From NCBI GenBank assembly GCA_025454955.1, contig JALONL010000026.1, forward strand, positions 24 to 64,023: a stretch of 64,000 bases of DNA. Direction: 5' to 3'. Below are positions 1 through 64,000 of the stretch, in pieces; position 1 is the stretch's first letter; each line of letters begins with the position of its first letter. This DNA comes from Bacteroidia bacterium. GTDB lineage: Bacteria > Bacteroidota > Bacteroidia > Palsa-965. The notes below the pieces were generated by a model, which had not been told where the DNA came from, made no database searches, and saw only the letters and a list, made by a program, of their open reading frames with translations. Both the position numbers and the translations under genes were made by a program.

Positions 1-130
1 CTGTGCGGTGATAAAACTCGAAAAAAATTATCAACCGCCATTGGTTTTGTCATAGAAATCGCGCCCCTACGGGAATCGCGGGATGCCGCGCTTCCCGTGG
101 GTGAGTGCTCACGTTTGGCCCATTGGGATT

Positions 131-1786
131 TCAGGCTCCGAGAAGTTCTTTGGCGTTTTTCAGTGCGGCTTCGCCGGGTTTGCCGGTGCTGAGCATTTTG
201 GCAATTTCCTGTATGCGCTCGTCGGGCTGCAGGCTGCGGATGGCGGTTTCGGTGCGGTGTTTGGTTTCCTGTTTATATACAAACAGGTGGTTTTTGCCGC
301 GGCTGGCTACCTGTGGCAGATGTGTAATGGCTATTACCTGAAGGTTTTTGCCCATCTGCTCCATGATTAAGCCGGTGCGGGCGGCAATGTCGCCTGAAAT
401 GCCGGTGTCTATTTCGTCGAAGATGATGGTGGGCAGGGCGGTGTGTTTGGCGAGCAGGGCTTTGAGGCTGAGCATGAGGCGCGAGAGTTCGCCGCCGGAG
501 GCTACTTTGCTGAGGGGCTGCGTGGCCATGCCTTTGTTGGCACTGAACAGGAAGTTGGCTTTGTCGGTGCCGCTTTCGCGCAGTGTGGGTTCCTGCGTGA
601 GACTTACTTCGAGTGTGGCGTTGGGCATTCCCAGTTCGCGCAGCATTTCCTGCACGGCTTTTACGAGTTTGGGAGCCACGGCCAGGCGTTTTTTGCTGAG
701 CTGCGCGGCCTGTAATTGCAGTTTGGTGTGCAGGGCGGCGAGTTCGGCGGCGGCGGCGTTTATCTGTTCTTCGAGTGTGCCGGCTGCGGCTATTTTGCTG
801 TCGAGGTTGTGCTGTATGGCGAGGAGTTCTTCTACCGTTTTTACGCCGTGTTTTTGTCCGAGGCGATAGATAATGTCGAGCCGTTCGCTTAGGTGGGCAA
901 TGCGGGCGGGGTCGTGCTGCACACTGCCTTCGAGGCTTTCGAGCTCGGCGGCAATGTCTTTCAATTCAATGTGACTAACATTGATGCGCTCGTGTAATGC
1001 GGCAATGGCCGGATTGAAACGGGCAAGCTGGCCCACGGTGTTGCGCACATCGGTAAGCGCCTGCAGGAGCGATTGCTCGGCTCCGTCTAAGGTGTACACG
1101 GCTTTGTGCAGACCGCTTTTTATGGTTTCGGAATTTTCGAGGGTTTGGAGTTCTTCTTCGGCGGAGGTTTGCTCGCCGGGTTGCAGGCGGGCTTTGTCCA
1201 ATTCGTCGAACTGAAAGCGGTTAAACTCCAGCTCACGGCGCGAGGCGGCTTCCTTTTCGCGGAGTTCGTCGAGACTGCGGCTGAGTTTTTTGTACTGTAC
1301 AAAGCGGCTGCGGTATTCGTTGAGCGCGTCTTGGTGCCCGGCCAGCGAGTCGATAAGCGAAAGCTGGAAATCGGAATCGTTAAGCGTAAGCGTTTCGTGC
1401 TGCGAATGTATATCGACTAATTTTTCGGTGATGGCCCGCAGTACGGTAAGGTTTACCGGTGTATCGTTTATAAACGCGCGCGATTTTCCTTCGGGATTTA
1501 CTTCACGGCGAATGATGGTCGTTGCGGCATAATCGAGATCATGCTGCTGAAAGAGTGGTTGCAGCGAAAAATCTTTCACTTCGAAATGCCCTTCGACCAC
1601 GCATTTTTTACTTTTGTCGGAAAGTGCGGCTGCATCGGCACGCTGCCCGAGCAGCAGGCCCAGTGCGCCGAGCAGGATGGATTTACCTGCACCGGTTTCG
1701 CCGGTAATAATGGTGAGGCCGGGCTGGAAATCGATATCGAGCCGCGATATGAGTGCGTAATTGTTTACTGATAAATGGCGAAGCAT
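131..1786 (-). CDS. recN: DNA repair protein RecN
   Basis: N-terminal Walker A TGETGAGKS, long coiled coil, signature ASGGE and Walker B IIFDEID. ATG at 1786 (MLRHLSVNNY) chosen as start. Confidence 0.95.
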   Translation of the reverse strand: MLRHLSVNNYALISRLDIDFQPGLTIITGETGAGKSILLGALGLLLGQRADAAALSDKSKKCVVEGHFEVKDFSLQPLFQQHDLDYAATTIIRREVNPEGKSRAFINDTPVNLTVLRAITEKLVDIHSQHETLTLNDSDFQLSLIDSLAGHQDALNEYRSRFVQYKKLSRSLDELREKEAASRRELEFNRFQFDELDKARLQPGEQTSAEEELQTLENSETIKSGLHKAVYTLDGAEQSLLQALTDVRNTVGQLARFNPAIAALHERINVSHIELKDIAAELESLEGSVQHDPARIAHLSERLDIIYRLGQKHGVKTVEELLAIQHNLDSKIAAAGTLEEQINAAAAELAALHTKLQLQAAQLSKKRLAVAPKLVKAVQEMLRELGMPNATLEVSLTQEPTLRESGTDKANFLFSANKGMATQPLSKVASGGELSRLMLSLKALLAKHTALPTIIFDEIDTGISGDIAARTGLIMEQMGKNLQVIAITHLPQVASRGKNHLFVYKQETKHRTETAIRSLQPDERIQEIAKMLSTGKPGEAALKNAKELLGA

Positions 1787-1820
1787 AAGCAGGTGTAAAG
1801 TTACCTCGGGGATCAAAAGA

Positions 1821-1857
1821 AAAGAAGAGCAGTTTGGGGCTGCTCTTCTTTCTTTTT
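1821..1857. terminator. Intrinsic terminator downstream of sucD
   Basis: Stem AAAGAAGAGCAG / CTGCTCTTCTTT flanked by A- and T-runs. Confidence 0.7.
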
Positions 1858-1875
1858 CAACAATTGTTGATTGTA

Positions 1876-2760
1876 TTATGCAGTAACCTTACCCAGCACC
1901 TGCGCCATGGTTTTACCAATCTGCGCGGGCGACTCTACTACGTGCAGTCCGCATTCGCGCATGATGGCCATTTTGGCTTCGGCAGTATCTTCGGCTCCGC
2001 CCACAATGGCACCGGCGTGGCCCATGGTGCGGCCTTTGGGTGCGGTGCGGCCGGCGATGAAGCCTACCACGGGTTTTTTGTTGCCGTTTTCCTTAATCCA
2101 GCGTGCAGCTTCGGCTTCGAGTCCGCCGCCAATTTCGCCGATCATTACGATGCCCTCGGTTTCGGGGTCGTTCATGAGCAGTTCCACGGCTTCGCGGGTG
2201 GTGGTGCCAATAATCGGGTCGCCCCCGATGCCGATGGCGGTGGTTACGCCCAGTCCGGCTTTGGCAATCTGGTCGGCGGCTTCGTAGGTGAGTGTGCCTG
2301 ATTTTGACACAATGCCCACGGTTCCTTTCTTAAATACAAAACCGGGCATGATGCCTACTTTGGCTTCGCCGGCGGTAATTACACCGGGGCAGTTGGGGCC
2401 GATGAGGCGCACGTTGCGGCCGCGGAGGTATTCTTTGGCGGCTACCATGTCTTTCACGGCAATGCCTTCGGTGATGCACACAATTACTTTAATTCCCGCA
2501 TCGGCCGCTTCCATAATGGCATCGGCGGCAAAAGCCGGGGGAACGAAAATAATGGAAACGTCGGCGCCGGTTTGTGTTACAGCATCGGATACGGTATTGA
2601 ACACCGGACGATCCAGGTGCATGGTACCGCCTTTTCCGGGCGTAACGCCACCTACTACATTGGTGCCGAATTCAATCATTTGTCCGGCATGGAAAGTACC
2701 TTCGCTTCCGGTGAAGCCCTGTACAATAACTTTCGAGTTTTTGCTGACGAGAACGCCCAT
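1876..2760 (-). CDS. sucD: Succinate--CoA ligase alpha subunit
   Basis: [26 protein letters not shown] and phospho-His motif MGHAGA. Confidence 0.97.
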
Positions 2761-3025
2761 ATCTGAAGTTTAGTTGAGTGCGATATTAAAACTGACCGGG
2801 CAAAAATAACAAATGCCCGCTGATCTGTGTTTTATTTCTGAACGATTTAAGATGCTTTGATCTAAAATCAGATTCACGCATGGCTTTTGTTCTTTATCAG
2901 GGAGTAGTATTAAGATAAAATTAATACCTGTTTCTATGGAGAAAATACCAGCGAACCGTTTATTTGTCCATGTAGATACAAATAATTGTATCTACATTTG
3001 ATCTGCTCAACAAAAATCCAGTCTT

Positions 3026-3862
3026 ATGATCAAAAAAGTACTTTTTCTTGCCACCGCCCTGATATGCGGTTTAGTGGCATTTGTAGGCATACAGCCTGCC
3101 ATTTCCAGCACCAGCGGTTCGCCTGCGGGCCGCACGGGTGCTCCCGGTGATAACAACGGTGCCACCTGCACGGGCTGCCACTCGGGCACACCGACAAACC
3201 TGCAGGGCATTATCACGCACAACATTCCGTCATCGGGCTATGCACCCGGATTTACTTACCAGATTACGGCCACTTTTGCGGCAGCCAACAGCACCAAGTA
3301 CGGTTTTCAGGCTTCACCGCAGGATGGTTTGGGCAACCAGCGCGGCAGTTTTACCGCCACCAACGCCACCGAAACGCAGATACAAAGTTCGGGCAAGTAC
3401 ATTACACACCGTACTGCCGGCACCGCTGCGCCCAACAATACCAAAACCTGGACCTGGAACTGGACAGCCCCCGCCACAGCCAGCGGCCCTGTAACCATTT
3501 ACGGCGCATTTAACGCCACAAACAGCATGAGCAATAGCAGCGGCGATCAGGTTACGCTTACCAACACCGGTCCCATTCAGCCCGATCTTTCGAGCGTGAC
3601 CGAAGCCCCCGAACTGGCCGCATTGCAGATTTACCCTGTGCCTGCACAAACCGAAATTATGGTGAATGCCGGTCGCGGATTTGCGGCCACTACCCTCACC
3701 CTCATTGGCATCGACGGCCGCCGGGTAAAAGAAATCAGCCTCGACGAGTTTACAGCTTCAGGTGTTACCATCGACATCAGCACTTTGCCTCAGGGTGTAT
3801 ATTTCTTATACTTTGAAACAGAAGGCAAAACGGCTGTGCGTCGTTTTATGAAGCTGGATTAA
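3026..3862 (+). CDS. Secreted Reeler-like (choice-of-anchor V type) protein with T9SS type A sorting domain
   Basis: Signal peptide, GxTGAPGD...CTGCH motif, WTWNWTAP, C-terminal IYPVPA...GVYFL...RRFMK. Confidence 0.75.
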   Translation: MIKKVLFLATALICGLVAFVGIQPAISSTSGSPAGRTGAPGDNNGATCTGCHSGTPTNLQGIITHNIPSSGYAPGFTYQITATFAAANSTKYGFQASPQDGLGNQRGSFTATNATETQIQSSGKYITHRTAGTAAPNNTKTWTWNWTAPATASGPVTIYGAFNATNSMSNSSGDQVTLTNTGPIQPDLSSVTEAPELAALQIYPVPAQTEIMVNAGRGFAATTLTLIGIDGRRVKEISLDEFTASGVTIDISTLPQGVYFLYFETEGKTAVRRFMKLD

Positions 3863-3881
3863 TGTGGCTTCGCTCCACGCA

Positions 3882-3920
3882 GCAAAAAAGCCTGCCCGAT
3901 ACCAGGGGCAGGCTTTTTGC
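3882..3920. terminator. Bidirectional intrinsic terminator
   Basis: GCAAAAAAGCCTGCCC...GGGCAGGCTTTTTGC between convergent genes. Confidence 0.8.
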
Positions 3921-3938
3921 ATTTTGATGCGCTCCGAT

Positions 3939-4955
3939 TTACTCGCCAAACTTGAGCAAAAACTCGGGGTTAATGGCTTTGAAAGTAAATCGTCCGGCGT
4001 GGAGGTTTTCATTCTCAAGGAATGAATTGTGTATTTCCTCCAACGGACGAATCACAATACCTTCGGCCCAAACCGTATCGGTGATGCGGCTTTTTATTAC
4101 CGACATTTTCACGATTTCCTCAATGTTATTGCCAAGCTGGTAATCGGTGGTAAGCACCGGCACCATTGGCAAACCAAGCGAATCGAGAAGGCTGGTAAGC
4201 TGTGCAAAGCTGAGGTAGCTGTGAGTGTCGATATCGAAGGCGTTGAAAAACTTAACTGTCTGGCCTTTGAGCCGGAGTTTGTTGCTTTGTATGCCTTCGC
4301 CCACAAGTTCGCCCTGAAGAGCGATGTTTTTGCCAAGCGTGCGTATTTTCTCCTCGATATTCATTTCGCGGGCCACTTTCCAGAAACTGTTTGTGCTGTC
4401 TTCAAGCAGTTCGAGGTTTTTGCTGCATACGCCAAATTCGCCGTCTTTAATAAAGTACGTGGCCGAACTTCCGTCGAGTTTTTCGGTAATGTAGCAGGCC
4501 GTGCCCTGGTATTTGTCCAACACGGTCTGAAGCACCTGCACACGGGTTTCGTCGGTTTTGGGAATGAAGCCGGGGAACCGTCCTTTGGCCACACCGCTAA
4601 GGCTGGCGGGCATGGGCGGGTCGTATTTGGTTATTCCCAGCACTTCGGTGCAGTCGGCATCTTCGGCTATTTCAAAGCCTTGGGGCAAAAGCGATAAGGG
4701 AAAACAAATGCCTTGCGAAATTTGTCCGCGAAGCCTTGCCGTTTTTATTCTCATGCCTCGCGGACGGAGAAATTCAAACTCGGGTTTGTTGGGCATCTGA
4801 CTGTCGATTTCGCAGTACACGGCCAGGTCGCCCACCCGAAACTCGCCTTTCTTCACAACAAGCTGCCAGCCGAGTACGGTGGCTTTTTCAATGGCATCGG
4901 CCCCTTCGATGGGCTCCAATGACTTAATTCTCTGGATACTAGCCAGTTTACGCAT
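3939..4955 (-). CDS. ATP-dependent RNA ligase, DRB0094-like (Rnl2/Rnl5 type) with N-terminal OB domain
   Basis: MRKLASIQRI...IEGAD N-terminus; nucleotidyltransferase motifs EKLDG, LQGELVG, EGIVIR, FKAIN. Confidence 0.88.
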   Translation of the reverse strand: MRKLASIQRIKSLEPIEGADAIEKATVLGWQLVVKKGEFRVGDLAVYCEIDSQMPNKPEFEFLRPRGMRIKTARLRGQISQGICFPLSLLPQGFEIAEDADCTEVLGITKYDPPMPASLSGVAKGRFPGFIPKTDETRVQVLQTVLDKYQGTACYITEKLDGSSATYFIKDGEFGVCSKNLELLEDSTNSFWKVAREMNIEEKIRTLGKNIALQGELVGEGIQSNKLRLKGQTVKFFNAFDIDTHSYLSFAQLTSLLDSLGLPMVPVLTTDYQLGNNIEEIVKMSVIKSRITDTVWAEGIVIRPLEEIHNSFLENENLHAGRFTFKAINPEFLLKFGE

Positions 4956-4977
4956 AAATAAAGTATTAAAGGGTTAA

Positions 4978-5340
4978 TTAATGAACGGCTGTGGAAGCCG
5001 GGGTTAATTGGCGCAAAAGTAATCTTTCCCGCAAAAATAAAAACAGGAGAAACCCAAAGGCAAAACCAATTCCAAACACAAGCACCAAACACACCCACCA
5101 GAATTTCATTTTCAGTCTTATGCCTTCGAAGATCATAAATGCAGAACCCGCCACTGCCCCTGTCCAGAAATCAAACGTAATGCTTCGCGCATAATAATTG
5201 TTTGTCCAGGTGCTTTGCACGAATGCGGTTACATCAAAACTTCCTCCGGCCTGCATCATGCCCAGCATTACGTGGTAAAAGGTGATTCCACCACCGGCTA
5301 TGGCGAGGAGGAGGTAAAAGTATTGGAGGTATTGGCGCAT
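4978..5340 (-). CDS. Small membrane protein (DUF2834-like)
   Basis: Three hydrophobic helices, ITFDFW, ends FLLFLFLRER. Confidence 0.6.
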   Translation of the reverse strand: MRQYLQYFYLLLAIAGGGITFYHVMLGMMQAGGSFDVTAFVQSTWTNNYYARSITFDFWTGAVAGSAFMIFEGIRLKMKFWWVCLVLVFGIGFAFGFLLFLFLRERLLLRQLTPASTAVH

Positions 5341-5724
5341 GAGAAAAAGTGTAAAACTGAAGCAATTTTTATCCCGAATTTCCCCAAAGGTATATCCTCA
5401 AAATGCCTTTTTTACGCTTCCCGGCAATTTTCAGGCGAAAAAAATGCATCATCCCAAAAAATCATAAACAACTGTATTCCAAATAAATAATATGCGTACA
5501 AACATTTACAAATGTTTATTGTCGAAAGTAAACGCTTAAAACTTGCATCACCTCAAAAAACCCTCACACCTTTGCACCGTCGAAACCAACGAACTGCTTT
5601 CCGGAACAGTACAGGCAGCGAAATGGGAAGACACACGGATTCAACGTTCTTTTTTTTCTGTTACACATTTTCACGTTACACAATTATTTCACCTTACCCA
5701 TTATTTTTTTCAAGCAAGCATCGT

Positions 5725-6093
5725 ATGAACAGGATTTTAACCGAAAACGAAGTTACCATTACCGGATTTGCAGCCATAGCACCGGTAATCAAAAAACTCG
5801 ACAATGGTATGCAGGTGGCACGTTTGCCCATTGCACACCACAGCATGGCCAGCAATGGTCAGCGCCGCACACACTGGTACACCATTGTACTCTGGAACGA
5901 ACTGGCGGCAATAGCCGTGCAGAAAATAAGCAAGGGCGATTTTATCGGGTTCCGCGGCAAGCTCAACACCCGTGAGTTTGAAGGTAAGCACAACATTACC
6001 TACCGCATTACCGAAATACTTGCCTCGCAGTTCTGGACAAACCAGGAAAAAGTGCAGGATCCGAACCAGCTTCAACTGCGCCTGGCCAGTTAG
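5725..6093 (+). CDS. ssb: Single-stranded DNA-binding protein paralog 1 (OB fold, no acidic tail)
   Basis: NEVTITG...THWYTIVLWNELA...KGDFI.FRGKLNTR...TEILA. ATG at 5725. Confidence 0.8.
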   Translation: MNRILTENEVTITGFAAIAPVIKKLDNGMQVARLPIAHHSMASNGQRRTHWYTIVLWNELAAIAVQKISKGDFIGFRGKLNTREFEGKHNITYRITEILASQFWTNQEKVQDPNQLQLRLAS

Positions 6094-6254
6094 TTGCGGC
6101 AACGACTTTCGGGAAGACGTACACAGCCTGAACCGTTGTGCTTCCTGCTCACATTCACCTTTCACTATTCAACTTTCAATTATTTACACCATCCGCTCAG
6201 TGCAGCGGAGCAGATTTACACATTCTTAATTATTCACTTTTTACACTTTACAAA

Positions 6255-6611
6255 ATGGAAAACCAGACCAAAACAACCACCTTACCCGTAAACCTCGTTG
6301 AACTGAACGGCCACCTCGGCGGCGATCCGCAGCTTGTGGACATGAAAAGCGACTACAAAAAAGTACGTGTTTCGATGGCTCAGAATGTGTATACCCAAAG
6401 CGGACGAACCACACAATGGTTTACACTTATTGCCTGGGGCGAACTGGCCGAAAAAATGGTGGAACAACTCCGCAAAGGCGATATGATTCTGTGCAAGGGG
6501 CGCATCCTGATCCGCGATTACAAAGACAAGGAAGGCCAGACACGCACTGCCACCGAAATTGTGCTGAACAGTTTCAGCTTATACGCTGCAGAACTTCAAA
6601 AGGCCGGTTAA
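6255..6611 (+). CDS. ssb: Single-stranded DNA-binding protein paralog 2
   Basis: NLVELNGHLGGDP...TQWFTLIAWGELAE...LRKGD...GRI..RDYKDKEGQTR..TEIV. ATG at 6255. Confidence 0.88.
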   Translation: MENQTKTTTLPVNLVELNGHLGGDPQLVDMKSDYKKVRVSMAQNVYTQSGRTTQWFTLIAWGELAEKMVEQLRKGDMILCKGRILIRDYKDKEGQTRTATEIVLNSFSLYAAELQKAG

Positions 6612-6698
6612 TACCGGCTTTTTACTCCCGAAAATCAATTTTTTCTCCTTTCACTTTTACACTTTCTTATTTATTCAATCACATTTATTTTTTCAAAA

Positions 6699-7061
6699 AT
6701 GGACACACAAGCTCTCTCAAAACCCCGCATCAAGCGGCTTAACAACGTGGAAATTAACGGCCACATTGGCAATGAAGTGGAAATGATTACCACCAATGGC
6801 GGAAAAAAAGTAGTACGCCTTTCCATTGCCCAGCATTTCTTCCGCAACTCGAAAAAAACCACCTGCTGGTACAATATACTGGGCTGGGAAGAAGTGGCCG
6901 AACAAATGGTGGCCAAACTGAAAAAAGGCGATCTGGTGGTTATCAAAGGCAAACTCATTAGCCGCGTTTACACCGACACGTTCAACCAGAATCGGCAGGT
7001 ACACGAAATTGTGGCTCACGAATTTTACATCGAACCCGAATGGTTAAAACAGGCCGGATAA
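6699..7061 (+). CDS. ssb: Single-stranded DNA-binding protein paralog 3
   Basis: NNVEINGHIG...WYNILGWEEVAE...LKKGDLVVIKGKL.SR.Y.D...EIVA. Confidence 0.85.
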   Translation: MDTQALSKPRIKRLNNVEINGHIGNEVEMITTNGGKKVVRLSIAQHFFRNSKKTTCWYNILGWEEVAEQMVAKLKKGDLVVIKGKLISRVYTDTFNQNRQVHEIVAHEFYIEPEWLKQAG

Positions 7062-7231
7062 GCGGCCAGCAATGAACGTCGCTTACTGTTTAACTGTTAC
7101 AATACTTTACAAAAACCTCCGCAATTTTTCACTTTATCACTCCCTTCCCTGCAAGGAGTGCGGGGAAGGGATAATTTTCACACTGTACTTTTTATTCTAT
7201 TGTTATTCATTTTACTTATTTACTCTACACT

Positions 7232-7630
7232 ATGAACACCACCATCATTCACACCGAACCCCGTCTTTCGCCCCTTATCCACAACAAAGCCGTTATTTCG
7301 GGCAATCTGGCCAAAGATCCGTTTCGTGTTAATCTGAAAAACGGCAACACGCTGGTAAACATTACCATTGTGCAGCACCAGATTATTAACGGACGCAAAC
7401 AGCGCCACTGGTTCAGAATAAACATACAGGGCGAAATGGCCAACGATGCTTACGAAATGCTGCGCAAAGGCGACCGGGCCGGATTTAGCGGTATGCTGGT
7501 GAGCCGCAATTATCTGCGCGACGATAACCGCGAGTTTCACATCATGGAGCTTGAAGCGCATGAGTTCTGGCTTGAGCGGAAATGCCTTCGCAATTGTGTG
7601 GATGCCGATTTTATTGAGATAATCGACTAA
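7232..7630 (+). CDS. ssb: Single-stranded DNA-binding protein paralog 4
   Basis: NKAVISGNLAKDP...HWFRI...LRKGD...GMLVSRNY...ELEAHEF. Confidence 0.8.
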   Translation: MNTTIIHTEPRLSPLIHNKAVISGNLAKDPFRVNLKNGNTLVNITIVQHQIINGRKQRHWFRINIQGEMANDAYEMLRKGDRAGFSGMLVSRNYLRDDNREFHIMELEAHEFWLERKCLRNCVDADFIEIID

Positions 7631-7805
7631 GCGGTTGTTTGTTTACACTGCATCAGGGCGGAAGGTTTATTGAGTTAAACTTTCCGCTTTTTCATTTTCA
7701 CCCCGCTGCCGCGCATTTCCGGTTTGCAGACAAAAAAAGCCGTTTGGCTGATTGGTTTTGCGGCAAAGCGCCGGGTTGCCTTACTTCGCTGCAAAAGAAA
7801 AATGT

Positions 7806-8714
7806 ATGCAGTATGCGGTAGAAACAAACGGATTAACCCACCATTTCGGCCGGGGCGTGCCCATTCCCGACAGGCTGGATATGCGTGTGCCGGCCGGAAG
7901 CATTTACGGGTTTCTGGGCCAGAACGGCGCGGGCAAAACCACGGTGCTGCGCCTGCTGCTGGGTTTGCTTCACATGCACAGCGGAAACATACGTGTGCTG
8001 GGGCACGATCTGGCGCAGGGGCGTTTGCCCATACTCCGGCATACAGGTGCGCTTATTGAATCGCCGGCGTTTTATGCGCGGCTTACGGCGGTGGAAAACC
8101 TGCGTGTGCTGCAACAATGGCGAGGTGTGCCGCAAAGCCGCATTACCCATGTGCTTGAGCTTACCGGGCTGGCCGATACGGGCAACAAAAAACTTTCGCA
8201 GTTTTCGCTGGGCATGAAACAACGGCTTGGCATTGCGGCGGCTTTGCTGCATAGTCCGCAGTTGCTAATTTTAGACGAGCCCACCAACGGACTCGACCCC
8301 GGCGGCATGATTGCCCTGCGCGAACTGCTTTTGCGTTTAAACCGCGAGCAGGGCATTACGCTCATCGTATCAAGTCATTTGCTGGGCGAGATTGAAAAAT
8401 TAGCCACCCACGCCGGTGTGCTGCACCAGGGGCGTTTGCTTTTTCAGGGGCCGGTGAGCGAACTTCAGCAACGCCGCATACAACAGGCCACCGCCGAAAC
8501 CAGCAGCAACGAACAGGCCCTGCGCATAGCCGTAAACGCAGGTTTCGATGCCACATTGCAGGGCGGAATCATTCACATTAATTCGTGCAGCCGACAGCAA
8601 TTGGCTTTGCTTAATGCGCAGTTTCATGCCGCTGGGCTTGAGGTGTATCACCTCTCGGCAGCAGCAGGCGATCTCGAATCGGTATTTCTTCAACTCACCC
8701 ATTCACAAGTATGA
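7806..8714 (+). CDS. ABC transporter ATP-binding protein (BcrA/lantibiotic-immunity type)
   Basis: GQNGAGKTT, FSLGMKQRLG, LILDEPTNGLDP, SSH. Confidence 0.9.
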   Translation: MQYAVETNGLTHHFGRGVPIPDRLDMRVPAGSIYGFLGQNGAGKTTVLRLLLGLLHMHSGNIRVLGHDLAQGRLPILRHTGALIESPAFYARLTAVENLRVLQQWRGVPQSRITHVLELTGLADTGNKKLSQFSLGMKQRLGIAAALLHSPQLLILDEPTNGLDPGGMIALRELLLRLNREQGITLIVSSHLLGEIEKLATHAGVLHQGRLLFQGPVSELQQRRIQQATAETSSNEQALRIAVNAGFDATLQGGIIHINSCSRQQLALLNAQFHAAGLEVYHLSAAAGDLESVFLQLTHSQV

Positions 8715-9487
8715 AACCTTTTTTCATCCGCCTGCTTTTTGCCGAGTGGCTTAAACTGAGCCGCAGTGCGGCCTTGTGGCTTACGCTGGCCGGTGCGGCA
8801 ATTATTCCGGTCATAAAAATGATCGAAGCTTTTGTGCGCCCCGAAAACTTTGCACAACACACCGCACACCCCGCATTCTGGCCTGCGTATTACAATGAAT
8901 GCTGGCAGTTTATGAGCATGTTTCTGCTTCCGCTCGGCATTATACTCATTGTATGCATGATGTTTCAAACCGAACACAGTCACGGCGGCTGGCGACAAAT
9001 GCACTGGCAGCCTGTGCCGGAGGCCGCACTGTTTCTGGGCAAACTGGGCATGGTGGTTTTGCTTTCCCTTATTTTCTGGGTGGTGTTTACGGCCGGAATA
9101 TGGATCAGTGCCATGCTTCCGGCTGCACTCATGGGCGGGGCGGGTTTTCCGCAGGGTAGTTTGTTTACCGGCAGTTATTTCGTGCGCAGTGCTTTGCTTA
9201 TGCTGGCTGCATGGCCGGTAATATCGCTGCAATTTGTGCTGGGCATGATGCTGCGCAATTTTTTGTTGCCCGCTGGCATTGGTATTGCGCTGTTTGTGTC
9301 GGCGCTCATTGCCATACAATGGCAGTACGGGGCCTTCCTGCCCTACACCTGGCCTGCGCTGGAGTTTATACAGCAAAAAGTAAATGCGGCAAAGTATTAC
9401 CACCTGCACTGGCTGCCTTACGCCTACTCGGCTTTGTTTCTGGCCGCAGGCTATGTATGGTATCGTTATCGTGCAATTAAAGATTAA
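8711..9487 (+). CDS. ABC-2 type transporter permease
   Basis: AEWLKL N-terminus, about six TM helices, overlaps the ATPase stop. Confidence 0.8.
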   Translation: MKPFFIRLLFAEWLKLSRSAALWLTLAGAAIIPVIKMIEAFVRPENFAQHTAHPAFWPAYYNECWQFMSMFLLPLGIILIVCMMFQTEHSHGGWRQMHWQPVPEAALFLGKLGMVVLLSLIFWVVFTAGIWISAMLPAALMGGAGFPQGSLFTGSYFVRSALLMLAAWPVISLQFVLGMMLRNFLLPAGIGIALFVSALIAIQWQYGAFLPYTWPALEFIQQKVNAAKYYHLHWLPYAYSALFLAAGYVWYRYRAIKD

Positions 9488-9499
9488 ATTCGGACACTC

Positions 9500-10564
9500 A
9501 TGCGCAAAACGGTTGTCATACTTCTGCACGCAGGCTACTGGATTATGTTCCTCTTGCTGCTCACGCTCATGCTGGGCATGTTGCTACCTGCCTTTACCGA
9601 AATGCGCGAGCCAGGCGAACACGATCTTTCGAAAATTGCACAGCAGTGGTTTACGCTCATGACCGGGATGATGATTGTACCCGGTGTGCTGAGTTTTTAT
9701 GTGAACTATTTCTGGGTATTCAACCGCACCGTGAAGCCGCGTAAATGGTGGCTCATGATTGCCGCCAAACTTTGCATTGCCATTGTGTGCGGACTTACAG
9801 GAATTGGGGTAATGTGGCTGTTGCAGATAGAATTGCTGCACAATCAGGATATCTGGGGGCTGCTGTTTATTATATTTCTCATTTCGTTTGAGGCGTTCAT
9901 CAACGGAATTATCGGTTTGGTAATGCGCGGTTTCATTGGCTGGTTTGAGGAAAATAAACGCAACGAGGAACAGCAGCGGCAGAATACCGAAATGGAACTG
10001 GCGCTGATTCGTTCGCAGCTTAATCCGCATTTTCTGTTTAACACCATCAACAACATCGACGTGCTCATAGCCAAAGATCCCGTCACGGCTTCGGCCTATC
10101 TCAACCGGCTTTCGGGCATTTTGCGTTATTTGCTTTACGAGTCGCCGCAGGCACTTACACCGCTCGATCACGAGTTGAAGCAATTAGACGATTACATTGC
10201 CCTTCAGCGCATCCGTTCGGTAAATCCCGATTTTATCCGTTGCACGGTAAACGGACAAACCGCCGGTCTGCGCATTGCGCCAATGGTGCTGCTGCCTTTT
10301 GTGGAAAATGCGTTTAAGTATGCCACCAACAAAAAGCAAAGCGAAGCCGTAAGCATACAAATTTCCATACACAACGAAGTGCTCGAATTCCGTTGCAGCA
10401 ATTATTTCGACGCCTCACACACCGGCGAAAGCAGCGGCGGGCTGGGCAACAAACTCATACACCGCCGTCTCGAACTCCTTTACCCCGGCACGCACCAACT
10501 ACGCATTACGCCCGAAAGCGGGCACTATGTGGTACATTTAACCCTCACACTGAGCCGCGCATGA
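9500..10564 (+). CDS. LytS/YehU-family sensor histidine kinase
   Basis: TM region, then SQLNPHFLFNTINNI and LLPFVENAFKY. Confidence 0.92.
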   Translation: MRKTVVILLHAGYWIMFLLLLTLMLGMLLPAFTEMREPGEHDLSKIAQQWFTLMTGMMIVPGVLSFYVNYFWVFNRTVKPRKWWLMIAAKLCIAIVCGLTGIGVMWLLQIELLHNQDIWGLLFIIFLISFEAFINGIIGLVMRGFIGWFEENKRNEEQQRQNTEMELALIRSQLNPHFLFNTINNIDVLIAKDPVTASAYLNRLSGILRYLLYESPQALTPLDHELKQLDDYIALQRIRSVNPDFIRCTVNGQTAGLRIAPMVLLPFVENAFKYATNKKQSEAVSIQISIHNEVLEFRCSNYFDASHTGESSGGLGNKLIHRRLELLYPGTHQLRITPESGHYVVHLTLTLSRA

Positions 10565-11241
10565 AATGTATAATTGTGGAAGACGAGCCTCTGGCGCTTG
10601 AACGCACAAAAGAATATGTGCAAAAACTCCCGTGGCTGCAACTCACCGCCGCGTTCGACAATAGCTTAGATGCGCTCGAATACCTGCGCGGACACAGTGT
10701 CGATCTGTTGTTCCTCGATATACAGATGGACGAGCTCACCGGCATTCAGTTGCTCGAATCGGTGGACATTCAGGCGCAGGTAATTATCACCAGTGCATAC
10801 AGCGAATACGCGCTCAAAGGCTACGAGCTGCGTGTGACTGATTACCTGCTCAAGCCGTTCACCTTTGCGCGTTTCGTGCAGGCCACCGAGCGCGCCCGCG
10901 AAAACGCCACACGCCAGAGCGCACCCGAAAAGCAGTTCATCTTTGTAAAGACCGAATACCGTCTCGAAAAAATAATGCTCGACGAACTGCTTTACATCGA
11001 AGGCATGCGCGATTACCGGCGCATACACACCACACGCGGCCGCATCATGACGCTGCAAACCTTCGGCGAACTGGAGCAGGAAATTCCCGCGCACATTGCG
11101 CTGCGGGTGCATAAGTCGTACATGGTGGCGCTTGCCCGCATCGACTCGGTAGAGCGCGAACGCATACGTATTGGTGAGGTGCTGATTCCGGTGTCGGATA
11201 CTTACCGCGAGGCGTTTTGGGGGGCAATTGGGGGGAAGTAA
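10561..11241 (+). CDS. LytTR-family response regulator
   Basis: MKCIIVEDEP, LLFLDIQM, DYLLKP, LytTR motif RVHKSYMV. Confidence 0.92.
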   Translation: MKCIIVEDEPLALERTKEYVQKLPWLQLTAAFDNSLDALEYLRGHSVDLLFLDIQMDELTGIQLLESVDIQAQVIITSAYSEYALKGYELRVTDYLLKPFTFARFVQATERARENATRQSAPEKQFIFVKTEYRLEKIMLDELLYIEGMRDYRRIHTTRGRIMTLQTFGELEQEIPAHIALRVHKSYMVALARIDSVERERIRIGEVLIPVSDTYREAFWGAIGGK

Positions 11242-11348
11242 TTCGCTGCCGGGTTCAACCATTCATAATAAAAAAACAAGACCGGCATTGCGGGTAAAAG
11301 CCGTGTGCCCAGCTCTTTCGTGCCTTTTATTCATCAAAAAAATTTAAA

Positions 11349-11858
11349 ATGAACTTCCTTATCCGCTTCAGTCTCACCGCCCTGCTCGTAACCTGGGCCC
11401 TGCTTCCTTACTTCGAAAACTCACACCACAAAAACGTGCCCGGCGAAATTCTGCAAATTGGCATGGTGTGGAGTATCCTCATTGTGGCTGCATTTTTTGT
11501 CATGGTAGCCTTCTACTGCCGTACCCTTCAAAAATGCCTGAGTCTCATTAAACCCGAAAACCGGAAGGCCAGTCCGAAATCGGTGTGGTATATGTTTGCC
11601 CTGCCGTTCAATTTCGTAGAAGATTTTTTTATTGTGATTCATCTGGCCCATTCGCTGGAAGAAGAAAAAAAGACCAATGGTGCGTTGAAAGAGGTGAATG
11701 ATTTTGGACTGGTTTCGGGTATTGGCTGGTGTGTGGCGCAGGTGTTATCGTTTGTGCCGGGTGTGGTGGGGCAAATTGCCGGATTGCTGGGCATGGTGCT
11801 GGTGGTGTATCATTGGGTGATTATTCTCAGAATAAACAGGCGGTTAAGGATAAATTGA
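11349..11858 (+). CDS. Hypothetical membrane protein
   Basis: 169-aa ORF with several hydrophobic segments. Confidence 0.65.
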   Translation: MNFLIRFSLTALLVTWALLPYFENSHHKNVPGEILQIGMVWSILIVAAFFVMVAFYCRTLQKCLSLIKPENRKASPKSVWYMFALPFNFVEDFFIVIHLAHSLEEEKKTNGALKEVNDFGLVSGIGWCVAQVLSFVPGVVGQIAGLLGMVLVVYHWVIILRINRRLRIN

Positions 11859-11956
11859 TCCGGATAATTTTCTCCCTTATTATTTGGTATTGAACCTTCT
11901 CTATGCTATTATTGAGGGTCGAAAGATTTGAATTTCTAAGAGCTTCAATAAAATTT

Positions 11957-12688
11957 ATGACTCCAACAGAAAAGTTGAAATCAATTTTATCCCGACAATA
12001 TATTTCAGAAGATGGTGATAACTATCAGGTTGAACTCATGCCGGGGTTAACTGCTCCACAAATCAACGAGTTATCCCAAAAATGTCCGTCCGGACACATA
12101 CCTGATGAGATTAAAGAACTTCTGGAATTTACACGAGGATTTGAATTCTCCGGATTAGATGAAGTTACATTTGACGGTATCGGAGAATTTGGATTTGAAG
12201 AATTATTCCCAAACTCCGTGCAACTGGCAGGTGATGGATATGGGAATTTCTGGATTATAGATATTGATAAAAAGGGAAATTGGGGTAATGTGTATTATGT
12301 CTGTCACGATCCCGCGGTTGTGGTTAAACATTCAGAAAATCTAACTCAGTTTATTGAACATATTGACGAGTTTGGGAAATACGGGGATCAGTCTAATCTG
12401 AATATGATTCACGAAAAAGTGATCACGAATATTTGGAATAATGATAATGGGTTTATTGATGTGGAGACAGCAAGAAAATCTGACGACTCCACACTCAAAG
12501 AATTTTCCCAGACCCTTCCCGACAATTTTTTTGTGGCTGATTTAAGAAACAAGCCTATTCAATCTGGTTTTGCCTGGGGAAAATTCGGAACAACTGAAGG
12601 ATTAATCATAAGACACGAAACAGAATTAATATGGGGTATTGAAAAACCTTTGAAAAAGGGGTTTTTATCAAAAATATTTGGCAGATAA
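11957..12688 (+). CDS. SMI1/KNR4 (SUKH)-family protein
   Basis: IPDEIKELL.FT.GF, LAGDGYGNFWIID, VYYVCHDP are typical SUKH motifs. AT-rich relative to the host. Confidence 0.75.
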   Translation: MTPTEKLKSILSRQYISEDGDNYQVELMPGLTAPQINELSQKCPSGHIPDEIKELLEFTRGFEFSGLDEVTFDGIGEFGFEELFPNSVQLAGDGYGNFWIIDIDKKGNWGNVYYVCHDPAVVVKHSENLTQFIEHIDEFGKYGDQSNLNMIHEKVITNIWNNDNGFIDVETARKSDDSTLKEFSQTLPDNFFVADLRNKPIQSGFAWGKFGTTEGLIIRHETELIWGIEKPLKKGFLSKIFGR

Positions 12689-12873
12689 TTTCTGCCTGAT
12701 TGCCGGGCATGGTGCTGGTGGTGTATCATTAGGTGTGTATAGTGAAGTTAAACAAGTTGTTAAGGGGAGTTTGACTCCGAAAAAAAGTCATTGAATTTAA
12801 TCTTTGTATATTGCCGATGTATTGCACACTACACTAACCTTCATCAGAAATAAATCTTTACAGTACCCCGAAA

Positions 12874-13584
12874 ATGAGCTTCCTCAAAAACCTTTTCACA
12901 GGAAAAAACCAGCCCGACAAAACCAACTCATTTAAGGCCGGCGACATTTTTTATACAAAAAATGATTCGAAATTTTCACTCTACAAACTTCTTGTGCATG
13001 ATGTGGAGTTTGACTGTTACCATGTATTAGTCTATATGCCTGTGGACCGCTTACCAGATACCACACAGGTAAACGGGCTGAAAGTTATGGTATATCATTC
13101 GCCATTTGCCACATCGGCATTCAGTGATGCTGTTTTGCTGGTAAACACCGGTGTAAAATCGAATGACTTAATCGGCTACCACGAATATTTGCGTCAGACA
13201 CAGGCTCCCGAATACTATGTGCCATTGGCCAACAAGTACTATCAAACGGCCTACGAACTTACCAACGAAAAAAAATATCACGAAGCCATTGACGAGTATT
13301 CAAAAGCAGTAGATCTTTTCCACGCATTTTATGAAGCGATAGACAACCGCGCATTTTGTAAAATGGATTTGGGGCTTTGGAATGAGGCCATTGAAGATTT
13401 CAAACTCTCGCTGCTGGAGAATCCCGGCACTGTTTTGGCTGAGTTTTCGATTGGCGAATGCTATTTCAAAATGCGCGATTATGAAAACGCCAGAAAGCAA
13501 TTCGAAAAAGCACATCAGATTGATCCTGATGATCCGCTGCCGATAAAATTTCTTGCCAAAGTAAATGAGTTGTTGGGGCGCTAA
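12874..13584 (+). CDS. Tetratricopeptide repeat protein
   Basis: C-terminal TPR helices (EAIDEYSKAV, AIDNRAFCK, ARKQFEKAHQIDP). Confidence 0.75.
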   Translation: MSFLKNLFTGKNQPDKTNSFKAGDIFYTKNDSKFSLYKLLVHDVEFDCYHVLVYMPVDRLPDTTQVNGLKVMVYHSPFATSAFSDAVLLVNTGVKSNDLIGYHEYLRQTQAPEYYVPLANKYYQTAYELTNEKKYHEAIDEYSKAVDLFHAFYEAIDNRAFCKMDLGLWNEAIEDFKLSLLENPGTVLAEFSIGECYFKMRDYENARKQFEKAHQIDPDDPLPIKFLAKVNELLGR

Positions 13585-13662
13585 CTTCAATAATCCATCA
13601 AGGTTTATTCACCAGATATTCAAGTACAGAATAATAGCGGCGCAGGCAATTATTTATCTCGT

Positions 13663-13998
13663 ATGAAAAAATTCTCGTTAAAAAAGACCAACGGACACAC
13701 CCTCGAACAAATACATGCCGAAATTAACGCAGGGGGTAAATTTGTCACTTATGGTTATTGCATTTCTGTTGTAGCTTTTACTTACCGGCTTATTTCCTCG
13801 CCACACTTCATAAAAGCCGGTGAAACCAATTCGAAATACCGATCCAAGTATAATTTGCTTTCGTTAATTTTTGGCTGGTGGGGATTTCCCTGGGGGCCGA
13901 TACATACCATAGAAATGGTACGGGTAAATATGAAAACAGGCGGTGTGGATATTACAGATGAAATTATGGAAAAAGATAAATTTCCAGCATCAAAATAG
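13663..13998 (+). CDS. Hypothetical membrane protein
   Basis: FGWWGFPWGPI motif in a 111-aa ORF. Confidence 0.6.
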   Translation: MKKFSLKKTNGHTLEQIHAEINAGGKFVTYGYCISVVAFTYRLISSPHFIKAGETNSKYRSKYNLLSLIFGWWGFPWGPIHTIEMVRVNMKTGGVDITDEIMEKDKFPASK

Positions 13999-14152
13999 CA
14001 ACCAGACAGAAGTGCTTGCGCTTGATCTAACCATTGAATACGCCCCGGAAGAACTCATCAGCTAGTATTTTTCTGCCGGCAGATATTCGCTTTTGTATCG
14101 CATTTATTCAATCAGAGACCATAAACATCATTTCTGGTATCTATTTTTGAGT

Positions 14153-14872
14153 ATGCAAAATGGATATTGGGTTTCGATAACCCTGGCACTCACCTTTTTC
14201 TCCTGCAATTCTCTATATCAGAGAAATAACACTTCTGATAAACAAATTTCCGGTAACCCGCAATATAAATCAGAAAGTTTAACTCAGGCACTTTCCTATA
14301 TCAACTCTGGAGATACTATCAAGAGACTGAAAACGGATGATTATCCGGTAACTGAAGATATGATAAACGCCGTGAGAGTGAATAATTCTGACCGGGTTTT
14401 CTTCAAGAATGATTCACTGCAACAATGCCTCATCTTTGATATGTACACCGATGGACATCGGCTGGCGATTTACCATTTCAATTCTGCCGAAATTCCATAT
14501 CAGCTAATTGAAATTATTGAACTCTACGATGAGCAAGGAAATCCGATTCCCAACGACAAGAAATTACCTGAATTAAACAGATTAATTAAAAAATCTTTTC
14601 CCCTGCCTGAATCATACTTCACTTCCCACAAAGGATTAAAAATTGGCTGTTCCAAAGAAAATGCAACCACTATCTACGGTTTACCTGATAAAAAATTAAT
14701 AGAAAATGCTACTGAAAAATATGAATGGGCTTATACAGGCGACATACTGTACGATGGAAAAACAGATTTAAAAGGTAAACCGCTCGCACTGCATAGTTAC
14801 GGTCACAAAGTAACCATGTTGTTCAAAAACAATACACTGACCGGGTATATTCTGCACAATGATATTCCCTGA
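14153..14872 (+). CDS. Hypothetical lipoprotein
   Basis: Hydrophobic N-terminus with lipobox-like FFSC. Confidence 0.6.
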   Translation: MQNGYWVSITLALTFFSCNSLYQRNNTSDKQISGNPQYKSESLTQALSYINSGDTIKRLKTDDYPVTEDMINAVRVNNSDRVFFKNDSLQQCLIFDMYTDGHRLAIYHFNSAEIPYQLIEIIELYDEQGNPIPNDKKLPELNRLIKKSFPLPESYFTSHKGLKIGCSKENATTIYGLPDKKLIENATEKYEWAYTGDILYDGKTDLKGKPLALHSYGHKVTMLFKNNTLTGYILHNDIP

Positions 14873-14938
14873 AAAGGTTTCACCAGACAGGTAATCCATG
14901 CTTTGTTATTCTCTATCCCTCTAGCTCAGAAAAACCGT

Positions 14939-15204
14939 TCTCGCTCTCGCTCTCACTCTCGCTCTCATTCTCATTCTCATTCTCGCTCTCACTCTCACTC
15001 TCATTCTCACTCTCATTCTCACTCTCACTCTCATTCTCGCTCTCATTCTCGCTCTGAAAATGCCCTTGGGCGCGATGCCTCGCGCCCCTACGGGAATTTC
15101 TTCGCTCTCATTCTCGGACTCACTCTAATTCTCGCTTTCATTCTCCTTCTCGCTCTCATTCTCACTCTCGCTATCCTTCTCGCTCTCACTCTCATTCTCA
15201 CTCT
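14939..15204. repeat. Hexamer microsatellite (TCTCAC/TCTCAT/TCTCGC) in two blocks
   Basis: About 19 units at 14939..15052 and a more degenerate block at 15101..15204 that encodes the E/S/N-rich tail of the minus-strand hydrolase. Confidence 0.92.
15068..15097. repeat. REP-like GC-rich palindrome
   Basis: GGGCGCGATGCCTCGCGCCCCTAC hairpin with GTAG foot on the minus strand. The 18-mer TCGCGCCCCTACGGGAAT also occurs at 59..76. Confidence 0.6.
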
Positions 15205-15961
15205 GAGTAACCACCAACCCATCAAACCCAATAAACACATTCCCCGGCAATTCCCCCTGCACTTCCTCATGCAACCCCATCTGATGCGAAATATGCGTAA
15301 AATAAGCCTTCTCCGGCCGTAAATCACGCACCACATCAAGAGCTTCATTAAGCGTAAAATGCGAAATGTGCTTCTCCCGCCGCAGGGCGTTAAGCACAAG
15401 TACCTTGCAGCCGCGTATTTTCCGGCGTTCCTCCTCCTCTATCCGGTTGGCATCGGTGATATACACAAAATCGCCTACGCGGAAGCCGAATACCTGAAGC
15501 TGGTGGTGAAATACTTCTACCGGCAAAAACTCCACACCCTGCACATCGAAAGGCGCATTGCCAAAACTCACCAGCTCAATTTGGGGAATGCCGGGATATT
15601 TCGGCTCCTCGAAAATGTAGGCAAACTCGCGGCGAATGGCCTGCTGTACGCGGGGCGTGGCATACACGGGCATTACCATTTCGTTGAGGAAATTGTAGGC
15701 GCGTACTTCGTCGAGGCCGGCCAGATGGTCTTTGTGCTCGTGGGTAAATACCACGGCATCCAACGTGCGCACATCGTGACGAAGCATTTGCTGGCGAAAA
15801 TCGGGGCCGGTGTCTATGACTATGGTTTTGCCCTGCGTTTCGAGCAGTATGGAGGTGCGTAAACGCTTATCGCGCGGGTCGGACGACTGGCAAACGGGAC
15901 AGGGGCATCCGATAATTGGAACGCCCATGGAAGTGCCGGTGCCGAGGAATGTGATGCGCAA
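15125..15961 (-). CDS. MBL-fold metallo-hydrolase, PhnP/YycJ-like
   Basis: [42 protein letters not shown]. Probable TTG start at 15961. Confidence 0.88.
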
Positions 15962-16083
15962 AATGAAGCCGTGTTTCGGGTCGAAGCCAAAGTTAAGGGC
16001 TTCATTCGTTCGTGCTTCAGTTTGTGTGCATGATAATCGTACATTTAACTCAGCCGGAAATTCATTCACCGGCACACCACATT

Positions 16084-17481
16084 ATGAATATCCGCTTCAT
16101 GGGCGCAGCCCGCACCGTTACCGGAAGCCGCCACCTGCTCACGGTAAACAACCATCAGATACTGCTCGACTGCGGCCTCTTTCAGGGCAAAAACGAAGGC
16201 GGGGGCGACCGCAACAAGCATTTCGGCTTCGATCCGCACCAGATACACTGTGTCATCCTCTCGCACGCCCATATCGACCACAGCGGAATGTTGCCGCGCA
16301 TGGTACGCGAAGGATTCAGAGGTAAAGTATATGCCACGCCGGCCACGGTTGACCTTTGCGAAATTATGCTGCTCGACAGCGCCCGCATACAGGAAAACGA
16401 TGTGCGCTACGTAAACAAACGCCGTCGCAGTCACGGCCAGAAACTCGTGGAGCCGCTTTACGACGAAGACGACGTGCGCGAACTCATGCGCCTGATGGTG
16501 AAAATTCCCTACAACACCGATTGGACCGTGAGCCGCGGCGTAAATTTCCGCTTTACCGATGCCGGCCACATTTTGGGCAGCGCCGCCGTAAATTTAACCC
16601 TCACCGAAAACGAACGTACCGTTAAACTCGGCTTCACCGGCGATGTGGGCCGCTTCCACGACCTCATTCTCCGCGAGCCGCAGCCCTTTCCGCAGGCCGA
16701 TGTGCTGCTCTGCGAATCGACCTACGGCAACCGCCTCCACGACTCTACCGAAGACTCGGCCGTGCAACTGCTCGATGTGGTGCGCAAAACCTGTGTCGAG
16801 AAAAAAGGCCGTTTGCTCATTCCCAGCTTCAGCCTCGGGCGCACACAGGAAATTGTGTACACCCTCGACCGCATGAAAAACGCCAACCTGCTGCCACCCA
16901 TTCCGGTGTATGTGGACAGTCCGCTCTCGGTAAACGCCACCGAAATCATGCGCAAGCACCCTGAGAATTTCAACGAAGACATTCTCAAATACATGGAAAC
17001 CGACCCCGACCCGTTTGGCTTCAACGGTCTCGAATACGTGCAGGAAAAAGAAGCTTCGCAGGCACTCAACAACGAAGAACGGCCCTGCATCATTATTTCC
17101 GCTTCGGGCATGTTGGAGGCGGGACGCATCAAGCACCACGTAAAACACAGCATCGGCGATGCCCGCAACACGATACTCATTGTGGGCTATTGCTCGCCGG
17201 GCACGCTGGGAGCGGCTTTGCTGGGCGGCGCCAAAGAAGTACACATTTTCGGCGAGCCGCATCAGGTAAAAGCCGAAGTGGTACGCATAGGCTCGTACAG
17301 CGCCCACGCCGACCGCAACGAGCTGCTGGCTTTCATAAAATGCCAGGACCCGAAGCAGGTAAAAAATGTGTATCTCGTACACGGCGAAACCGAAGCACAG
17401 ACGGAGTTTGCAGAGTACCTGCACAAAGAAGGTTTTGCAAACGTGTATGCGCCTGAGTTTGGCGAAAAGATTGAATTGTAA
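16084..17481 (+). CDS. MBL/beta-CASP RNA-processing metallo-hydrolase
   Basis: GAARTVTGS, SHAHIDHSG, AGHILGS, ESTYG, SAHAD, VHGE. Confidence 0.9.
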   Translation: MNIRFMGAARTVTGSRHLLTVNNHQILLDCGLFQGKNEGGGDRNKHFGFDPHQIHCVILSHAHIDHSGMLPRMVREGFRGKVYATPATVDLCEIMLLDSARIQENDVRYVNKRRRSHGQKLVEPLYDEDDVRELMRLMVKIPYNTDWTVSRGVNFRFTDAGHILGSAAVNLTLTENERTVKLGFTGDVGRFHDLILREPQPFPQADVLLCESTYGNRLHDSTEDSAVQLLDVVRKTCVEKKGRLLIPSFSLGRTQEIVYTLDRMKNANLLPPIPVYVDSPLSVNATEIMRKHPENFNEDILKYMETDPDPFGFNGLEYVQEKEASQALNNEERPCIIISASGMLEAGRIKHHVKHSIGDARNTILIVGYCSPGTLGAALLGGAKEVHIFGEPHQVKAEVVRIGSYSAHADRNELLAFIKCQDPKQVKNVYLVHGETEAQTEFAEYLHKEGFANVYAPEFGEKIEL

Positions 17482-17491
17482 CACCAATTAA

Positions 17492-18577
17492 TCACTTCCG
17501 CGCCGCCACCAGCGAGGCAATATCTTTTACCGTTTGTGTGGGCGAATTGCAATCGCAGTTGCTGAAACCGAGCACGTAAATGTCTTTGCCGGGAATATAC
17601 ACACCCATTGATTTATAGCCGAAAATGCTGCCCCCGTGTTCGCGCGCGGGAACGGAGTTCAGCTCAATCATGCGCCAGCCGTAGCCGTAGTTCGATTCCT
17701 CGCCGCTGTTGAGTTTGTATTTGCTGAATGCCTTGGCACTGGTTTCGGGCTTGAGCAGCAGGTGGGTGTTGAGCGCATTCTGCCATTTCAGCATGTCTTC
17801 GGCGGTTGACATTAATGCACCGGAAGCAAAGGGAATGGAATAACTGATGGAGGTTTTATTTACGTAACCCGTTTCTTTTTCCTGATAACCGTAGGCGCGG
17901 TTTTTCACAATCATCCGGTCGGTGGCGTAGCCCGAATGAGTCATTCCTGCCTTGTCGAAAATGTTTTTCTGAATAAAATCCCTGTAGCTCATTTCCGAAA
18001 CCTTTTCGATAATGTAGCCCAGCAATACATAACCCGAATTGTTGTAATCGTATTTTTCGCCGGGCTGAAAATCGACAGGTTCGTTTTTAAACACATCAAC
18101 CAGTTCGGCAGGAGTCATTTCCTTGCGCGAAATTTCGCTGAGGATTTTCATTTTCGTGAAATCCTTTATTCCCGAAGTATGGGTGAGCAAATGATGCAGT
18201 TTAATTTTATCGCCCGAAGGATAATCGGGAATAAACTTCGACACCTGATCGTTTACCAATAATTTCCCCTGCTCTTCGAGCATAAGCACAGCCACGGCCG
18301 TAAACTGTTTGGTCATTGAACCAATCTGAAAAACCTTATCGGTGGTCATGTCCACCTCAAGTTCGATATTGGCTTTGCCGAAGGCTTTCAGGTAAACCGG
18401 TTTACCATGCTGCGCCACAAGAAACACACCGCCGGGCCCTGTTTTATCGTTGAATTCTTTGGCAATCAATGCGTCAATTTCGGAATCAGATGCGGTGCCT
18501 TTTGTGTGCTGCACCGGTTTGCAGGTTACAAAAAGCAGAAGCAGCGAAAAACAGGCTATTCTTAGTGTGGAAATCAT
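17492..18577 (-). CDS. Serine hydrolase, beta-lactamase/AmpC-like family
   Basis: SxxK (SMTK), YxN (YNN), HGG, LLTHTSG; signal peptide. Confidence 0.85.
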   Translation of the reverse strand: MISTLRIACFSLLLLFVTCKPVQHTKGTASDSEIDALIAKEFNDKTGPGGVFLVAQHGKPVYLKAFGKANIELEVDMTTDKVFQIGSMTKQFTAVAVLMLEEQGKLLVNDQVSKFIPDYPSGDKIKLHHLLTHTSGIKDFTKMKILSEISRKEMTPAELVDVFKNEPVDFQPGEKYDYNNSGYVLLGYIIEKVSEMSYRDFIQKNIFDKAGMTHSGYATDRMIVKNRAYGYQEKETGYVNKTSISYSIPFASGALMSTAEDMLKWQNALNTHLLLKPETSAKAFSKYKLNSGEESNYGYGWRMIELNSVPAREHGGSIFGYKSMGVYIPGKDIYVLGFSNCDCNSPTQTVKDIASLVAARK

Positions 18578-18733
18578 ACTCAGTGTGCGTTTGGCAGGTG
18601 AAAAAAACCAACCCGGAACATGACTTTCCAGGTTGGCAAAGAAAACTATCAGACGCGATAATAGAGTATTTGTTACAGCTAAATGTGACTAATAATTGCT
18701 TTTATTTCTGCTAATGATTAGATGTGTAGGTGG

Positions 18734-19312
18734 TTAAAATTTCACCCCAAAATTTAGCGTCCCTACATAAATCGGAGCTTCTCCATCAAAATTCCGAATC
18801 GGATGCGGGTTAGTTTGTGCCGCCAGGTAGTAAAAACCATGCTGTGAGCTGATGTACGGGCTGATTCTGAGTTTATCCCGTTTTTCTTTTTTAATAAATT
18901 CCCAACGATAACCGGCCAATAAACCTAATTCATAATCCCAGCTTGAATAATTTTTTCCGTCAATGACATTATTTCTGTTGTATCCCGGTCCGAATGCCTG
19001 ATACACTTCGGCATGTAAACCCTTCCAGAAAAACTGCCGGTATCCGAATGTGAGGGCATAATTGGCAAAATCGCCTTCATCTTCACGGAACTCAAAAGGT
19101 CTTATGTGAAAACCGATATATGCGTCGCCCGCAAAATCCTTTTTGCGGTACGTTTCAAACGTAACCTGACCTTTATAGATATTTCCCGGGAAAATGGGCC
19201 AAAGTAAATTCACCTCAGCTCCCCACTTTTTTATGGCCGGAGAATCTGTCTGGGCATGTATTGTTGAAGTAACGATCAACACGATGGCGATCAATAGTCC
19301 TGCTTTTTTCAT
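18734..19312 (-). CDS. Hypothetical exported protein, probable outer-membrane beta-barrel
   Basis: Signal peptide, alternating aromatic strands, terminal Phe (NFGVKF). Confidence 0.6.
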   Translation of the reverse strand: MKKAGLLIAIVLIVTSTIHAQTDSPAIKKWGAEVNLLWPIFPGNIYKGQVTFETYRKKDFAGDAYIGFHIRPFEFREDEGDFANYALTFGYRQFFWKGLHAEVYQAFGPGYNRNNVIDGKNYSSWDYELGLLAGYRWEFIKKEKRDKLRISPYISSQHGFYYLAAQTNPHPIRNFDGEAPIYVGTLNFGVKF

Positions 19313-19412
19313 TGAACCATTATTGTTTGTGAATGATGGCGCAAAGTTGAGCTACAGACCAGCGAAAATTCGTTGACTCTGATCAAGAAATAAAATGAGT
19401 GCTATGAAAATC

Positions 19413-19985
19413 TTAATCGGCTTGTTTACGTGCCCGGATACGGCTTAATGTTTCGGGCTTTACTCCAAGATAAGAGGCCAGCATATACTGGGGTACGTCT
19501 TGAAGCAGTCGCGAATTACGGTTAAGTAACTCCTTGTATCGTTCTTCGGGTGTGCTGTATAAAAATGAGTCGAGCCGTTTGGTAACCACCAGATAAAGGT
19601 TTTCGGCGATCAGCCTGCCGAGACGTTCAATGCTTTTATATTCATTATAAAGTGCGTTCAGTTCGTTTCGGTGTATTTTATAAATTACAGAATCGCTCAT
19701 CGACTCTATATAATGTTCAGAAGGTTGCCGGGTAAGAAAACTTCTGTAGTTTGACACAAAATCGCCGGGAAAAAAGAATGCCGTTATTTTCTCTTCTCCT
19801 TCCTGCAGGTAGTAAAACCTGAATAATCCTTCGCCTACGAATGCTATAAAGTCACACTCTTCACCTTGCTGAAGCAGAAATTGTTTTTTCGTACATGTTT
19901 CTTTTCTTATTGCTGATGAAAAAGCATTCCATTCCGTATCTGTCAGTACGATAAATTTGGAAAAGTAATTTCTGATCTGCTCCAT
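19413..19985 (-). CDS. Crp/Fnr-family transcriptional regulator
   Basis: cNMP-binding domain and HTH motif ASYLGVKPETLSRIR. Confidence 0.9.
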   Translation of the reverse strand: MEQIRNYFSKFIVLTDTEWNAFSSAIRKETCTKKQFLLQQGEECDFIAFVGEGLFRFYYLQEGEEKITAFFFPGDFVSNYRSFLTRQPSEHYIESMSDSVIYKIHRNELNALYNEYKSIERLGRLIAENLYLVVTKRLDSFLYSTPEERYKELLNRNSRLLQDVPQYMLASYLGVKPETLSRIRARKQAD

Positions 19986-20183
19986 ACAGCGGTTTTCGGG
20001 AATTCAACTTACCTATGGTTCAAATTTACTTATTACAGGTTTCGGACAATCGGCATTTTTTCATCACTTTCCGGCGCACTGAGTGGTGCAAGTCCGGGAA
20101 AGGGCTGTTTTTACTATAAAATACTCTTCCGGGCATATTTCGGGCCGTAACAACGCAGGTAACCCGAAATTGGCTAAAACTTG

Positions 20184-20191
20184 TAACTTTG
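20184..20191 (+). promoter_or_regulatory. Bacteroidota sigma-A -7 element
   Basis: TAACTTTG matches TAnnTTTG about 40 bp upstream of the ATG at 20230. Confidence 0.55.
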
Positions 20192-20229
20192 CAACTTAAA
20201 ATAGCCTTAAACACCAGTTCATACCCGAT

Positions 20230-21474
20230 ATGAGAGACCTGTTCGACAAGATCAGAGAGAATCGCGGCCCGCTCGGCAAACATGCCAAAGAGTCGCATGG
20301 TTATTTCACCTTCCCCAAGCTCGAGGGCGACATCAGCAACCGCATGATTTTCCGCGGCAAGGAGCGTTTGGTTTGGAGCCTGAACAACTACCTCGGCCTG
20401 GCCAACCACCCCGAAGTGCGCAAGGCCGATGCCGACGCCGCTGCCCAGTACGGCTTTGCCCAGCCTATGGGAGCCCGCATGATGTCGGGCAACTCCAACT
20501 TCCACGAACAACTGGAAGCCGGTCTTTCCGAACTGGTTAAAAAGGAAGATACCATCCTTTGCAACTTCGGCTATCAGGCCATGGTGTCGGCCATCGACTG
20601 TTTGGTTGACCGCCACGACGTGATTGTGTATGATGCCGAGTCGCACGCATGCATTATCGACGGTGTGCGCCTGCACATGGGCAAGCGTTTTGTGTATCCG
20701 CACAACGACATTGCCAACCTCGAAAAGCAGCTTGAGCGCGCCACCAAATTAGTGGAAGGCACCAACGGCTCCATCCTCGTGCTTACCGAAGGCGTGTTTG
20801 GCATGAGCGGCAACCAGGGCAAGCTGAAAGAGATTGTGGAACTGAAAAAGAAATTCACCTTCCGCCTGTTTGTGGACGATGCACACGGCTGCGGCACAAT
20901 GGGCCCCACAGGCGGCGGCACCGGCGAAGCACAGGGCTGCCAGGACGGAATTGATATTTACTTTGGCACCTTTGCCAAGTCGTTTGCGCTCATTGGCGGC
21001 TACATTTCATCTACCGAAGACGTGGTAGAATACCTGCGCTACAACATGCGTTCGCAGATTTTCGCCAAATCGCTGCCCCTGCCGCTGGTGGTGGGCCTGC
21101 TCAAGCGTCTGGAACTCATGAACAAGCACCCCGAACTGCGCCAACAGCTCTGGAATGTAACCAACGCCCTGCAAAGCGGCCTGCGCGAAGCCGGTTTCAA
21201 CATCGGCACCACTTCGTCGCCCGTTACGCCGGTGTATCTGAACGGCTCCATTCCCGAAGCCACCAACCTCATCCTCGACCTGCGCGAAAACTACAACATC
21301 TTCTGTTCGATGGTGGTGTATCCGGTAATTCCGAAAGGCCAGATCATTCTGCGCCTCATTCCCACCGCCGTACACACCCTCGACGATGTGAAATACACAG
21401 TTGATGCGTTCTCGGCGATCCGCAACAAACTTGTTTCGGGCCAGTACCAGAGCGAGAAAATTGCCGCATTTTAA
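20230..21474 (+). CDS. PLP-dependent alpha-oxoamine synthase, probable cysteate acyl-ACP transferase (sulfonolipid synthesis)
   Basis: NNYLGLA, HACIIDG, VDDAHG and PLP-Lys TFAKS. The N-terminus DLF..I..N.GPLG...GYF.FPKLEG resembles, from recall, the Bacteroidota capnine-synthesis subgroup. Confidence 0.75.
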   Translation: MRDLFDKIRENRGPLGKHAKESHGYFTFPKLEGDISNRMIFRGKERLVWSLNNYLGLANHPEVRKADADAAAQYGFAQPMGARMMSGNSNFHEQLEAGLSELVKKEDTILCNFGYQAMVSAIDCLVDRHDVIVYDAESHACIIDGVRLHMGKRFVYPHNDIANLEKQLERATKLVEGTNGSILVLTEGVFGMSGNQGKLKEIVELKKKFTFRLFVDDAHGCGTMGPTGGGTGEAQGCQDGIDIYFGTFAKSFALIGGYISSTEDVVEYLRYNMRSQIFAKSLPLPLVVGLLKRLELMNKHPELRQQLWNVTNALQSGLREAGFNIGTTSSPVTPVYLNGSIPEATNLILDLRENYNIFCSMVVYPVIPKGQIILRLIPTAVHTLDDVKYTVDAFSAIRNKLVSGQYQSEKIAAF

Positions 21475-21495
21475 TTTTTTCACACACACGCACAC

Positions 21496-21531
21496 ACAGG
21501 CTGCCCGTAAAAAGGCAGCCTGTTGTTTTTT
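21496..21531 (+). terminator. Intrinsic terminator
   Basis: ACAGGCTGCC...GGCAGCCTGT followed by a T-run. Confidence 0.75.
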
Positions 21532-21772
21532 GCCGAAGGCTGCGGAAAGTTTTCTCCGGCAAAGCCGGATAAACTTTCCGCATACCTGAAACAAGTCTGT
21601 GACTTGTTTCCCCAAAAAAATCGCCGGAAAAAATAAAGGTTAACAAACCCGTCAAACCATTACCATTTCATTATCTCCCCTTCACAATTTTTACAACTCA
21701 CTGTTGCCGCTAAATGCGTATCTTCACCGGAATTTTGTGCAGTATTACTGCGATTATCTCTTAACCTAATCA

Positions 21773-23206
<1,434 letters not shown>

Positions 23207-23236
23207 TTACAGTAATCCCTATTGCAATATAACATC

Positions 23237-24883
23237 ATGAACAAAGGACTAAAAATCGGTCTCATTGCCGGCGGCAGCGTAATGCTGCTTGGTGCGGCTG
23301 CTTTATTTATCTGGCTCAAATTCGGCAAAACCGACGCCCATTTGCGCCTCATCCCAAAAGAAGCCACCACGGTTGCCATTATCAATGTGCGCAACCTGTT
23401 TACCAAAGCCGACCCGAAAAAACTCATGCTCCTGCCCGTGTTCCAGAAATCAATGAACACCGGAAGCATGAGCCCTGAAATGAAAAAACTCATGCAGGAT
23501 CCCACCGACCTCGGTGCCGATATTACGCAGAACATTGCAGGCTTTATAAACCAGCGCGACGGTGTTACCACCTCCGGATTAGTATTTAAAATAAACGACG
23601 GCGGGCGCTTTGCCTCGGCCATTTCGAAAATTGGCGGATATACCCGCCCCAACAAAGTAGACGGAACCTGGTACATTCCCATAGAAAGCTACGTGGGCCT
23701 TTGCTGGAACGACGAAGCGGGCGTACTGTTTATCGGCAATGCACTCATTGACGAAAGCAACCAGCAGCAGGCCGAGCGTTTGCTGCACCAGCCGGAGGAA
23801 TATTCCATACTCGACAACCCGAACTACAAGGCTTTTGCCGCGCAGGATTTCGACATTGGCCTGATGGTGGACAATAACGTGGTGCAGCGCAATGCGGGCG
23901 ATAATTCGTGGATGGATATGTACAATATGTTTGGCTCGCCCACGGGATGGAGCGATGTATTGATAAATTTTGAAGAATCCACGGTTGACATTCGCTCTAC
24001 CGTGCATCAGGGCGATGTACAAACCAGCGTGCTGCGCTCCTCAGGACCCGAAGCCAATCACCTGCAGGCACTGGCCGATAAAAACCCGATTGGTTTCCTG
24101 AGTGCGGCACTCGACCTGAAAGCATTGCTCACACAGCTTCGCGCCGATGCCAATATGAAACGCAATCTCGAGTCGATTGAAGACGAGTTGGGAATGCCCA
24201 TGGAAGACCTGCTGCGCAGTTTCAGCGGCGATATGTCGCTTGCACTTACCGACTACCGCAACATTATGGATGAAGATCCGCTGCTGAAAGCCAAAATGGA
24301 AGCCATGCGCAAAACGTATCTGGAATTCAACAGCCGTTTCGACGGTTTCGAAAGTGATGAAGAATTTGAATATCCTTCGGTGCTGGAAGTGCCGGTATTT
24401 GTGCTGAATCTGGGAATAAAAGACACCGTGATCCCGTCGAAACTGGTGCGCGAAGAGTTCCGTATGCAGCGCACAGATGAAGGTTTTTACAGCGGTGCAT
24501 CGGGCATGGGAGCCAATGTGTATGTGGCCATGAAAGGTTCGCACATGATTGTAACCAACAGTTACGGCACCGCCGCCGAACTTATGCGCAACGGAAAACT
24601 GCAGGGCAAACCGGCTGCCGATGTGGACGTAAAAGGCCCGCTTACCGGCCGCTTTGAACTCACGCCCGAAAAAATGCCGGTATCGTTTACCGAAATGCTC
24701 AAGAAAGATATGGGCAATGCCAGCTACATGCGCATGACCCGTATTTCCAAACCACTGCAATACATCAGTCTGAGCGGCGAAGGCAACACCAATGTGCTTA
24801 AACTGCATGTGGCCCCCGGCGATGGCGGCAACACACTCTACCGCCTGCTGGTACACGCTGCCGAGGTGGCGAATACATTATAA
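23237..24883 (+). CDS. Membrane-anchored periplasmic protein (DUF4836-like)
   Basis: N-terminal TM, HLRLIPKEA, first gene before an ABC ATPase and permease. Confidence 0.6.
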   Translation: MNKGLKIGLIAGGSVMLLGAAALFIWLKFGKTDAHLRLIPKEATTVAIINVRNLFTKADPKKLMLLPVFQKSMNTGSMSPEMKKLMQDPTDLGADITQNIAGFINQRDGVTTSGLVFKINDGGRFASAISKIGGYTRPNKVDGTWYIPIESYVGLCWNDEAGVLFIGNALIDESNQQQAERLLHQPEEYSILDNPNYKAFAAQDFDIGLMVDNNVVQRNAGDNSWMDMYNMFGSPTGWSDVLINFEESTVDIRSTVHQGDVQTSVLRSSGPEANHLQALADKNPIGFLSAALDLKALLTQLRADANMKRNLESIEDELGMPMEDLLRSFSGDMSLALTDYRNIMDEDPLLKAKMEAMRKTYLEFNSRFDGFESDEEFEYPSVLEVPVFVLNLGIKDTVIPSKLVREEFRMQRTDEGFYSGASGMGANVYVAMKGSHMIVTNSYGTAAELMRNGKLQGKPAADVDVKGPLTGRFELTPEKMPVSFTEMLKKDMGNASYMRMTRISKPLQYISLSGEGNTNVLKLHVAPGDGGNTLYRLLVHAAEVANTL

Positions 24884-24889
24884 CGAATT

Positions 24890-25531
24890 ATGCAGATTAC
24901 GCTCAGCCAGGTTCTCCCCCGCCCCCTTGCCGACTCGCCTTTGGTACAGGGCAGCGTGTGGAAATCGGAATGCACCATAAACAGCAGCGAAAGTTTGTTC
25001 GTGCAGGCCCCCTCGGGCACAGGCAAAACCACACTGGTGTCGTTGCTCTACGGCCTGCGCAGCGATTACGAAGGCACGATAAGCATTGACGGTACCGACA
25101 TACGCCGCATTTCGCTCAACGGCTGGGCCGAACTTCGCCGCCTCAAAATTTCGGCGGTGTTTCAGGATCTAAGGCTTTTCGGGCAGCTAACGGCGCTCGA
25201 AAACATTCACCTCAAAAACAACCTCACCGGCGCACTCACACCCGACGAAATTGCCGGTATGGCTAAGGCGCTGGGCGTAGATCATCGTCTTAACCAAAGC
25301 TGCGGCACACTTTCGCTGGGGCAGCAGCAGCGCATTGCCGTAATACGCGCACTGGCACAGCCGTTTGAACTGCTTCTGCTCGATGAGCCGTTCAGCCATC
25401 TCGACGACAACAACGCCGCCATTGCCGCCAATCTCGTTACCGAACACTGCGCCCGACGCAATGCAGGTTTGGTGCTTACCAGTCTGGGCGGTTCGGCTCA
25501 TTTCAGTTTCACCCGTCAACTCATTATCTGA
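24890..25531 (+). CDS. ABC transporter ATP-binding protein
   Basis: APSGTGKTT, LSLGQQQR, LLLDEPFSHLD. Confidence 0.92.
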   Translation: MQITLSQVLPRPLADSPLVQGSVWKSECTINSSESLFVQAPSGTGKTTLVSLLYGLRSDYEGTISIDGTDIRRISLNGWAELRRLKISAVFQDLRLFGQLTALENIHLKNNLTGALTPDEIAGMAKALGVDHRLNQSCGTLSLGQQQRIAVIRALAQPFELLLLDEPFSHLDDNNAAIAANLVTEHCARRNAGLVLTSLGGSAHFSFTRQLII

Positions 25532-26736
25532 TGCTGCGCCGTCTTCTCTTCCAGCACCGCCAAACAGGTACGCTGATTGTGGCCATAACCGGGGCATTCA
25601 TTGGCATGTTTCTGCTGCTGGCTGCCTTGCAGTTGTACAGCGATGTGTCGAAAATTTTCGGCAGCGGGCAAAACCTCAACGGCACGCAGTATCTGGTAAT
25701 CAATAAAAAAGTAAACCTGCTCAACACGCTTTTCGGTGGAAAAAAAGGGTTTGAACAGGCCGATCTTGCCGCCCTCAAAGCCATTGAAGGCGTACAAAAT
25801 GCCGCGCCGCTTACCACCAGCCGTTTCAAGGTAACGGTAAGCACCGAAGACGGTCAGCAGGGCCTGCCGGGCATGTACAGCCAGATTTTCTTTGAAGCCG
25901 TGCCCGACGGATTTATGGATGTAAAAACCAGCGACTGGCGCTGGAAAGAGGGCGACCGCGAAGTGCCCATCATCATTCCCCGCGATTACATCAGACTTTA
26001 CAACTTCGGCTTTGCCCCCACGCAGGGCCTGCCGCAGCTTACCGAAGAAGTGCTGGGCCTGTTCAGCGTAAATGTAAACGTGAGCGGCCCCAAGGGCTCG
26101 GCCACCTTCAAAGGCCGGCTGGTGGGTTTCAGCGACAGGATAAACAGCATTCTTGCCCCGCAGGGATTTATTGATTATGCCAATGCCACTTACTCCGGCA
26201 TTGCGCCCGGCAGCGAAGTACCCAGCCGCGTAATTGTGGCCTGCGAAGGCCGCGGCATGGGCAAACTGGCCGCCTACTTTGCCGACAATGGCTACGAAAC
26301 CAACGCCGAAAACCTGCGCAGCGGCCGCCTGCAGGCTGCGCTCAATGTGCTTATGACCATAATTTCGGCCATAGGCATACTCATTGTGCTGCTGGCCCTG
26401 CTTAGCTTTTTGCTGTATGCCCAGCTGATGCTCAGCAAATCGTCGTGGGAGCTGCAAACGCTGATACGCATTGGCTACACACCGGCGCAGTTGTGCAAAC
26501 GCTACATTCTTTTTTACGCCCTGGTGTATGCCGGTGTGCTGGTGCTGGCCCTGCTGTGCGTATGGCTTGGCAAACCCCTGCTGGGCAATTACCTCGCCTC
26601 GCAAAGCCCCGATTTACAGCTCGAAGGCGGCATGAGCCTGAACGTGGTGCTGGCCGGTTTTGCCTGCGCGGCCGTGTTTACGGGTGCCAATTTGCTGGCC
26701 ATCTGGCGCGGATTAGTAAAGCTGGCCCGCAGTTAA
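25531..26736 (+). CDS. FtsX/MacB-like ABC permease
   Basis: One N-terminal TM, large periplasmic loop and three C-terminal TMs; coupled to the ATPase. Confidence 0.75.
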   Translation: MLRRLLFQHRQTGTLIVAITGAFIGMFLLLAALQLYSDVSKIFGSGQNLNGTQYLVINKKVNLLNTLFGGKKGFEQADLAALKAIEGVQNAAPLTTSRFKVTVSTEDGQQGLPGMYSQIFFEAVPDGFMDVKTSDWRWKEGDREVPIIIPRDYIRLYNFGFAPTQGLPQLTEEVLGLFSVNVNVSGPKGSATFKGRLVGFSDRINSILAPQGFIDYANATYSGIAPGSEVPSRVIVACEGRGMGKLAAYFADNGYETNAENLRSGRLQAALNVLMTIISAIGILIVLLALLSFLLYAQLMLSKSSWELQTLIRIGYTPAQLCKRYILFYALVYAGVLVLALLCVWLGKPLLGNYLASQSPDLQLEGGMSLNVVLAGFACAAVFTGANLLAIWRGLVKLARS

Positions 26737-26822
26737 AATGCCGTTTCTGGCTTGATTTTTGCACATCTGGCAAGGAATTTGTCCCCTCCAAATTTGCTAT
26801 ATTTACCCGGCAAACCACACGT

Positions 26823-28418
26823 ATGAAACAGCTTCTTACACTTGCATGGCTCGGCATTTCGGCTTTGGCAATGGCCCAGACACCGGCACAAAAACCGGCG
26901 CAGAAACCACAAACTTCTGCCACCAAGCCAACAGCCGTTCAAGGCTCGGCCGCAAAACCGGCACAAACGGCCACCAAGCCCGCTCCCGCAAAAACCACTG
27001 TACCTCCTGCAAAACAGCTTAACCTGAAAGTGCATGTAAAAGGCGCTTCGGAAGGTAGTGCCGTGCTGGCCAATTATTTCGGCGATAAACAATACATACA
27101 GGACAGTGCCAAGGTTGATGCCAACGGTAACATGGTATTTAAAAGCACCGAAAAGCACGATGCCGGCATTTACATTCTCCAGTTTCCCACCGCCGCCGGG
27201 CCCAAATATTTCGAAGTAATCCTGCTCGACGGGCAAATGAACTTTTCGCTCGAAACCGATACTGCCGATCTGGTGGGGAAAATGAAAGTAACCGGTTCGA
27301 AAGAAAACGAAGTGTTTCAGGAACACAATCTCTATCTCTCCAAAAAATCGAAAGAGATGGAAAAGCTGCAGGTTGAATTGAAAAAGGCCACCGAAGCAAA
27401 AGACTCCACCGAAGAAAAGAAAGTGCGCGAAAAAATTACCGCCCTCGACAGCGAAGTAAAATCATACAAGCGCGAATTTTACCAGAAAAAATATCCCGAC
27501 AGTTTCTTCTCCAAGGTGCTCCGCGCCATGGACGAGCCCGACCTGCTCCCCTACGACAAATGCCCGCGCCTGCCCAACGGCAATATCGACTCGGCCTACA
27601 ACAACCGCAACTACAAGCAGCACTACTGGGATGGATTTGATTTCAGCGACGGGCGTATGCTGCGCACACCGGTATATCACAACAAACTGAAATTTTACCT
27701 CGAAAAAATTACCTCGCCCGAACCCGATTCCATTATCAAAGCCGCACACTGGATTATTGCACAAACCAACGACAGTGATTTGTTTAAATACGCAGTGCAT
27801 TACGTAACCTACAACTACGAAGTATCGAAGGTAATGGGCTACGATGCTATTTTTGTGAATATGGTGCAAACCTATCACATGAAAAATAAAGTATGGTGGC
27901 TGAATGACACTCAGAAAAAGAAAATCATTGAGCGCGCCGAAAAACTTAAATTTACCCTGATCGGTGCCACCGCTGTAGACATAGAATTGCCCGACAGCAA
28001 CGGGGTATTACGCCGGCTTCATTACGTAAATGCCGATTATACCATTGTTGTTTTCTGGGAGCCCACCTGCGGGCATTGCAAGCATGATTTACCGGTGATA
28101 AAAACCTATTACGATTCACTGCGCGCGGCAGGAGTATCGGTAGAGGTGTATGCCATTAATGCCGAGTATGATTCTCTTTCGTGGGAAAAATTTATCCGCG
28201 ATAATAAACTGACGTGGATTAATGTAATGTCGGCCGATCCGCAGCTGGTAGGCAAATACAAGTATTTTTACGATGTGTACAGTACGCCCACGCTCTACAT
28301 ACTCGACAAGCAGAAGAAAATTTTTGCCAAGCGTCTCGATGCCAAAGGCGTGGAAGCTTTCCTCAACCGCCGCATCAACGACGACCGCAAAAAGGCCAGA
28401 CAAAACACGCCAAAATAA
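26823..28418 (+). CDS. Exported thioredoxin-like (TlpA/redoxin) protein with DUF5106-like domain
   Basis: Signal peptide at 26823, HYWDGFDFSD, C-terminal WEPTCGHC (CxxC). Confidence 0.8.
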   Translation: MKQLLTLAWLGISALAMAQTPAQKPAQKPQTSATKPTAVQGSAAKPAQTATKPAPAKTTVPPAKQLNLKVHVKGASEGSAVLANYFGDKQYIQDSAKVDANGNMVFKSTEKHDAGIYILQFPTAAGPKYFEVILLDGQMNFSLETDTADLVGKMKVTGSKENEVFQEHNLYLSKKSKEMEKLQVELKKATEAKDSTEEKKVREKITALDSEVKSYKREFYQKKYPDSFFSKVLRAMDEPDLLPYDKCPRLPNGNIDSAYNNRNYKQHYWDGFDFSDGRMLRTPVYHNKLKFYLEKITSPEPDSIIKAAHWIIAQTNDSDLFKYAVHYVTYNYEVSKVMGYDAIFVNMVQTYHMKNKVWWLNDTQKKKIIERAEKLKFTLIGATAVDIELPDSNGVLRRLHYVNADYTIVVFWEPTCGHCKHDLPVIKTYYDSLRAAGVSVEVYAINAEYDSLSWEKFIRDNKLTWINVMSADPQLVGKYKYFYDVYSTPTLYILDKQKKIFAKRLDAKGVEAFLNRRINDDRKKARQNTPK

Positions 28419-28445
28419 AACCGCAGCGCCCGCGTTTGCATCTAT

Positions 28446-28679
28446 ATGAACCGCATTCTCCTTTTCTTTGCCGCAGTATCGCTGGTATTCTTTGTATCGT
28501 GCCGTTCGCGCCGCGACGGGCCTACCAACGAATACAAAAATGCCAAAACGCATACGAGCGAAACCATTCTGAAAGACCATCAGAAGGCGCAGAAACGGGC
28601 CGAGCGTGCAGCAAAAAAGCAGGGGAAGAAAACGAAGAAGCGGATGAATAAACGCAATGGCGATTTCTTTAAGAAGTGA
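28446..28679 (+). CDS. Small basic lipoprotein
   Basis: Lipobox-like FVSC followed by a Lys-rich helix. Confidence 0.55.
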   Translation: MNRILLFFAAVSLVFFVSCRSRRDGPTNEYKNAKTHTSETILKDHQKAQKRAERAAKKQGKKTKKRMNKRNGDFFKK

Positions 28680-28750
28680 GTAGAGCGAAACTTCCGCCAC
28701 ATTTCTCCCGATACCTAATTTTTACCAAAGCCGCTTCAACCTCCTGAAGC

Positions 28751-28920
28751 CCCAAAATCCGCATTTAACTGATTTCCCCCTAATATAGCTGAAAAAATCG
28801 CAGGTCTGCTAAAATGCCTGTTGTTATTGATTTGTAGGGAATTTCAGGCTTTGGGGAAATATCGCAGCACCAAATAACCGGGACTTTTTAAAGGAAAATC
28901 CGCAAGGTTGAAAAGGGCAA
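28751..28920 (+). repeat. Left terminal inverted repeat with subterminal boxes
   Basis: CCCAAAATCCGCA; GCTGAAAAAATCGCAGGTCT (28788..28807); ATCCGCAAGGTTGAAAAGGGCAA (28898..28920). Confidence 0.9.
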
Positions 28921-28928
28921 AAAAAATA

Positions 28929-28962
28929 GCCGGGGTAAACTATTTGTGTAGTTTTCCCCGGC
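28929..28962 (-). terminator. Terminator downstream of the transposase
   Basis: GCCGGGGTAAACTA / TAGTTTTCCCCGGC imperfect stem, with a T-run on the minus strand. Confidence 0.65.
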
Positions 28963-28973
28963 AAAATCAAAAA

Positions 28974-30296
28974 TTATTCCCGTGTTATCCATCTGCGTAA
29001 CCCTGCAAAAGTATCGTGCAGGTTCATTAAATCAACTTTCCAACCGTTCGGGCTTTTCTCCCAGTGAAGCATCACCGGTTTGATAAACCGGGCTATAAAG
29101 ATTTTTAACCGGTAATTATCACGAATAAACGGCGTGTATGTGCTCAACTGTTCTAAAGTATATTCATAAATACATTTAGCCATTGCAGAAACATACAGGA
29201 AAACCAAATTTGCGTTCATATCCGAAAACGGCACACGCGACCAGTTAAAATCGTTCAACAGGTCGCGGAAATTGTTTTCAGAATCTCCCCGCTGATCGTA
29301 AATAGCGATAACGTCTAAATCAGACATTTCGTAATTGACAGTACCGGGTATTTTCTCAAAGTGATTGGTAATAATACCGCGATACTGATACTCTATTTCA
29401 TTAGGCTGAATTGATTTGTTATACCTTGAAACGACAAAACGAAATTTGTTATTATCGTTAAACGGGTAAAACTCAACCGATGAAATTTCTTCTGTACGTC
29501 CGTGCAGCTCTACGGTTTGCCAAGATGCAATTTTAAAATCGTCTTTCATTTCTTCCGTGTTATGAACGCGGATAAAAAACTTTTTTCCGATTTTTTGCAG
29601 GTAGTAAATAATCTCCTTTTGATAACTGGCTGCATCCATTCTGATAGCCCAGGTTTTTATCTGGTGGTTATCAAGACGGGTAAACAAATCTTCTAACGCC
29701 TCTTTGATTTTATAGCTTGCCGAAGTGTTGCCGTTTCGTGCTTCAATGTTAACGGGTATTTTACCGATCATTGAAACGGCGGGGCTATATCCTAAAAAAC
29801 CTTTGTAGGTGTGTTTACAGTCGAACTTTTCAGCCGGTATAGTAGTACCGTCGTAATCAATCATGTACTTTGAATTTGTGTTGAGCAGTCCCAACCGTTT
29901 ACACAAACTCAGTAAAAGATCATTCAGCAACGGGTTACGGTTAAATTCGTGTTCAATTTGGCTATCAGGGTTTTTAAACCGGTTTACTTCTGTTCCAAAA
30001 CTGCGAAACACCCGGCTAATCTGATCGGGGGAACACAATTTTGCAACGGGTATTTTATCAAAACTTGCTTTGATGTTTTCGGTTTCAATATCCTGTAAAC
30101 GTTGAGCGCCGCACAGGTTCGCATATATCCAACCTAAAAATATATCACTGTTTTTATAGGTTGATTGTTTGGGACGTTTTCCTAAATAGGAATCAAAAAG
30201 ATCGGGGACATTCAGCCGTAACATTTGCTGAATCACTAACCCGATGCCCTGAAAATTTGCTGCATGATTTGCATTATATTTTTTATCGGGTTTCAT
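28974..30296 (-). CDS. IS1380-family DDE transposase
   Basis: 440 aa with IDYDGT (D), IRMDAASY (D), Y-DQ-R-GDS-E (E), TYKGFLGYSP, EARNGN and PFSDMNAN, matching Bacteroidota IS1380-type transposases. Confidence 0.88.
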   Translation of the reverse strand: MKPDKKYNANHAANFQGIGLVIQQMLRLNVPDLFDSYLGKRPKQSTYKNSDIFLGWIYANLCGAQRLQDIETENIKASFDKIPVAKLCSPDQISRVFRSFGTEVNRFKNPDSQIEHEFNRNPLLNDLLLSLCKRLGLLNTNSKYMIDYDGTTIPAEKFDCKHTYKGFLGYSPAVSMIGKIPVNIEARNGNTSASYKIKEALEDLFTRLDNHQIKTWAIRMDAASYQKEIIYYLQKIGKKFFIRVHNTEEMKDDFKIASWQTVELHGRTEEISSVEFYPFNDNNKFRFVVSRYNKSIQPNEIEYQYRGIITNHFEKIPGTVNYEMSDLDVIAIYDQRGDSENNFRDLLNDFNWSRVPFSDMNANLVFLYVSAMAKCIYEYTLEQLSTYTPFIRDNYRLKIFIARFIKPVMLHWEKSPNGWKVDLMNLHDTFAGLRRWITRE

Positions 30297-30311
30297 TGGT
30301 AAACGTATTTT

Positions 30312-31133
30312 TTATTCTTCAAAATCGTTTTTCAGTAGTTGTATCTGGTCGGCATCTTCGGCATAAATAACAATGTTCATAGCCTGTTGCCAGATACGGG
30401 AACTTTTGCCGGTTAAACGGTGCTTATCTTCGTTGAGTGAATAGACTTGTGTTAAACCTCTCAGGTCTAAGTTTTGGGCTAATTCGTTGAATTTATCAGG
30501 CATTTCGGGGGTATCTGCAAAAGGAGCAAAAACAACGGTATTTACTTTTAAAAACCCTTTCGGGTTTATCAGTTGGTGTTTCCAGTCGCTTCGTTTTTCT
30601 GGTAAGAAATGCAGTACTTTAATCAGGTCTGTATTGCTTTCGGTAGTGACGTTAAACTGTTCGGCTATCTCATCAAATGAGCCAACCGTATCGGGTGAAA
30701 TTAACAGGCTGTTTTGTGTGTTATTTAGTTCTGCGGTGAGTTCAATTATCACCCGTTGCAGGGTAATTTCATCGGCAGCGATCACACCAATTTTAGCACC
30801 GTTTACAGGTTTTCCCAAACGTTCACGCCAAACGTTGGAACGAATTGTAACAAGTTCAGGCGGTGATTTTACCGGGTTAATCCGGCCTAACTCTGTTTGT
30901 TCGTTTTTTTGCTTCACTTTCCCTAACCCGTCAACGGTTGTTCTATCACGATTTGCCGGTAATGCAAACGGGTGTGTAAGATTATCCAACGCACGAAACA
31001 AAAGATTTTCAGCTATTTTTTCCGGTACGGTTTGTTCTCCGTTGAGTTGTTGGGTTAACTCAGCGTATTGCATCAGCCGTTCGTAATATGTGGCGGGAAT
31101 AGATAGCGTTAATTTTTTAGGTTCTGTTGACAT
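30312..31133 (-). CDS. Hypothetical protein: RHH-like N-terminus plus degenerate RecA-fold domain
   Basis: KKLTLSIPATYYERL looks like a ribbon-helix-helix. The C-terminus parallels that of the upstream ATPase but has no Walker A. Confidence 0.5.
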   Translation of the reverse strand: MSTEPKKLTLSIPATYYERLMQYAELTQQLNGEQTVPEKIAENLLFRALDNLTHPFALPANRDRTTVDGLGKVKQKNEQTELGRINPVKSPPELVTIRSNVWRERLGKPVNGAKIGVIAADEITLQRVIIELTAELNNTQNSLLISPDTVGSFDEIAEQFNVTTESNTDLIKVLHFLPEKRSDWKHQLINPKGFLKVNTVVFAPFADTPEMPDKFNELAQNLDLRGLTQVYSLNEDKHRLTGKSSRIWQQAMNIVIYAEDADQIQLLKNDFEE

Positions 31134-31151
31134 AGTGTAAAGAGTTAAAAA

Positions 31152-31184
31152 ATCACTGCTGCCGAAATTTCCGGCAGCAGTGAT
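31152..31184 (-). terminator. Intrinsic terminator
   Basis: ATCACTGCTGCCG / CGGCAGCAGTGAT stem with a T-run on the minus strand. Confidence 0.75.
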
Positions 31185-31204
31185 ATAGCGTTAATTCAGT
31201 GCCT

Positions 31205-32545
31205 TTAATCCAACGGGGGCAAAGGCATTAATTCAGGACGTAGGCCGGTGAAGTACCGGTTTTTTTCAGTCTGCAATTTCCCGTTTTCGATTTTCAGTAC
31301 AATATCGGGAATGTGTCGCCATTCCTGTTTACCGTGAAAATCGCCGCTTTTCACACTTTGCAGAATGGTAATGAACGCAGTCCCCGGATATTGTTCACGT
31401 AATTGCATAATTTCATTTACGCGAAGATTAGCAGCATTAGCAGAATCAAAAAACACAAAATCGTAATGCGCTAAATCCGGGGCTTTATCGAGCGACGGGG
31501 TGAAATGGATTAGGTTTATACCCTGTGCATTTACACGCTGAATAACCTGCTTTAGAGATTCCGAACGGTATTGCTCCGAAGAAATATACAACACCTTGCC
31601 GATGTTTTCAGCAAGGTATTTGGCAAAGTTGATGCTAAAGGTTGTTTTTCCCTGAAACGGTGCGCCGTAGATCATTAACCAGAAATTGTGTTCCGGGTTT
31701 CCTAACAGGCGTTTGTAATAGCCGGTAAAGGGCAAGGTTTCAAACTCCATTTCCGCCATTTGTTTAGCGGTCATTACCTGCGTATTTCTTACTTCAGGAG
31801 AAGGGATAAAACCCAATTCTTTTTTTTTTGAATTGTGTTTTAGACTTTTCTTTTTTTTTGATTGTTTGGAATAAGAAACAATACCGGCTAACCCGTTTAG
31901 CTGAACCTGCGGTACAAATACCGGTGTACGTTCGTCGATTGCTTTACGCAAGATATTCGCAGCTTTCTGCACATTAGAATAATAGGGATCAGTTGGTTTT
32001 ATTAACCCGCGTTCGGTGTAAAAATCCAACCGTTCAAGCAGTGTTTTTATTCGTGTGCTTACTTCACGGTACGGGATGCCGGAAACATTTACAAAAGCCT
32101 GTAAAAACTTTACGGAGGCACGGACTTTTTGACTGGTGGAAATGGTTTTCAGCCGTTCCACAAGATCGGCAGGGGCTTTAACCTTAACCGTATTTTCAGA
32201 AGCACCGTTATAGGCTTTCAGGGCGAACCGTTGTACTGTTTCCAGTTCATCCGCGTAGCGGTCTGTTTTACGAACTTTACGCAAGTGTATTGCCCGTTGC
32301 AGTGCTTTAATGAAATTGAGTAACCGGGTGAGCGGAACAGTTTTACCGATCATTGGTTTAAACCGTTTGAGCAGTTTTATTTGTTCGTCGATCATTTCCA
32401 CCTGTGCCGCTTTCTTTTTCTTCGGGGCTTTTGGTGTTTCGTCTTGTTCTTCTTCTTCTTCCGGTTCTTCGTACTGTTTTTTTACCGGGCGTTTCACTTT
32501 TTTAGTGATACGTCCCAGATCGTATTTACCAAAGTTTGAGTACAT
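31205..32545 (-). CDS. RecA/RadA(Sms)-fold ATPase with basic helical N-terminal region
   Basis: Walker A GAPFQGKT, VLYISSEQ, Walker B FVFFDS, HIPDIVL, KNRY. Confidence 0.8.
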   Translation of the reverse strand: MYSNFGKYDLGRITKKVKRPVKKQYEEPEEEEEQDETPKAPKKKKAAQVEMIDEQIKLLKRFKPMIGKTVPLTRLLNFIKALQRAIHLRKVRKTDRYADELETVQRFALKAYNGASENTVKVKAPADLVERLKTISTSQKVRASVKFLQAFVNVSGIPYREVSTRIKTLLERLDFYTERGLIKPTDPYYSNVQKAANILRKAIDERTPVFVPQVQLNGLAGIVSYSKQSKKKKSLKHNSKKKELGFIPSPEVRNTQVMTAKQMAEMEFETLPFTGYYKRLLGNPEHNFWLMIYGAPFQGKTTFSINFAKYLAENIGKVLYISSEQYRSESLKQVIQRVNAQGINLIHFTPSLDKAPDLAHYDFVFFDSANAANLRVNEIMQLREQYPGTAFITILQSVKSGDFHGKQEWRHIPDIVLKIENGKLQTEKNRYFTGLRPELMPLPPLD

Positions 32546-32561
32546 GAGAAATAGAAATAAA

Positions 32562-32589
32562 AACGGCCTTGCATGATTGCAAGGCCGTT
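32562..32589 (-). terminator. Intrinsic terminator
   Basis: AACGGCCTTGCA / TGCAAGGCCGTT stem with a T-rich tail on the minus strand. Confidence 0.7.
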
Positions 32590-32624
32590 GAGTGAATAGT
32601 AATTGATTTTGCGTTAAACGCAGT

Positions 32625-33338
32625 TTATCCCGTGTTGGAATGATTTTTTAACTGCGTTTCATAGATTGCCCAGAACGTGGCCAAAGCAGCAGCCGTAGTG
32701 CCGGTAGCTGCAATTACCTTTTTGCGTTTCAGTGCGCGTTGAAGTGTCCGTAAATCAATCAGGGTATAAGTAAACTTATTCCCGTACAGTTCACGGTGAC
32801 GGTGGCACATAGTAATAAATGCCGCGAAATCTTCTGCATTTGCAAACACCTGACAACCGGCAGAATTTCGATCAATTTGTAAGGTTGTGCCGGTTGCTTT
32901 TGCGCGGTGTATATTAATACCAAACCATCCGCTAACTTCATTTCCATTATAGAAATCTAATTCCGCGTCGCGGTCGTAATCTCTGATAACGGTTACTTTT
33001 CCCCTGCGTTGACAAAGGGCTGTGTATTTTCCCCGGTGCAAATCGAGTGCATATACATCACGATATTGCCCCTGTTTCAAAATTGCCGTTCCTTGTGGTT
33101 GTCCGGGTTGACGCAGCCAGTAAGTACCGGGGTCTGTTGTGGCTTTGTAAATATGTAGTTTCCACTGTTGATTTTCCAAGCGATAAAACACACATATTGA
33201 ATCATCAAAATTATTTGGTACAGTGGAGGGTGAACGTAAACCGACTATGTTTAATTCATACGGACGACTGTAAACGGCATACTCTTTTTTCTGCAACAGT
33301 TTAATAAAAACGGTTGCATTTAACTTGCTGTTCTCCAT
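32625..33338 (-). CDS. Putative cell-wall enzyme (YkuD/L,D-transpeptidase-like His-Cys motif) with C-terminal TM
   Basis: ATTDPG, GINIHRA...NSAGCQV, FTYTLID; hydrophobic C-terminal tail. Confidence 0.6.
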   Translation of the reverse strand: MENSKLNATVFIKLLQKKEYAVYSRPYELNIVGLRSPSTVPNNFDDSICVFYRLENQQWKLHIYKATTDPGTYWLRQPGQPQGTAILKQGQYRDVYALDLHRGKYTALCQRRGKVTVIRDYDRDAELDFYNGNEVSGWFGINIHRAKATGTTLQIDRNSAGCQVFANAEDFAAFITMCHRHRELYGNKFTYTLIDLRTLQRALKRKKVIAATGTTAAALATFWAIYETQLKNHSNTG

Positions 33339-33808
33339 ATCGGGAATAGATTTTCTTCGAGATCGTCCCCCCGTTCAAGATCAACCATACTATCGAAGTT
33401 GTCCGCGTAAAACCGCATCCAAGCAGGGACGTTGAAACCCGGCTTTGTATCACCAGAACCGATTTTATCAGCACCAATTAACAAAGCATTCGGAAACAGT
33501 TCGTGCAGCTCTCTCAACTTTTTGTAAAGCACATACGTTTGTAACAGGGTGCGGGTATCTTCCATTTTACCCCGGTAGTTTATACCACCTTCATAAGCGA
33601 TATGCACACACTCAACAGGAAAAGATGAAAGGCTAAGGGTTTCCACATTACAGCCCAACAAACGCACACATTTACCCCATCTGTCAATGATGATGTGAAA
33701 TGCAGGGCGTTGATGTTGAGCAATGCAATTTTTGTATAGTTGTTCTGCTTCTACTTCGGGGCGTGTCATGGTAGCATGAACGAGAATATAATTAACAGGA
33801 CGTAACAT
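33320..33808 (-). CDS. T7-lysozyme-like N-acetylmuramoyl-L-alanine amidase, probably catalytically degenerate
   Basis: YILVHAT, FHIIIDRWG, IAYEGG, DTRT..Q, FPNA. The usual GHRD and CP Zn-ligand motifs read GADK and KP. Confidence 0.7.
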   Translation of the reverse strand: MLRPVNYILVHATMTRPEVEAEQLYKNCIAQHQRPAFHIIIDRWGKCVRLLGCNVETLSLSSFPVECVHIAYEGGINYRGKMEDTRTLLQTYVLYKKLRELHELFPNALLIGADKIGSGDTKPGFNVPAWMRFYADNFDSMVDLERGDDLEENLFPIWRTAS

Positions 33809-33888
33809 AGTTTTAGTTTTTATTTACAGTTGATGAGTAAAGACAAACCGCGCCGCAACTGTAAACGTGCGCGGTTTGTCTGTAACAA

Positions 33889-34860
33889 TCAGGCGTATTT
33901 GATATGCTCGGTTTGCACATATAATTGAATGCCGTCTATGGTTTCAAAATGTGTAATGCCGTTGCTGCTGAAAAGTTCGTAACCGATAATGGTTTGATTT
34001 CCCACCTGTACGCTGTGTTTGGCTGTTCGCCAAACAACGGTAGGACGTGACGTAATTAACGCCCTGCGTTCGATGCCTGAAACTTCATTACCCGGCACGT
34101 ACCATTTACCGTCTTTTTTCTTCAACCCGATAGAAATAAAGGCAAGGTTTAACTTGTCTTTATCGGCAGAATTTTTGAACACTTCCAAAAGACCGGTAAC
34201 GATGGTTGTATTTTTCCCGTTAATCAGTCCTTTAGGTTTGAAAATGGTGTTTACTTCATTGTATTTCTGCGGTGTTTTAATCAGTGACAACGCAGCTAAT
34301 ACAGGTTCAATTTTTTGAGCCTTTGCACCCTTGTAAAGCATTTCTGCAATATCCTCAGCCGGGGTATTGGTTAAGAGTTCAAAATGCTGCTCAGTGATAA
34401 CCGTAGGCCAGCCCAATTTTTCCAATGCTAACTGAGTTTTTGAGCCAAAATCACCATCGGGAACAAGTGTTATTCCGGTGATACTTTTGCGCGTGTTCAG
34501 CAGGTTTTGCAACTGCTTTACTTTCGCCCCGGTTGAGCCTTTCCGCAGGGGAAAATCGGATGTGGGTTTTACATTGTTTGCCGATGCTCCGGCAGATGCC
34601 GGGGGAACTTGTGCTGTGTTGTTTTTCGTTGGAATAGTAACCACTGGCGGGGTATCTAAATTGATCTTAAACTTTCCGGCGTTTTCATCTTCGCCGTTAT
34701 TAAAAAGATCGGCTGCGGGTTTACTTGAACGGCGGGTAATGTACCAAGCACCGTAACCCAACGCCCCTAAAACGAGCAATCCCAAAAACACGCGCCCCGG
34801 TGTAAAAAATGGCTTATCTTCTTTGCTCATTTTTTGCGGGAAATCGCTTTCATCTTTCAT
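33889..34860 (-). CDS. Membrane-anchored protein with peptidoglycan-binding domain
   Basis: N-terminal TM; PLRKGSTGAKVKQLQ...DGDFGSKTQLAL is a PG_binding_1-like motif. Confidence 0.75.
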   Translation of the reverse strand: MKDESDFPQKMSKEDKPFFTPGRVFLGLLVLGALGYGAWYITRRSSKPAADLFNNGEDENAGKFKINLDTPPVVTIPTKNNTAQVPPASAGASANNVKPTSDFPLRKGSTGAKVKQLQNLLNTRKSITGITLVPDGDFGSKTQLALEKLGWPTVITEQHFELLTNTPAEDIAEMLYKGAKAQKIEPVLAALSLIKTPQKYNEVNTIFKPKGLINGKNTTIVTGLLEVFKNSADKDKLNLAFISIGLKKKDGKWYVPGNEVSGIERRALITSRPTVVWRTAKHSVQVGNQTIIGYELFSSNGITHFETIDGIQLYVQTEHIKYA

Positions 34861-34861
34861 G

Positions 34862-35536
34862 TTATTTCTTTTTTGACAAAATCCGTCGGGCTTCTTCGAG
34901 TTCGTCAGTGTCGAGTTGTCCCTCCAGATAGTCGGTTAAACTTTCGTAGCCGATTTGCGGATTGTTTGCTATTGCTTTACTGAGCAATGCGGCTGCGGTG
35001 AAATCGGGCAATTCCCACAGCACACGGTAAATTTTATCTTCGTCTGTGTTAAACCAGCTTGCCGCTTCACGTAAACGGCGCAGCCAGTCGGGTAACAGTT
35101 CATAAGATGGTTTACCGTTTTTATTTTCCGGTTTTGCGGAAATAATGTTTGTTAAGGTTTGCCGTTCTTCTCCCCCTACATCGTCCGTTATTGCTGCATC
35201 TAACGTTTCATCGTATGCCTGTTTATAGAGATCTGCAACGCGGTAAAAATCGGTTTGGTTGGGTATGTCGGCATAAGCCTCATACAACAAATTTTCATTC
35301 GTACCGCCCCCGTCAACGGCTTCGTATATGTCGGAAATAATGTTTGCTAAACTGCCTTCGATGGCTGCGCCACGCAATATTTTTTCCGCACGTTTTTTTT
35401 TCAGGTGACGGTTGTAAAAATACCCGCCCACACCGCCGATAATCAGCACTGTACCGGCAACAAATAAACCGATCTTAAAATCCGGGGGAACGTTTGACCA
35501 GAACCCGCCGGATGCGGGTTGTTTTTCGGTTTCCAT
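34862..35536 (-). CDS. Membrane-anchored protein with two annexin-like repeats
   Basis: TM, then IYEAVDGGGTNENLLY...Y...Y...L...I and LREAASWFNTDEDKIYRVL, compared with the annexin consensus L..A..G.GTDE..L..IL. Confidence 0.65.
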   Translation of the reverse strand: METEKQPASGGFWSNVPPDFKIGLFVAGTVLIIGGVGGYFYNRHLKKKRAEKILRGAAIEGSLANIISDIYEAVDGGGTNENLLYEAYADIPNQTDFYRVADLYKQAYDETLDAAITDDVGGEERQTLTNIISAKPENKNGKPSYELLPDWLRRLREAASWFNTDEDKIYRVLWELPDFTAAALLSKAIANNPQIGYESLTDYLEGQLDTDELEEARRILSKKK

Positions 35537-35567
35537 TTATCCGGTTTTTTGATTGTTTTACTTTCGT

Positions 35568-35750
35568 TTACATACGCAGTGCAGCACGCGCCATTGCTAA
35601 TTTTGCTTTGTCGTTTTTTGCAATGTGTGCAATCATTTCAAGATCAGAAACGGTTAACTCATTTAAGAGTGTATTAACGGCCTGGGCTTTACGTGTTGCT
35701 TCGGTTTCCGTGTTTGCGCGGATGGTTAATTCAAATTCAAGTGCTACCAT
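35568..35750 (-). CDS. Small hypothetical protein
   Basis: 60-aa ORF that fills the gap in a tightly packed co-oriented cluster. Confidence 0.6.
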   Translation of the reverse strand: MVALEFELTIRANTETEATRKAQAVNTLLNELTVSDLEMIAHIAKNDKAKLAMARAALRM

Positions 35751-35768
35751 AATTCAAGCTATAAAGGG

Positions 35769-36644
35769 TTAAACATTAGCGGGCATTTCGGGAGTGTCCG
35801 CCGGATTTGTTTGTGTTGTTGTTTCAGGCTTTACAGTGCTTTTTACTTGCTGTTCTGCGGTGAGCCGTTCAATCAACTGTTTACGCTGTTCGATAATATC
35901 CGAAAGCCATACACTAACTGCGGGTATTAAATCTTTCGTGTCTTTCAGTACGGCAAGCACCTGTAAAATTTGTTCCTGTTCGTGTTCAGAGAAAAAACGC
36001 TGCAAGGTTTTTGCAAGTTCGGCGGCTTTGGTTGTAGCCTCGTTTTCTGTGGTGGTTTCACCCTTAACTTTTATTGTCGAGGCCGGAACACCTTCAATCG
36101 GTTGCGCGGTTGTACCTGCTTCGGGAAGGCTTAGCCCGGACGGATTACCCATCAGTAAACCGGCAATCGTCTTAACCATATCCATTAATTGAGAACCGCT
36201 TTTGTTTTGTGCGCTATGCACCAAAATTTCAACTTCGCTAATCTTACTACGCAGCAAATTGTTTTCACGTTTAAGGCTGTCGTTTTCCTTCTTCATAAAC
36301 GTGTATTCAATCTCCAACGTAATCTGTCGGCGCATTTCGGCTAAATCTTCTTTCGGGCTTTTGGTTTCCGTCCCGCTCAGACTTTCTTCATATCCGTTCA
36401 ACATCAATTCATATTGAATGGTATTAAAACTCTTGTTTGGGAAAATAACCAGTGTAAGGGTTTTATTAAACTCGTTGAGTTGGTTGTTCACCAGATCAAA
36501 CATTCGTTTATCTTGTGTACGCGGTGTTACCGGTGTACCATCAATGCGGATTGAATACCCTGCATCATCGTTGTATGAAAGATAATTTACAATAATGTTG
36601 CGTAAGAGTTCAATGTTACTTTCGTTATACTGCATCCGTTGCAT
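35769..36644 (-). CDS. Hypothetical coiled-coil protein
   Basis: Central heptads (KKENDSLKRENNLLRSKI); N-terminal domain paralogous to 36647..36919. Confidence 0.75.
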   Translation of the reverse strand: MQRMQYNESNIELLRNIIVNYLSYNDDAGYSIRIDGTPVTPRTQDKRMFDLVNNQLNEFNKTLTLVIFPNKSFNTIQYELMLNGYEESLSGTETKSPKEDLAEMRRQITLEIEYTFMKKENDSLKRENNLLRSKISEVEILVHSAQNKSGSQLMDMVKTIAGLLMGNPSGLSLPEAGTTAQPIEGVPASTIKVKGETTTENEATTKAAELAKTLQRFFSEHEQEQILQVLAVLKDTKDLIPAVSVWLSDIIEQRKQLIERLTAEQQVKSTVKPETTTQTNPADTPEMPANV

Positions 36645-36646
36645 AG

Positions 36647-36919
36647 TTATGCGTTGTTTTTAGGTTGTAAATTGATTTTATACCGTGCAATTATTTTATG
36701 TCTGTAATAGATAATAAAACATACTGTACGGGCATCAGGGGAAGAATAAAACAGATAATCGCCAAAGTGTGAAAGGCTCGTGGTGAGCGGAACAATTTCT
36801 AATCCGTCAACTTCTACACGATAAGCGCGTTTATATTTCTCCAAATGATTAGCGGGTTTTAAGGCAGTTAAAATTTCGCGTAATGCGTTAACTGAAAAAT
36901 TACTTTCGTGTAGCTGCAT
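36647..36919 (-). CDS. Hypothetical protein, paralog of the N-terminus of 35769..36644
   Basis: YRVEVDGLEIVPLT aligns with YSIRIDGTPVTPRT. Confidence 0.65.
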   Translation of the reverse strand: MQLHESNFSVNALREILTALKPANHLEKYKRAYRVEVDGLEIVPLTTSLSHFGDYLFYSSPDARTVCFIIYYRHKIIARYKINLQPKNNA

Positions 36920-37241
36920 AGCCTTTTCTTTTTGAGGGAATCAGAATTACCACACGCAGCAGTAATATACCGGATGAACGGTTAATCATCTTTATCGTGC
37001 CGCTGTGTTCGTGTTGTAATTCATTAATTCGATTATCCATTAAATCGTAAATACCCATCTCCGAACTAATCAAAAATTGCGGAGGTATGTTATCTTCTAA
37101 AAACCAGAACTGGCCGGGTGCTTTGAAGGTTAACGCTTCATTTGCCTTGAAACGTAATTCACGAAACAGCACCGAAAAACTGGCATAGTTGCGTAAACTC
37201 ATTTTCTGGTTAATGAGTTGTTGAATGAGTTCAATTTTCAT
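36900..37241 (-). CDS. Hypothetical beta-rich protein (candidate virion protein)
   Basis: Overlaps both neighbours; alternating hydrophobic strand pattern. Confidence 0.6.
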   Translation of the reverse strand: MKIELIQQLINQKMSLRNYASFSVLFRELRFKANEALTFKAPGQFWFLEDNIPPQFLISSEMGIYDLMDNRINELQHEHSGTIKMINRSSGILLLRVVILIPSKRKGYAATRK

Positions 37242-37656
37242 TTTCGAGATAGGTAAAGGTGAGTGTCAGACGAAAGCCTGAAAGCGAGGGCGAAGTTTCA
37301 AACCGGGCATTGAGGTACGGCTCTAAAGCCGGAATGTCTAAAGTTTGTCCCGTGAGCCTTGCCCCGCTAACAGGCATTAATCTGATTTGATCGAGATAAC
37401 AGTACGGCGGTACTTTCGGAAACCACGTTATTTGACCGGTAAACCGGATTTGGCTTTCGTACCATACCCCGGCAGAATTGTGAAGGGTTAATAACCCAAC
37501 TTCAAGGTGTCGTAAATCGTAATCTTTTGCCAGTGGTTCAGCCGTCGCAACAAGGGAAATAATTCTTTCCGTGTTGGGGGGGAAATCAATAACAAAGCAA
37601 CGGATTTGCCCGTTAAAGTTGATCTGTTCAGTATGGACGAAAAAACGTGTTTTCAT
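37231..37656 (-). CDS. Hypothetical beta-sandwich protein (candidate single jelly-roll minor capsid)
   Basis: Strand pattern parallels 37656..38033; translationally coupled. Confidence 0.55.
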   Translation of the reverse strand: MKTRFFVHTEQINFNGQIRCFVIDFPPNTERIISLVATAEPLAKDYDLRHLEVGLLTLHNSAGVWYESQIRFTGQITWFPKVPPYCYLDQIRLMPVSGARLTGQTLDIPALEPYLNARFETSPSLSGFRLTLTFTYLENEN

Positions 37657-38033
37657 TAGGCCGCCGTTTTGGTTGCTTTTACATATAGTGAAACCCGATA
37701 GGGTGTAAATGGAGCATTTGAATTATCCGAATCGGTGTAAACGATTTTTATTTTTCCGTTCAACACCGGTGCATTTTCAAGGGTGTAGTACCGTTTATCT
37801 ACCGGGGTATTTATGCCCGACATCAGTAGTTTACTCTCGTAATTGTCCGGGAAATATTCAGCCCCGTTTATTAGCAATCCCTGTTCTCCCCGGTAGTACA
37901 GCATTTCGTCGTAATTGCTTGTTAAAGCAATCCCGTTAATGGTTTGAATATCTTTATCGAGTTCAAAATCCCGGTTGTATGTTTGTTCGGGTGAATCAAT
38001 TTGAATATCAAACCGTTTATAGACTATTTTCAT
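37656..38033 (-). CDS. Hypothetical beta-sandwich protein (candidate single jelly-roll capsid or penton)
   Basis: All-beta pattern: FELDKDIQTINGIALTS...YRVSLYV. Confidence 0.55.
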   Translation of the reverse strand: MKIVYKRFDIQIDSPEQTYNRDFELDKDIQTINGIALTSNYDEMLYYRGEQGLLINGAEYFPDNYESKLLMSGINTPVDKRYYTLENAPVLNGKIKIVYTDSDNSNAPFTPYRVSLYVKATKTAA

Positions 38034-38064
38034 TGTAGTACAGGATTAACCGTTAAGAGAAAAA

Positions 38065-38090
38065 CACGGCGGCGAATTTTCGCCGCCGTG
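38065..38090 (-). terminator. Intrinsic terminator right after the candidate major capsid gene
   Basis: CACGGCGGCGAA / TTCGCCGCCGTG followed by TTTTTCTCTT on the minus strand. Confidence 0.75.
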
Positions 38091-38096
38091 CCTCCA

Positions 38097-38828
38097 TTAA
38101 GGTGTGGTGATTGTTCCGTGCAGACCAACAAACAGTACTGTATTTGCCGCAATGCCAGCCATTGTGCCGAGTTCGATTGTAAATTCAATATTTACATCGT
38201 CGTGAATCAAACGCGGGTTAGACAACTTGTAATAACCTGCGGGAACGCCGTTGAAATTTTCTGTGCAAAAATGGCGGTTTGATGTGCCTTCGGGTACAAT
38301 CGCTTTTTTGTTTGCTTTGAGCGAAAACTCACCGCTTGCAATAGCCGGAATGTTTTCAATTCCGTTAAAGGCTGTACGCATTACATCCTCTTTACCAGTC
38401 GTTGCAGAAACACCGGCCAAAAGAATAATACCCGAAACAAGCAACACCTGATTTTTGGGCAAACGTGCTTCGCTGATGGTACGCAGTCCTACTTCTTTTG
38501 CGTCCTGCGGTTCAAACATTTTCACCGTTTTACTGTTCACCGGTTTGATCGAGTAAACGATGGTATCCGCTAAACGCAGATCGTTTTCTTTCAACTGCTT
38601 TGAAACGTGCGCGGGCAATTCGCGGAAATGCTTTTCCATTTCAGCGCGTGAACCTTTGCTTTGAACCTGTGAGCCTGCTATTTTATTCATAACAACGGCA
38701 CGTTTTACCGGGTTCATTTTTGCAAGCTCGCCGAGCAGTTCGTTTGAAATGTTACTTTCATCCACACCGTACAAAGCACCTGCGTTATTATATGGGCTGT
38801 TTTCAATGCCCTCTAAAAGAGTATTCAT
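38097..38828 (-). CDS. Candidate major capsid protein (helical N-terminal arm plus beta-sandwich)
   Basis: 243 aa, with the C-terminal ~160 aa beta-rich (RLPKNQVLLVSGIILL...IEFTIEL...VLFVGLHG) and strong hairpins on both sides of the gene. The functional call is an inference. Confidence 0.5.
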   Translation of the reverse strand: MNTLLEGIENSPYNNAGALYGVDESNISNELLGELAKMNPVKRAVVMNKIAGSQVQSKGSRAEMEKHFRELPAHVSKQLKENDLRLADTIVYSIKPVNSKTVKMFEPQDAKEVGLRTISEARLPKNQVLLVSGIILLAGVSATTGKEDVMRTAFNGIENIPAIASGEFSLKANKKAIVPEGTSNRHFCTENFNGVPAGYYKLSNPRLIHDDVNIEFTIELGTMAGIAANTVLFVGLHGTITTP

Positions 38829-38849
38829 GTTGATTGAAATTTGAGTGAA

Positions 38850-38873
38850 TAGGGACGGGTTAACCCGTCCCTA
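38850..38873. other. Perfect 24-bp palindrome in the leader of the candidate capsid gene
   Basis: TAGGGACGGGTTAACCCGTCCCTA. Confidence 0.8.
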
Positions 38874-38901
38874 AAATCATGGTTAAACTGTGTGCAGTTG
38901 C

Positions 38902-39702
38902 TTACAGGTTACGACCGCCGGAGAAGGTGTAAAAATCTTCGTCGGTTTCTTCTGTTTGCGGTGTTGCACTCAGTGAGGGAGTTGATACCGTCGCGGGAAT
39001 AAATTCACGCTGTTGAGTATCAAAATCACGCGCAGAAACTTTTAACTGATCTTCTAAGCGTGAAAGTTGTTTCATGTCTGGATCATCGCGGAACGCATCA
39101 CCGGCCACAAATACATCTATTTCACCTAATCCGCTTACCGGATTTTGTGCAACAGTGGGAACGGCTGTTCCCGGTACTGTGTTCGGTGCAGGTAATGCCG
39201 TTTTATCGGCTTTGGGCTTAAAGATTTTATCCAGATACAAGCGATAGGTTAAATCTTCTTTTATTTCGGTAGCAACTGATTTAAGTTTGTCGGCAGTGCT
39301 CATGTTTGCATCAACAGCACCTAAACCAACACCAGAAGCCCCGCCAATCATCATACCTATGCCAAAATGAACTAAAGGACTATCACCCATATACAGCCGA
39401 TCTTCGTTTTTGTAAAGCGGGTTTAAACCGCTCAACGCCGGGGCTGTATCTGTTTGACTTGCGCCTAATCGTTTTTGTTCGCGGTTGATGGTTTCGTGCA
39501 AACTGTTGACTTTTCCCGCTCCATAGGCTGCTAAACCCAAATACAAAGAGGAACGCCCAACAAGTCGAGCCGTTAACCAACCACCTGCAACACTTGCCAA
39601 ATCTGTAACCACAGGCAACCAAAGTTCTTTTGCCTGTTCGCTCATACTACCTTTTAACCGTTCCAGACGTTCAATGTCTGCTGACTTTTTAGAATTAGCC
39701 AT
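38902..39702 (-). CDS. Hypothetical Gly-rich membrane-associated protein
   Basis: Gly/Ala-rich hydrophobic segments; LSGLN, VSGLG and FSGG motifs. Confidence 0.7.
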   Translation of the reverse strand: MANSKKSADIERLERLKGSMSEQAKELWLPVVTDLASVAGGWLTARLVGRSSLYLGLAAYGAGKVNSLHETINREQKRLGASQTDTAPALSGLNPLYKNEDRLYMGDSPLVHFGIGMMIGGASGVGLGAVDANMSTADKLKSVATEIKEDLTYRLYLDKIFKPKADKTALPAPNTVPGTAVPTVAQNPVSGLGEIDVFVAGDAFRDDPDMKQLSRLEDQLKVSARDFDTQQREFIPATVSTPSLSATPQTEETDEDFYTFSGGRNL

Positions 39703-39718
39703 TACGTTAAAAATTGTG

Positions 39719-41281
39719 TTACGCCGCTAAGGGTAAAAACTGAATAGGTGTTACCTGTGCAGGGCTATCTATTCCGTTCATTCCGTTTACGGCTTTCTGT
39801 TGTTTTTGCTTGCTTAAATAATTATACCCGCCCCAAGCAAGCAGGGCAATCGCAGTAAGCCCTAAAACGGCTGTTCCGGGGTTCTGCTTTACCCATTCAA
39901 TCGGGCTATCGGTAAATTTCACCGGTTCGGGTTCAGGCTCTTTTGCACCTGCGTTTCCCGGTGTTCTCAGGTTGGTGTTTTCTTCGGGTGTAATACTTTC
40001 AGAAACTGCGTTTGCATTGTCGCTGTTAGCATCACCGTTACGGATAGCACCAATTTTTTTGAGCAGTTCGTTTAGTGTCGCAATGGCGGCACTGGCTGCG
40101 GTTAATGCAGCCGCCGTAATCGGTTCACCCAAACCATTTAAAGCCGTTGGATTTTCCCGTGCAAACAAATCTTCTCCCAATACTTCACTTAGTTGAGCAG
40201 TGGTTAAATCACCGAAACCAGAAAAGATAAGCCCGCTTACTTCTTTTGCTTCGTTGCCTTTACCGGTTAAAATAGCTTCGCGCAAATTTTCTTTCATGCC
40301 ACCGGCACTATAAAAAATTGCCTCCAACTTATCCCTAACCGTTTTTGCCTTTTCCCAACGTTCCATATTTAAGCCCTTTTGCCGGGCTTGTTCCGGTGTG
40401 AGGTATGTCCATTTCAACCGACCTGCTACATTCAACACGTTTAATTTCATTGAAGCAAGCAGACCGTTTCGCAGTAATACAGTAGCCGGGTTTGCCCGGT
40501 TAACAGCGTGAACAACTTTCTTAATACCGCCGCCTTTTTCTTTGGGTTCGTCCTTTTGCTTTTCCTTCCGGTTAAACAATTTGAGTTTTCCCAAATCTTC
40601 ATTTTCGGTAGCTGTACCTTGAAAGCTGTTTTGTCCTTCTTCCTCGTTATACCAATAGGAATTTTTAAAATCGTATTGGTCAACGCCGTTTAAATATTGC
40701 AGTTCCATTATTAAATGGTCTTCTTTATCAGTATATGGCTCTTCGTAGTCGAAATATTCAGTAACACAATCAATAATGATCTGTTCGCCGCCAATGGTTT
40801 TTACCACCGGGTAAATGTGCTGAAATCCTATTCCCCCGTATTTTGTAATCCGATTAACTACTAAGAATTTCCAACGGGTTAGCTTTTGTACGTTCATCAG
40901 CACACTATCTATGAATGTGGTAAAGCAATCGCAATCGCCGTAACCATCACTAAACAGCCGTGCAGGACTTCTTACCTGTTCTTTTCCCGTTTGGTCTTTC
41001 TCATAGCGGATATGCGAATAAATCCAAACCCAAATTGCTTCACACGTTTGCCGAAGTGTAGGCCGCAAAATGTAGCGGGCGAAACGTTCAGATTCCGGCA
41101 ATGTGTTTTTTACAATCGTTTTAATTAATGCAAGTGTATCGGGTATGTCTGCATCTTTAGAAACTGTAATTATTTCACCTTTTGAGGGTAAAAATAAATC
41201 AGCATATCGGGTTCTGTTTTTCAGCACACGGCGGGCGGTTACTGTTCCGGCATTACCGAGCCAGTTGTTAACCGTTTCCAT
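39719..41281 (-). CDS. Transglutaminase-like (Cys-His-Asp) protein with C-terminal TM; candidate maturation protease
   Basis: IW.WI...IRY..D...EQVRSPAR...GDCDC, FQHIYP, IIIDC; TM near the C-terminus. Confidence 0.72.
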   Translation of the reverse strand: METVNNWLGNAGTVTARRVLKNRTRYADLFLPSKGEIITVSKDADIPDTLALIKTIVKNTLPESERFARYILRPTLRQTCEAIWVWIYSHIRYEKDQTGKEQVRSPARLFSDGYGDCDCFTTFIDSVLMNVQKLTRWKFLVVNRITKYGGIGFQHIYPVVKTIGGEQIIIDCVTEYFDYEEPYTDKEDHLIMELQYLNGVDQYDFKNSYWYNEEEGQNSFQGTATENEDLGKLKLFNRKEKQKDEPKEKGGGIKKVVHAVNRANPATVLLRNGLLASMKLNVLNVAGRLKWTYLTPEQARQKGLNMERWEKAKTVRDKLEAIFYSAGGMKENLREAILTGKGNEAKEVSGLIFSGFGDLTTAQLSEVLGEDLFARENPTALNGLGEPITAAALTAASAAIATLNELLKKIGAIRNGDANSDNANAVSESITPEENTNLRTPGNAGAKEPEPEPVKFTDSPIEWVKQNPGTAVLGLTAIALLAWGGYNYLSKQKQQKAVNGMNGIDSPAQVTPIQFLPLAA

Positions 41282-41768
41282 CACTTGAATTTTTAATCAG
41301 CGTTATCGGGAACAGCCATTCTTTACGTTTGGAAATCGTACCGAATAAAAGCCGTGCAAAGCAGATCACCTTTACCTGAATTTGTAAACCGGCTTTGCCA
41401 TCTTTTAAGGCTTTAAATACTTCTATACCTAAAGCCAAAACCTGTGCAAGCGGTATTACAATTTCAAGCGGTTTTAGCGCCTGTTCCGATTGTGCTGTTA
41501 ACTGTATTTCTGAATTATCCGACTGTGACGTGCCGAGCGTGACGTTTGCCTGACTGAGCAGGGTTAAAAAAGGATAGCTGAACGTAAAATCTGAACGTGT
41601 CGGGTTCTTTAGTAACACGTTCAACAGTACGTGTACACCGTCCGTTTTTATGCTGTGCAAACGTCCGGTTACAATTACCTGTATTTCGTCTGCATCCTTT
41701 TTTAACCGGCTTACATATCCTGCGGCCAACGCCCCGCCCCCTGCAAGTACAAGCAATGCGGGTAACAT
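41268..41768 (-). CDS. Membrane-anchored LEA_2/WHy-like protein
   Basis: N-terminal TM, LNVLLKNPT motif, beta-rich body. Confidence 0.55.
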   Translation of the reverse strand: MLPALLVLAGGGALAAGYVSRLKKDADEIQVIVTGRLHSIKTDGVHVLLNVLLKNPTRSDFTFSYPFLTLLSQANVTLGTSQSDNSEIQLTAQSEQALKPLEIVIPLAQVLALGIEVFKALKDGKAGLQIQVKVICFARLLFGTISKRKEWLFPITLIKNSSDGNG

Positions 41769-41774
41769 GATTTT

Positions 41775-42002
41775 TCAGTTTTGGTTTTTGTTTTCGTCGT
41801 TGTTGTCGCCGCGTTTACGGGCGTTCTGGTGTTTGAGATAATCCGCCCACACCTGAAAAGTGAGCCAAACCACGCCACCGATAACCGTTTTTAATACATA
41901 GATCAAAAGGGTTTCATCGGGGTTAATGGTCAAAAAATTAAATACAGCTCCGAAAACTAAAGCTGTCCACACCGTACCGAGTTGATTAATTAGCGTATTC
42001 AT
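41775..42002 (-). CDS. Small two-TM protein (holin-like), first gene of the structural cluster
   Basis: Two hydrophobic helices and a charged C-terminal tail. Confidence 0.55.
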   Translation of the reverse strand: MNTLINQLGTVWTALVFGAVFNFLTINPDETLLIYVLKTVIGGVVWLTFQVWADYLKHQNARKRGDNNDENKNQN

Positions 42003-42050
42003 AGAGCAAATATGTAGTGCAGCATTTAGGGGGCTGTCGCGGTTATGCTC

Positions 42051-42130
42051 TGTTTGGCGGGATATGTCCCGTTAATGCGCGATGTGGCGTAATACGTCGT
42101 TATATGGCGGGATTTGGCGGGATATTGGGG
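42051..42130. repeat. Array of 10-bp-phased degenerate direct repeats upstream of the structural cluster
   Basis: tgtttggcgg/gatatgtccc/gttaatgcgc/gatgtggcgt/aatacgtcgt/tatatggcgg/gatttggcgg/gatattgggg. Confidence 0.7.
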
Positions 42131-42182
42131 TTAATGATTATTCATTTAATGAAGTATCTTTAATTTCTATTAAGTAAATCCT

Positions 42183-42722
42183 ATGGAGACAGCAATATTA
42201 ACAACAATCATTAGCGCAATACCGGCAACATTATTAGCCGTTTATTCACTTATTCGGGTGCGCAAAAATTCAAAAGAGGTTGAAAAATTTAAAGCTAAGT
42301 ATCAACGAACTAATTTTACTCATCAATTACAGTTTCAAAAGGAGTTCAATATTTATTCTGAACTATGGGAACTTACAATTAAATTAATTGATTCAATTTC
42401 AAAACTTACAAGGACAGATAATAGGGGCAATCTTCAAAATTCAATACAATTAGTCGATTTACTATTTCAAGCTAACATAGATCTGAAAAAATACATTTTA
42501 GTTAATAAGCCTTTTTTTTCGGAAACTATTCATAAAGAACTAAAAGATACAAGTATGTGGATTTCTCGCGCAATTAAAATTCTGGCAGAAAGATCAAACA
42601 TTACAGAAAATGAGTTCAATAGTAAAGTAAATGAATTAGAAAAGGAACTTGACTTACTTGCCGAAAAAATATCACTCGCAATAAAAAATCGAATTACAAT
42701 AAACGATGAGGCACACAATTAG
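42183..42722 (+). CDS. Very AT-rich accessory protein with N-terminal TM
   Basis: 179-aa helical ORF on the opposite strand to its neighbours. Confidence 0.7.
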   Translation: METAILTTIISAIPATLLAVYSLIRVRKNSKEVEKFKAKYQRTNFTHQLQFQKEFNIYSELWELTIKLIDSISKLTRTDNRGNLQNSIQLVDLLFQANIDLKKYILVNKPFFSETIHKELKDTSMWISRAIKILAERSNITENEFNSKVNELEKELDLLAEKISLAIKNRITINDEAHN

Positions 42723-42731
42723 TTTAATTAA

Positions 42732-43034
42732 TTACCGGTGTAGGAACTTTTCTAAATCATATTTTTCGATCAGTTCATTGATATAACCGTGTTTCTCTAA
42801 CCACAAATAGGATTTGTAGTACTTGCTCGGCGGCATATACACCGTGAAAATAATTAGCTGTTGAACAGGGGTGTAATAATGTCCTTCTTTTTTCCCTGTT
42901 GCATCTTGCATTCTCAAACGCTGAAACGTTCGCTGAAGTGTACGTATAGGGGTGTTGTACAATTCAGATAAGCCCGGCATGTGAATTTTTTCCGTAGGGA
43001 AAGGGAGTTCAGAGGGCATATTTTCGGGGTACAT
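42732..43034 (-). CDS. Small winged-HTH DNA-binding protein (DUF4248/MerR/Xis-like)
   Basis: GLSELYNTPIRTLQRTF...YYTPVQQLIIF pattern. Confidence 0.55.
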   Translation of the reverse strand: MYPENMPSELPFPTEKIHMPGLSELYNTPIRTLQRTFQRLRMQDATGKKEGHYYTPVQQLIIFTVYMPPSKYYKSYLWLEKHGYINELIEKYDLEKFLHR

Positions 43035-43372
43035 AATTTGTTCATTTTAGGGTGTCTGTTTTTTTGTTACTGCTTAGTAATTAGGGGAGGGTTAAAGCGG
43101 GGTAATCTTAAAACATATACCGGTTAGGATTTTAGTTTTTGTTCCTTAACGTTCCATTAACGTTTGACGGTACAGAATGTTACTTGTTGGAAATGCTAAA
43201 TTTTCCAAAAACAAGACGTTAAAAAAATTATTCCGTTTGCTCAGGCGAGTGTTTGACAGGCATTTTTGTAGCGTTTTTATGTGTGTTTGTTGTACTGTAT
43301 TTATCGTAGTTAGTGCAAAATGATGATAGAGTTATCAATTAATGATTGTGAAATTATATCCTTATTGTATGC

Positions 43373-43416
43373 AGTGAGTACGGAGTGAGTGCGGAGTGAG
43401 TACGGAGTGAGTGCCG
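43373..43416. repeat. Four tandem 11-bp repeats AGTGAGTRCGG
   Basis: agtgagtacgg/agtgagtgcgg/agtgagtacgg/agtgagtgccg next to AT-rich DNA. Confidence 0.85.
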
Positions 43417-43515
43417 GAAACACCAGTAAATACAAGCACCTGTTTTTTGCTTTGATCTGAATTGTAATAGAAATATCCAGTATTCATAGGGGGAAAACGG
43501 GTTTTTAGGCGTTTA

Positions 43516-44049
43516 TCAATTAAAAATGAATTGTTCGGAATGGTGCAGGGTACAATAACTTCCGATTTGTTCTAAACCCTTTTGCAAGGCATACACACTA
43601 ACCAAAAGTTCACCCGGTAAATCGCTTTCCCGTTTTCCTGATTTTTCAGTTTTATTGATCTGTTTTAGGAATAAGAAATACAGTTCACGCAGTACATAAA
43701 ATTTCCAAACCATACGCTGAATGTATTGCCGGTTTACCGGTGGATAATCCATTGTTAGCGTGTAATCTTTTGCGACATCTTCTAATTTGGTTTGCATTTC
43801 AGCCGGGGTATCACCATTTGCGCGACAAGCTGCGGTAATAAAAAGAAGATCATCTAACCGGCGATCATTTACATACTGTTTAATACTGTGATATAAATTA
43901 CTTGCTTGGTTACATATCCAGTCTAATTCGGTTGCAAAATTGGTACGCACTCGCTGTAAACGATTGTACAAAAGATGTGCTGCACGGTTTACGTTTACAT
44001 TGAATTGGTCTAATTCTGCCGGGACGTAATTTGCTGCTGCTGCTGACAT
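43516..44049 (-). CDS. Hypothetical helical protein
   Basis: 177-aa ORF with no recognised motif. Confidence 0.65.
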   Translation of the reverse strand: MSAAAANYVPAELDQFNVNVNRAAHLLYNRLQRVRTNFATELDWICNQASNLYHSIKQYVNDRRLDDLLFITAACRANGDTPAEMQTKLEDVAKDYTLTMDYPPVNRQYIQRMVWKFYVLRELYFLFLKQINKTEKSGKRESDLPGELLVSVYALQKGLEQIGSYCTLHHSEQFIFN

Positions 44050-44130
44050 AGGTAGTAGTTTGTTATTTGGGTTAGTTCTTTGGTTTTCTTAACACAAAGT
44101 ACCGGGCTTTTCTCTTTGGTTTTTAGAGCA

Positions 44131-44220
44131 TATCGCGCAGCTTTGCGACATTCTGCGCCAAATCGCGCCAAATTGCGCCAACTGATGCAAATACAGGCCA
44201 AAGCCCGCCATTTAGCGACC
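44131..44220. repeat. Second 10-bp-phased repeat array (GCGCCA core)
   Basis: tatcgcgcag/ctttgcgaca/ttctgcgcca/aatcgcgcca/aattgcgcca ... aagcccgcca/tttagcgacc. Confidence 0.7.
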
Positions 44221-44296
44221 TTAATAAATCAAATGAGATTAGTAATTGAAAAATGAAAGTCGCAACAAAAAATATTTTTCGAGTAAAAAACCGAGC

Positions 44297-44340
44297 AAAA
44301 AAAAACGGCAGAACGCTAACCCCTTAACGTTCCGCCGTTT
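44297..44340 (-). terminator. Terminator hairpin whose loop carries a 16-nt motif shared with 46399..46414
   Basis: Minus strand reads AAACGGCGGAACG-TTAAGGGGTTAG-CGTTCTGCCGTTT followed by a T-run. Confidence 0.7.
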
Positions 44341-44483
44341 TAAAAACACCGCTTGTAACTGAGAGAAACAGCGGATTTCGACAGTAGTTTAATAACGCTG
44401 AAATACTTGTTTAGTTTCTTCGCTTTGATAGCCGGTTGAATTTTAGCTATAACCGGAAAGAAATTTCTGTTAGTTGGTTTAGC

Positions 44484-44750
44484 TTATAGGTCTTTAAGCA
44501 GTTCTGAAACAGATATTTTTAATGCGTCCGCAACCTTAAACAAGGTTGATACTGTCAGATTATATCCGTTTTCAAAACGGTTTATCCGTGAAGGTTCAAA
44601 ACCGCTATCAATAGCAAATTTAAAAGCACTGGAATAGCCGTTCGCTTTTCGCTGCTGGCGTATGCGTTCACCAATAATTTTTAGCCTTTCCTTTTCACTC
44701 AGAACTGCAACGGTCTTACCGGGTGTTTCGGACTTTTTAGATTTTGCCAT
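44484..44750 (-). CDS. XRE-family HTH transcriptional regulator
   Basis: IGERIRQQRKANGYSS...FA...INRFENG.NLT..TLFKVADAL.IS.SELL. ATG at 44750. Confidence 0.85.
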   Translation of the reverse strand: MAKSKKSETPGKTVAVLSEKERLKIIGERIRQQRKANGYSSAFKFAIDSGFEPSRINRFENGYNLTVSTLFKVADALKISVSELLKDL

Positions 44751-44866
44751 ACCACAAAACAAATAAGACATTGCCGAATTTAAAACGTCATATATGTACA
44801 TTACACATAAATAAACATATATTTGTAAAACACATATACGGCAATATTAATTAAAACCATCGCGCA

Positions 44867-45532
44867 ATGACAAACCAAAAAAAATTATCAAAAAGTCCCC
44901 GATCAGCGACAACCGAAATTCAGCAACATTCAGTAAATGAATTAATTAAACTAACTATTGGTATTGATTATGAGATACAGCCCCGTTATCTATTATTAGC
45001 AATGCGACTAATGAGTTTCGGTTATTCAACTTGGCTGCATTCACCAAAATGCAAACTACCAGAAACATATAAAAAAGTTATCCGGCATTATCGGGACACC
45101 CTGAACGATAACCCGGATTTATTCCAAAATACCAGATTGAACGGCTATAACCGTGCCGGACTGAATATTTTAAACTATTACCCTGACTATCAAAACTGGC
45201 TCTATTCGTTAACAGATTCAGAGGAACTTTACCACAGTCCGCACTATGAAAAATACCGGCTTATTTCTTCGCCGTTAAAATTTTGCCCTTACCTGACAAA
45301 AGAAAGTGCAATTAGAATGCGAAATGCGGGCATTTATTCGCTTTATCAAATGCTGTTGACACTTACCTATCCCGAAATACGCGAACGTGCGTATATCTCA
45401 AAAAAAGAGGCTCAAAAGTTGTTCCCCCGGCTTTACAGGCTCGGCTTGTTACCGGCAGCAGAAAAAAAGGATTTGATCGTTTCAGCAGATCAATTAAGCG
45501 ATGCTGTTTTTGAATTAACGGCTAAACTGTAA
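44867..45532 (+). CDS. Hypothetical protein with RNA polymerase alpha-CTD-like C-terminus
   Basis: LTKESAIRMRNAGIYSLYQML...EI...ISKKEAQKL...LYRLGL resembles the alpha-CTD helix-hairpin-helix pattern. Confidence 0.5.
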   Translation: MTNQKKLSKSPRSATTEIQQHSVNELIKLTIGIDYEIQPRYLLLAMRLMSFGYSTWLHSPKCKLPETYKKVIRHYRDTLNDNPDLFQNTRLNGYNRAGLNILNYYPDYQNWLYSLTDSEELYHSPHYEKYRLISSPLKFCPYLTKESAIRMRNAGIYSLYQMLLTLTYPEIRERAYISKKEAQKLFPRLYRLGLLPAAEKKDLIVSADQLSDAVFELTAKL

Positions 45533-45706
45533 CCAGAAGATGAAACAGAAAGCAAGCCCCCAAAATCAAACCGTATGCTGTTTGAATATAAAATCTAAAC
45601 AACTACGCCCGCGAAATTGCGACGGGTTTTGTTGCTTATACTGCGTGAATGTTCGTAGTGAGTTTGCTGCATCTTTTCCAGTTGTTAAACCTGTAAAAGC
45701 GAAAAA

Positions 45707-45976
45707 ATGAAACGCGGCCCGAAACCTAAAAATTTGGATAAAGACACCGAAACGGTTTTTAAACAAATAGGAAAACATATCCGGCAACTACGCAAAGCCA
45801 AAGGGTATAGCAGCCACGAACTATTTGCATACGATCACGGTTTTGCACGGGCGCAGTATCTCAGCTATGAGAACGGGCGAAATATGGAGTTATACTCCTT
45901 AATGAAAGTTGCAGCAGCGTTTGAAATGGATTTAAAAACCTTTTTTGATACGCTGCCTGTTGAGCGGAAAGACTAA
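45707..45976 (+). CDS. XRE-family HTH transcriptional regulator
   Basis: IGKHIRQLRKAKGYSSHELFA...QY.SYENG.NM..YSLMKVA.AF; paralog of 44484..44750. Confidence 0.85.
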   Translation: MKRGPKPKNLDKDTETVFKQIGKHIRQLRKAKGYSSHELFAYDHGFARAQYLSYENGRNMELYSLMKVAAAFEMDLKTFFDTLPVERKD

Positions 45977-46113
45977 GGTTTTTAAATTAATTTTTGTTAT
46001 CTATTGACATTCGGGGGTAAATCAACTTAAATTTAGCCCCGAAATCAAAAACTAAATGCCTATCGGATAAACCCGGTTTTAACATATCGTTCAGCGTTGA
46101 TGCTGTTTTTCTT

Positions 46114-46219
46114 TTACGGAAATCTGGTAAATTTTAAAGAGAGAAGAAAACAAGCTATCACGCTCGCGCACGGCGCGGGCGTGGCTTGTTTCTCTCGCGG
46201 CTTACCAGAGCCTCCGTAA
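46114..46219 (+). ncRNA. Candidate structured leader RNA (long interrupted hairpin)
   Basis: Nested pairs TTACGGA/TCCGTAA, TCTGGTAA/TTACCAGA, GAGAGAA/TTCTCTC, AACAAGC/GCTTGTT and CACGCTCGCGC/GCGCGGGCGTG. Confidence 0.45.
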
Positions 46220-46728
46220 GAACAAACCACTAACCCGCGCCCCTATTTTTTGGGTATGCGGAAATATAAAATACAACACCCAAAACTGAGAATATCCCCA
46301 AATCTGCCGATAAAATTTTTGTATTACAATCCTGAACTTTCGCCCCCCGGAATGTGCAGGGGTATAACATACCCGGAGGGGACGACCGTGTGCAACTGAC
46401 GTTAAGGGGTTAGCCTCAGTGCGGCTGTAATTTTTTTATAGTCGCGGCACACGGTTATTTCAATTCTACGTCTATTGCCTGTTATCGTAAAAAGTAAATC
46501 ACTTAAAACAGAAAAACGATGCTGTAAAACCGCCCCGCATACTTCATAATATTAGCTGAACCTTTTGCACGTCAGAAACGGCATCCCAGAAACCGTTTAA
46601 CGTAAACCATTGCCCGGCGCACATCTTGACCTCCCCGCTCCGGCATCCCTGTACGTTTATGCTCACTTGAATTTGATAACCAAACCGGAATAGTTATTCC
46701 GGTGTAACACACTTATTCAATTCTTACG

Positions 46729-49700
46729 ATGAAAAAACCAAATCAACCTGCTGCGGGGTTAATCCGCAGCCTGTTTGTACTGCTTTCTATTTTAGTTTGG
46801 AGTGCAAATAGTAAAGCGCAAAACTCCTGTTCTACGGCTGTGCAAATTACAGCAGCAAACAACGGGGCAACGTTTCAGCAAACAAATGAAAATAGTTGGT
46901 ATTCGTTTACTGCAACAACAGGAATACAACAAATAACAATTCGTAATCACTACAATAACACGTTTCCCGGTCAAGTTGCAACAGTTGCAGTTTATAGCGG
47001 TAACTGTTCAACTTTAAACCTTCTTGAGATTCAAAGCGCACCGTTTAATCCGAATAATCCGCTTGCTGATACCTCAATAATTATTGTAATTGATAGTTTG
47101 CAAATTGGTTCACAGTATTACATAAAAACGATACTGAAAAATCAAGATGCTGCCGATTACAGTGTAACAGTTTCAACAACGGTATTAAGTCCTTGTGCAA
47201 ATTGGGATATTCAAACTCCAATTTATGTAGCTCCCGGTAGTTCAATAAATAATTATTTTTCACTTGGTTGGTTTGGATACTTTTCAGGTCAAAATACCTT
47301 TTATATGGCTGCTCAGGTAATAAGCGGTAATTTAGGTATTACAAATTTACGTATCGACTGGGAGGCTTGCGATGGTAACTTTTACACAGCCAATAATACA
47401 ATTTCTCAAACATTAACTGCGGGGCCACTCACTTGTATAACTGGTACTACGACGTTTTATTTAGATGGTAACGTAGCGGCAAATGCAAATGTAGGTGAGC
47501 AACTTTGTATTAAAGTATGGGTATATGATTTATTGGCACAGTTAATTTGCGAAAAAGAATTTTGTATTGAAGTTTGTGCTGATTTAGCAAATGCGGGACA
47601 AGATCAAACAATTTGCCGGGGAGAATGCGTTACACTTACCGGCGAAAATGCAGATAGTTTTGTATGGTATGACGGTTCAACAAACCAACCTTTAGATACC
47701 GGATTGACATTTACAGTTTGTCCAAATCAAACAACGACTTATTATGTTATTCCAGTATCGGGTTTTACTTGTACGGCAGCTAAAGATTATGTAACAGTTT
47801 TTGTAACTCCTGTTCCTAATGTTTTGATAGTTCCTGACTTTTCGCAAATCTGCATAAATGCCGAATTTCAGTTGCAAGCTATAACACAAGGTACACCCGA
47901 TCCGTGGGTGTGGACGTGTAGCAATAGTTCAAATGTCATCAACTGCGTTACGAATGATTGCGGTGTAATTTCATCACAAACAACAGGAACAGCTACCTAT
48001 ACTGCAACTACATATTTTCAGGATATAGGTTGTTATGGCTCTGCAAGTTTTACAGTTAATCCGGTATTGCCTCCTACTGTTAATGCAGGTAATGATATTG
48101 ATATATGTTTAGGACACCCGGTAACACTTACCGGTAGTGCGTCTGGAGTGTACGATCAAACATTTTGGCAAACAAACGTTTCCCCGCAGCTTTGTACCAA
48201 CTGCACAACAGTTACAACAACACCAACACCGGGAACACAATATGCCGTCTTTACGGTAACAAGTTCTCAAACTGAATGCGTAGCCACAGATACCGCACTG
48301 ATTAATATTACACAACTTCCGGGCGTTACTTTAGTGCCGTTACTTGGTTCAAATGCAAATATTCTTTGCGCAAATGTCGCCTATACAGTAAACGGTGCGC
48401 CAGCAGGTTCTACCATTGTTTGGACACATACCGCAAATGCAAACGTTAGCGCGTCACAATCAGCACCAAATATTTATTCCGTTAATTGGGGACAATCAAA
48501 TGCTACAACTGGAACAGTGCAAGCTACCGTAACAGCACCCGACGGCTGTATGGCGTTGCTACAATTACCTGTTTCAATTAGCTGTTGTTCTACAATTTCG
48601 AGCGAAACAATTATTGAATTGAATAACCAATCTTCCGGTTATTTACTGGCAAATATTGATTCTCTTTGCCCGAATTGTGTAGTTAACGGAAATCAGATTA
48701 CACAGCCCATCGCGCAAACAATCTTTATCAATATCAATGGGGTGTTTACTATTGATGCTCCTTTGATGCTTACCGGATTTAGTGAAATCCGTATGGGCAC
48801 AAATGCCAGTATAAATATTATTTCCGGCAGTGCTTTAGAACTAAGAAACTGTACAACGTCAACCTATTGCGGTGTAATGTGGGATGGTATTTATATTAAC
48901 GGTTCTTCAACGACCTTAAAAGTAAATACTAACACAATGCTGCAACAGGCCAGAAATGCTATTGTATCAGTAAACGGTGGCCGTTACGTTGTTTCAGATA
49001 CCCGGTTTAGAGATTGTGTAAAAGGTATTTGGGTGAAACCATTTGCAACGGCTCACAGTGGTACGGTGCAATCTTCCGTTTTTGAAATGCCGGGTACTTT
49101 CTTACCTGCTGTTCCTGCATTACCTGCATCTACAACTAAAACACTTGCCGGTATTGAAATTGAACAAGTAAACGGCTTAATCGTTGGTAATGCTTCACAA
49201 GCTAATTTTAGAAATACATTTACCGGTTTGTTTAAAGGTGTATTTGCAACCGCGTCAAACTCTACAATATTAAATGCAGAGTTTACAAACTTAGTCGCTA
49301 CAAATTCAGTAGCTATGAGCGGCACAGCTATACATTGTCAAGGGTTAAAAAATATTCCGTACCTGCAAAGTATTACCGTAGGCGGGACATCTGCAAATAT
49401 GTCTTGCCGCGTTAATAATTCACGTCGCGGTGTTGTGGTTAACCTTGCTCATAATGTCAACATAACCGGAAACAGTTTTACAAATTTCAACAACTGGTTT
49501 GCCAGTCCTGCCGTTGGTATCGCCGTAAATAATTGTCAGGGGCGTACAATTCAAATTCAGAACAATAGAATTTCAAATGCAACGGCTGCAAATCGTTTAC
49601 CTGTTGGGATTAATGTAACTGATGTAAACGGCTCTACTGTAAATATTCTGAATAACCGACTACTACAATGCAACAGTGCTGCTAATAATTACGCAGAACA

Positions 49701-51207
49701 AACAGGCACGGGCATAGTGGTACAAAACACCTCATCCGTTCCGGTATTTTTGAATATCAGCAATAACGATACGATCAGCAGTTTTGCTTTAGGTATTAAT
49801 CTTATCAATATTACAAATGCAGCAAATAATCAGGCATTAGTGGTGTTGAATAAGGTACTATTTACAAAACCCAAAGTGAACTACTTTAGCCAACTGCACT
49901 ACGGTATTGGTGTTACCAACTGCACACAGATTAAAGTTGATACAAACATTGTTCGTCGTACTTCTCCAGTTGCTTGGAACACTTCTGATTTACCGGCACA
50001 AGCAACCAATTTACGCGGGGTGTACATTACCAATTCCGGGGGCTGCATTATCTCAGATAATACATTCTCAGATTTAGGTGAGGGTGTTCATGCAAACGGT
50101 ACTTTACCGGCTACCTATTTTGTTTGTAATGAACTGCTGAACAGTTTCAGGGCGTTCATGTTTTCTGGTAGTACTGCCGGTTCTGCTTTGCTAAACGATC
50201 AGTTGACGTTTCAGAATAACACGTACCCAACAGGAAATAATTTTGTAGGTTCAATAAATTCTGATTTAGCGGGTTCTATTCGGTCGGTAACTAATACTCT
50301 TAATGGTATTAATTGGTACTATTCAGGAGTAATGCCAAGTTCAGGCTCTTTGCTTTTTGGTAGTTTAGCAAATTCAACGAATACCCCTGTAATGAGTAAT
50401 AATGGTTCGCAATGTGCAAATGGTCAATTTTTCGTAGTATCACCGGTTGATGAGCGTGATAAATTAGCCGGAACTCAAATTGCTCTTAGTTCAGATGCTC
50501 AGGCCGATGAACTGACAAAGCAAATGGCGGCAAAAGATGCACACCGGTTACTTTTGGAACATCCCGACTGGTTAAATTTGAATACCGCACAGGACGGGGA
50601 TTATTCAGATTTTTACCAGTTGGCTGATTCTTCTGAAATTGGTGTAACCAATCACACAGAAAAGGCTGCGGTTAACGATCTTGATACGTTGGCGATCACA
50701 TTAAATACTGATCTTTCCGGCAGTTTGGAATTAACGGAAATACACAAAGTTGTTTTCCAAATCTATAACCAAACCTGGCTTTTAGATACGGTTGGAATTT
50801 CTTCACAAGATACCGCCGTACTGTTACCTATTGCATTAATGCACCCGGCACAGGGGGGCGATGCTGTTTATACAGCACGGGTTATGCTTGGTATTACCGT
50901 TGATGATGCAACCGGAAACTATAATTATAGAATGATGCAACAAACTGAGGTTGTAAATTCTGTTGTTGATGTTTACCCTAATCCGGCTGACCAGATCATT
51001 ACAATAACAGGTTTTGCGAATGAAACGGATATTGTTTTGTTTACCCTTTTCGACCTATCAGGTAGAAAAGTGATTGAAAAACAGTTGGTAACAGGCAATG
51101 GAACTGCAACCGTTTATGTCAATGAATTGCAACAGGGGGCGTATTTGTATCAAATCTCTGTTAATGGAGCTTTGACAAAATCGGAACGCCTTGTAATTAC
51201 ACATTAA
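46729..51207 (+). CDS. Large T9SS type A cargo protein (Ig/PKD-like repeats and parallel beta-helix)
   Basis: Signal peptide; ANAGQDQTIC and VNAGNDIDIC Ig-like repeats; Asn-rich beta-helix region; C-terminal VYPNPA...GAYLY...RLVI. Confidence 0.85.
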   Translation: MKKPNQPAAGLIRSLFVLLSILVWSANSKAQNSCSTAVQITAANNGATFQQTNENSWYSFTATTGIQQITIRNHYNNTFPGQVATVAVYSGNCSTLNLLEIQSAPFNPNNPLADTSIIIVIDSLQIGSQYYIKTILKNQDAADYSVTVSTTVLSPCANWDIQTPIYVAPGSSINNYFSLGWFGYFSGQNTFYMAAQVISGNLGITNLRIDWEACDGNFYTANNTISQTLTAGPLTCITGTTTFYLDGNVAANANVGEQLCIKVWVYDLLAQLICEKEFCIEVCADLANAGQDQTICRGECVTLTGENADSFVWYDGSTNQPLDTGLTFTVCPNQTTTYYVIPVSGFTCTAAKDYVTVFVTPVPNVLIVPDFSQICINAEFQLQAITQGTPDPWVWTCSNSSNVINCVTNDCGVISSQTTGTATYTATTYFQDIGCYGSASFTVNPVLPPTVNAGNDIDICLGHPVTLTGSASGVYDQTFWQTNVSPQLCTNCTTVTTTPTPGTQYAVFTVTSSQTECVATDTALINITQLPGVTLVPLLGSNANILCANVAYTVNGAPAGSTIVWTHTANANVSASQSAPNIYSVNWGQSNATTGTVQATVTAPDGCMALLQLPVSISCCSTISSETIIELNNQSSGYLLANIDSLCPNCVVNGNQITQPIAQTIFININGVFTIDAPLMLTGFSEIRMGTNASINIISGSALELRNCTTSTYCGVMWDGIYINGSSTTLKVNTNTMLQQARNAIVSVNGGRYVVSDTRFRDCVKGIWVKPFATAHSGTVQSSVFEMPGTFLPAVPALPASTTKTLAGIEIEQVNGLIVGNASQANFRNTFTGLFKGVFATASNSTILNAEFTNLVATNSVAMSGTAIHCQGLKNIPYLQSITVGGTSANMSCRVNNSRRGVVVNLAHNVNITGNSFTNFNNWFASPAVGIAVNNCQGRTIQIQNNRISNATAANRLPVGINVTDVNGSTVNILNNRLLQCNSAANNYAEQTGTGIVVQNTSSVPVFLNISNNDTISSFALGINLINITNAANNQALVVLNKVLFTKPKVNYFSQLHYGIGVTNCTQIKVDTNIVRRTSPVAWNTSDLPAQATNLRGVYITNSGGCIISDNTFSDLGEGVHANGTLPATYFVCNELLNSFRAFMFSGSTAGSALLNDQLTFQNNTYPTGNNFVGSINSDLAGSIRSVTNTLNGINWYYSGVMPSSGSLLFGSLANSTNTPVMSNNGSQCANGQFFVVSPVDERDKLAGTQIALSSDAQADELTKQMAAKDAHRLLLEHPDWLNLNTAQDGDYSDFYQLADSSEIGVTNHTEKAAVNDLDTLAITLNTDLSGSLELTEIHKVVFQIYNQTWLLDTVGISSQDTAVLLPIALMHPAQGGDAVYTARVMLGITVDDATGNYNYRMMQQTEVVNSVVDVYPNPADQIITITGFANETDIVLFTLFDLSGRKVIEKQLVTGNGTATVYVNELQQGAYLYQISVNGALTKSERLVITH

Positions 51208-51230
51208 CTGAATTATCATTAACTTTAAAT

Positions 51231-51269
51231 AACCGCCGGATAAATCCGTGTATTTATCCGGCGGTTTTT
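51231..51269 (+). terminator. Intrinsic terminator
   Basis: AACCGCCGGATAAAT / ATTTATCCGGCGGTT followed by Ts. Confidence 0.75.
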
Positions 51270-51273
51270 CAAA

Positions 51274-52275
51274 ATGAAAAAAACGATTTTTCTTATCTTT
51301 TTTCTTTTCTTTTCAATAATTCATTACGGGCAAAATTTAGTTAGAAACCCCGGAATGGATAGTATTAACTATTGCCCAACTTTTTTGGGAGATATGGGGG
51401 CGTGTCAGTATTGGATAAATGCAACAGGTAATTCTCCTGATTATTTTCATTTATGCCAACCGGGTTTAGCACCAAACAACTTTTGGGGGTTTTCACAACC
51501 ACACTCAGATAGTGGATATTTAGGGTTCTATTCCTTTACTAATATAACTCCAAATAACAGAGAATATATTGGTGGAACATTAATTTCACCTTTAGACAGT
51601 GGAATAAAATATTGTGTTGAAATGTATCTTTCGTTATGTGATATTTGCGAAGCAGCAGCGGGGCCGATTGGCATTTATTTTTCTGATACGTTGATTAGTT
51701 TGCCTTTAGATTCAGGGGGAGGGAGTTATTTACATTATCTCGAATTTACGCCACAATTAGAATTTGCTGCGGTAACTGATACCGCAAATTGGGTATTAGT
51801 AAATGATACCTTTACAGCAAGCGGGGGGGAATTATATTTTGTTATTGGCAATTTTAGAACAGGGAATACAACAGAAGTTGATACGCTTTATCCTTTTACT
51901 GTTGGTTTTGGCAGCTATTATTATGTGGATGATGTAAGTGTGAAATTTTGCGATGATACTACAATACCACCGCCACCACCGCCGCCAGTTGAGCCGGTAT
52001 CGTCTATTTCAATTCCCAATATTTTTACTCCAAACGGGGACAATATAAACGATGATTTCAGAATATTGTCCGAGCATCTTTCTACATACAATTTAGAAAT
52101 ATATAATCGGTGGGGGGTTCAGGTGTTTACAACAAACTTTACCGGGCAATTTTGGGACGGGCGCACAACATCAGGTAGTGAATGTTCAGACGGGACATAT
52201 TACTATATTATCCGGGCAACAGGAGTAGATAATAAAGAGTATTTGCTAAAAGGGTTTGTTACCCTAATACGGTAA
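51274..52275 (+). CDS. T9SS type B (gliding-motility-associated CTD) protein
   Basis: QNLVRNP N-domain, poly-Pro linker, IPNIFTPNGDNIND.F...IYNRWG...WDG...GTYYY...GFVTLIR. Confidence 0.88.
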   Translation: MKKTIFLIFFLFFSIIHYGQNLVRNPGMDSINYCPTFLGDMGACQYWINATGNSPDYFHLCQPGLAPNNFWGFSQPHSDSGYLGFYSFTNITPNNREYIGGTLISPLDSGIKYCVEMYLSLCDICEAAAGPIGIYFSDTLISLPLDSGGGSYLHYLEFTPQLEFAAVTDTANWVLVNDTFTASGGELYFVIGNFRTGNTTEVDTLYPFTVGFGSYYYVDDVSVKFCDDTTIPPPPPPPVEPVSSISIPNIFTPNGDNINDDFRILSEHLSTYNLEIYNRWGVQVFTTNFTGQFWDGRTTSGSECSDGTYYYIIRATGVDNKEYLLKGFVTLIR

Positions 52276-52286
52276 TCTCAAATTAT

Positions 52287-53503
52287 GAGCATCTCTAAAA
52301 ACTCTGCAACACTTGCAAATACTGTAAAAAGGACAGATTTTTGCACATGAAAAATTTATTCGCAGAAGAATTTCGCTACGATAAGCTAAGTAAGCAAGGT
52401 GATCCACTTGAAAAACTCGCCCAAAGTGTCAACTTCGAGCATTTTCGCCCGGTTCTTTTGCACGCACAGTCTAAGAATGAAGCTTTGTCCACCAAAGGAG
52501 GTCGCCCTTCATACGATGTAGTGTTGATGTTCAAGATCTTGATCTTGCAACGCCTATACAACCTGAGCGACGATCAGACAGAGTATGCAATTTTAGATCG
52601 GCTGAGTTTTATGCGTTTTCTAAATCTTGGCATGGAAAGCAGGATTCCCGATTCCAAGACAATTTGGGCATTCCGCGATCAACTTACCCAAGCCAACGCG
52701 ATAGAAAACTTGTTCTTCGCATTAGATCGCCTTTTGGCAGAAAACAGTTTGATTGTGGGCAAAGGGAGTATGATTGATGCCACGATTACCGAAGCTCCGA
52801 TACAACGCAATACACAAGAAGAAAACGAACAGATTAAGAACGATCAGACACCCGAATCATGGAAAGATAACCGGCACAAGTGCAGCCAGAAAGATGTAGA
52901 TGCACGCTGGGTAAAGCATAATAATAAGAGCCATTACGGTTATAAGAATCATGTAAAAGTAGATACGAAAAGCAAATTGATTACTGCTTATGTAGCCACC
53001 GCGGCCAGCGTACATGACAGTCAGGTATTAGATCAATTATTGAACGAAAATGACAGAGGTAAACCTTTGCACGCCGATTCGGCATACAGTGGAGAGCCTG
53101 CGCAGGAAATATTAAACAAGTATGGCGTTCGTTCGCAGGTGCATAGAAAGGCTAATCGTGGTACTTCGCTTGCGCGATGGGAAAAGGTGTGTAACCGCTA
53201 CAAGTCGAAAGTGCGGGCTCGTGTAGAGCATGTGTTCGCTTTTATGACTAACTCTATGAATGGTATTTATGTTCGGGCAAGAAGCCTCAAACGCAATGCG
53301 GCTTGTATTGGATTGATGAACATTACTTACAATATGATGCGGGTGGTTCAGTTAAAAAAGGCCATTTAGTGGGAGAAGTGTGTCCTGACGGTAAAAATTG
53401 AGTACTAAAATCAGCTTTTATAGTCCTTTTTGTTCAACAAAACATCAATACAGAAATCATGCGTTGTTGGATCGTGCGAAAAACTGGGTTTTTAGAGATG
53501 CCC
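52287..53503 (+). mobile_element. IS5-family insertion sequence nested in the large element
   Basis: IRs GAGCATCTCTAAAAAC and GTTTTTAGAGATGCCC (15/16 match); TTAT duplicated at 52283..52286 and 53504..53507; 1217 bp. Confidence 0.92.
52347..53369 (+). CDS. IS5-family transposase
   Basis: GGRPSYD..LMFK, YNLSD, IDAT, KDVDARW, YGYKNH, ADSAY, RARVEHVF. Confidence 0.93.
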   Translation: MKNLFAEEFRYDKLSKQGDPLEKLAQSVNFEHFRPVLLHAQSKNEALSTKGGRPSYDVVLMFKILILQRLYNLSDDQTEYAILDRLSFMRFLNLGMESRIPDSKTIWAFRDQLTQANAIENLFFALDRLLAENSLIVGKGSMIDATITEAPIQRNTQEENEQIKNDQTPESWKDNRHKCSQKDVDARWVKHNNKSHYGYKNHVKVDTKSKLITAYVATAASVHDSQVLDQLLNENDRGKPLHADSAYSGEPAQEILNKYGVRSQVHRKANRGTSLARWEKVCNRYKSKVRARVEHVFAFMTNSMNGIYVRARSLKRNAACIGLMNITYNMMRVVQLKKAI

Positions 53504-53571
53504 TTATGACTTTCAACAATGAACGCGAAAGATAAATTATAGTTATTCATTTATATGCAATAATGTTATTA

Positions 53572-54015
53572 TCAAGGATATAAAGTTAGCTTACCTTCAC
53601 AAGCAACTCTATTTCCATTTACTTTAACAGCACCTAATCTTAAAACATCTTCCTTTCTCGAAAACGTGTTTTCTTTACATTCAACTGTATTAAACTCAAA
53701 ATCTTTAATTTCAAATTGTTGCCCACTGGCTGTAATTATCAAATAATTATTTCCGGCTGTTAAATATTGTTGTAATGTCACTGTTAATCTCTGATCGTAA
53801 CCCAGTTGTGAACTAATCATATCAGCAGTAATATATACAGTGTCTGCATTATTCATCTGATCTGTTTTGATAATAATAGAACTATCTATACTACTACGCG
53901 AATAGCCATTGAATAAAAGTGAACGGATTTCTGCCGGTAAATCACAACTTCTGTTGGTACAAAATTGGAACAGAAATACTATCGTTAATGAAATTAGTAT
54001 AAATGCAGCTTTCAT
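53572..54015 (-). CDS. Hypothetical exported protein or lipoprotein
   Basis: Hydrophobic N-terminus followed by Cys; AT-rich. Confidence 0.6.
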   Translation of the reverse strand: MKAAFILISLTIVFLFQFCTNRSCDLPAEIRSLLFNGYSRSSIDSSIIIKTDQMNNADTVYITADMISSQLGYDQRLTVTLQQYLTAGNNYLIITASGQQFEIKDFEFNTVECKENTFSRKEDVLRLGAVKVNGNRVACEGKLTLYP

Positions 54016-54121
54016 TTTTAGCAATATGTGAGTTAATTAAATTTATACATAAAAAGCACAATTACCTAATTTTTAGATAATGCTCCTTTTTTAAAATAAA
54101 GTCGATTAAGATGTTTTTTAG

Positions 54122-54251
54122 TTGCCTTTAACCCTGCGGATAATTTCTAAGGTTTAAAATTAAAATAAATACCTGATTTACAGGGCTAAAAAATAGACCT
54201 GCGATTTTTCAGCCTAATTTTGCAGGAAATTTTGAATCTGCGGATTTTGGG
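54122..54251 (-). repeat. Right terminal inverted repeat with subterminal boxes
   Basis: Reverse complement reads CCCAAAATCCGCA...GCTGAAAAATCGCAGGTCT...ATCCGCAGGGTTAAAGGCAA. Confidence 0.9.
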
Positions 54252-54294
54252 GAAGCGGCTTTTTCTTTCCCCGGCTTTTATAACTTTGGCAGAA

Positions 54295-56400
54295 ATGCCA
54301 TCAGTGAATCGCTTTCCATTTCGTGTTCAAATAAGGGTGCTGCTCCTTGTGCTGTTTCCTTTGGCCGCTGCGGCACAAAAAACCGACAGTCTTGAACGTC
54401 TCATTGCAGGTAACGCCCCCGACACGGTGCGCATGGAAGCCTGGGTGCAATTGGTGCGGGCACTTTCAGTGAGCGATGCAAAACTTACGGCAAGCAAGGG
54501 AAGGCAGGCCATAGAATTTGCCCGCCAAACCGGCGACGAAAAACGCGAAGCCTGGGTGCTTAATTACATGGGCGGGGCCTACTACTACGCCAGCCGCTAC
54601 GACAGTTCGCTGTACTACCACGAACAGGCACTGACCATCAGAAAACGCATCGACGACTGGAAAGGGCTGGGCGCTTCGTACAACAACATCGGGCAGATTT
54701 ACGACGATCAGGGACGCAAGGAAATTGCGCTCGACTATTACCTCCGCTCGCTCGATTACATGAAGAAAACAAATTACCAGCGCGGTTTGGGCATTGTATA
54801 TAACAGTTTGGGTAATTTGTATTACTACCAGAAAGATTACAACAAATCGCTTTTTTACTTCTCCCAAGGATTAACACTTTCGGAAGCGGCCGACGATGAT
54901 TTCGGGCGGATGAATTCATACAACAACATTGGCCTGATCTGGAAAGAAATGGGCGATGCCGCAAAAGCACTCATGTATTACCGTCAGGGCCTGCAAATTG
55001 CCATAAAGAACGATTACACCACCAACATGCCCACCATGTACAACAACATTGGTGAAATTTACATGGAACGCGGCAAAAACGACTCGGCACTGTTTTGTTT
55101 CCGAAAGGCATACACCATTGCTTCCGAAACCGACGACGAGGTAAATATGGTAAGTCCGCTGGGCAATATGGGCACGCTTCTCCACAAAACAGGCCGCAGC
55201 GATACGGCCGAAGTATGCTTCCAGCGCGCGCTGCAACTCAGCCGCAAAAACGAACTGCTCGATTACCAGCAGGGCATTCTGTCGCGGCTGGCTAATCTTA
55301 ATGCCAGCAACGGAAATTTCGAAAAGGCCTATTTCTACCAGCAGTCGTATGATTCGGTGAGTCAGTTGCTGTTTAACCGGCAGCGCGAGGAGCAGATGCA
55401 AAACATGCAGGTGCGCTACGATACCGAGGCCATTAAGAAAGAAAGTCAGCTCACCCGCGAGCGTCTGGCCCAGAGCGAACGCGAGCGCTGGTATTTGGCC
55501 GCAGTGGCGCTGGCCGTGCTGCTGGCTGCCGTGGCCGCAGTGTTTGCCTGGCTGCGCACACGCAAGCTGAACAAAAAACTGGATGCACAGCACAACAACA
55601 TCCTGCGCATAAACAACGACCTCGAAACACAGCGCGAAATAATTGCCACACAAAACCGCGAACTCACCGACAGCATAAACTACGCCCAGCGCATACAACA
55701 GGCCCTGCTGCCCGACGCTGCCGAAGTAAAACGCCTGCTGCCACACGGCTTCGTGTTTTTCCGTCCCCGCGACATTGTAAGCGGCGACTTCTACTACCTC
55801 GCCGGCAGCCCCGACGATTGCTACATAGTAGTGGCCGACTGCACCGGACACGGTGTACCGGGCGCGCTCATGAGCATGATAGGCATGGAAGAGCTCATTA
55901 CGCACCTGCGCCCCGGCCGCGCCCCCGGCGAAATTCTGGGCGATATAAACCGCGCCGTGCGCAGCCTTCTCAAACAAAACAACACCGAAACCGGCGCGCA
56001 GGACGGCATGGACATTGCCATTTGCCGCTACCAGCCCGCACATCAGCTTGTGGAATTTGCCGGCGCACACCGCCCGCTCTGGATTGTACACCAGCAAGAA
56101 ATCATCGAACTGAAACCCACCAAAGCCTCCATTGGCGGATTCACGCCCGACGATCAGGAGTTTGCCACCACACGCTTTACGCTGCAGCCCGGCATGAAAG
56201 CCTATCTTTTCTCCGATGGCATTGTAGATCAGTTTGGCGGCTCCGAAGGCAAAAAACTCATGAACAAACGCCTGCGCGAAATGCTTGTTGAAATAAGCAG
56301 CCTCGCCCCCGATCAGCGCCACACGCAGCTTGCAAACTCCATTACCGAATGGCAGCAGCAGTATGCGCAGGTGGATGATATGCTCATGATCGGGTTTTGA
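54295..56400 (+). CDS. TPR-repeat membrane sensor with SpoIIE/PP2C phosphatase domain
   Basis: Repeated YNNIG TPRs, a TM, then VSGDFY, VADCTGHGVPGA, DGMD, SDG.VDQFGG and QVDD. TAACTTTG promoter box at 54281. Confidence 0.9.
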   Translation: MPSVNRFPFRVQIRVLLLVLFPLAAAAQKTDSLERLIAGNAPDTVRMEAWVQLVRALSVSDAKLTASKGRQAIEFARQTGDEKREAWVLNYMGGAYYYASRYDSSLYYHEQALTIRKRIDDWKGLGASYNNIGQIYDDQGRKEIALDYYLRSLDYMKKTNYQRGLGIVYNSLGNLYYYQKDYNKSLFYFSQGLTLSEAADDDFGRMNSYNNIGLIWKEMGDAAKALMYYRQGLQIAIKNDYTTNMPTMYNNIGEIYMERGKNDSALFCFRKAYTIASETDDEVNMVSPLGNMGTLLHKTGRSDTAEVCFQRALQLSRKNELLDYQQGILSRLANLNASNGNFEKAYFYQQSYDSVSQLLFNRQREEQMQNMQVRYDTEAIKKESQLTRERLAQSERERWYLAAVALAVLLAAVAAVFAWLRTRKLNKKLDAQHNNILRINNDLETQREIIATQNRELTDSINYAQRIQQALLPDAAEVKRLLPHGFVFFRPRDIVSGDFYYLAGSPDDCYIVVADCTGHGVPGALMSMIGMEELITHLRPGRAPGEILGDINRAVRSLLKQNNTETGAQDGMDIAICRYQPAHQLVEFAGAHRPLWIVHQQEIIELKPTKASIGGFTPDDQEFATTRFTLQPGMKAYLFSDGIVDQFGGSEGKKLMNKRLREMLVEISSLAPDQRHTQLANSITEWQQQYAQVDDMLMIGF

Positions 56401-56416
56401 TTCTTGCTGAAAGCGC

Positions 56417-56878
56417 ATGATTCCGGCACACATACAGCAAACCCTTGAGCAGATGCGCCAGGAAATAAACTGGCACAACTGGCGTTCGGGCGAAATTATG
56501 CTCGAAGTAATTGAACGGCCTGCGCAGTTGCATACGTTTGATGAACTGTTTGCACATCTCTCTGCGGAATGTGGAATTGACCGCCATCCCGACAAGGAAA
56601 AATTTTATGCGCACACGCGGGATGAAGCGATGAATGCGATTAATTACGGGTTATCAATCAAAGCGAATTATACCCTTTTAGATTATCCGTTTGAGGATTA
56701 TCAGCGCAAATTGCTTGCGCAGCAATTCTTTTCTCTTTTCGTAAAGCCTGTATATTTTGCTATCGGGACCGAACTGAAACAAAAGAGAAAAGTATTTGCC
56801 GATTTCACCAATCAGCACGGCACATTTGCCGCAGATGATGCGCACATCGGTGTTTTCTGGATTTATGATGTGTATTGA
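56417..56878 (+). CDS. Hypothetical protein
   Basis: 153-aa ORF immediately downstream in the same orientation. Confidence 0.6.
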   Translation: MIPAHIQQTLEQMRQEINWHNWRSGEIMLEVIERPAQLHTFDELFAHLSAECGIDRHPDKEKFYAHTRDEAMNAINYGLSIKANYTLLDYPFEDYQRKLLAQQFFSLFVKPVYFAIGTELKQKRKVFADFTNQHGTFAADDAHIGVFWIYDVY

Positions 56879-56881
56879 GTT

Positions 56882-58231
56882 TTACTCCCGCGGCTGCGCT
56901 TTAGCCCAATCTAAAATTCCATTGTAATAAGCCATTGCCACCTGAAAGGTGCGCGACTCCGGCCCCGGATTGGGTGTTTGCGCGGCCTGCATAAGCAGTT
57001 TGCATTCCTGCGCATTGTCCTGGTACAATGTTTCGCCATACACCAATGTGCCCTGCACCAATCGGCAGAGTGAGAGGTTGCGGCAATACACGCCGGGCTG
57101 GCCGGTGGCGTGGCTGCTGCTTTGCAGGTAGGTGGCATCGCGCGGGGTGGCCAGCGGTACGTTCAGTTCCGATTCCATGCGGCGGGTTACTGCGCCGGAG
57201 AAGGTGATACTGTTTATGAGTTCGTCGGTGAGCATGAGGCGCAGGAAGTCGAAACGTTTTTCGCTGTCGGCCAGTTCGCCGCTGTGGAAACTGCCGCCGG
57301 TGAAGGCCATGCTGTAATTGCGCGGGGTGGTGCGCTTCCAGTCGGTGTTGGTTTCGTCCACGTTGTAGTGGATAATTACGGTAAGGTCGGGACGAAATGC
57401 GTTGATGAGTTCGGCACGTTTGCGCAGTTCGGCATCGCGGAAGACGAAGCGGAAAATGAGGCGGTCGTCGTTGGCCAGGCGCGGATTGAGGAGTTTTTTC
57501 AGGTTGGCATCATCGGGCCGCAGGATGAACAGCGAGTCGCGTGTGCGTTGGTAATCGTCTTTTTTCCACTGCTCGTAAGTTTTGCCGAACGCCGTGGTGC
57601 CGTATTGCCGGGTAAACATTACTTCGGCACCGGCGCTGCGCAGTTGCTGGGCCAGCAGGGTGGCTGTTTGCCAGGTTAGCTGCGATTCGAAGAAATTGAT
57701 GCGCACACTGTCGGGGCCATTGCCGGCTACTTTAAAGTCGAGGTATTTATCTTCCACGCGGCTGCTGGCCGAGTCGTGCGCAAAATGCCCGGGGTCGAGT
57801 GCAATACGCAGTCCGTTGAGTGGCAATGTGGACGAGGGCGCAAAATCGCCGTGGCTGTGTGTGCCAAGCTGGTAATAGGTTTTGGTGATTTCGGGCGGAA
57901 ACGGGCCGTTTCCTTTTTCGAGCAAAATGCGCCGTGCTTCTTCGCGCGGGGCGTGTGCGAGAATGGCTTTGTAAATGGGCAGCTCGTTCCAGCTTACCCG
58001 GTATTCGGGCCTGTCGGCGGCTCTGGCAGCGGCATCGGCGTATATGTACACGCCAAACAGGTCTATTTTATAATGTGTGCCCAGCGCCCCGCTACGGTCG
58101 AGCAAAAGCTGTGTGCGTTGCGTGTAATGCTTCATTAAACTGTCGGCCCCGAATATGGGCATTTGTGCGCGGAGCATATTGCAGGCCGCAGCCGCAAGAA
58201 AGCAAAACGTAATGTAAAAGCGTGTGTGCAT
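56882..58231 (-). CDS. N-acetylmuramoyl-L-alanine amidase (Amidase_3)
   Basis: IALDPGH, GAEVMFTR, R...IN...PDL.VIIHYN, YGE; signal peptide. Confidence 0.82.
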   Translation of the reverse strand: MHTRFYITFCFLAAAACNMLRAQMPIFGADSLMKHYTQRTQLLLDRSGALGTHYKIDLFGVYIYADAAARAADRPEYRVSWNELPIYKAILAHAPREEARRILLEKGNGPFPPEITKTYYQLGTHSHGDFAPSSTLPLNGLRIALDPGHFAHDSASSRVEDKYLDFKVAGNGPDSVRINFFESQLTWQTATLLAQQLRSAGAEVMFTRQYGTTAFGKTYEQWKKDDYQRTRDSLFILRPDDANLKKLLNPRLANDDRLIFRFVFRDAELRKRAELINAFRPDLTVIIHYNVDETNTDWKRTTPRNYSMAFTGGSFHSGELADSEKRFDFLRLMLTDELINSITFSGAVTRRMESELNVPLATPRDATYLQSSSHATGQPGVYCRNLSLCRLVQGTLVYGETLYQDNAQECKLLMQAAQTPNPGPESRTFQVAMAYYNGILDWAKAQPRE

Positions 58232-58286
58232 AATTTATCGTAAGCTGGTCTGAAACAATCGTGCCGTTTTGGAATTTGTGTAAAAC

Positions 58287-58706
58287 TCAGGTTCGTTTCG
58301 GTTGCCTGTATTTGCATTTGCCCGTACAGCGTCCGTTGTGATATTCGCGTATAATGCTGCGGCGGCCGTCGCAACGGCTTTTCTCGAAGCGGATGCGTTT
58401 GCCCTGGCTGTAACTGGTGCGTTTCATGCGTAAATCGCGGCAGGGACGGCCTTCGCGGGTAAACTGGCGGACTAATTTATACGCTTCGGTTTTGTGCCCG
58501 GTGGAGTCGTAACTGATGCGTATAATTTTTTCCTTTTTGTACGGGCTCCCCGGATCGGGATGGCGGCGCGTGGTGGTGTATGTGGTGGTGCGTGTTTTGA
58601 GTGTGCCGTTGGCATGACGCGTTTCATCGGTTTTGTGTACGGTGCGCAGTTGCGCATGAAGCGGAAAGGCTGCACAAAGCAAAAGCAGTATGAACGTGAT
58701 TCTCAC
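58287..58706 (-). CDS. Hypothetical exported protein
   Basis: Signal peptide and a basic beta-hairpin-repeat-like body. Confidence 0.55.
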   Translation of the reverse strand: MRITFILLLLCAAFPLHAQLRTVHKTDETRHANGTLKTRTTTYTTTRRHPDPGSPYKKEKIIRISYDSTGHKTEAYKLVRQFTREGRPCRDLRMKRTSYSQGKRIRFEKSRCDGRRSIIREYHNGRCTGKCKYRQPKRT

Positions 58707-58766
58707 GCCGTAAAGATAAGTATTGACTGTTGCAATGCCAGACCGCGGTACTTACCTTTGTGTATT

Positions 58767-59171
58767 ATGACACTCCGTGAACGCAACCTGCTAACCGAAT
58801 GCACATTCCGCGCTACCCGTTCGGGCGGTAAGGGCGGGCAGCATGTAAACAAAGTTTCCTCGCGCATGGAACTCACGTTCGACATTGCTGCTTCGCAACT
58901 GCTGAGCGACGAAGAAAAGCTGCGTTTACAGGAAAAACTGGCCACCAAACTCACCACCGAAGGCATTCTGCGCCTCACCGAAGACAGCGACCGTTCGCAG
59001 CACGAAAACAAGGAGCGAATAGGCAAAAAATTCTACCGCCTGCTCGAAGCCGCATTGAAGCCCGAAAAAAAGCGGCTTAAAACCAAGTTGCCCAAAGCCG
59101 TAAAGGCAAAACGCCTCGAAGAGAAAGCCAAACGCTCGGAAGTAAAGGCATTGCGGCGGGAAAAATTGTAA
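58767..59171 (+). CDS. arfB: Alternative ribosome-rescue peptidyl-tRNA hydrolase ArfB
   Basis: RSGGKGGQHVNKVSS, RSQHEN and a basic C-terminal tail. TACCTTTG promoter box at 58753. Confidence 0.93.
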   Translation: MTLRERNLLTECTFRATRSGGKGGQHVNKVSSRMELTFDIAASQLLSDEEKLRLQEKLATKLTTEGILRLTEDSDRSQHENKERIGKKFYRLLEAALKPEKKRLKTKLPKAVKAKRLEEKAKRSEVKALRREKL

Positions 59172-59186
59172 CCTTCATGTATAACA

Positions 59187-59230
59187 AAAAGAGAAGCTGC
59201 TTCCAAAACAGAAACAGCTTCTCGCTTTTT
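59187..59230. terminator. Bidirectional terminator
   Basis: GAGAAGCTG / CAGCTTCTC stem with A- and T-runs between convergent genes. Confidence 0.65.
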
Positions 59231-59292
59231 AAAGACAATTACGACTTAATATTGAGGCAGTTTATATCTCAACACAAAATCTGAACCGGCTC

Positions 59293-60894
59293 TTATTCTT
59301 TTACAAATTTCAGCCGCCCGGCCACACCTTTGCAGGTGTATTCGGCAATATATACTCCTTCGGCCAGGGTGCTTACATCCACATTCATTACGGTGCCGTA
59401 ACCAGCAAATTCTTTCACCACCTGTCCGTTTAATGAAACAATTCTGAGCATTACTTCACTTTCGGCTCCCTCGGGAATATTCAATGTAAGCATATCCTTT
59501 ACCGGATTGGTAAGCAGGGTGGCTGCCAGCCCGGTTTCTGCAGGTGCAGCAAGGCGGTATTCCACATCGCCGCCCCAGTTGCAACCGGCATCAAATGTTA
59601 TTTCCCGGATATACTCTACTCCAAGTCCGCACTGATTGCCCACAGCCACCGAAATACGGTTTACCGTCTGCGTGTTGAGAATGCGTATTGGCTGCGAAGG
59701 GCCGCCTGCCGGGTTTACAACAACCAGAGGTCCGCCATTGGAACTGGGGCCATCATAATATCCCCACCGGTAGTATAAGTACTGATAAGGTGTGTTGGAT
59801 TGATAGGTGACATTGTATCCCATAGGTATGCAGGTTGATCCCGGCACGGCTATTACAGGTTCGGGCCAGCTTGTTTGCGGAGTACCTGATTCCATTTGTG
59901 ATTGTCCGAGAATATCAAAAGTGTTATATGTATAATTGAGCGGGCAGGAGGCACCTCCGTTTATCGTAAAACTAAGACTTCCCGTACCTCCCGTACCTGC
60001 CACAATTTGCGTACTTGCCGAGGTGGGCGAAGTAATTGTACCAATTTGTGTGGATGAAATTTCCCAGAGGTAATTTGTAAACGGAGCCGGAATATTGGAG
60101 GCTGTATATGTGGCCGTGCTGCACAAGGGCGTAGCACCTGTAAAAGTAAGTGCAGGACGCGGACGCGAAATGGTAAGAATGCGAGGTGCTCCTGTTTTTA
60201 ATACCAGCTGAGGTGTGGCGCAGGCATTCACTGCGCGTATCCTGATCTGACCACCATTGCCCGAGGCCAGATCTGACTGTATATCTACATTATTATTTCG
60301 TCTTATCCAGGTTACTCCGTCAGACGTAATATTATCTACTTTCCATCCCGCAGGTATCAGATACTCATAATTTGAAACCGAACCAAATACAGCCGCAGGA
60401 GAACTGGATGTATTCAGATAGGTTACCTGAGGAAAAGTAATGTTAAATGTGCTAATCTGACAAGGAGCCACCTGTATGGGCGAAGTAACAGACGGATTGG
60501 GAATTGTCTGAAGATTCCCCACATCCAGCGAACGGATACGGTTATAATCAAAAGTGGCAAGTGTGGTGCCCAGTCTGGTGTTTCGAATAATAAAACGTTG
60601 CGTTCTGTTCAAATCCTGAAATCTTCCGGTAAATGAAAAAGAAGTCTGGTTTGTGTTTTGATTGAACAAAAAATTATATGTCCCCGAAGTAGCTATTGCG
60701 GGTGCAATAAGTCCACTGGCCGATCCTTCGGCTGCAATATCGTTTGCACTTGCAAGAACGTTACCACTCAGGGTAACGGTAAATGTATAGGTTGTGGCCG
60801 GGCAATATTCACTGCTTGTAACCGGTGTAATTGATTGTGCGTATCCCGTACTGCACAAGGCAAGTCCTGCCAGAAGAAATAAACTGATTTTCAT
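59293..60894 (-). CDS. T9SS type A cargo protein with Ig/PKD-like domains
   Basis: Signal peptide, IRAVNAC and VAVGNQCG motifs, C-terminal NPVKD...GVYI...KFVKE. Confidence 0.8.
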   Translation of the reverse strand: MKISLFLLAGLALCSTGYAQSITPVTSSEYCPATTYTFTVTLSGNVLASANDIAAEGSASGLIAPAIATSGTYNFLFNQNTNQTSFSFTGRFQDLNRTQRFIIRNTRLGTTLATFDYNRIRSLDVGNLQTIPNPSVTSPIQVAPCQISTFNITFPQVTYLNTSSSPAAVFGSVSNYEYLIPAGWKVDNITSDGVTWIRRNNNVDIQSDLASGNGGQIRIRAVNACATPQLVLKTGAPRILTISRPRPALTFTGATPLCSTATYTASNIPAPFTNYLWEISSTQIGTITSPTSASTQIVAGTGGTGSLSFTINGGASCPLNYTYNTFDILGQSQMESGTPQTSWPEPVIAVPGSTCIPMGYNVTYQSNTPYQYLYYRWGYYDGPSSNGGPLVVVNPAGGPSQPIRILNTQTVNRISVAVGNQCGLGVEYIREITFDAGCNWGGDVEYRLAAPAETGLAATLLTNPVKDMLTLNIPEGAESEVMLRIVSLNGQVVKEFAGYGTVMNVDVSTLAEGVYIAEYTCKGVAGRLKFVKE

Positions 60895-61290
60895 GTGTTC
60901 GATTTTTTAGTTTGCGCATTGCAGCTAAAAGTGTATTTAACTGCACTTATTTTTTTGAAGAAAGCTTTCTACAATGCGCAAGTTATTCCGATGCACTATT
61001 AATAAATACTAATAAGTATTATTTAGGGATAGTTAATATTAATTAACTCCAAAATTAAAATATCAAAATTATGTTAATTTTTTCTTTCGGTTTGGTTATG
61101 TTCACTTTCCCTCATCCTGTCCTGATGAACTCATCCCAAATCCCCGAAAACGAATTTTAAACAGCTTCTTACTTGATGCCCGCCATAGAAAAATACCCGG
61201 GGAAAAATCCCGAAAACCAATTTGAAGACAAGTACTGATGCAGCCATTATTCATTCGCAATGCCTCACCATTTCCCTTATATTTAGCTTT

Positions 61291-62907
61291 GTGAATTTAC
61301 ACATACTCCTCCCCGCACTGTTGCTTACCGGTTCTCTCACTGCTCAAATCCCGTCTATTGATTGGTCATACCACACCGGAGCACCTGCCTTTGGATCGGC
61401 AGCGGCAGCCGATCTGGATGGTGACGGATTTTACGAAATCGTTTTTACCACCTACACCAACGATGGCAGGGCGCATTGCCTCAATGCCGAAGACGGATCA
61501 GTAAAATGGATTTACGACATTGGCGGATGCGGCGATGTGGCGCCGTTGATTTATGATGCAGATAACGATGATACACTTGATGTAATTATCAACGGATCCT
61601 GCAATCCCACTTTATTTTGCATCAACGGAGCTACCGGGCAATTGATATGGAGCGTTCCATCGGGAGGCGGAGATTCGCCGCCCACAGTGGCCAATATTGA
61701 TGCGGATACTTTTCCGGAATTTTTCTTCTGCAATTTCAATGGGCAGCTGCGAATTGTAAATGGCGAAAACGGCTCGGTAAACAAAACAATACAGGTTGAT
61801 CCCAATGGCTCTCCCATTCAAACCGAACCGTCTTTGGTTGACGTGAATGCCGACGGACGATTGGACATCATCATGGCCAGCCACTTCAACCTGAGCGGTT
61901 TGTATGTGTGGGCCTATGACTATATTTCTGAAGATACAATCTGGACTAACCTGACCACAGATTCGTCAACCTACAATGCCTATCACAGCGGTGCGGTTGC
62001 CGATGTGGACGGAAACGGAGATCTGGAATATGTAATAGGCTCAAACAATGGTCTGGTACGTGCGCTCAATGTGCAGAACGGTTCGGTATTGTGGTCGAGA
62101 AGTATTCCCAAAAGCTGTATGGCCGCTATATCCATTGCCGATTTGGATGGCGACGGAACACTTGAGGTGGTGGTTACCAATAACGACTGGGTAACATTGG
62201 ATGAGCGGATCTGGGTGCTCGATGGTTTTAATGGCAACACGGAATGGTCGTATGCCACCACATTTTCATCGTTCAGAGGATGCGCAATTGCAGACATCAA
62301 CGGAAATGATACGCTTGATCTTGTAGCCGGGTATTTTATGGGCGATGTGATAGCCGTTGAGCCGTACAACGGATTGCTTTGGAACATGAATTTGCTGCCT
62401 CAGTTCCCGTCCAATCTCCCCTATCTGCTTGTCGATCATGGCCCGCTGGTAGCCGATTTCGATCAGAGCGGCACAATGGATGTTTTTGTGGTGGCCGGTT
62501 ACGGCACATACACACCCGATTCGCTGAACACCGGAAAAGCATTTATGATTGAAGCCGGTTCGGGAAGCTGCCCCGAGTGGCTCATGTTCAGACACGATGT
62601 GTTACGAACGGGCTATCTTCCCCAATCGGAAATTGATTCGGTTTGTATTGCTTCGTCGGTGCCGCAGTTGGCTGCCGGAAACGCCCTGTTTTCGGTATAT
62701 CCGCAGCCTGCCGATGAATTGGTATATGTGGAATGCAGCGCAGGCGCTGCAATTGAAATACTTGATGCCACAGGAAAAGTAGTGATGCGCGCTGTGGCGG
62801 GAACCTCAAAATGGGAATTAAACATCAGTCAGCTTCCGGCGGGTTGCTACATTGTTTCTGTTGCCGATGATGCACGTTTAATGCGGGCGAAATTGATTGT
62901 GGAGTAA
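61291..62907 (+). CDS. FG-GAP/VCBS repeat beta-propeller protein with T9SS sorting domain
   Basis: Repeated ADLDGDG..E.V motifs, W.MFRHD..RTG, C-terminal VYPQPA...KLIVE. Start uncertain. Confidence 0.82.
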   Translation: MNLHILLPALLLTGSLTAQIPSIDWSYHTGAPAFGSAAAADLDGDGFYEIVFTTYTNDGRAHCLNAEDGSVKWIYDIGGCGDVAPLIYDADNDDTLDVIINGSCNPTLFCINGATGQLIWSVPSGGGDSPPTVANIDADTFPEFFFCNFNGQLRIVNGENGSVNKTIQVDPNGSPIQTEPSLVDVNADGRLDIIMASHFNLSGLYVWAYDYISEDTIWTNLTTDSSTYNAYHSGAVADVDGNGDLEYVIGSNNGLVRALNVQNGSVLWSRSIPKSCMAAISIADLDGDGTLEVVVTNNDWVTLDERIWVLDGFNGNTEWSYATTFSSFRGCAIADINGNDTLDLVAGYFMGDVIAVEPYNGLLWNMNLLPQFPSNLPYLLVDHGPLVADFDQSGTMDVFVVAGYGTYTPDSLNTGKAFMIEAGSGSCPEWLMFRHDVLRTGYLPQSEIDSVCIASSVPQLAAGNALFSVYPQPADELVYVECSAGAAIEILDATGKVVMRAVAGTSKWELNISQLPAGCYIVSVADDARLMRAKLIVE

Positions 62908-63087
62908 GGCTGATTGGCGGAAAGTGTTCAAAAAGCGGAATTTATAGCTGCCACACAGAAACAATTGATCCGGGAGCCCGAAAACCCTTTGAGGGAAATT
63001 ACGAATAATGTAAAACCGGTATTGACAAAGGCCCGGTGCAAGGTGTACGTTTGCAAAAGCTGACCCATTTCTAAACTTACTAACCTC

Positions 63088-63273
63088 ATGACCATTCACG
63101 AAGCCCACCAGATCGTACGTGAAGCGCGTATGCTTAAAATTCAGGCGCAACGCATAAACACCGGCCCCGATCGTTTTGCCGTGTCTTTTGGCCGCAACAG
63201 CGAACATTTGTTCAGGCGTTTTGAAGCCGCGCAGAGTTATCTGCTGGCGTGGAAGATTGAGCGGGTGGCGTAG
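63088..63273 (+). CDS. Small hypothetical protein
   Basis: 61-aa ORF filling an intergenic gap. Confidence 0.4.
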   Translation: MTIHEAHQIVREARMLKIQAQRINTGPDRFAVSFGRNSEHLFRRFEAAQSYLLAWKIERVA

Positions 63274-63277
63274 GCTG

Positions 63278-63727
63278 TTACTTCGGGCTGACTCGTAAAG
63301 GAATTTGTATCAATACAGCCACCGGCTGGTTGTGACACAAACCCGGCTTCCATAAAGGCATGGAATCGGGCAGTTGAACCATTGATTTTTCGGTAGCCGT
63401 GTATTTTTCCGGACGTTTATTGCTCATGCGGCCGCTCATCGCCTTTCCGCTTTCATCCACCACAAAAGCCAGATAAAATGTGCTTTGCACCGGATGCTCT
63501 TCCTTTAACCGCACACGGGTTTGCAAAAACTTCATAAGTGCGGCTTCACCGCCCGGAAATTCGGGCATCTGCTCCGTAAACCGGCACACTTTTTTTCCGC
63601 TCAGGCTGTCGAACTGTCCATCGCAACAGCTTTCCGGGGCTGATGTGTAACGCGCAGCGTCTTTTTGGCTGAGAGAAAACAGCGCAAACGGGAAAAAGAA
63701 CAGGAGGTGTATGGCACTTACTCTCAT
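63278..63727 (-). CDS. TonB C-terminal-like protein
   Basis: EQMPEFPGG..AL.KFL, FVVDESG, MPLWKPG...QPV.V. Confidence 0.7.
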   Translation of the reverse strand: MRVSAIHLLFFFPFALFSLSQKDAARYTSAPESCCDGQFDSLSGKKVCRFTEQMPEFPGGEAALMKFLQTRVRLKEEHPVQSTFYLAFVVDESGKAMSGRMSNKRPEKYTATEKSMVQLPDSMPLWKPGLCHNQPVAVLIQIPLRVSPK

Positions 63728-63770
63728 ACGACTATAAACGCTGCGTGTTTGCTAAAAATTATAATGCCTG

Positions 63771-63971
63771 CTAACGTGAATTCGTTTTATCGTTCAGTTC
63801 TTTTTCGATCAAACGGAGTGCTATTTTCAAGGCGCTGATTCGGTTCTGCAACAACGTGCGCTGTGAAGTTCTTCCGGTTATCTTTTCCAGCGATTTCTCG
63901 CACTTGGAAATCAATGAGCTGATCGATTGCGATGCCTGGACTAAATTTTCTTCTGAGAAATTTTCTGGCAT
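63771..63971 (-). CDS. Small helical hypothetical protein
   Basis: SLISKCEK...SQRTLLQNRI.ALKIA two-helix pattern. Confidence 0.55.
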   Translation of the reverse strand: MPENFSEENLVQASQSISSLISKCEKSLEKITGRTSQRTLLQNRISALKIALRLIEKELNDKTNSR

Positions 63972-64000
63972 TGTTCTTTAGTTGAATTCCGGATGAGGAA

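Follow-up and report, generated by a model that had tools for sequence, protein, structure and literature searches.

Three consecutive minus-strand genes lie near the middle of a 64,000-nucleotide Bacteroidia sequence (the window, meaning the whole stretch of DNA analyzed). Their products have 243, 125 and 141 residues. A preliminary description based on the letters alone proposed that all three are candidate single-jelly-roll proteins and that the largest would resemble sphaerolipovirus-type capsids. Do these genes build a virus shell, and if so, of what kind? The three open reading frames are arranged as described and the six peptide motifs quoted from them are present in the translations. 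We favor, at a probability of about two in three, the interpretation that the element carrying them is a provirus, and that its virus, tailless and with a capsid of single jelly rolls, belongs to an undescribed family. The support comes from the structural models and their viral neighbors, the paralogy of the two smaller proteins, the predicted self-association of the largest, the conserved gene order, the mobility of the element and a hairpin 3' of the largest gene.

The 243-residue protein and the hairpins around its gene

The 243-aa protein (38097-38828, minus strand) is the candidate major capsid protein (MCP). Its AlphaFold (AF2) model (pLDDT 93.3, pTM 0.84) has a helical N-terminal arm (residues 1-80) in front of one β sandwich with eight strands (residues 85-243), in agreement with the proposal of a single rather than a double jelly roll. 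A structural search with the models, the check originally asked for, returned jelly rolls for the 243- and 125-aa proteins, and the look-alikes of the 243-aa protein are mostly virus shell proteins. The best solved match is chain 6oj0_T of the archaeal Sulfolobus polyhedral virus 1 (SPV1), taken to be its hexamer-forming capsid protein (Z = 8.7, rmsd 3.7, 148 residues aligned, helix 58-80 included), with SPV1 6oj0_A at Z = 8.5, followed by jelly rolls from PRD1-lineage and sphaerolipovirus capsids. Virus structural proteins account for at least 13 of the top 20 rows, judged by reading them, and the viral rows in the table include PBCV-1, EhV-201, faustovirus, ASFV, HCIV-1, HHIV-2, P23-77 VP17, STIV and others. 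These Z-scores are middling; the tool typically gives a best Z of 7-8 when no true relative exists.

At least 1279 protein clusters (E ≤ 0.001) belong to the family, and the dN/dS of the gene against a sister copy in the same genome is 0.053. A family profile built from 112 sequences gave no capsid match among PDB sequences (best E = 0.99), and Pfam, PHROGs, NCBIfam and PADLOC hold no family for the 243-, 125- or 141-aa protein. A three-copy fold of the 243-aa protein gave a self-association score of 0.74 compared to 0.00 for the best of three controls, with at least 80% of contacts agreeing between runs and a partner pLDDT of at least 78. The mark for self-association is reached by 20 of 30 solved homo-pairs and by 1 of 23 single chains, and was calibrated on two copies, whereas three were folded here. 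The predicted interface brings unlike faces together, with residues 158-225 of one copy contacting residues 85-154 and 189-243 of another. The prediction supports self-association of the 243-aa protein. As the MCP, its rolls would pack side by side and head to tail into ring-shaped capsomers, with the helical N-terminal arm facing the inside of the particle.

The jelly roll is a generic fold, and Ena spore-appendage subunits, TasA, GOLD and carbohydrate-binding domains also match at Z = 5-7. The block could accordingly be a non-viral integrative element whose jelly rolls build a fibre, an appendage or a cell-envelope apparatus that the wall hydrolases of the block insert. We regard this explanation as unlikely: most of the top structural matches of the 243-aa protein are shell proteins of viruses, and none of the three translations has an N-terminal signal-like hydrophobic stretch or, in a Pfam scan, a type IX sorting domain. 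The lack of a signal-like stretch fits cytoplasmic assembly.

The preliminary description had bracketed the 243-aa gene by hairpins, and both are real by sequence and by folding energy. The perfect 24-bp palindrome TAGGGACGGGTTAACCCGTCCCTA (38850-38873, minus strand) lies in the 73-nt leader, 21 nt upstream of the ATG, and the leader folds at -22.9 kcal/mol (z = -5.6), a value equaled by none of 200 shuffles. This upstream hairpin is lineage-specific, since a strong hairpin is found there in 8 of 83 relatives, and the palindrome may serve the membrane-protein genes upstream of it as a terminator or processing site. The second hairpin (38060-38095, minus strand) starts 1 nt after the 243-aa stop codon. 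Its 11-bp G+C-rich core stem is followed by UUUUUCUCUU, a stem and U run with the features of an intrinsic (factor-independent) terminator, and a consensus scan also lists it as terminator-like. The 63-nt spacer that contains it folds at -29.4 kcal/mol (z = -5.1; 0 of 200 shuffles as good). The 70 nt after the stop codon of related MCP genes fold at -15 kcal/mol or lower in 76 of 83 cases (z ≤ -2 in 72 of 83), and the same length after the next three genes folds strongly in 5 of 81, 8 of 83 and 2 of 79. This conservation after the MCP gene and rarity after the next three genes indicate that the hairpin is not a chance feature.

The 73- and 63-nt spacers leave the 243-aa gene alone within a block whose other neighbors overlap or sit 2-16 nt apart. 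The downstream hairpin may act as a leaky terminator or an RNA-stabilizing end, and the coat protein could thus outnumber the vertex and downstream proteins. That it is conserved at this place, between the 243- and 125-aa genes, speaks against a pair of coat proteins made in equal amounts.

The 125- and 141-residue proteins

The 125-aa protein (37656-38033, minus strand) is modeled as a bare eight-strand jelly roll (AF2 pLDDT 84.3) and is the candidate penton (vertex) protein. Its structural matches include PHM (Z = 8.5), SPV1 6oj0_Z (Z = 8.2), STIV 3j31_P (Z = 8.2) and HHIV-2 6h82_b (Z = 8.0); PHM is a non-viral enzyme domain and stands level with the viral matches. The family comprises 457 clusters, a tblastn match was found in 82 of 82 related loci, and dN/dS against the sister copy is 0.054.

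The 141-aa protein (37231-37656, minus strand) evolves faster (dN/dS = 0.21 against the sister copy) and is a candidate second vertex or host-recognition protein. Its start codon shares one base with the 125-aa stop codon (TAATG). A word-based search returned only three close homologues, and an iterated profile located the family in 83 of 86 MCP-bearing loci, with 84 of its 87 open reading frames directly downstream of the 125-aa gene. The two small families align over their full length (hhalign probability 77.1%, E = 2e-5, 109 columns), which indicates that the 141-aa protein is probably a paralogue of the 125-aa protein. In the ESM Atlas, which has no structure for it, the named clusters closest to it contain domains of the PM2 coat protein at 0.77-0.79, below the tool's lead level.

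The claim of three jelly rolls therefore stands for the 243- and 125-aa proteins on confident AF2 models, and the 141-aa protein is a probable third member through profile paralogy with the 125-aa protein. A strand signature common to all three was also proposed. It holds for the small pair, in which ELDKDIQTINGIAL and DFPPNTERIISLVA, as well as YRVSLYV and FRLTLTF, fall in the same alignment columns. A sequence link to the 243-aa family is not significant (hhalign probability 0.8% and 4.9% against the small-protein families), and the motifs of the 243-aa protein sit in equivalent strands of the 125-aa protein by the order of secondary-structure elements. The 125- and 141-aa proteins would be made from one translationally coupled message and would probably build the fivefold vertices together, the former as the penton and the latter as an outer or host-recognition subunit.

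The FtsK/HerA packaging ATPase is a core gene of sphaerolipoviruses, and a sphaerolipovirus build would assign the genes differently, with the 243- and 125-aa proteins as large and small coat proteins in mixed capsomers and the 141-aa protein as the penton. The 243- and 125-aa genes are adjacent and both strongly conserved (dN/dS 0.05 each), as this assignment would have it, and the matches to coat and penton chains of sphaerolipoviruses have Z = 6.1-8.0. The rapid divergence of the 141-aa protein is also like that of penton proteins; the HCIV-1 and HHIV-2 pentons share 20.7% identity (PMC6414509). We nevertheless consider this build quite improbable. The strong hairpin separating the two genes in relatives fits unequal amounts of the two proteins, and self-binding is predicted for the 243-aa protein; both lean against mixed capsomers. 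In addition, the block yielded no FtsK/HerA ATPase, and the detectable paralogues are the 125- and 141-aa proteins rather than the 243- and 125-aa proteins.

The surrounding block and its copies

The genes upstream of the 243-aa gene (38902-42002, minus strand) encode a membrane protein of 75 aa, a protein of 166 aa anchored at its N terminus, one of 521 aa that is anchored at its C terminus and has conserved Cys/His/Asp residues, and a second membrane protein of 266 aa, the membrane helices being read from the sequence. In 82 related loci, tblastn matched the 521-aa protein in 79, the 166-aa protein in 75, the 266-aa protein in 30 and the 75-aa protein in 11, with the order kept. Residues C118, C120, H156 and D172 of the 521-aa family are invariant in 10 sequences. 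The upstream proteins have no family match in Pfam, PHROGs or NCBIfam, and the 521-aa family profile gave chance-level matches only among PDB sequences. The several predicted membrane proteins of the block are at most suggestive of an internal lipid membrane.

The downstream genes (32625-37241, minus strand) comprise three for small conserved proteins (113, 90 and 60 aa) and five for larger ones: a coiled-coil protein (291 aa), a membrane protein (224 aa), a peptidoglycan-binding protein (323 aa), an amidase (162 aa) and an endolysin-like protein (237 aa), in an order that is the same in relatives. Their PHROG matches include the amidase phrog_822 (E = 4.5e-13), phrog_3000 (E = 2.6e-29), phrog_33083 (endolysin; E = 4.9e-15) and the endolysin phrog_1493 (E = 7.8e-5). 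The last gene common to the sister copy encodes a 446-aa ATPase (31205-32545, minus strand) with a RecA/RadB/KaiC/Sak4-like C-terminal P-loop domain. It matches phrog_6891 (E = 5.4e-27), weakly AAA_24, KaiC and DnaB_C in Pfam, RadB in NCBIfam below the cut-off (E = 8.3e-6) and a DnaB-like helicase in the PDB (E = 0.11). Most of its Atlas look-alikes, ATPases of ~210 aa, come from viral records, and a minority of the members carry AAA_24/AAA_25. The 446-aa protein itself looks like a RecA/Sak4-type replication or recombination protein.

A regulatory region on the other side (42183-45976) contains unassigned small genes and two Cro/CI-type HTH genes (44484-44801, minus strand; 45707-45976, plus strand; HTH_3 E = 2.1e-7) that match PHROG transcriptional regulator or repressor families. 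The block, with its membrane proteins, cell-wall hydrolases and RecA-like ATPase, keeps the same order in 82 related loci. HTH/M78 repressor-type genes and a Dam methylase also occur among relatives, as do a replication initiator and a CI-like repressor. Pfam, PHROGs and NCBIfam detected no FtsK/HerA (A32-like) or terminase-type packaging ATPase among 16-17 block proteins by sequence methods that a very divergent one could escape. Terminase, portal and tail families were absent from 30 flank open reading frames of four loci and from the block of the window. Scans of the window and relatives returned no relaxase, coupling-protein or Tra family, and family scans of the element returned no rolling-circle Rep.

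The source genome has three copies of the element. In one sister copy, C13, there is a gene for a tyrosine integrase (E = 3.7e-30), and two identical 18-bp direct repeats lie 25.7 kb apart, at C13:3949 and C13:29664. Nine genes compared between the window and sister copies all have dN/dS values of 0.05-0.21, showing that the element genes are under purifying selection. The two sister copies differ in which side of the block carries the integrase. An integrase, flanking direct repeats and repressor-type regulators, the features of a provirus, are thus found in the family through the C13 copy and the HTH regulators. The copy in the window has no integrase on its contig and no Dam methylase and is flanked by IS transposases; it may be immobile. 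The C13 repeat is absent from the window even with three mismatches allowed. Two type IX secretion cargo genes lie inside the element borders in this lineage, and giant SNF2/Strawberry-notch helicases or RadC occur in some element copies.

Searches of species genomes yielded 250 matching loci, almost all labeled Bacteroidota, and some genomes have two or three copies that have diverged from each other. Nearly all occurrences of the family lie within long contigs of chromosomal origin. One of the carriers is Puia dinghuensis CGMCC 1.15448, where an open reading frame on the opposite strand breaks up the block. IMG/VR contained two loci when searched with a closer alignment of the 243-aa family and gave no match to the 243-aa protein alone; by tblastn, none of 50,697 GenBank phage records matched the 243- or 521-aa protein. 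None of 31 whole contigs carrying the MCP gene has terminal repeats (0 of 16 and 0 of 15). In one metatranscriptome library, at least eight contigs among those listed fall on the stretch compared; the block accounts for seven, and two cover parts of it that include the 243-aa gene. These RNA data are assembled contigs, in which stretches without a contig carry no meaning, and they give a weak hint that the block is transcribed.

The provirus interpretation is weakened by this distribution, which includes no particle, free genome or virome signal, and by the failure to detect a packaging ATPase of the usual kind, the middling Z-scores, the tie with PHM and the state of the window copy. Several of these points bear on other explanations. 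The block might instead be a remnant, decayed or domesticated, that the host keeps for a different purpose (a transfer-agent-like particle, for example) and that has ceased to be an autonomous virus. The missing integrase and methylase of the window copy, the IS elements at its borders and the chromosomal setting of the family would suit such a remnant. We judge it highly improbable, because the sister copy with an integrase and flanking repeats, the diverged copies within genomes and the changing side of the integrase fit active mobile elements and not a fixed host locus. That neither a packaging ATPase nor free genomes were seen is also compatible with the non-viral integrative element considered above, as are the type IX cargo genes, the helicases and RadC; giant SNF2/Strawberry-notch helicases and RadC are also typical of conjugative elements. 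The scans found no relaxase, coupling-protein or Tra family, and the combination of repressor-type genes, integrase and lysis-type enzymes is the usual kit of a temperate phage. The provirus interpretation, in which the three genes would be the shell genes of an integrated tailless Bacteroidota virus, probably with an internal membrane lining, remains the one we prefer.

Relationship to known tailless viruses

The label "sphaerolipovirus-type" proved too specific, as the closest solved match is SPV1 (Portogloboviridae) and no FtsK/HerA ATPase was detected. SPV1 has VP4 hexamers and VP10 pentamers, both of single jelly rolls, over an inner lipid layer; it has no recognizable polymerase or replication-initiation genes, its assigned genes include no packaging ATPase, and it is described as non-lytic (PMC8459092). 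The chains of 6oj0 would be VP4 and VP10 as judged from their lengths. SPV1 gives the best solved match for the 243-aa protein and one of the top matches for the 125-aa protein. The element, like SPV1, combines a larger with a smaller single-jelly-roll shell protein; no packaging ATPase was found in it, and the two genomes are similar in size (about 20 kb). The element differs in its host, Bacteroidota rather than an archaeal hyperthermophile, in the absence of sequence similarity (8-11% identity in structural alignments), and in having a tyrosine integrase and lysis-type enzymes. The lack of a detected FtsK/HerA ATPase places the element closer in build to SPV1 than to sphaerolipoviruses. A hexamer/pentamer build like that of SPV1 is possible: SPV1 chains match at Z = 8.7 and 8.2, and a head-to-tail interface was predicted with three copies. 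We tentatively propose, at less than even odds, that the family is a bacterial counterpart of the SPV1 build: widespread temperate Bacteroidota viruses with homo-oligomeric single-jelly-roll capsomers, jelly-roll pentons and no packaging ATPase. If so, a supposedly ancestral capsid design, so far known from an archaeal virus only, would occur in both prokaryotic domains, and culturable hosts (e.g. Puia) would be at hand to test the origin of double-jelly-roll capsids.

SH1, HHIV-2, HCIV-1 and P23-77 (Sphaerolipoviridae, Simuloviridae and Matsushitaviridae) have two vertical single-jelly-roll coat proteins, a jelly-roll penton and an inner membrane (PMC6414509). The 243- and 125-aa models match chains of these four viruses at Z = 6.1-8.0, and the element shares with them single jelly rolls, neighboring capsid genes and many small membrane proteins. 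The sphaerolipovirus penton has an N-terminal helix before its roll, as does the 243-aa protein. The differences are the undetected FtsK/HerA ATPase, a conserved hairpin that separates the candidate coat genes, the predicted self-association of the large protein, and hosts in the Bacteroidota instead of haloarchaea or Thermus. Single rolls of PRD1/PM2-lineage coat proteins and pentons also superpose on the models (PR772 6q5u_A, Z = 7.8; PRD1 P3, Z = 7.4; PR772 6q5u_O, Z = 6.2), but the 243-aa protein has one roll, not two, and no A32-type ATPase was found.

To our knowledge, the Flavobacterium phages FLiP and phiCjT23 are the known tailless lipid-containing phages of Bacteroidota. The element shares their host phylum and, from its genes alone, their tailless build. 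FLiP is presented with a double-jelly-roll coat protein and without a packaging ATPase in Yutin 2018 (PMC5894146), which also attributes rolling-circle replication to the FLiP-related group. Both phages have circular ssDNA genomes. The FLiP penton (8a06) and coat protein (5oac) are among the weaker fold matches, and the element is like FLiP in lacking a detected packaging ATPase. It is unlike both phages in its single roll and in the absence of a rolling-circle Rep family from the scans.

Tailless jelly-roll bacterial viruses are few in culture and are overlooked by standard prophage and virome tools. The present family has no Pfam, PHROG or NCBIfam model, two IMG/VR loci and no GenBank phage, yet 250 loci in species genomes. 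If particles are confirmed, a major environmental phylum would gain a type of temperate virus that is common but overlooked, and single-jelly-roll, membrane-lined capsids would extend to Bacteroidota. The family would also provide a tractable system for DNA uptake without a packaging motor and for the relation between single-roll and double-roll capsomers.

A description of the element family was not found in the full-text literature, where coverage of subscription journals is thin. Three candidates from that literature are unrelated: the Flavobacterium prophage fF4 is a Mu-like myovirus (PMC7761591), the groups of Yutin 2018 are double-jelly-roll only (PMC5894146), and the marine "Charybdis" elements are about 4 kb with a different fold (bioRxiv 10.1101/2025.08.03.668216).

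Candidate jelly-roll proteins encoded by three consecutive genes

Three consecutive minus-strand ORFs encode proteins of 243 aa (38097-38828), 125 aa (37656-38033) and 141 aa (37231-37656); the stop codon of the 125-aa gene overlaps the start of the 141-aa gene by one base. The genes lie within a low-G+C island (~0.40 vs ~0.52) spanning about 28.8 to 54.2 kb, and none of the products matches Pfam, PHROGs, NCBIfam or PADLOC. AlphaFold2 modeled the 243-aa protein, the candidate coat protein, from an alignment of 112 diverse homologues with pLDDT 93.3 and pTM 0.84. In the model, helices occupy residues 1-80 and a single beta sandwich of eight strands occupies residues 85-243, in keeping with the single rather than double jelly roll proposed in the preliminary description. 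A search of 48,161 PDB representatives returned the capsid protein of Sulfolobus polyhedral virus 1 (SPV1, Portogloboviridae) as the top match (6oj0_T; Z 8.7, rmsd 3.7, 148 residues), and the alignment takes in the helix at residues 58-80. Single rolls of the PBCV-1, EhV-201, faustovirus and ASFV coat proteins come next, with HCIV-1, HHIV-2, P23-77 VP17 and the STIV turret further down; by our reading of the table, the first 20 rows include at least 13 virus structural proteins. Foldseek and a second-look alignment agree with this search.

The 125-aa protein, the candidate penton, is modeled as a bare eight-strand jelly roll (pLDDT 84.3). Its matches are less specific than those of the 243-aa protein and include PHM (Z 8.5-8.6), SPV1 6oj0_Z (Z 8.2), STIV 3j31_P (Z 8.2), HHIV-2 6h82_b (Z 8.0) and the PRD1/PR772 coat rolls (Z 7.3-7.8), values in a range where, as the search tool warns, a Z near 8 may reflect a common arrangement. 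For both models, the matches show the predicted fold and a leaning to capsid proteins; homology is beyond their reach.

Word-based searching detected only three relatives of the 141-aa protein. An iterated profile run on the ORFs of 88 fetched loci recovered members in 83/86 loci with a 243-aa gene, and 84 of 87 family members are encoded directly downstream of the 125-aa gene. Profile-profile comparison aligned the 125-aa and 141-aa families over 109 columns, nearly their full length (77.1% probability, E 2e-5), while none of the fourteen remaining pairs drawn from six small families exceeded 4.9%. All six peptide motifs quoted in the preliminary description are present in the translations. 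The strand signature it assigned to all three proteins holds for the two smaller ones, where ELDKDIQTINGIAL / DFPPNTERIISLVA and YRVSLYV / FRLTLTF occupy the same columns of the hhalign family alignment. By sequence its extension to the 243-aa family is not significant, since that family pairs with the small-protein families at 0.8% and 4.9%, weaker than the link between those two; model comparison places RLPKNQVLLVSGIIL and VLFVGLHG in matching strands of the roll, the third long one and the last.

When the 243-aa protein was folded as three copies, the score was 0.74 (runs of 0.74, 0.55 and 0.78), and the best of three controls scored 0.00. In a calibration on two copies, not three, the mark for this score was reached by 20/30 solved homo-pairs and 1/23 single chains. 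At least 80% of contacts agree between runs, and partner pLDDT is at least 78. The predicted interface sets residues 158-225 of one copy against 85-154 and 189-243 of the other, which are two different faces of the roll. These predictions support self-binding. The scored copy contacts the third copy at one confident residue only, a pattern that would suit a ring, or a lattice, of more than three copies.

Hairpins flanking the candidate coat gene

The palindrome reported in the leader of the 243-aa gene is a perfect 24-bp sequence on the minus strand (38850-38873), 21 nt ahead of the ATG, and the upstream spacer folds at -22.9 kcal/mol (z -5.6; none of 200 shuffles as good). The terminator reported after the stop is likewise present as a prediction: a G+C-rich stem with a U run (38060-38095, minus strand) begins one base past the stop, is terminator-like in a consensus scan, and lies in a spacer that folds at -29.4 kcal/mol (z -5.1; 0/200 shuffles). 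The remaining block genes overlap or are spaced by 2-16 nt. Among relatives, the 70 nt past the coat-gene stop fold at -15 kcal/mol or lower in 76/83 (median -20.8) and have z <= -2 in 72/83; the same criterion after the next three genes gives 5/81, 8/83 and 2/79. This downstream hairpin is characteristic of the family. Its U tail is less regular (10/75 by a strict rule), and the upstream palindrome is limited to close relatives of the window (8/83). The downstream hairpin might act as a leaky terminator or a stabilising 3' end, either of which would raise the coat-to-vertex ratio.

A wetland metagenome is the source of the genome. Eight listed short contigs from a single metatranscriptome library lie on the examined stretch, seven of them on the block (35632-35813, 37557-37785, 38167-38346, 38542-38829, 38945-39200, 39734-39931 and 41461-41730), and two metatranscriptome contigs are identical to the window. 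Such libraries can contain DNA and the contigs cannot rank genes; they are a weak hint that the block is transcribed.

The gene block and its relatives

The minus-strand block opens, in transcription order, with genes for a membrane protein (75 aa), an anchored protein (166 aa), a protein of 521 aa (39719-41284) and a further membrane protein (266 aa). Next are the 243-, 125- and 141-aa genes, and after them come two small proteins (113 and 90 aa), a coiled-coil protein (291 aa), a protein of 60 aa, a membrane protein (224 aa), a peptidoglycan-binding protein (323 aa), an amidase (162 aa; phrog_822, E 4.5e-13), an endolysin-like protein (237 aa; phrog_3000, E 2.6e-29) and, last, an ATPase (446 aa; phrog_6891, E 5.4e-27). 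Two Cro/CI-type regulators lie past the block end. The 521-aa protein has a C-terminal membrane anchor and no Pfam or PDB match by sequence. Its C118, C120, H156 and D172 are invariant in 10 diverse homologues, a Cys/His/Asp order that would suit a cysteine protease of the papain or transglutaminase kind, and the protein may serve as a maturation protease. By its matches the ATPase is similar to RecA/RadB/KaiC/DnaB/Sak4-type proteins rather than to FtsK/HerA. An FtsK/HerA ATPase is a feature of the sphaerolipovirus group (SH1, HHIV-2, HCIV-1 and P23-77), and family scans of the block did not find one.

The glycine motif [LIVMA][NSL]G[LMIV][GNSADE] occurs 12 times in 3483 block residues (31205-42002), mostly in the 521- and 266-aa proteins; this is 3.4 per 1000 against 0.52 in long genome ORFs, an excess inflated because the motif was defined after the sequences were seen. 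An 11-nt unit, AGTGAGTACGG / AGTGAGTGCGG, is repeated in tandem about four times (three overlapping 20-nt copies) at 43373-43414, between two small genes of the regulatory region, and might be an operator or iteron array. One contig from a freshwater DNA run joins 42125 to 42759, omitting 633 nt that carry a 179-aa plus-strand gene; therefore some variants of the element seem to be without this gene.

Relatives of the 243-aa protein form 1279 clusters at 90% identity (E <= 0.001) and 329 at 50%; the 125-aa protein has 457 clusters. A scan of 185,579 species (one genome per species) found 250 stretches encoding a 243-aa relative, the best 80 of which were fetched. The relatives are almost all labelled Bacteroidota (Chitinophagaceae, Sphingobacteriales, Flavobacteriales and others) and include one isolate, Puia dinghuensis; the few other-phylum labels look like binning errors. 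Tblastn of window proteins against 82 loci, with counts that are lower bounds because many loci are cut by contig ends, detected the 243- and 125-aa proteins in 82, the 521-aa protein in 79, the 166-aa in 75, the 113-aa in 65, the amidase in 61, the peptidoglycan-binding protein in 53, the 237-aa in 51, the 224-aa in 41, the 266-aa in 30 and the ATPase in 27. Matching genes keep a single order in the 45 loci listed, with stray regulator and small-gene matches elsewhere. Extra genes in relatives encode an HTH-M78 regulator, a Dam methylase, a CI-like repressor, a replication initiator and, in some, giant SNF2/Strawberry-notch helicases. Another copy in this genome, on contig C44, has a 1763-aa SNF2/Strawberry-notch-type helicase between the lysis-type genes and the ATPase (L088 2115-7406). 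In the Puia locus the endolysin-like gene is followed by a RadC-fused helicase of this type, at least 1313 aa long, that extends as far as the sequence fetched (L054 16779-20717), and an IMG/VR locus has an endolysin/M23-like gene (phrog_90, E 1e-45) between the coat and 125-aa genes (L001 10320-10859).

No terminase, portal or tail family was detected in the block or in the 30 flank ORFs scanned from 4 related loci. The element is read as a putative provirus of a tailless virus, with a probability of roughly 0.65. Tblastn of 50,697 GenBank phage records found neither the 243- nor the 521-aa gene in isolated phages, terminal repeats occur in 0/31 whole contigs, and no free or circular genome was found. 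Full-text searching, whose coverage leaves out most subscription journals, returned no published description of this element family. That a non-viral element uses these rolls to build another structure is unlikely: the three proteins have no secretion signal, the scans returned no conjugation family, and temperate phages commonly carry regulators and lysis-type enzymes of this sort.

Known from its genes alone, the putative provirus is closest in build to SPV1, which has hexamer-forming and pentamer-forming single-jelly-roll proteins and an inner lipid layer, and whose assigned genes do not include a packaging ATPase (PMC8459092). It also resembles the sphaerolipovirus group, in which two coat proteins of a single roll each and a jelly-roll penton bearing an N-terminal helix overlie membrane proteins (PMC6414509). 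The preliminary description favored this group over PRD1 or PM2. The single roll and the coat and penton matches agree with that choice, and the single roll rules out the PRD1, PM2 or FLiP kind; the preference for sphaerolipoviruses is weakened by the closer match to SPV1 and the lack of an FtsK/HerA ATPase in the block, and a sphaerolipovirus-like shell of two coat proteins is quite unlikely. Membership of either group has no support from sequence, as the 243-aa family profile gave no capsid match among PDB sequences; the hosts differ, and the FtsK/HerA ATPase of the sphaerolipovirus group was sought in the block and not found.

Copies, mobility and selection

The genome has three copies of the 243-aa gene: those in the window, on contig C13 (92% identical) and on C44 (50%). 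Window positions 31210-51995 have a collinear counterpart in the C13 copy, with identical gene order, and a tyrosine integrase (E 3.7e-30) adjoins the ATPase of that copy. An 18-bp sequence, repeated exactly and in direct orientation at C13:3949 and C13:29664, brackets the C13 copy between a host gene and the integrase and gives an element of ~25.7 kb. The C44 copy has an integrase and an excisionase-type HTH. The window copy has no integrase on its contig and no methylase, unlike its C13 sister with integrase and Dam methylase, and is therefore probably truncated. It is flanked by IS4-type (28974-30296, minus) and IS5-type (52341-53369, plus) DDE transposase genes and, with these losses, may be immobile. 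A 58-nt imperfect inverted repeat (72% complementary; 28750-28807 and 54195-54252) borders the low-G+C island; blastn-short detected no further copy in the genome.

Within the element, plus-strand genes at 46729-52275 encode two proteins: one of 1492 aa, which has a type IX secretion sorting domain, and a CHU_C protein of 333 aa. Their C13 counterparts (53% and 62% identity) lie within the 18-bp repeats, none were seen in distant relatives, and they may be cargo. The truncation raises the alternative of a domesticated remnant, which is very unlikely. All nine genes tested between the window and C13 copies are under purifying selection, with dN/dS at 0.053 and 0.054 for the 243- and 125-aa genes, respectively, and at 0.21 for the 141-aa gene.
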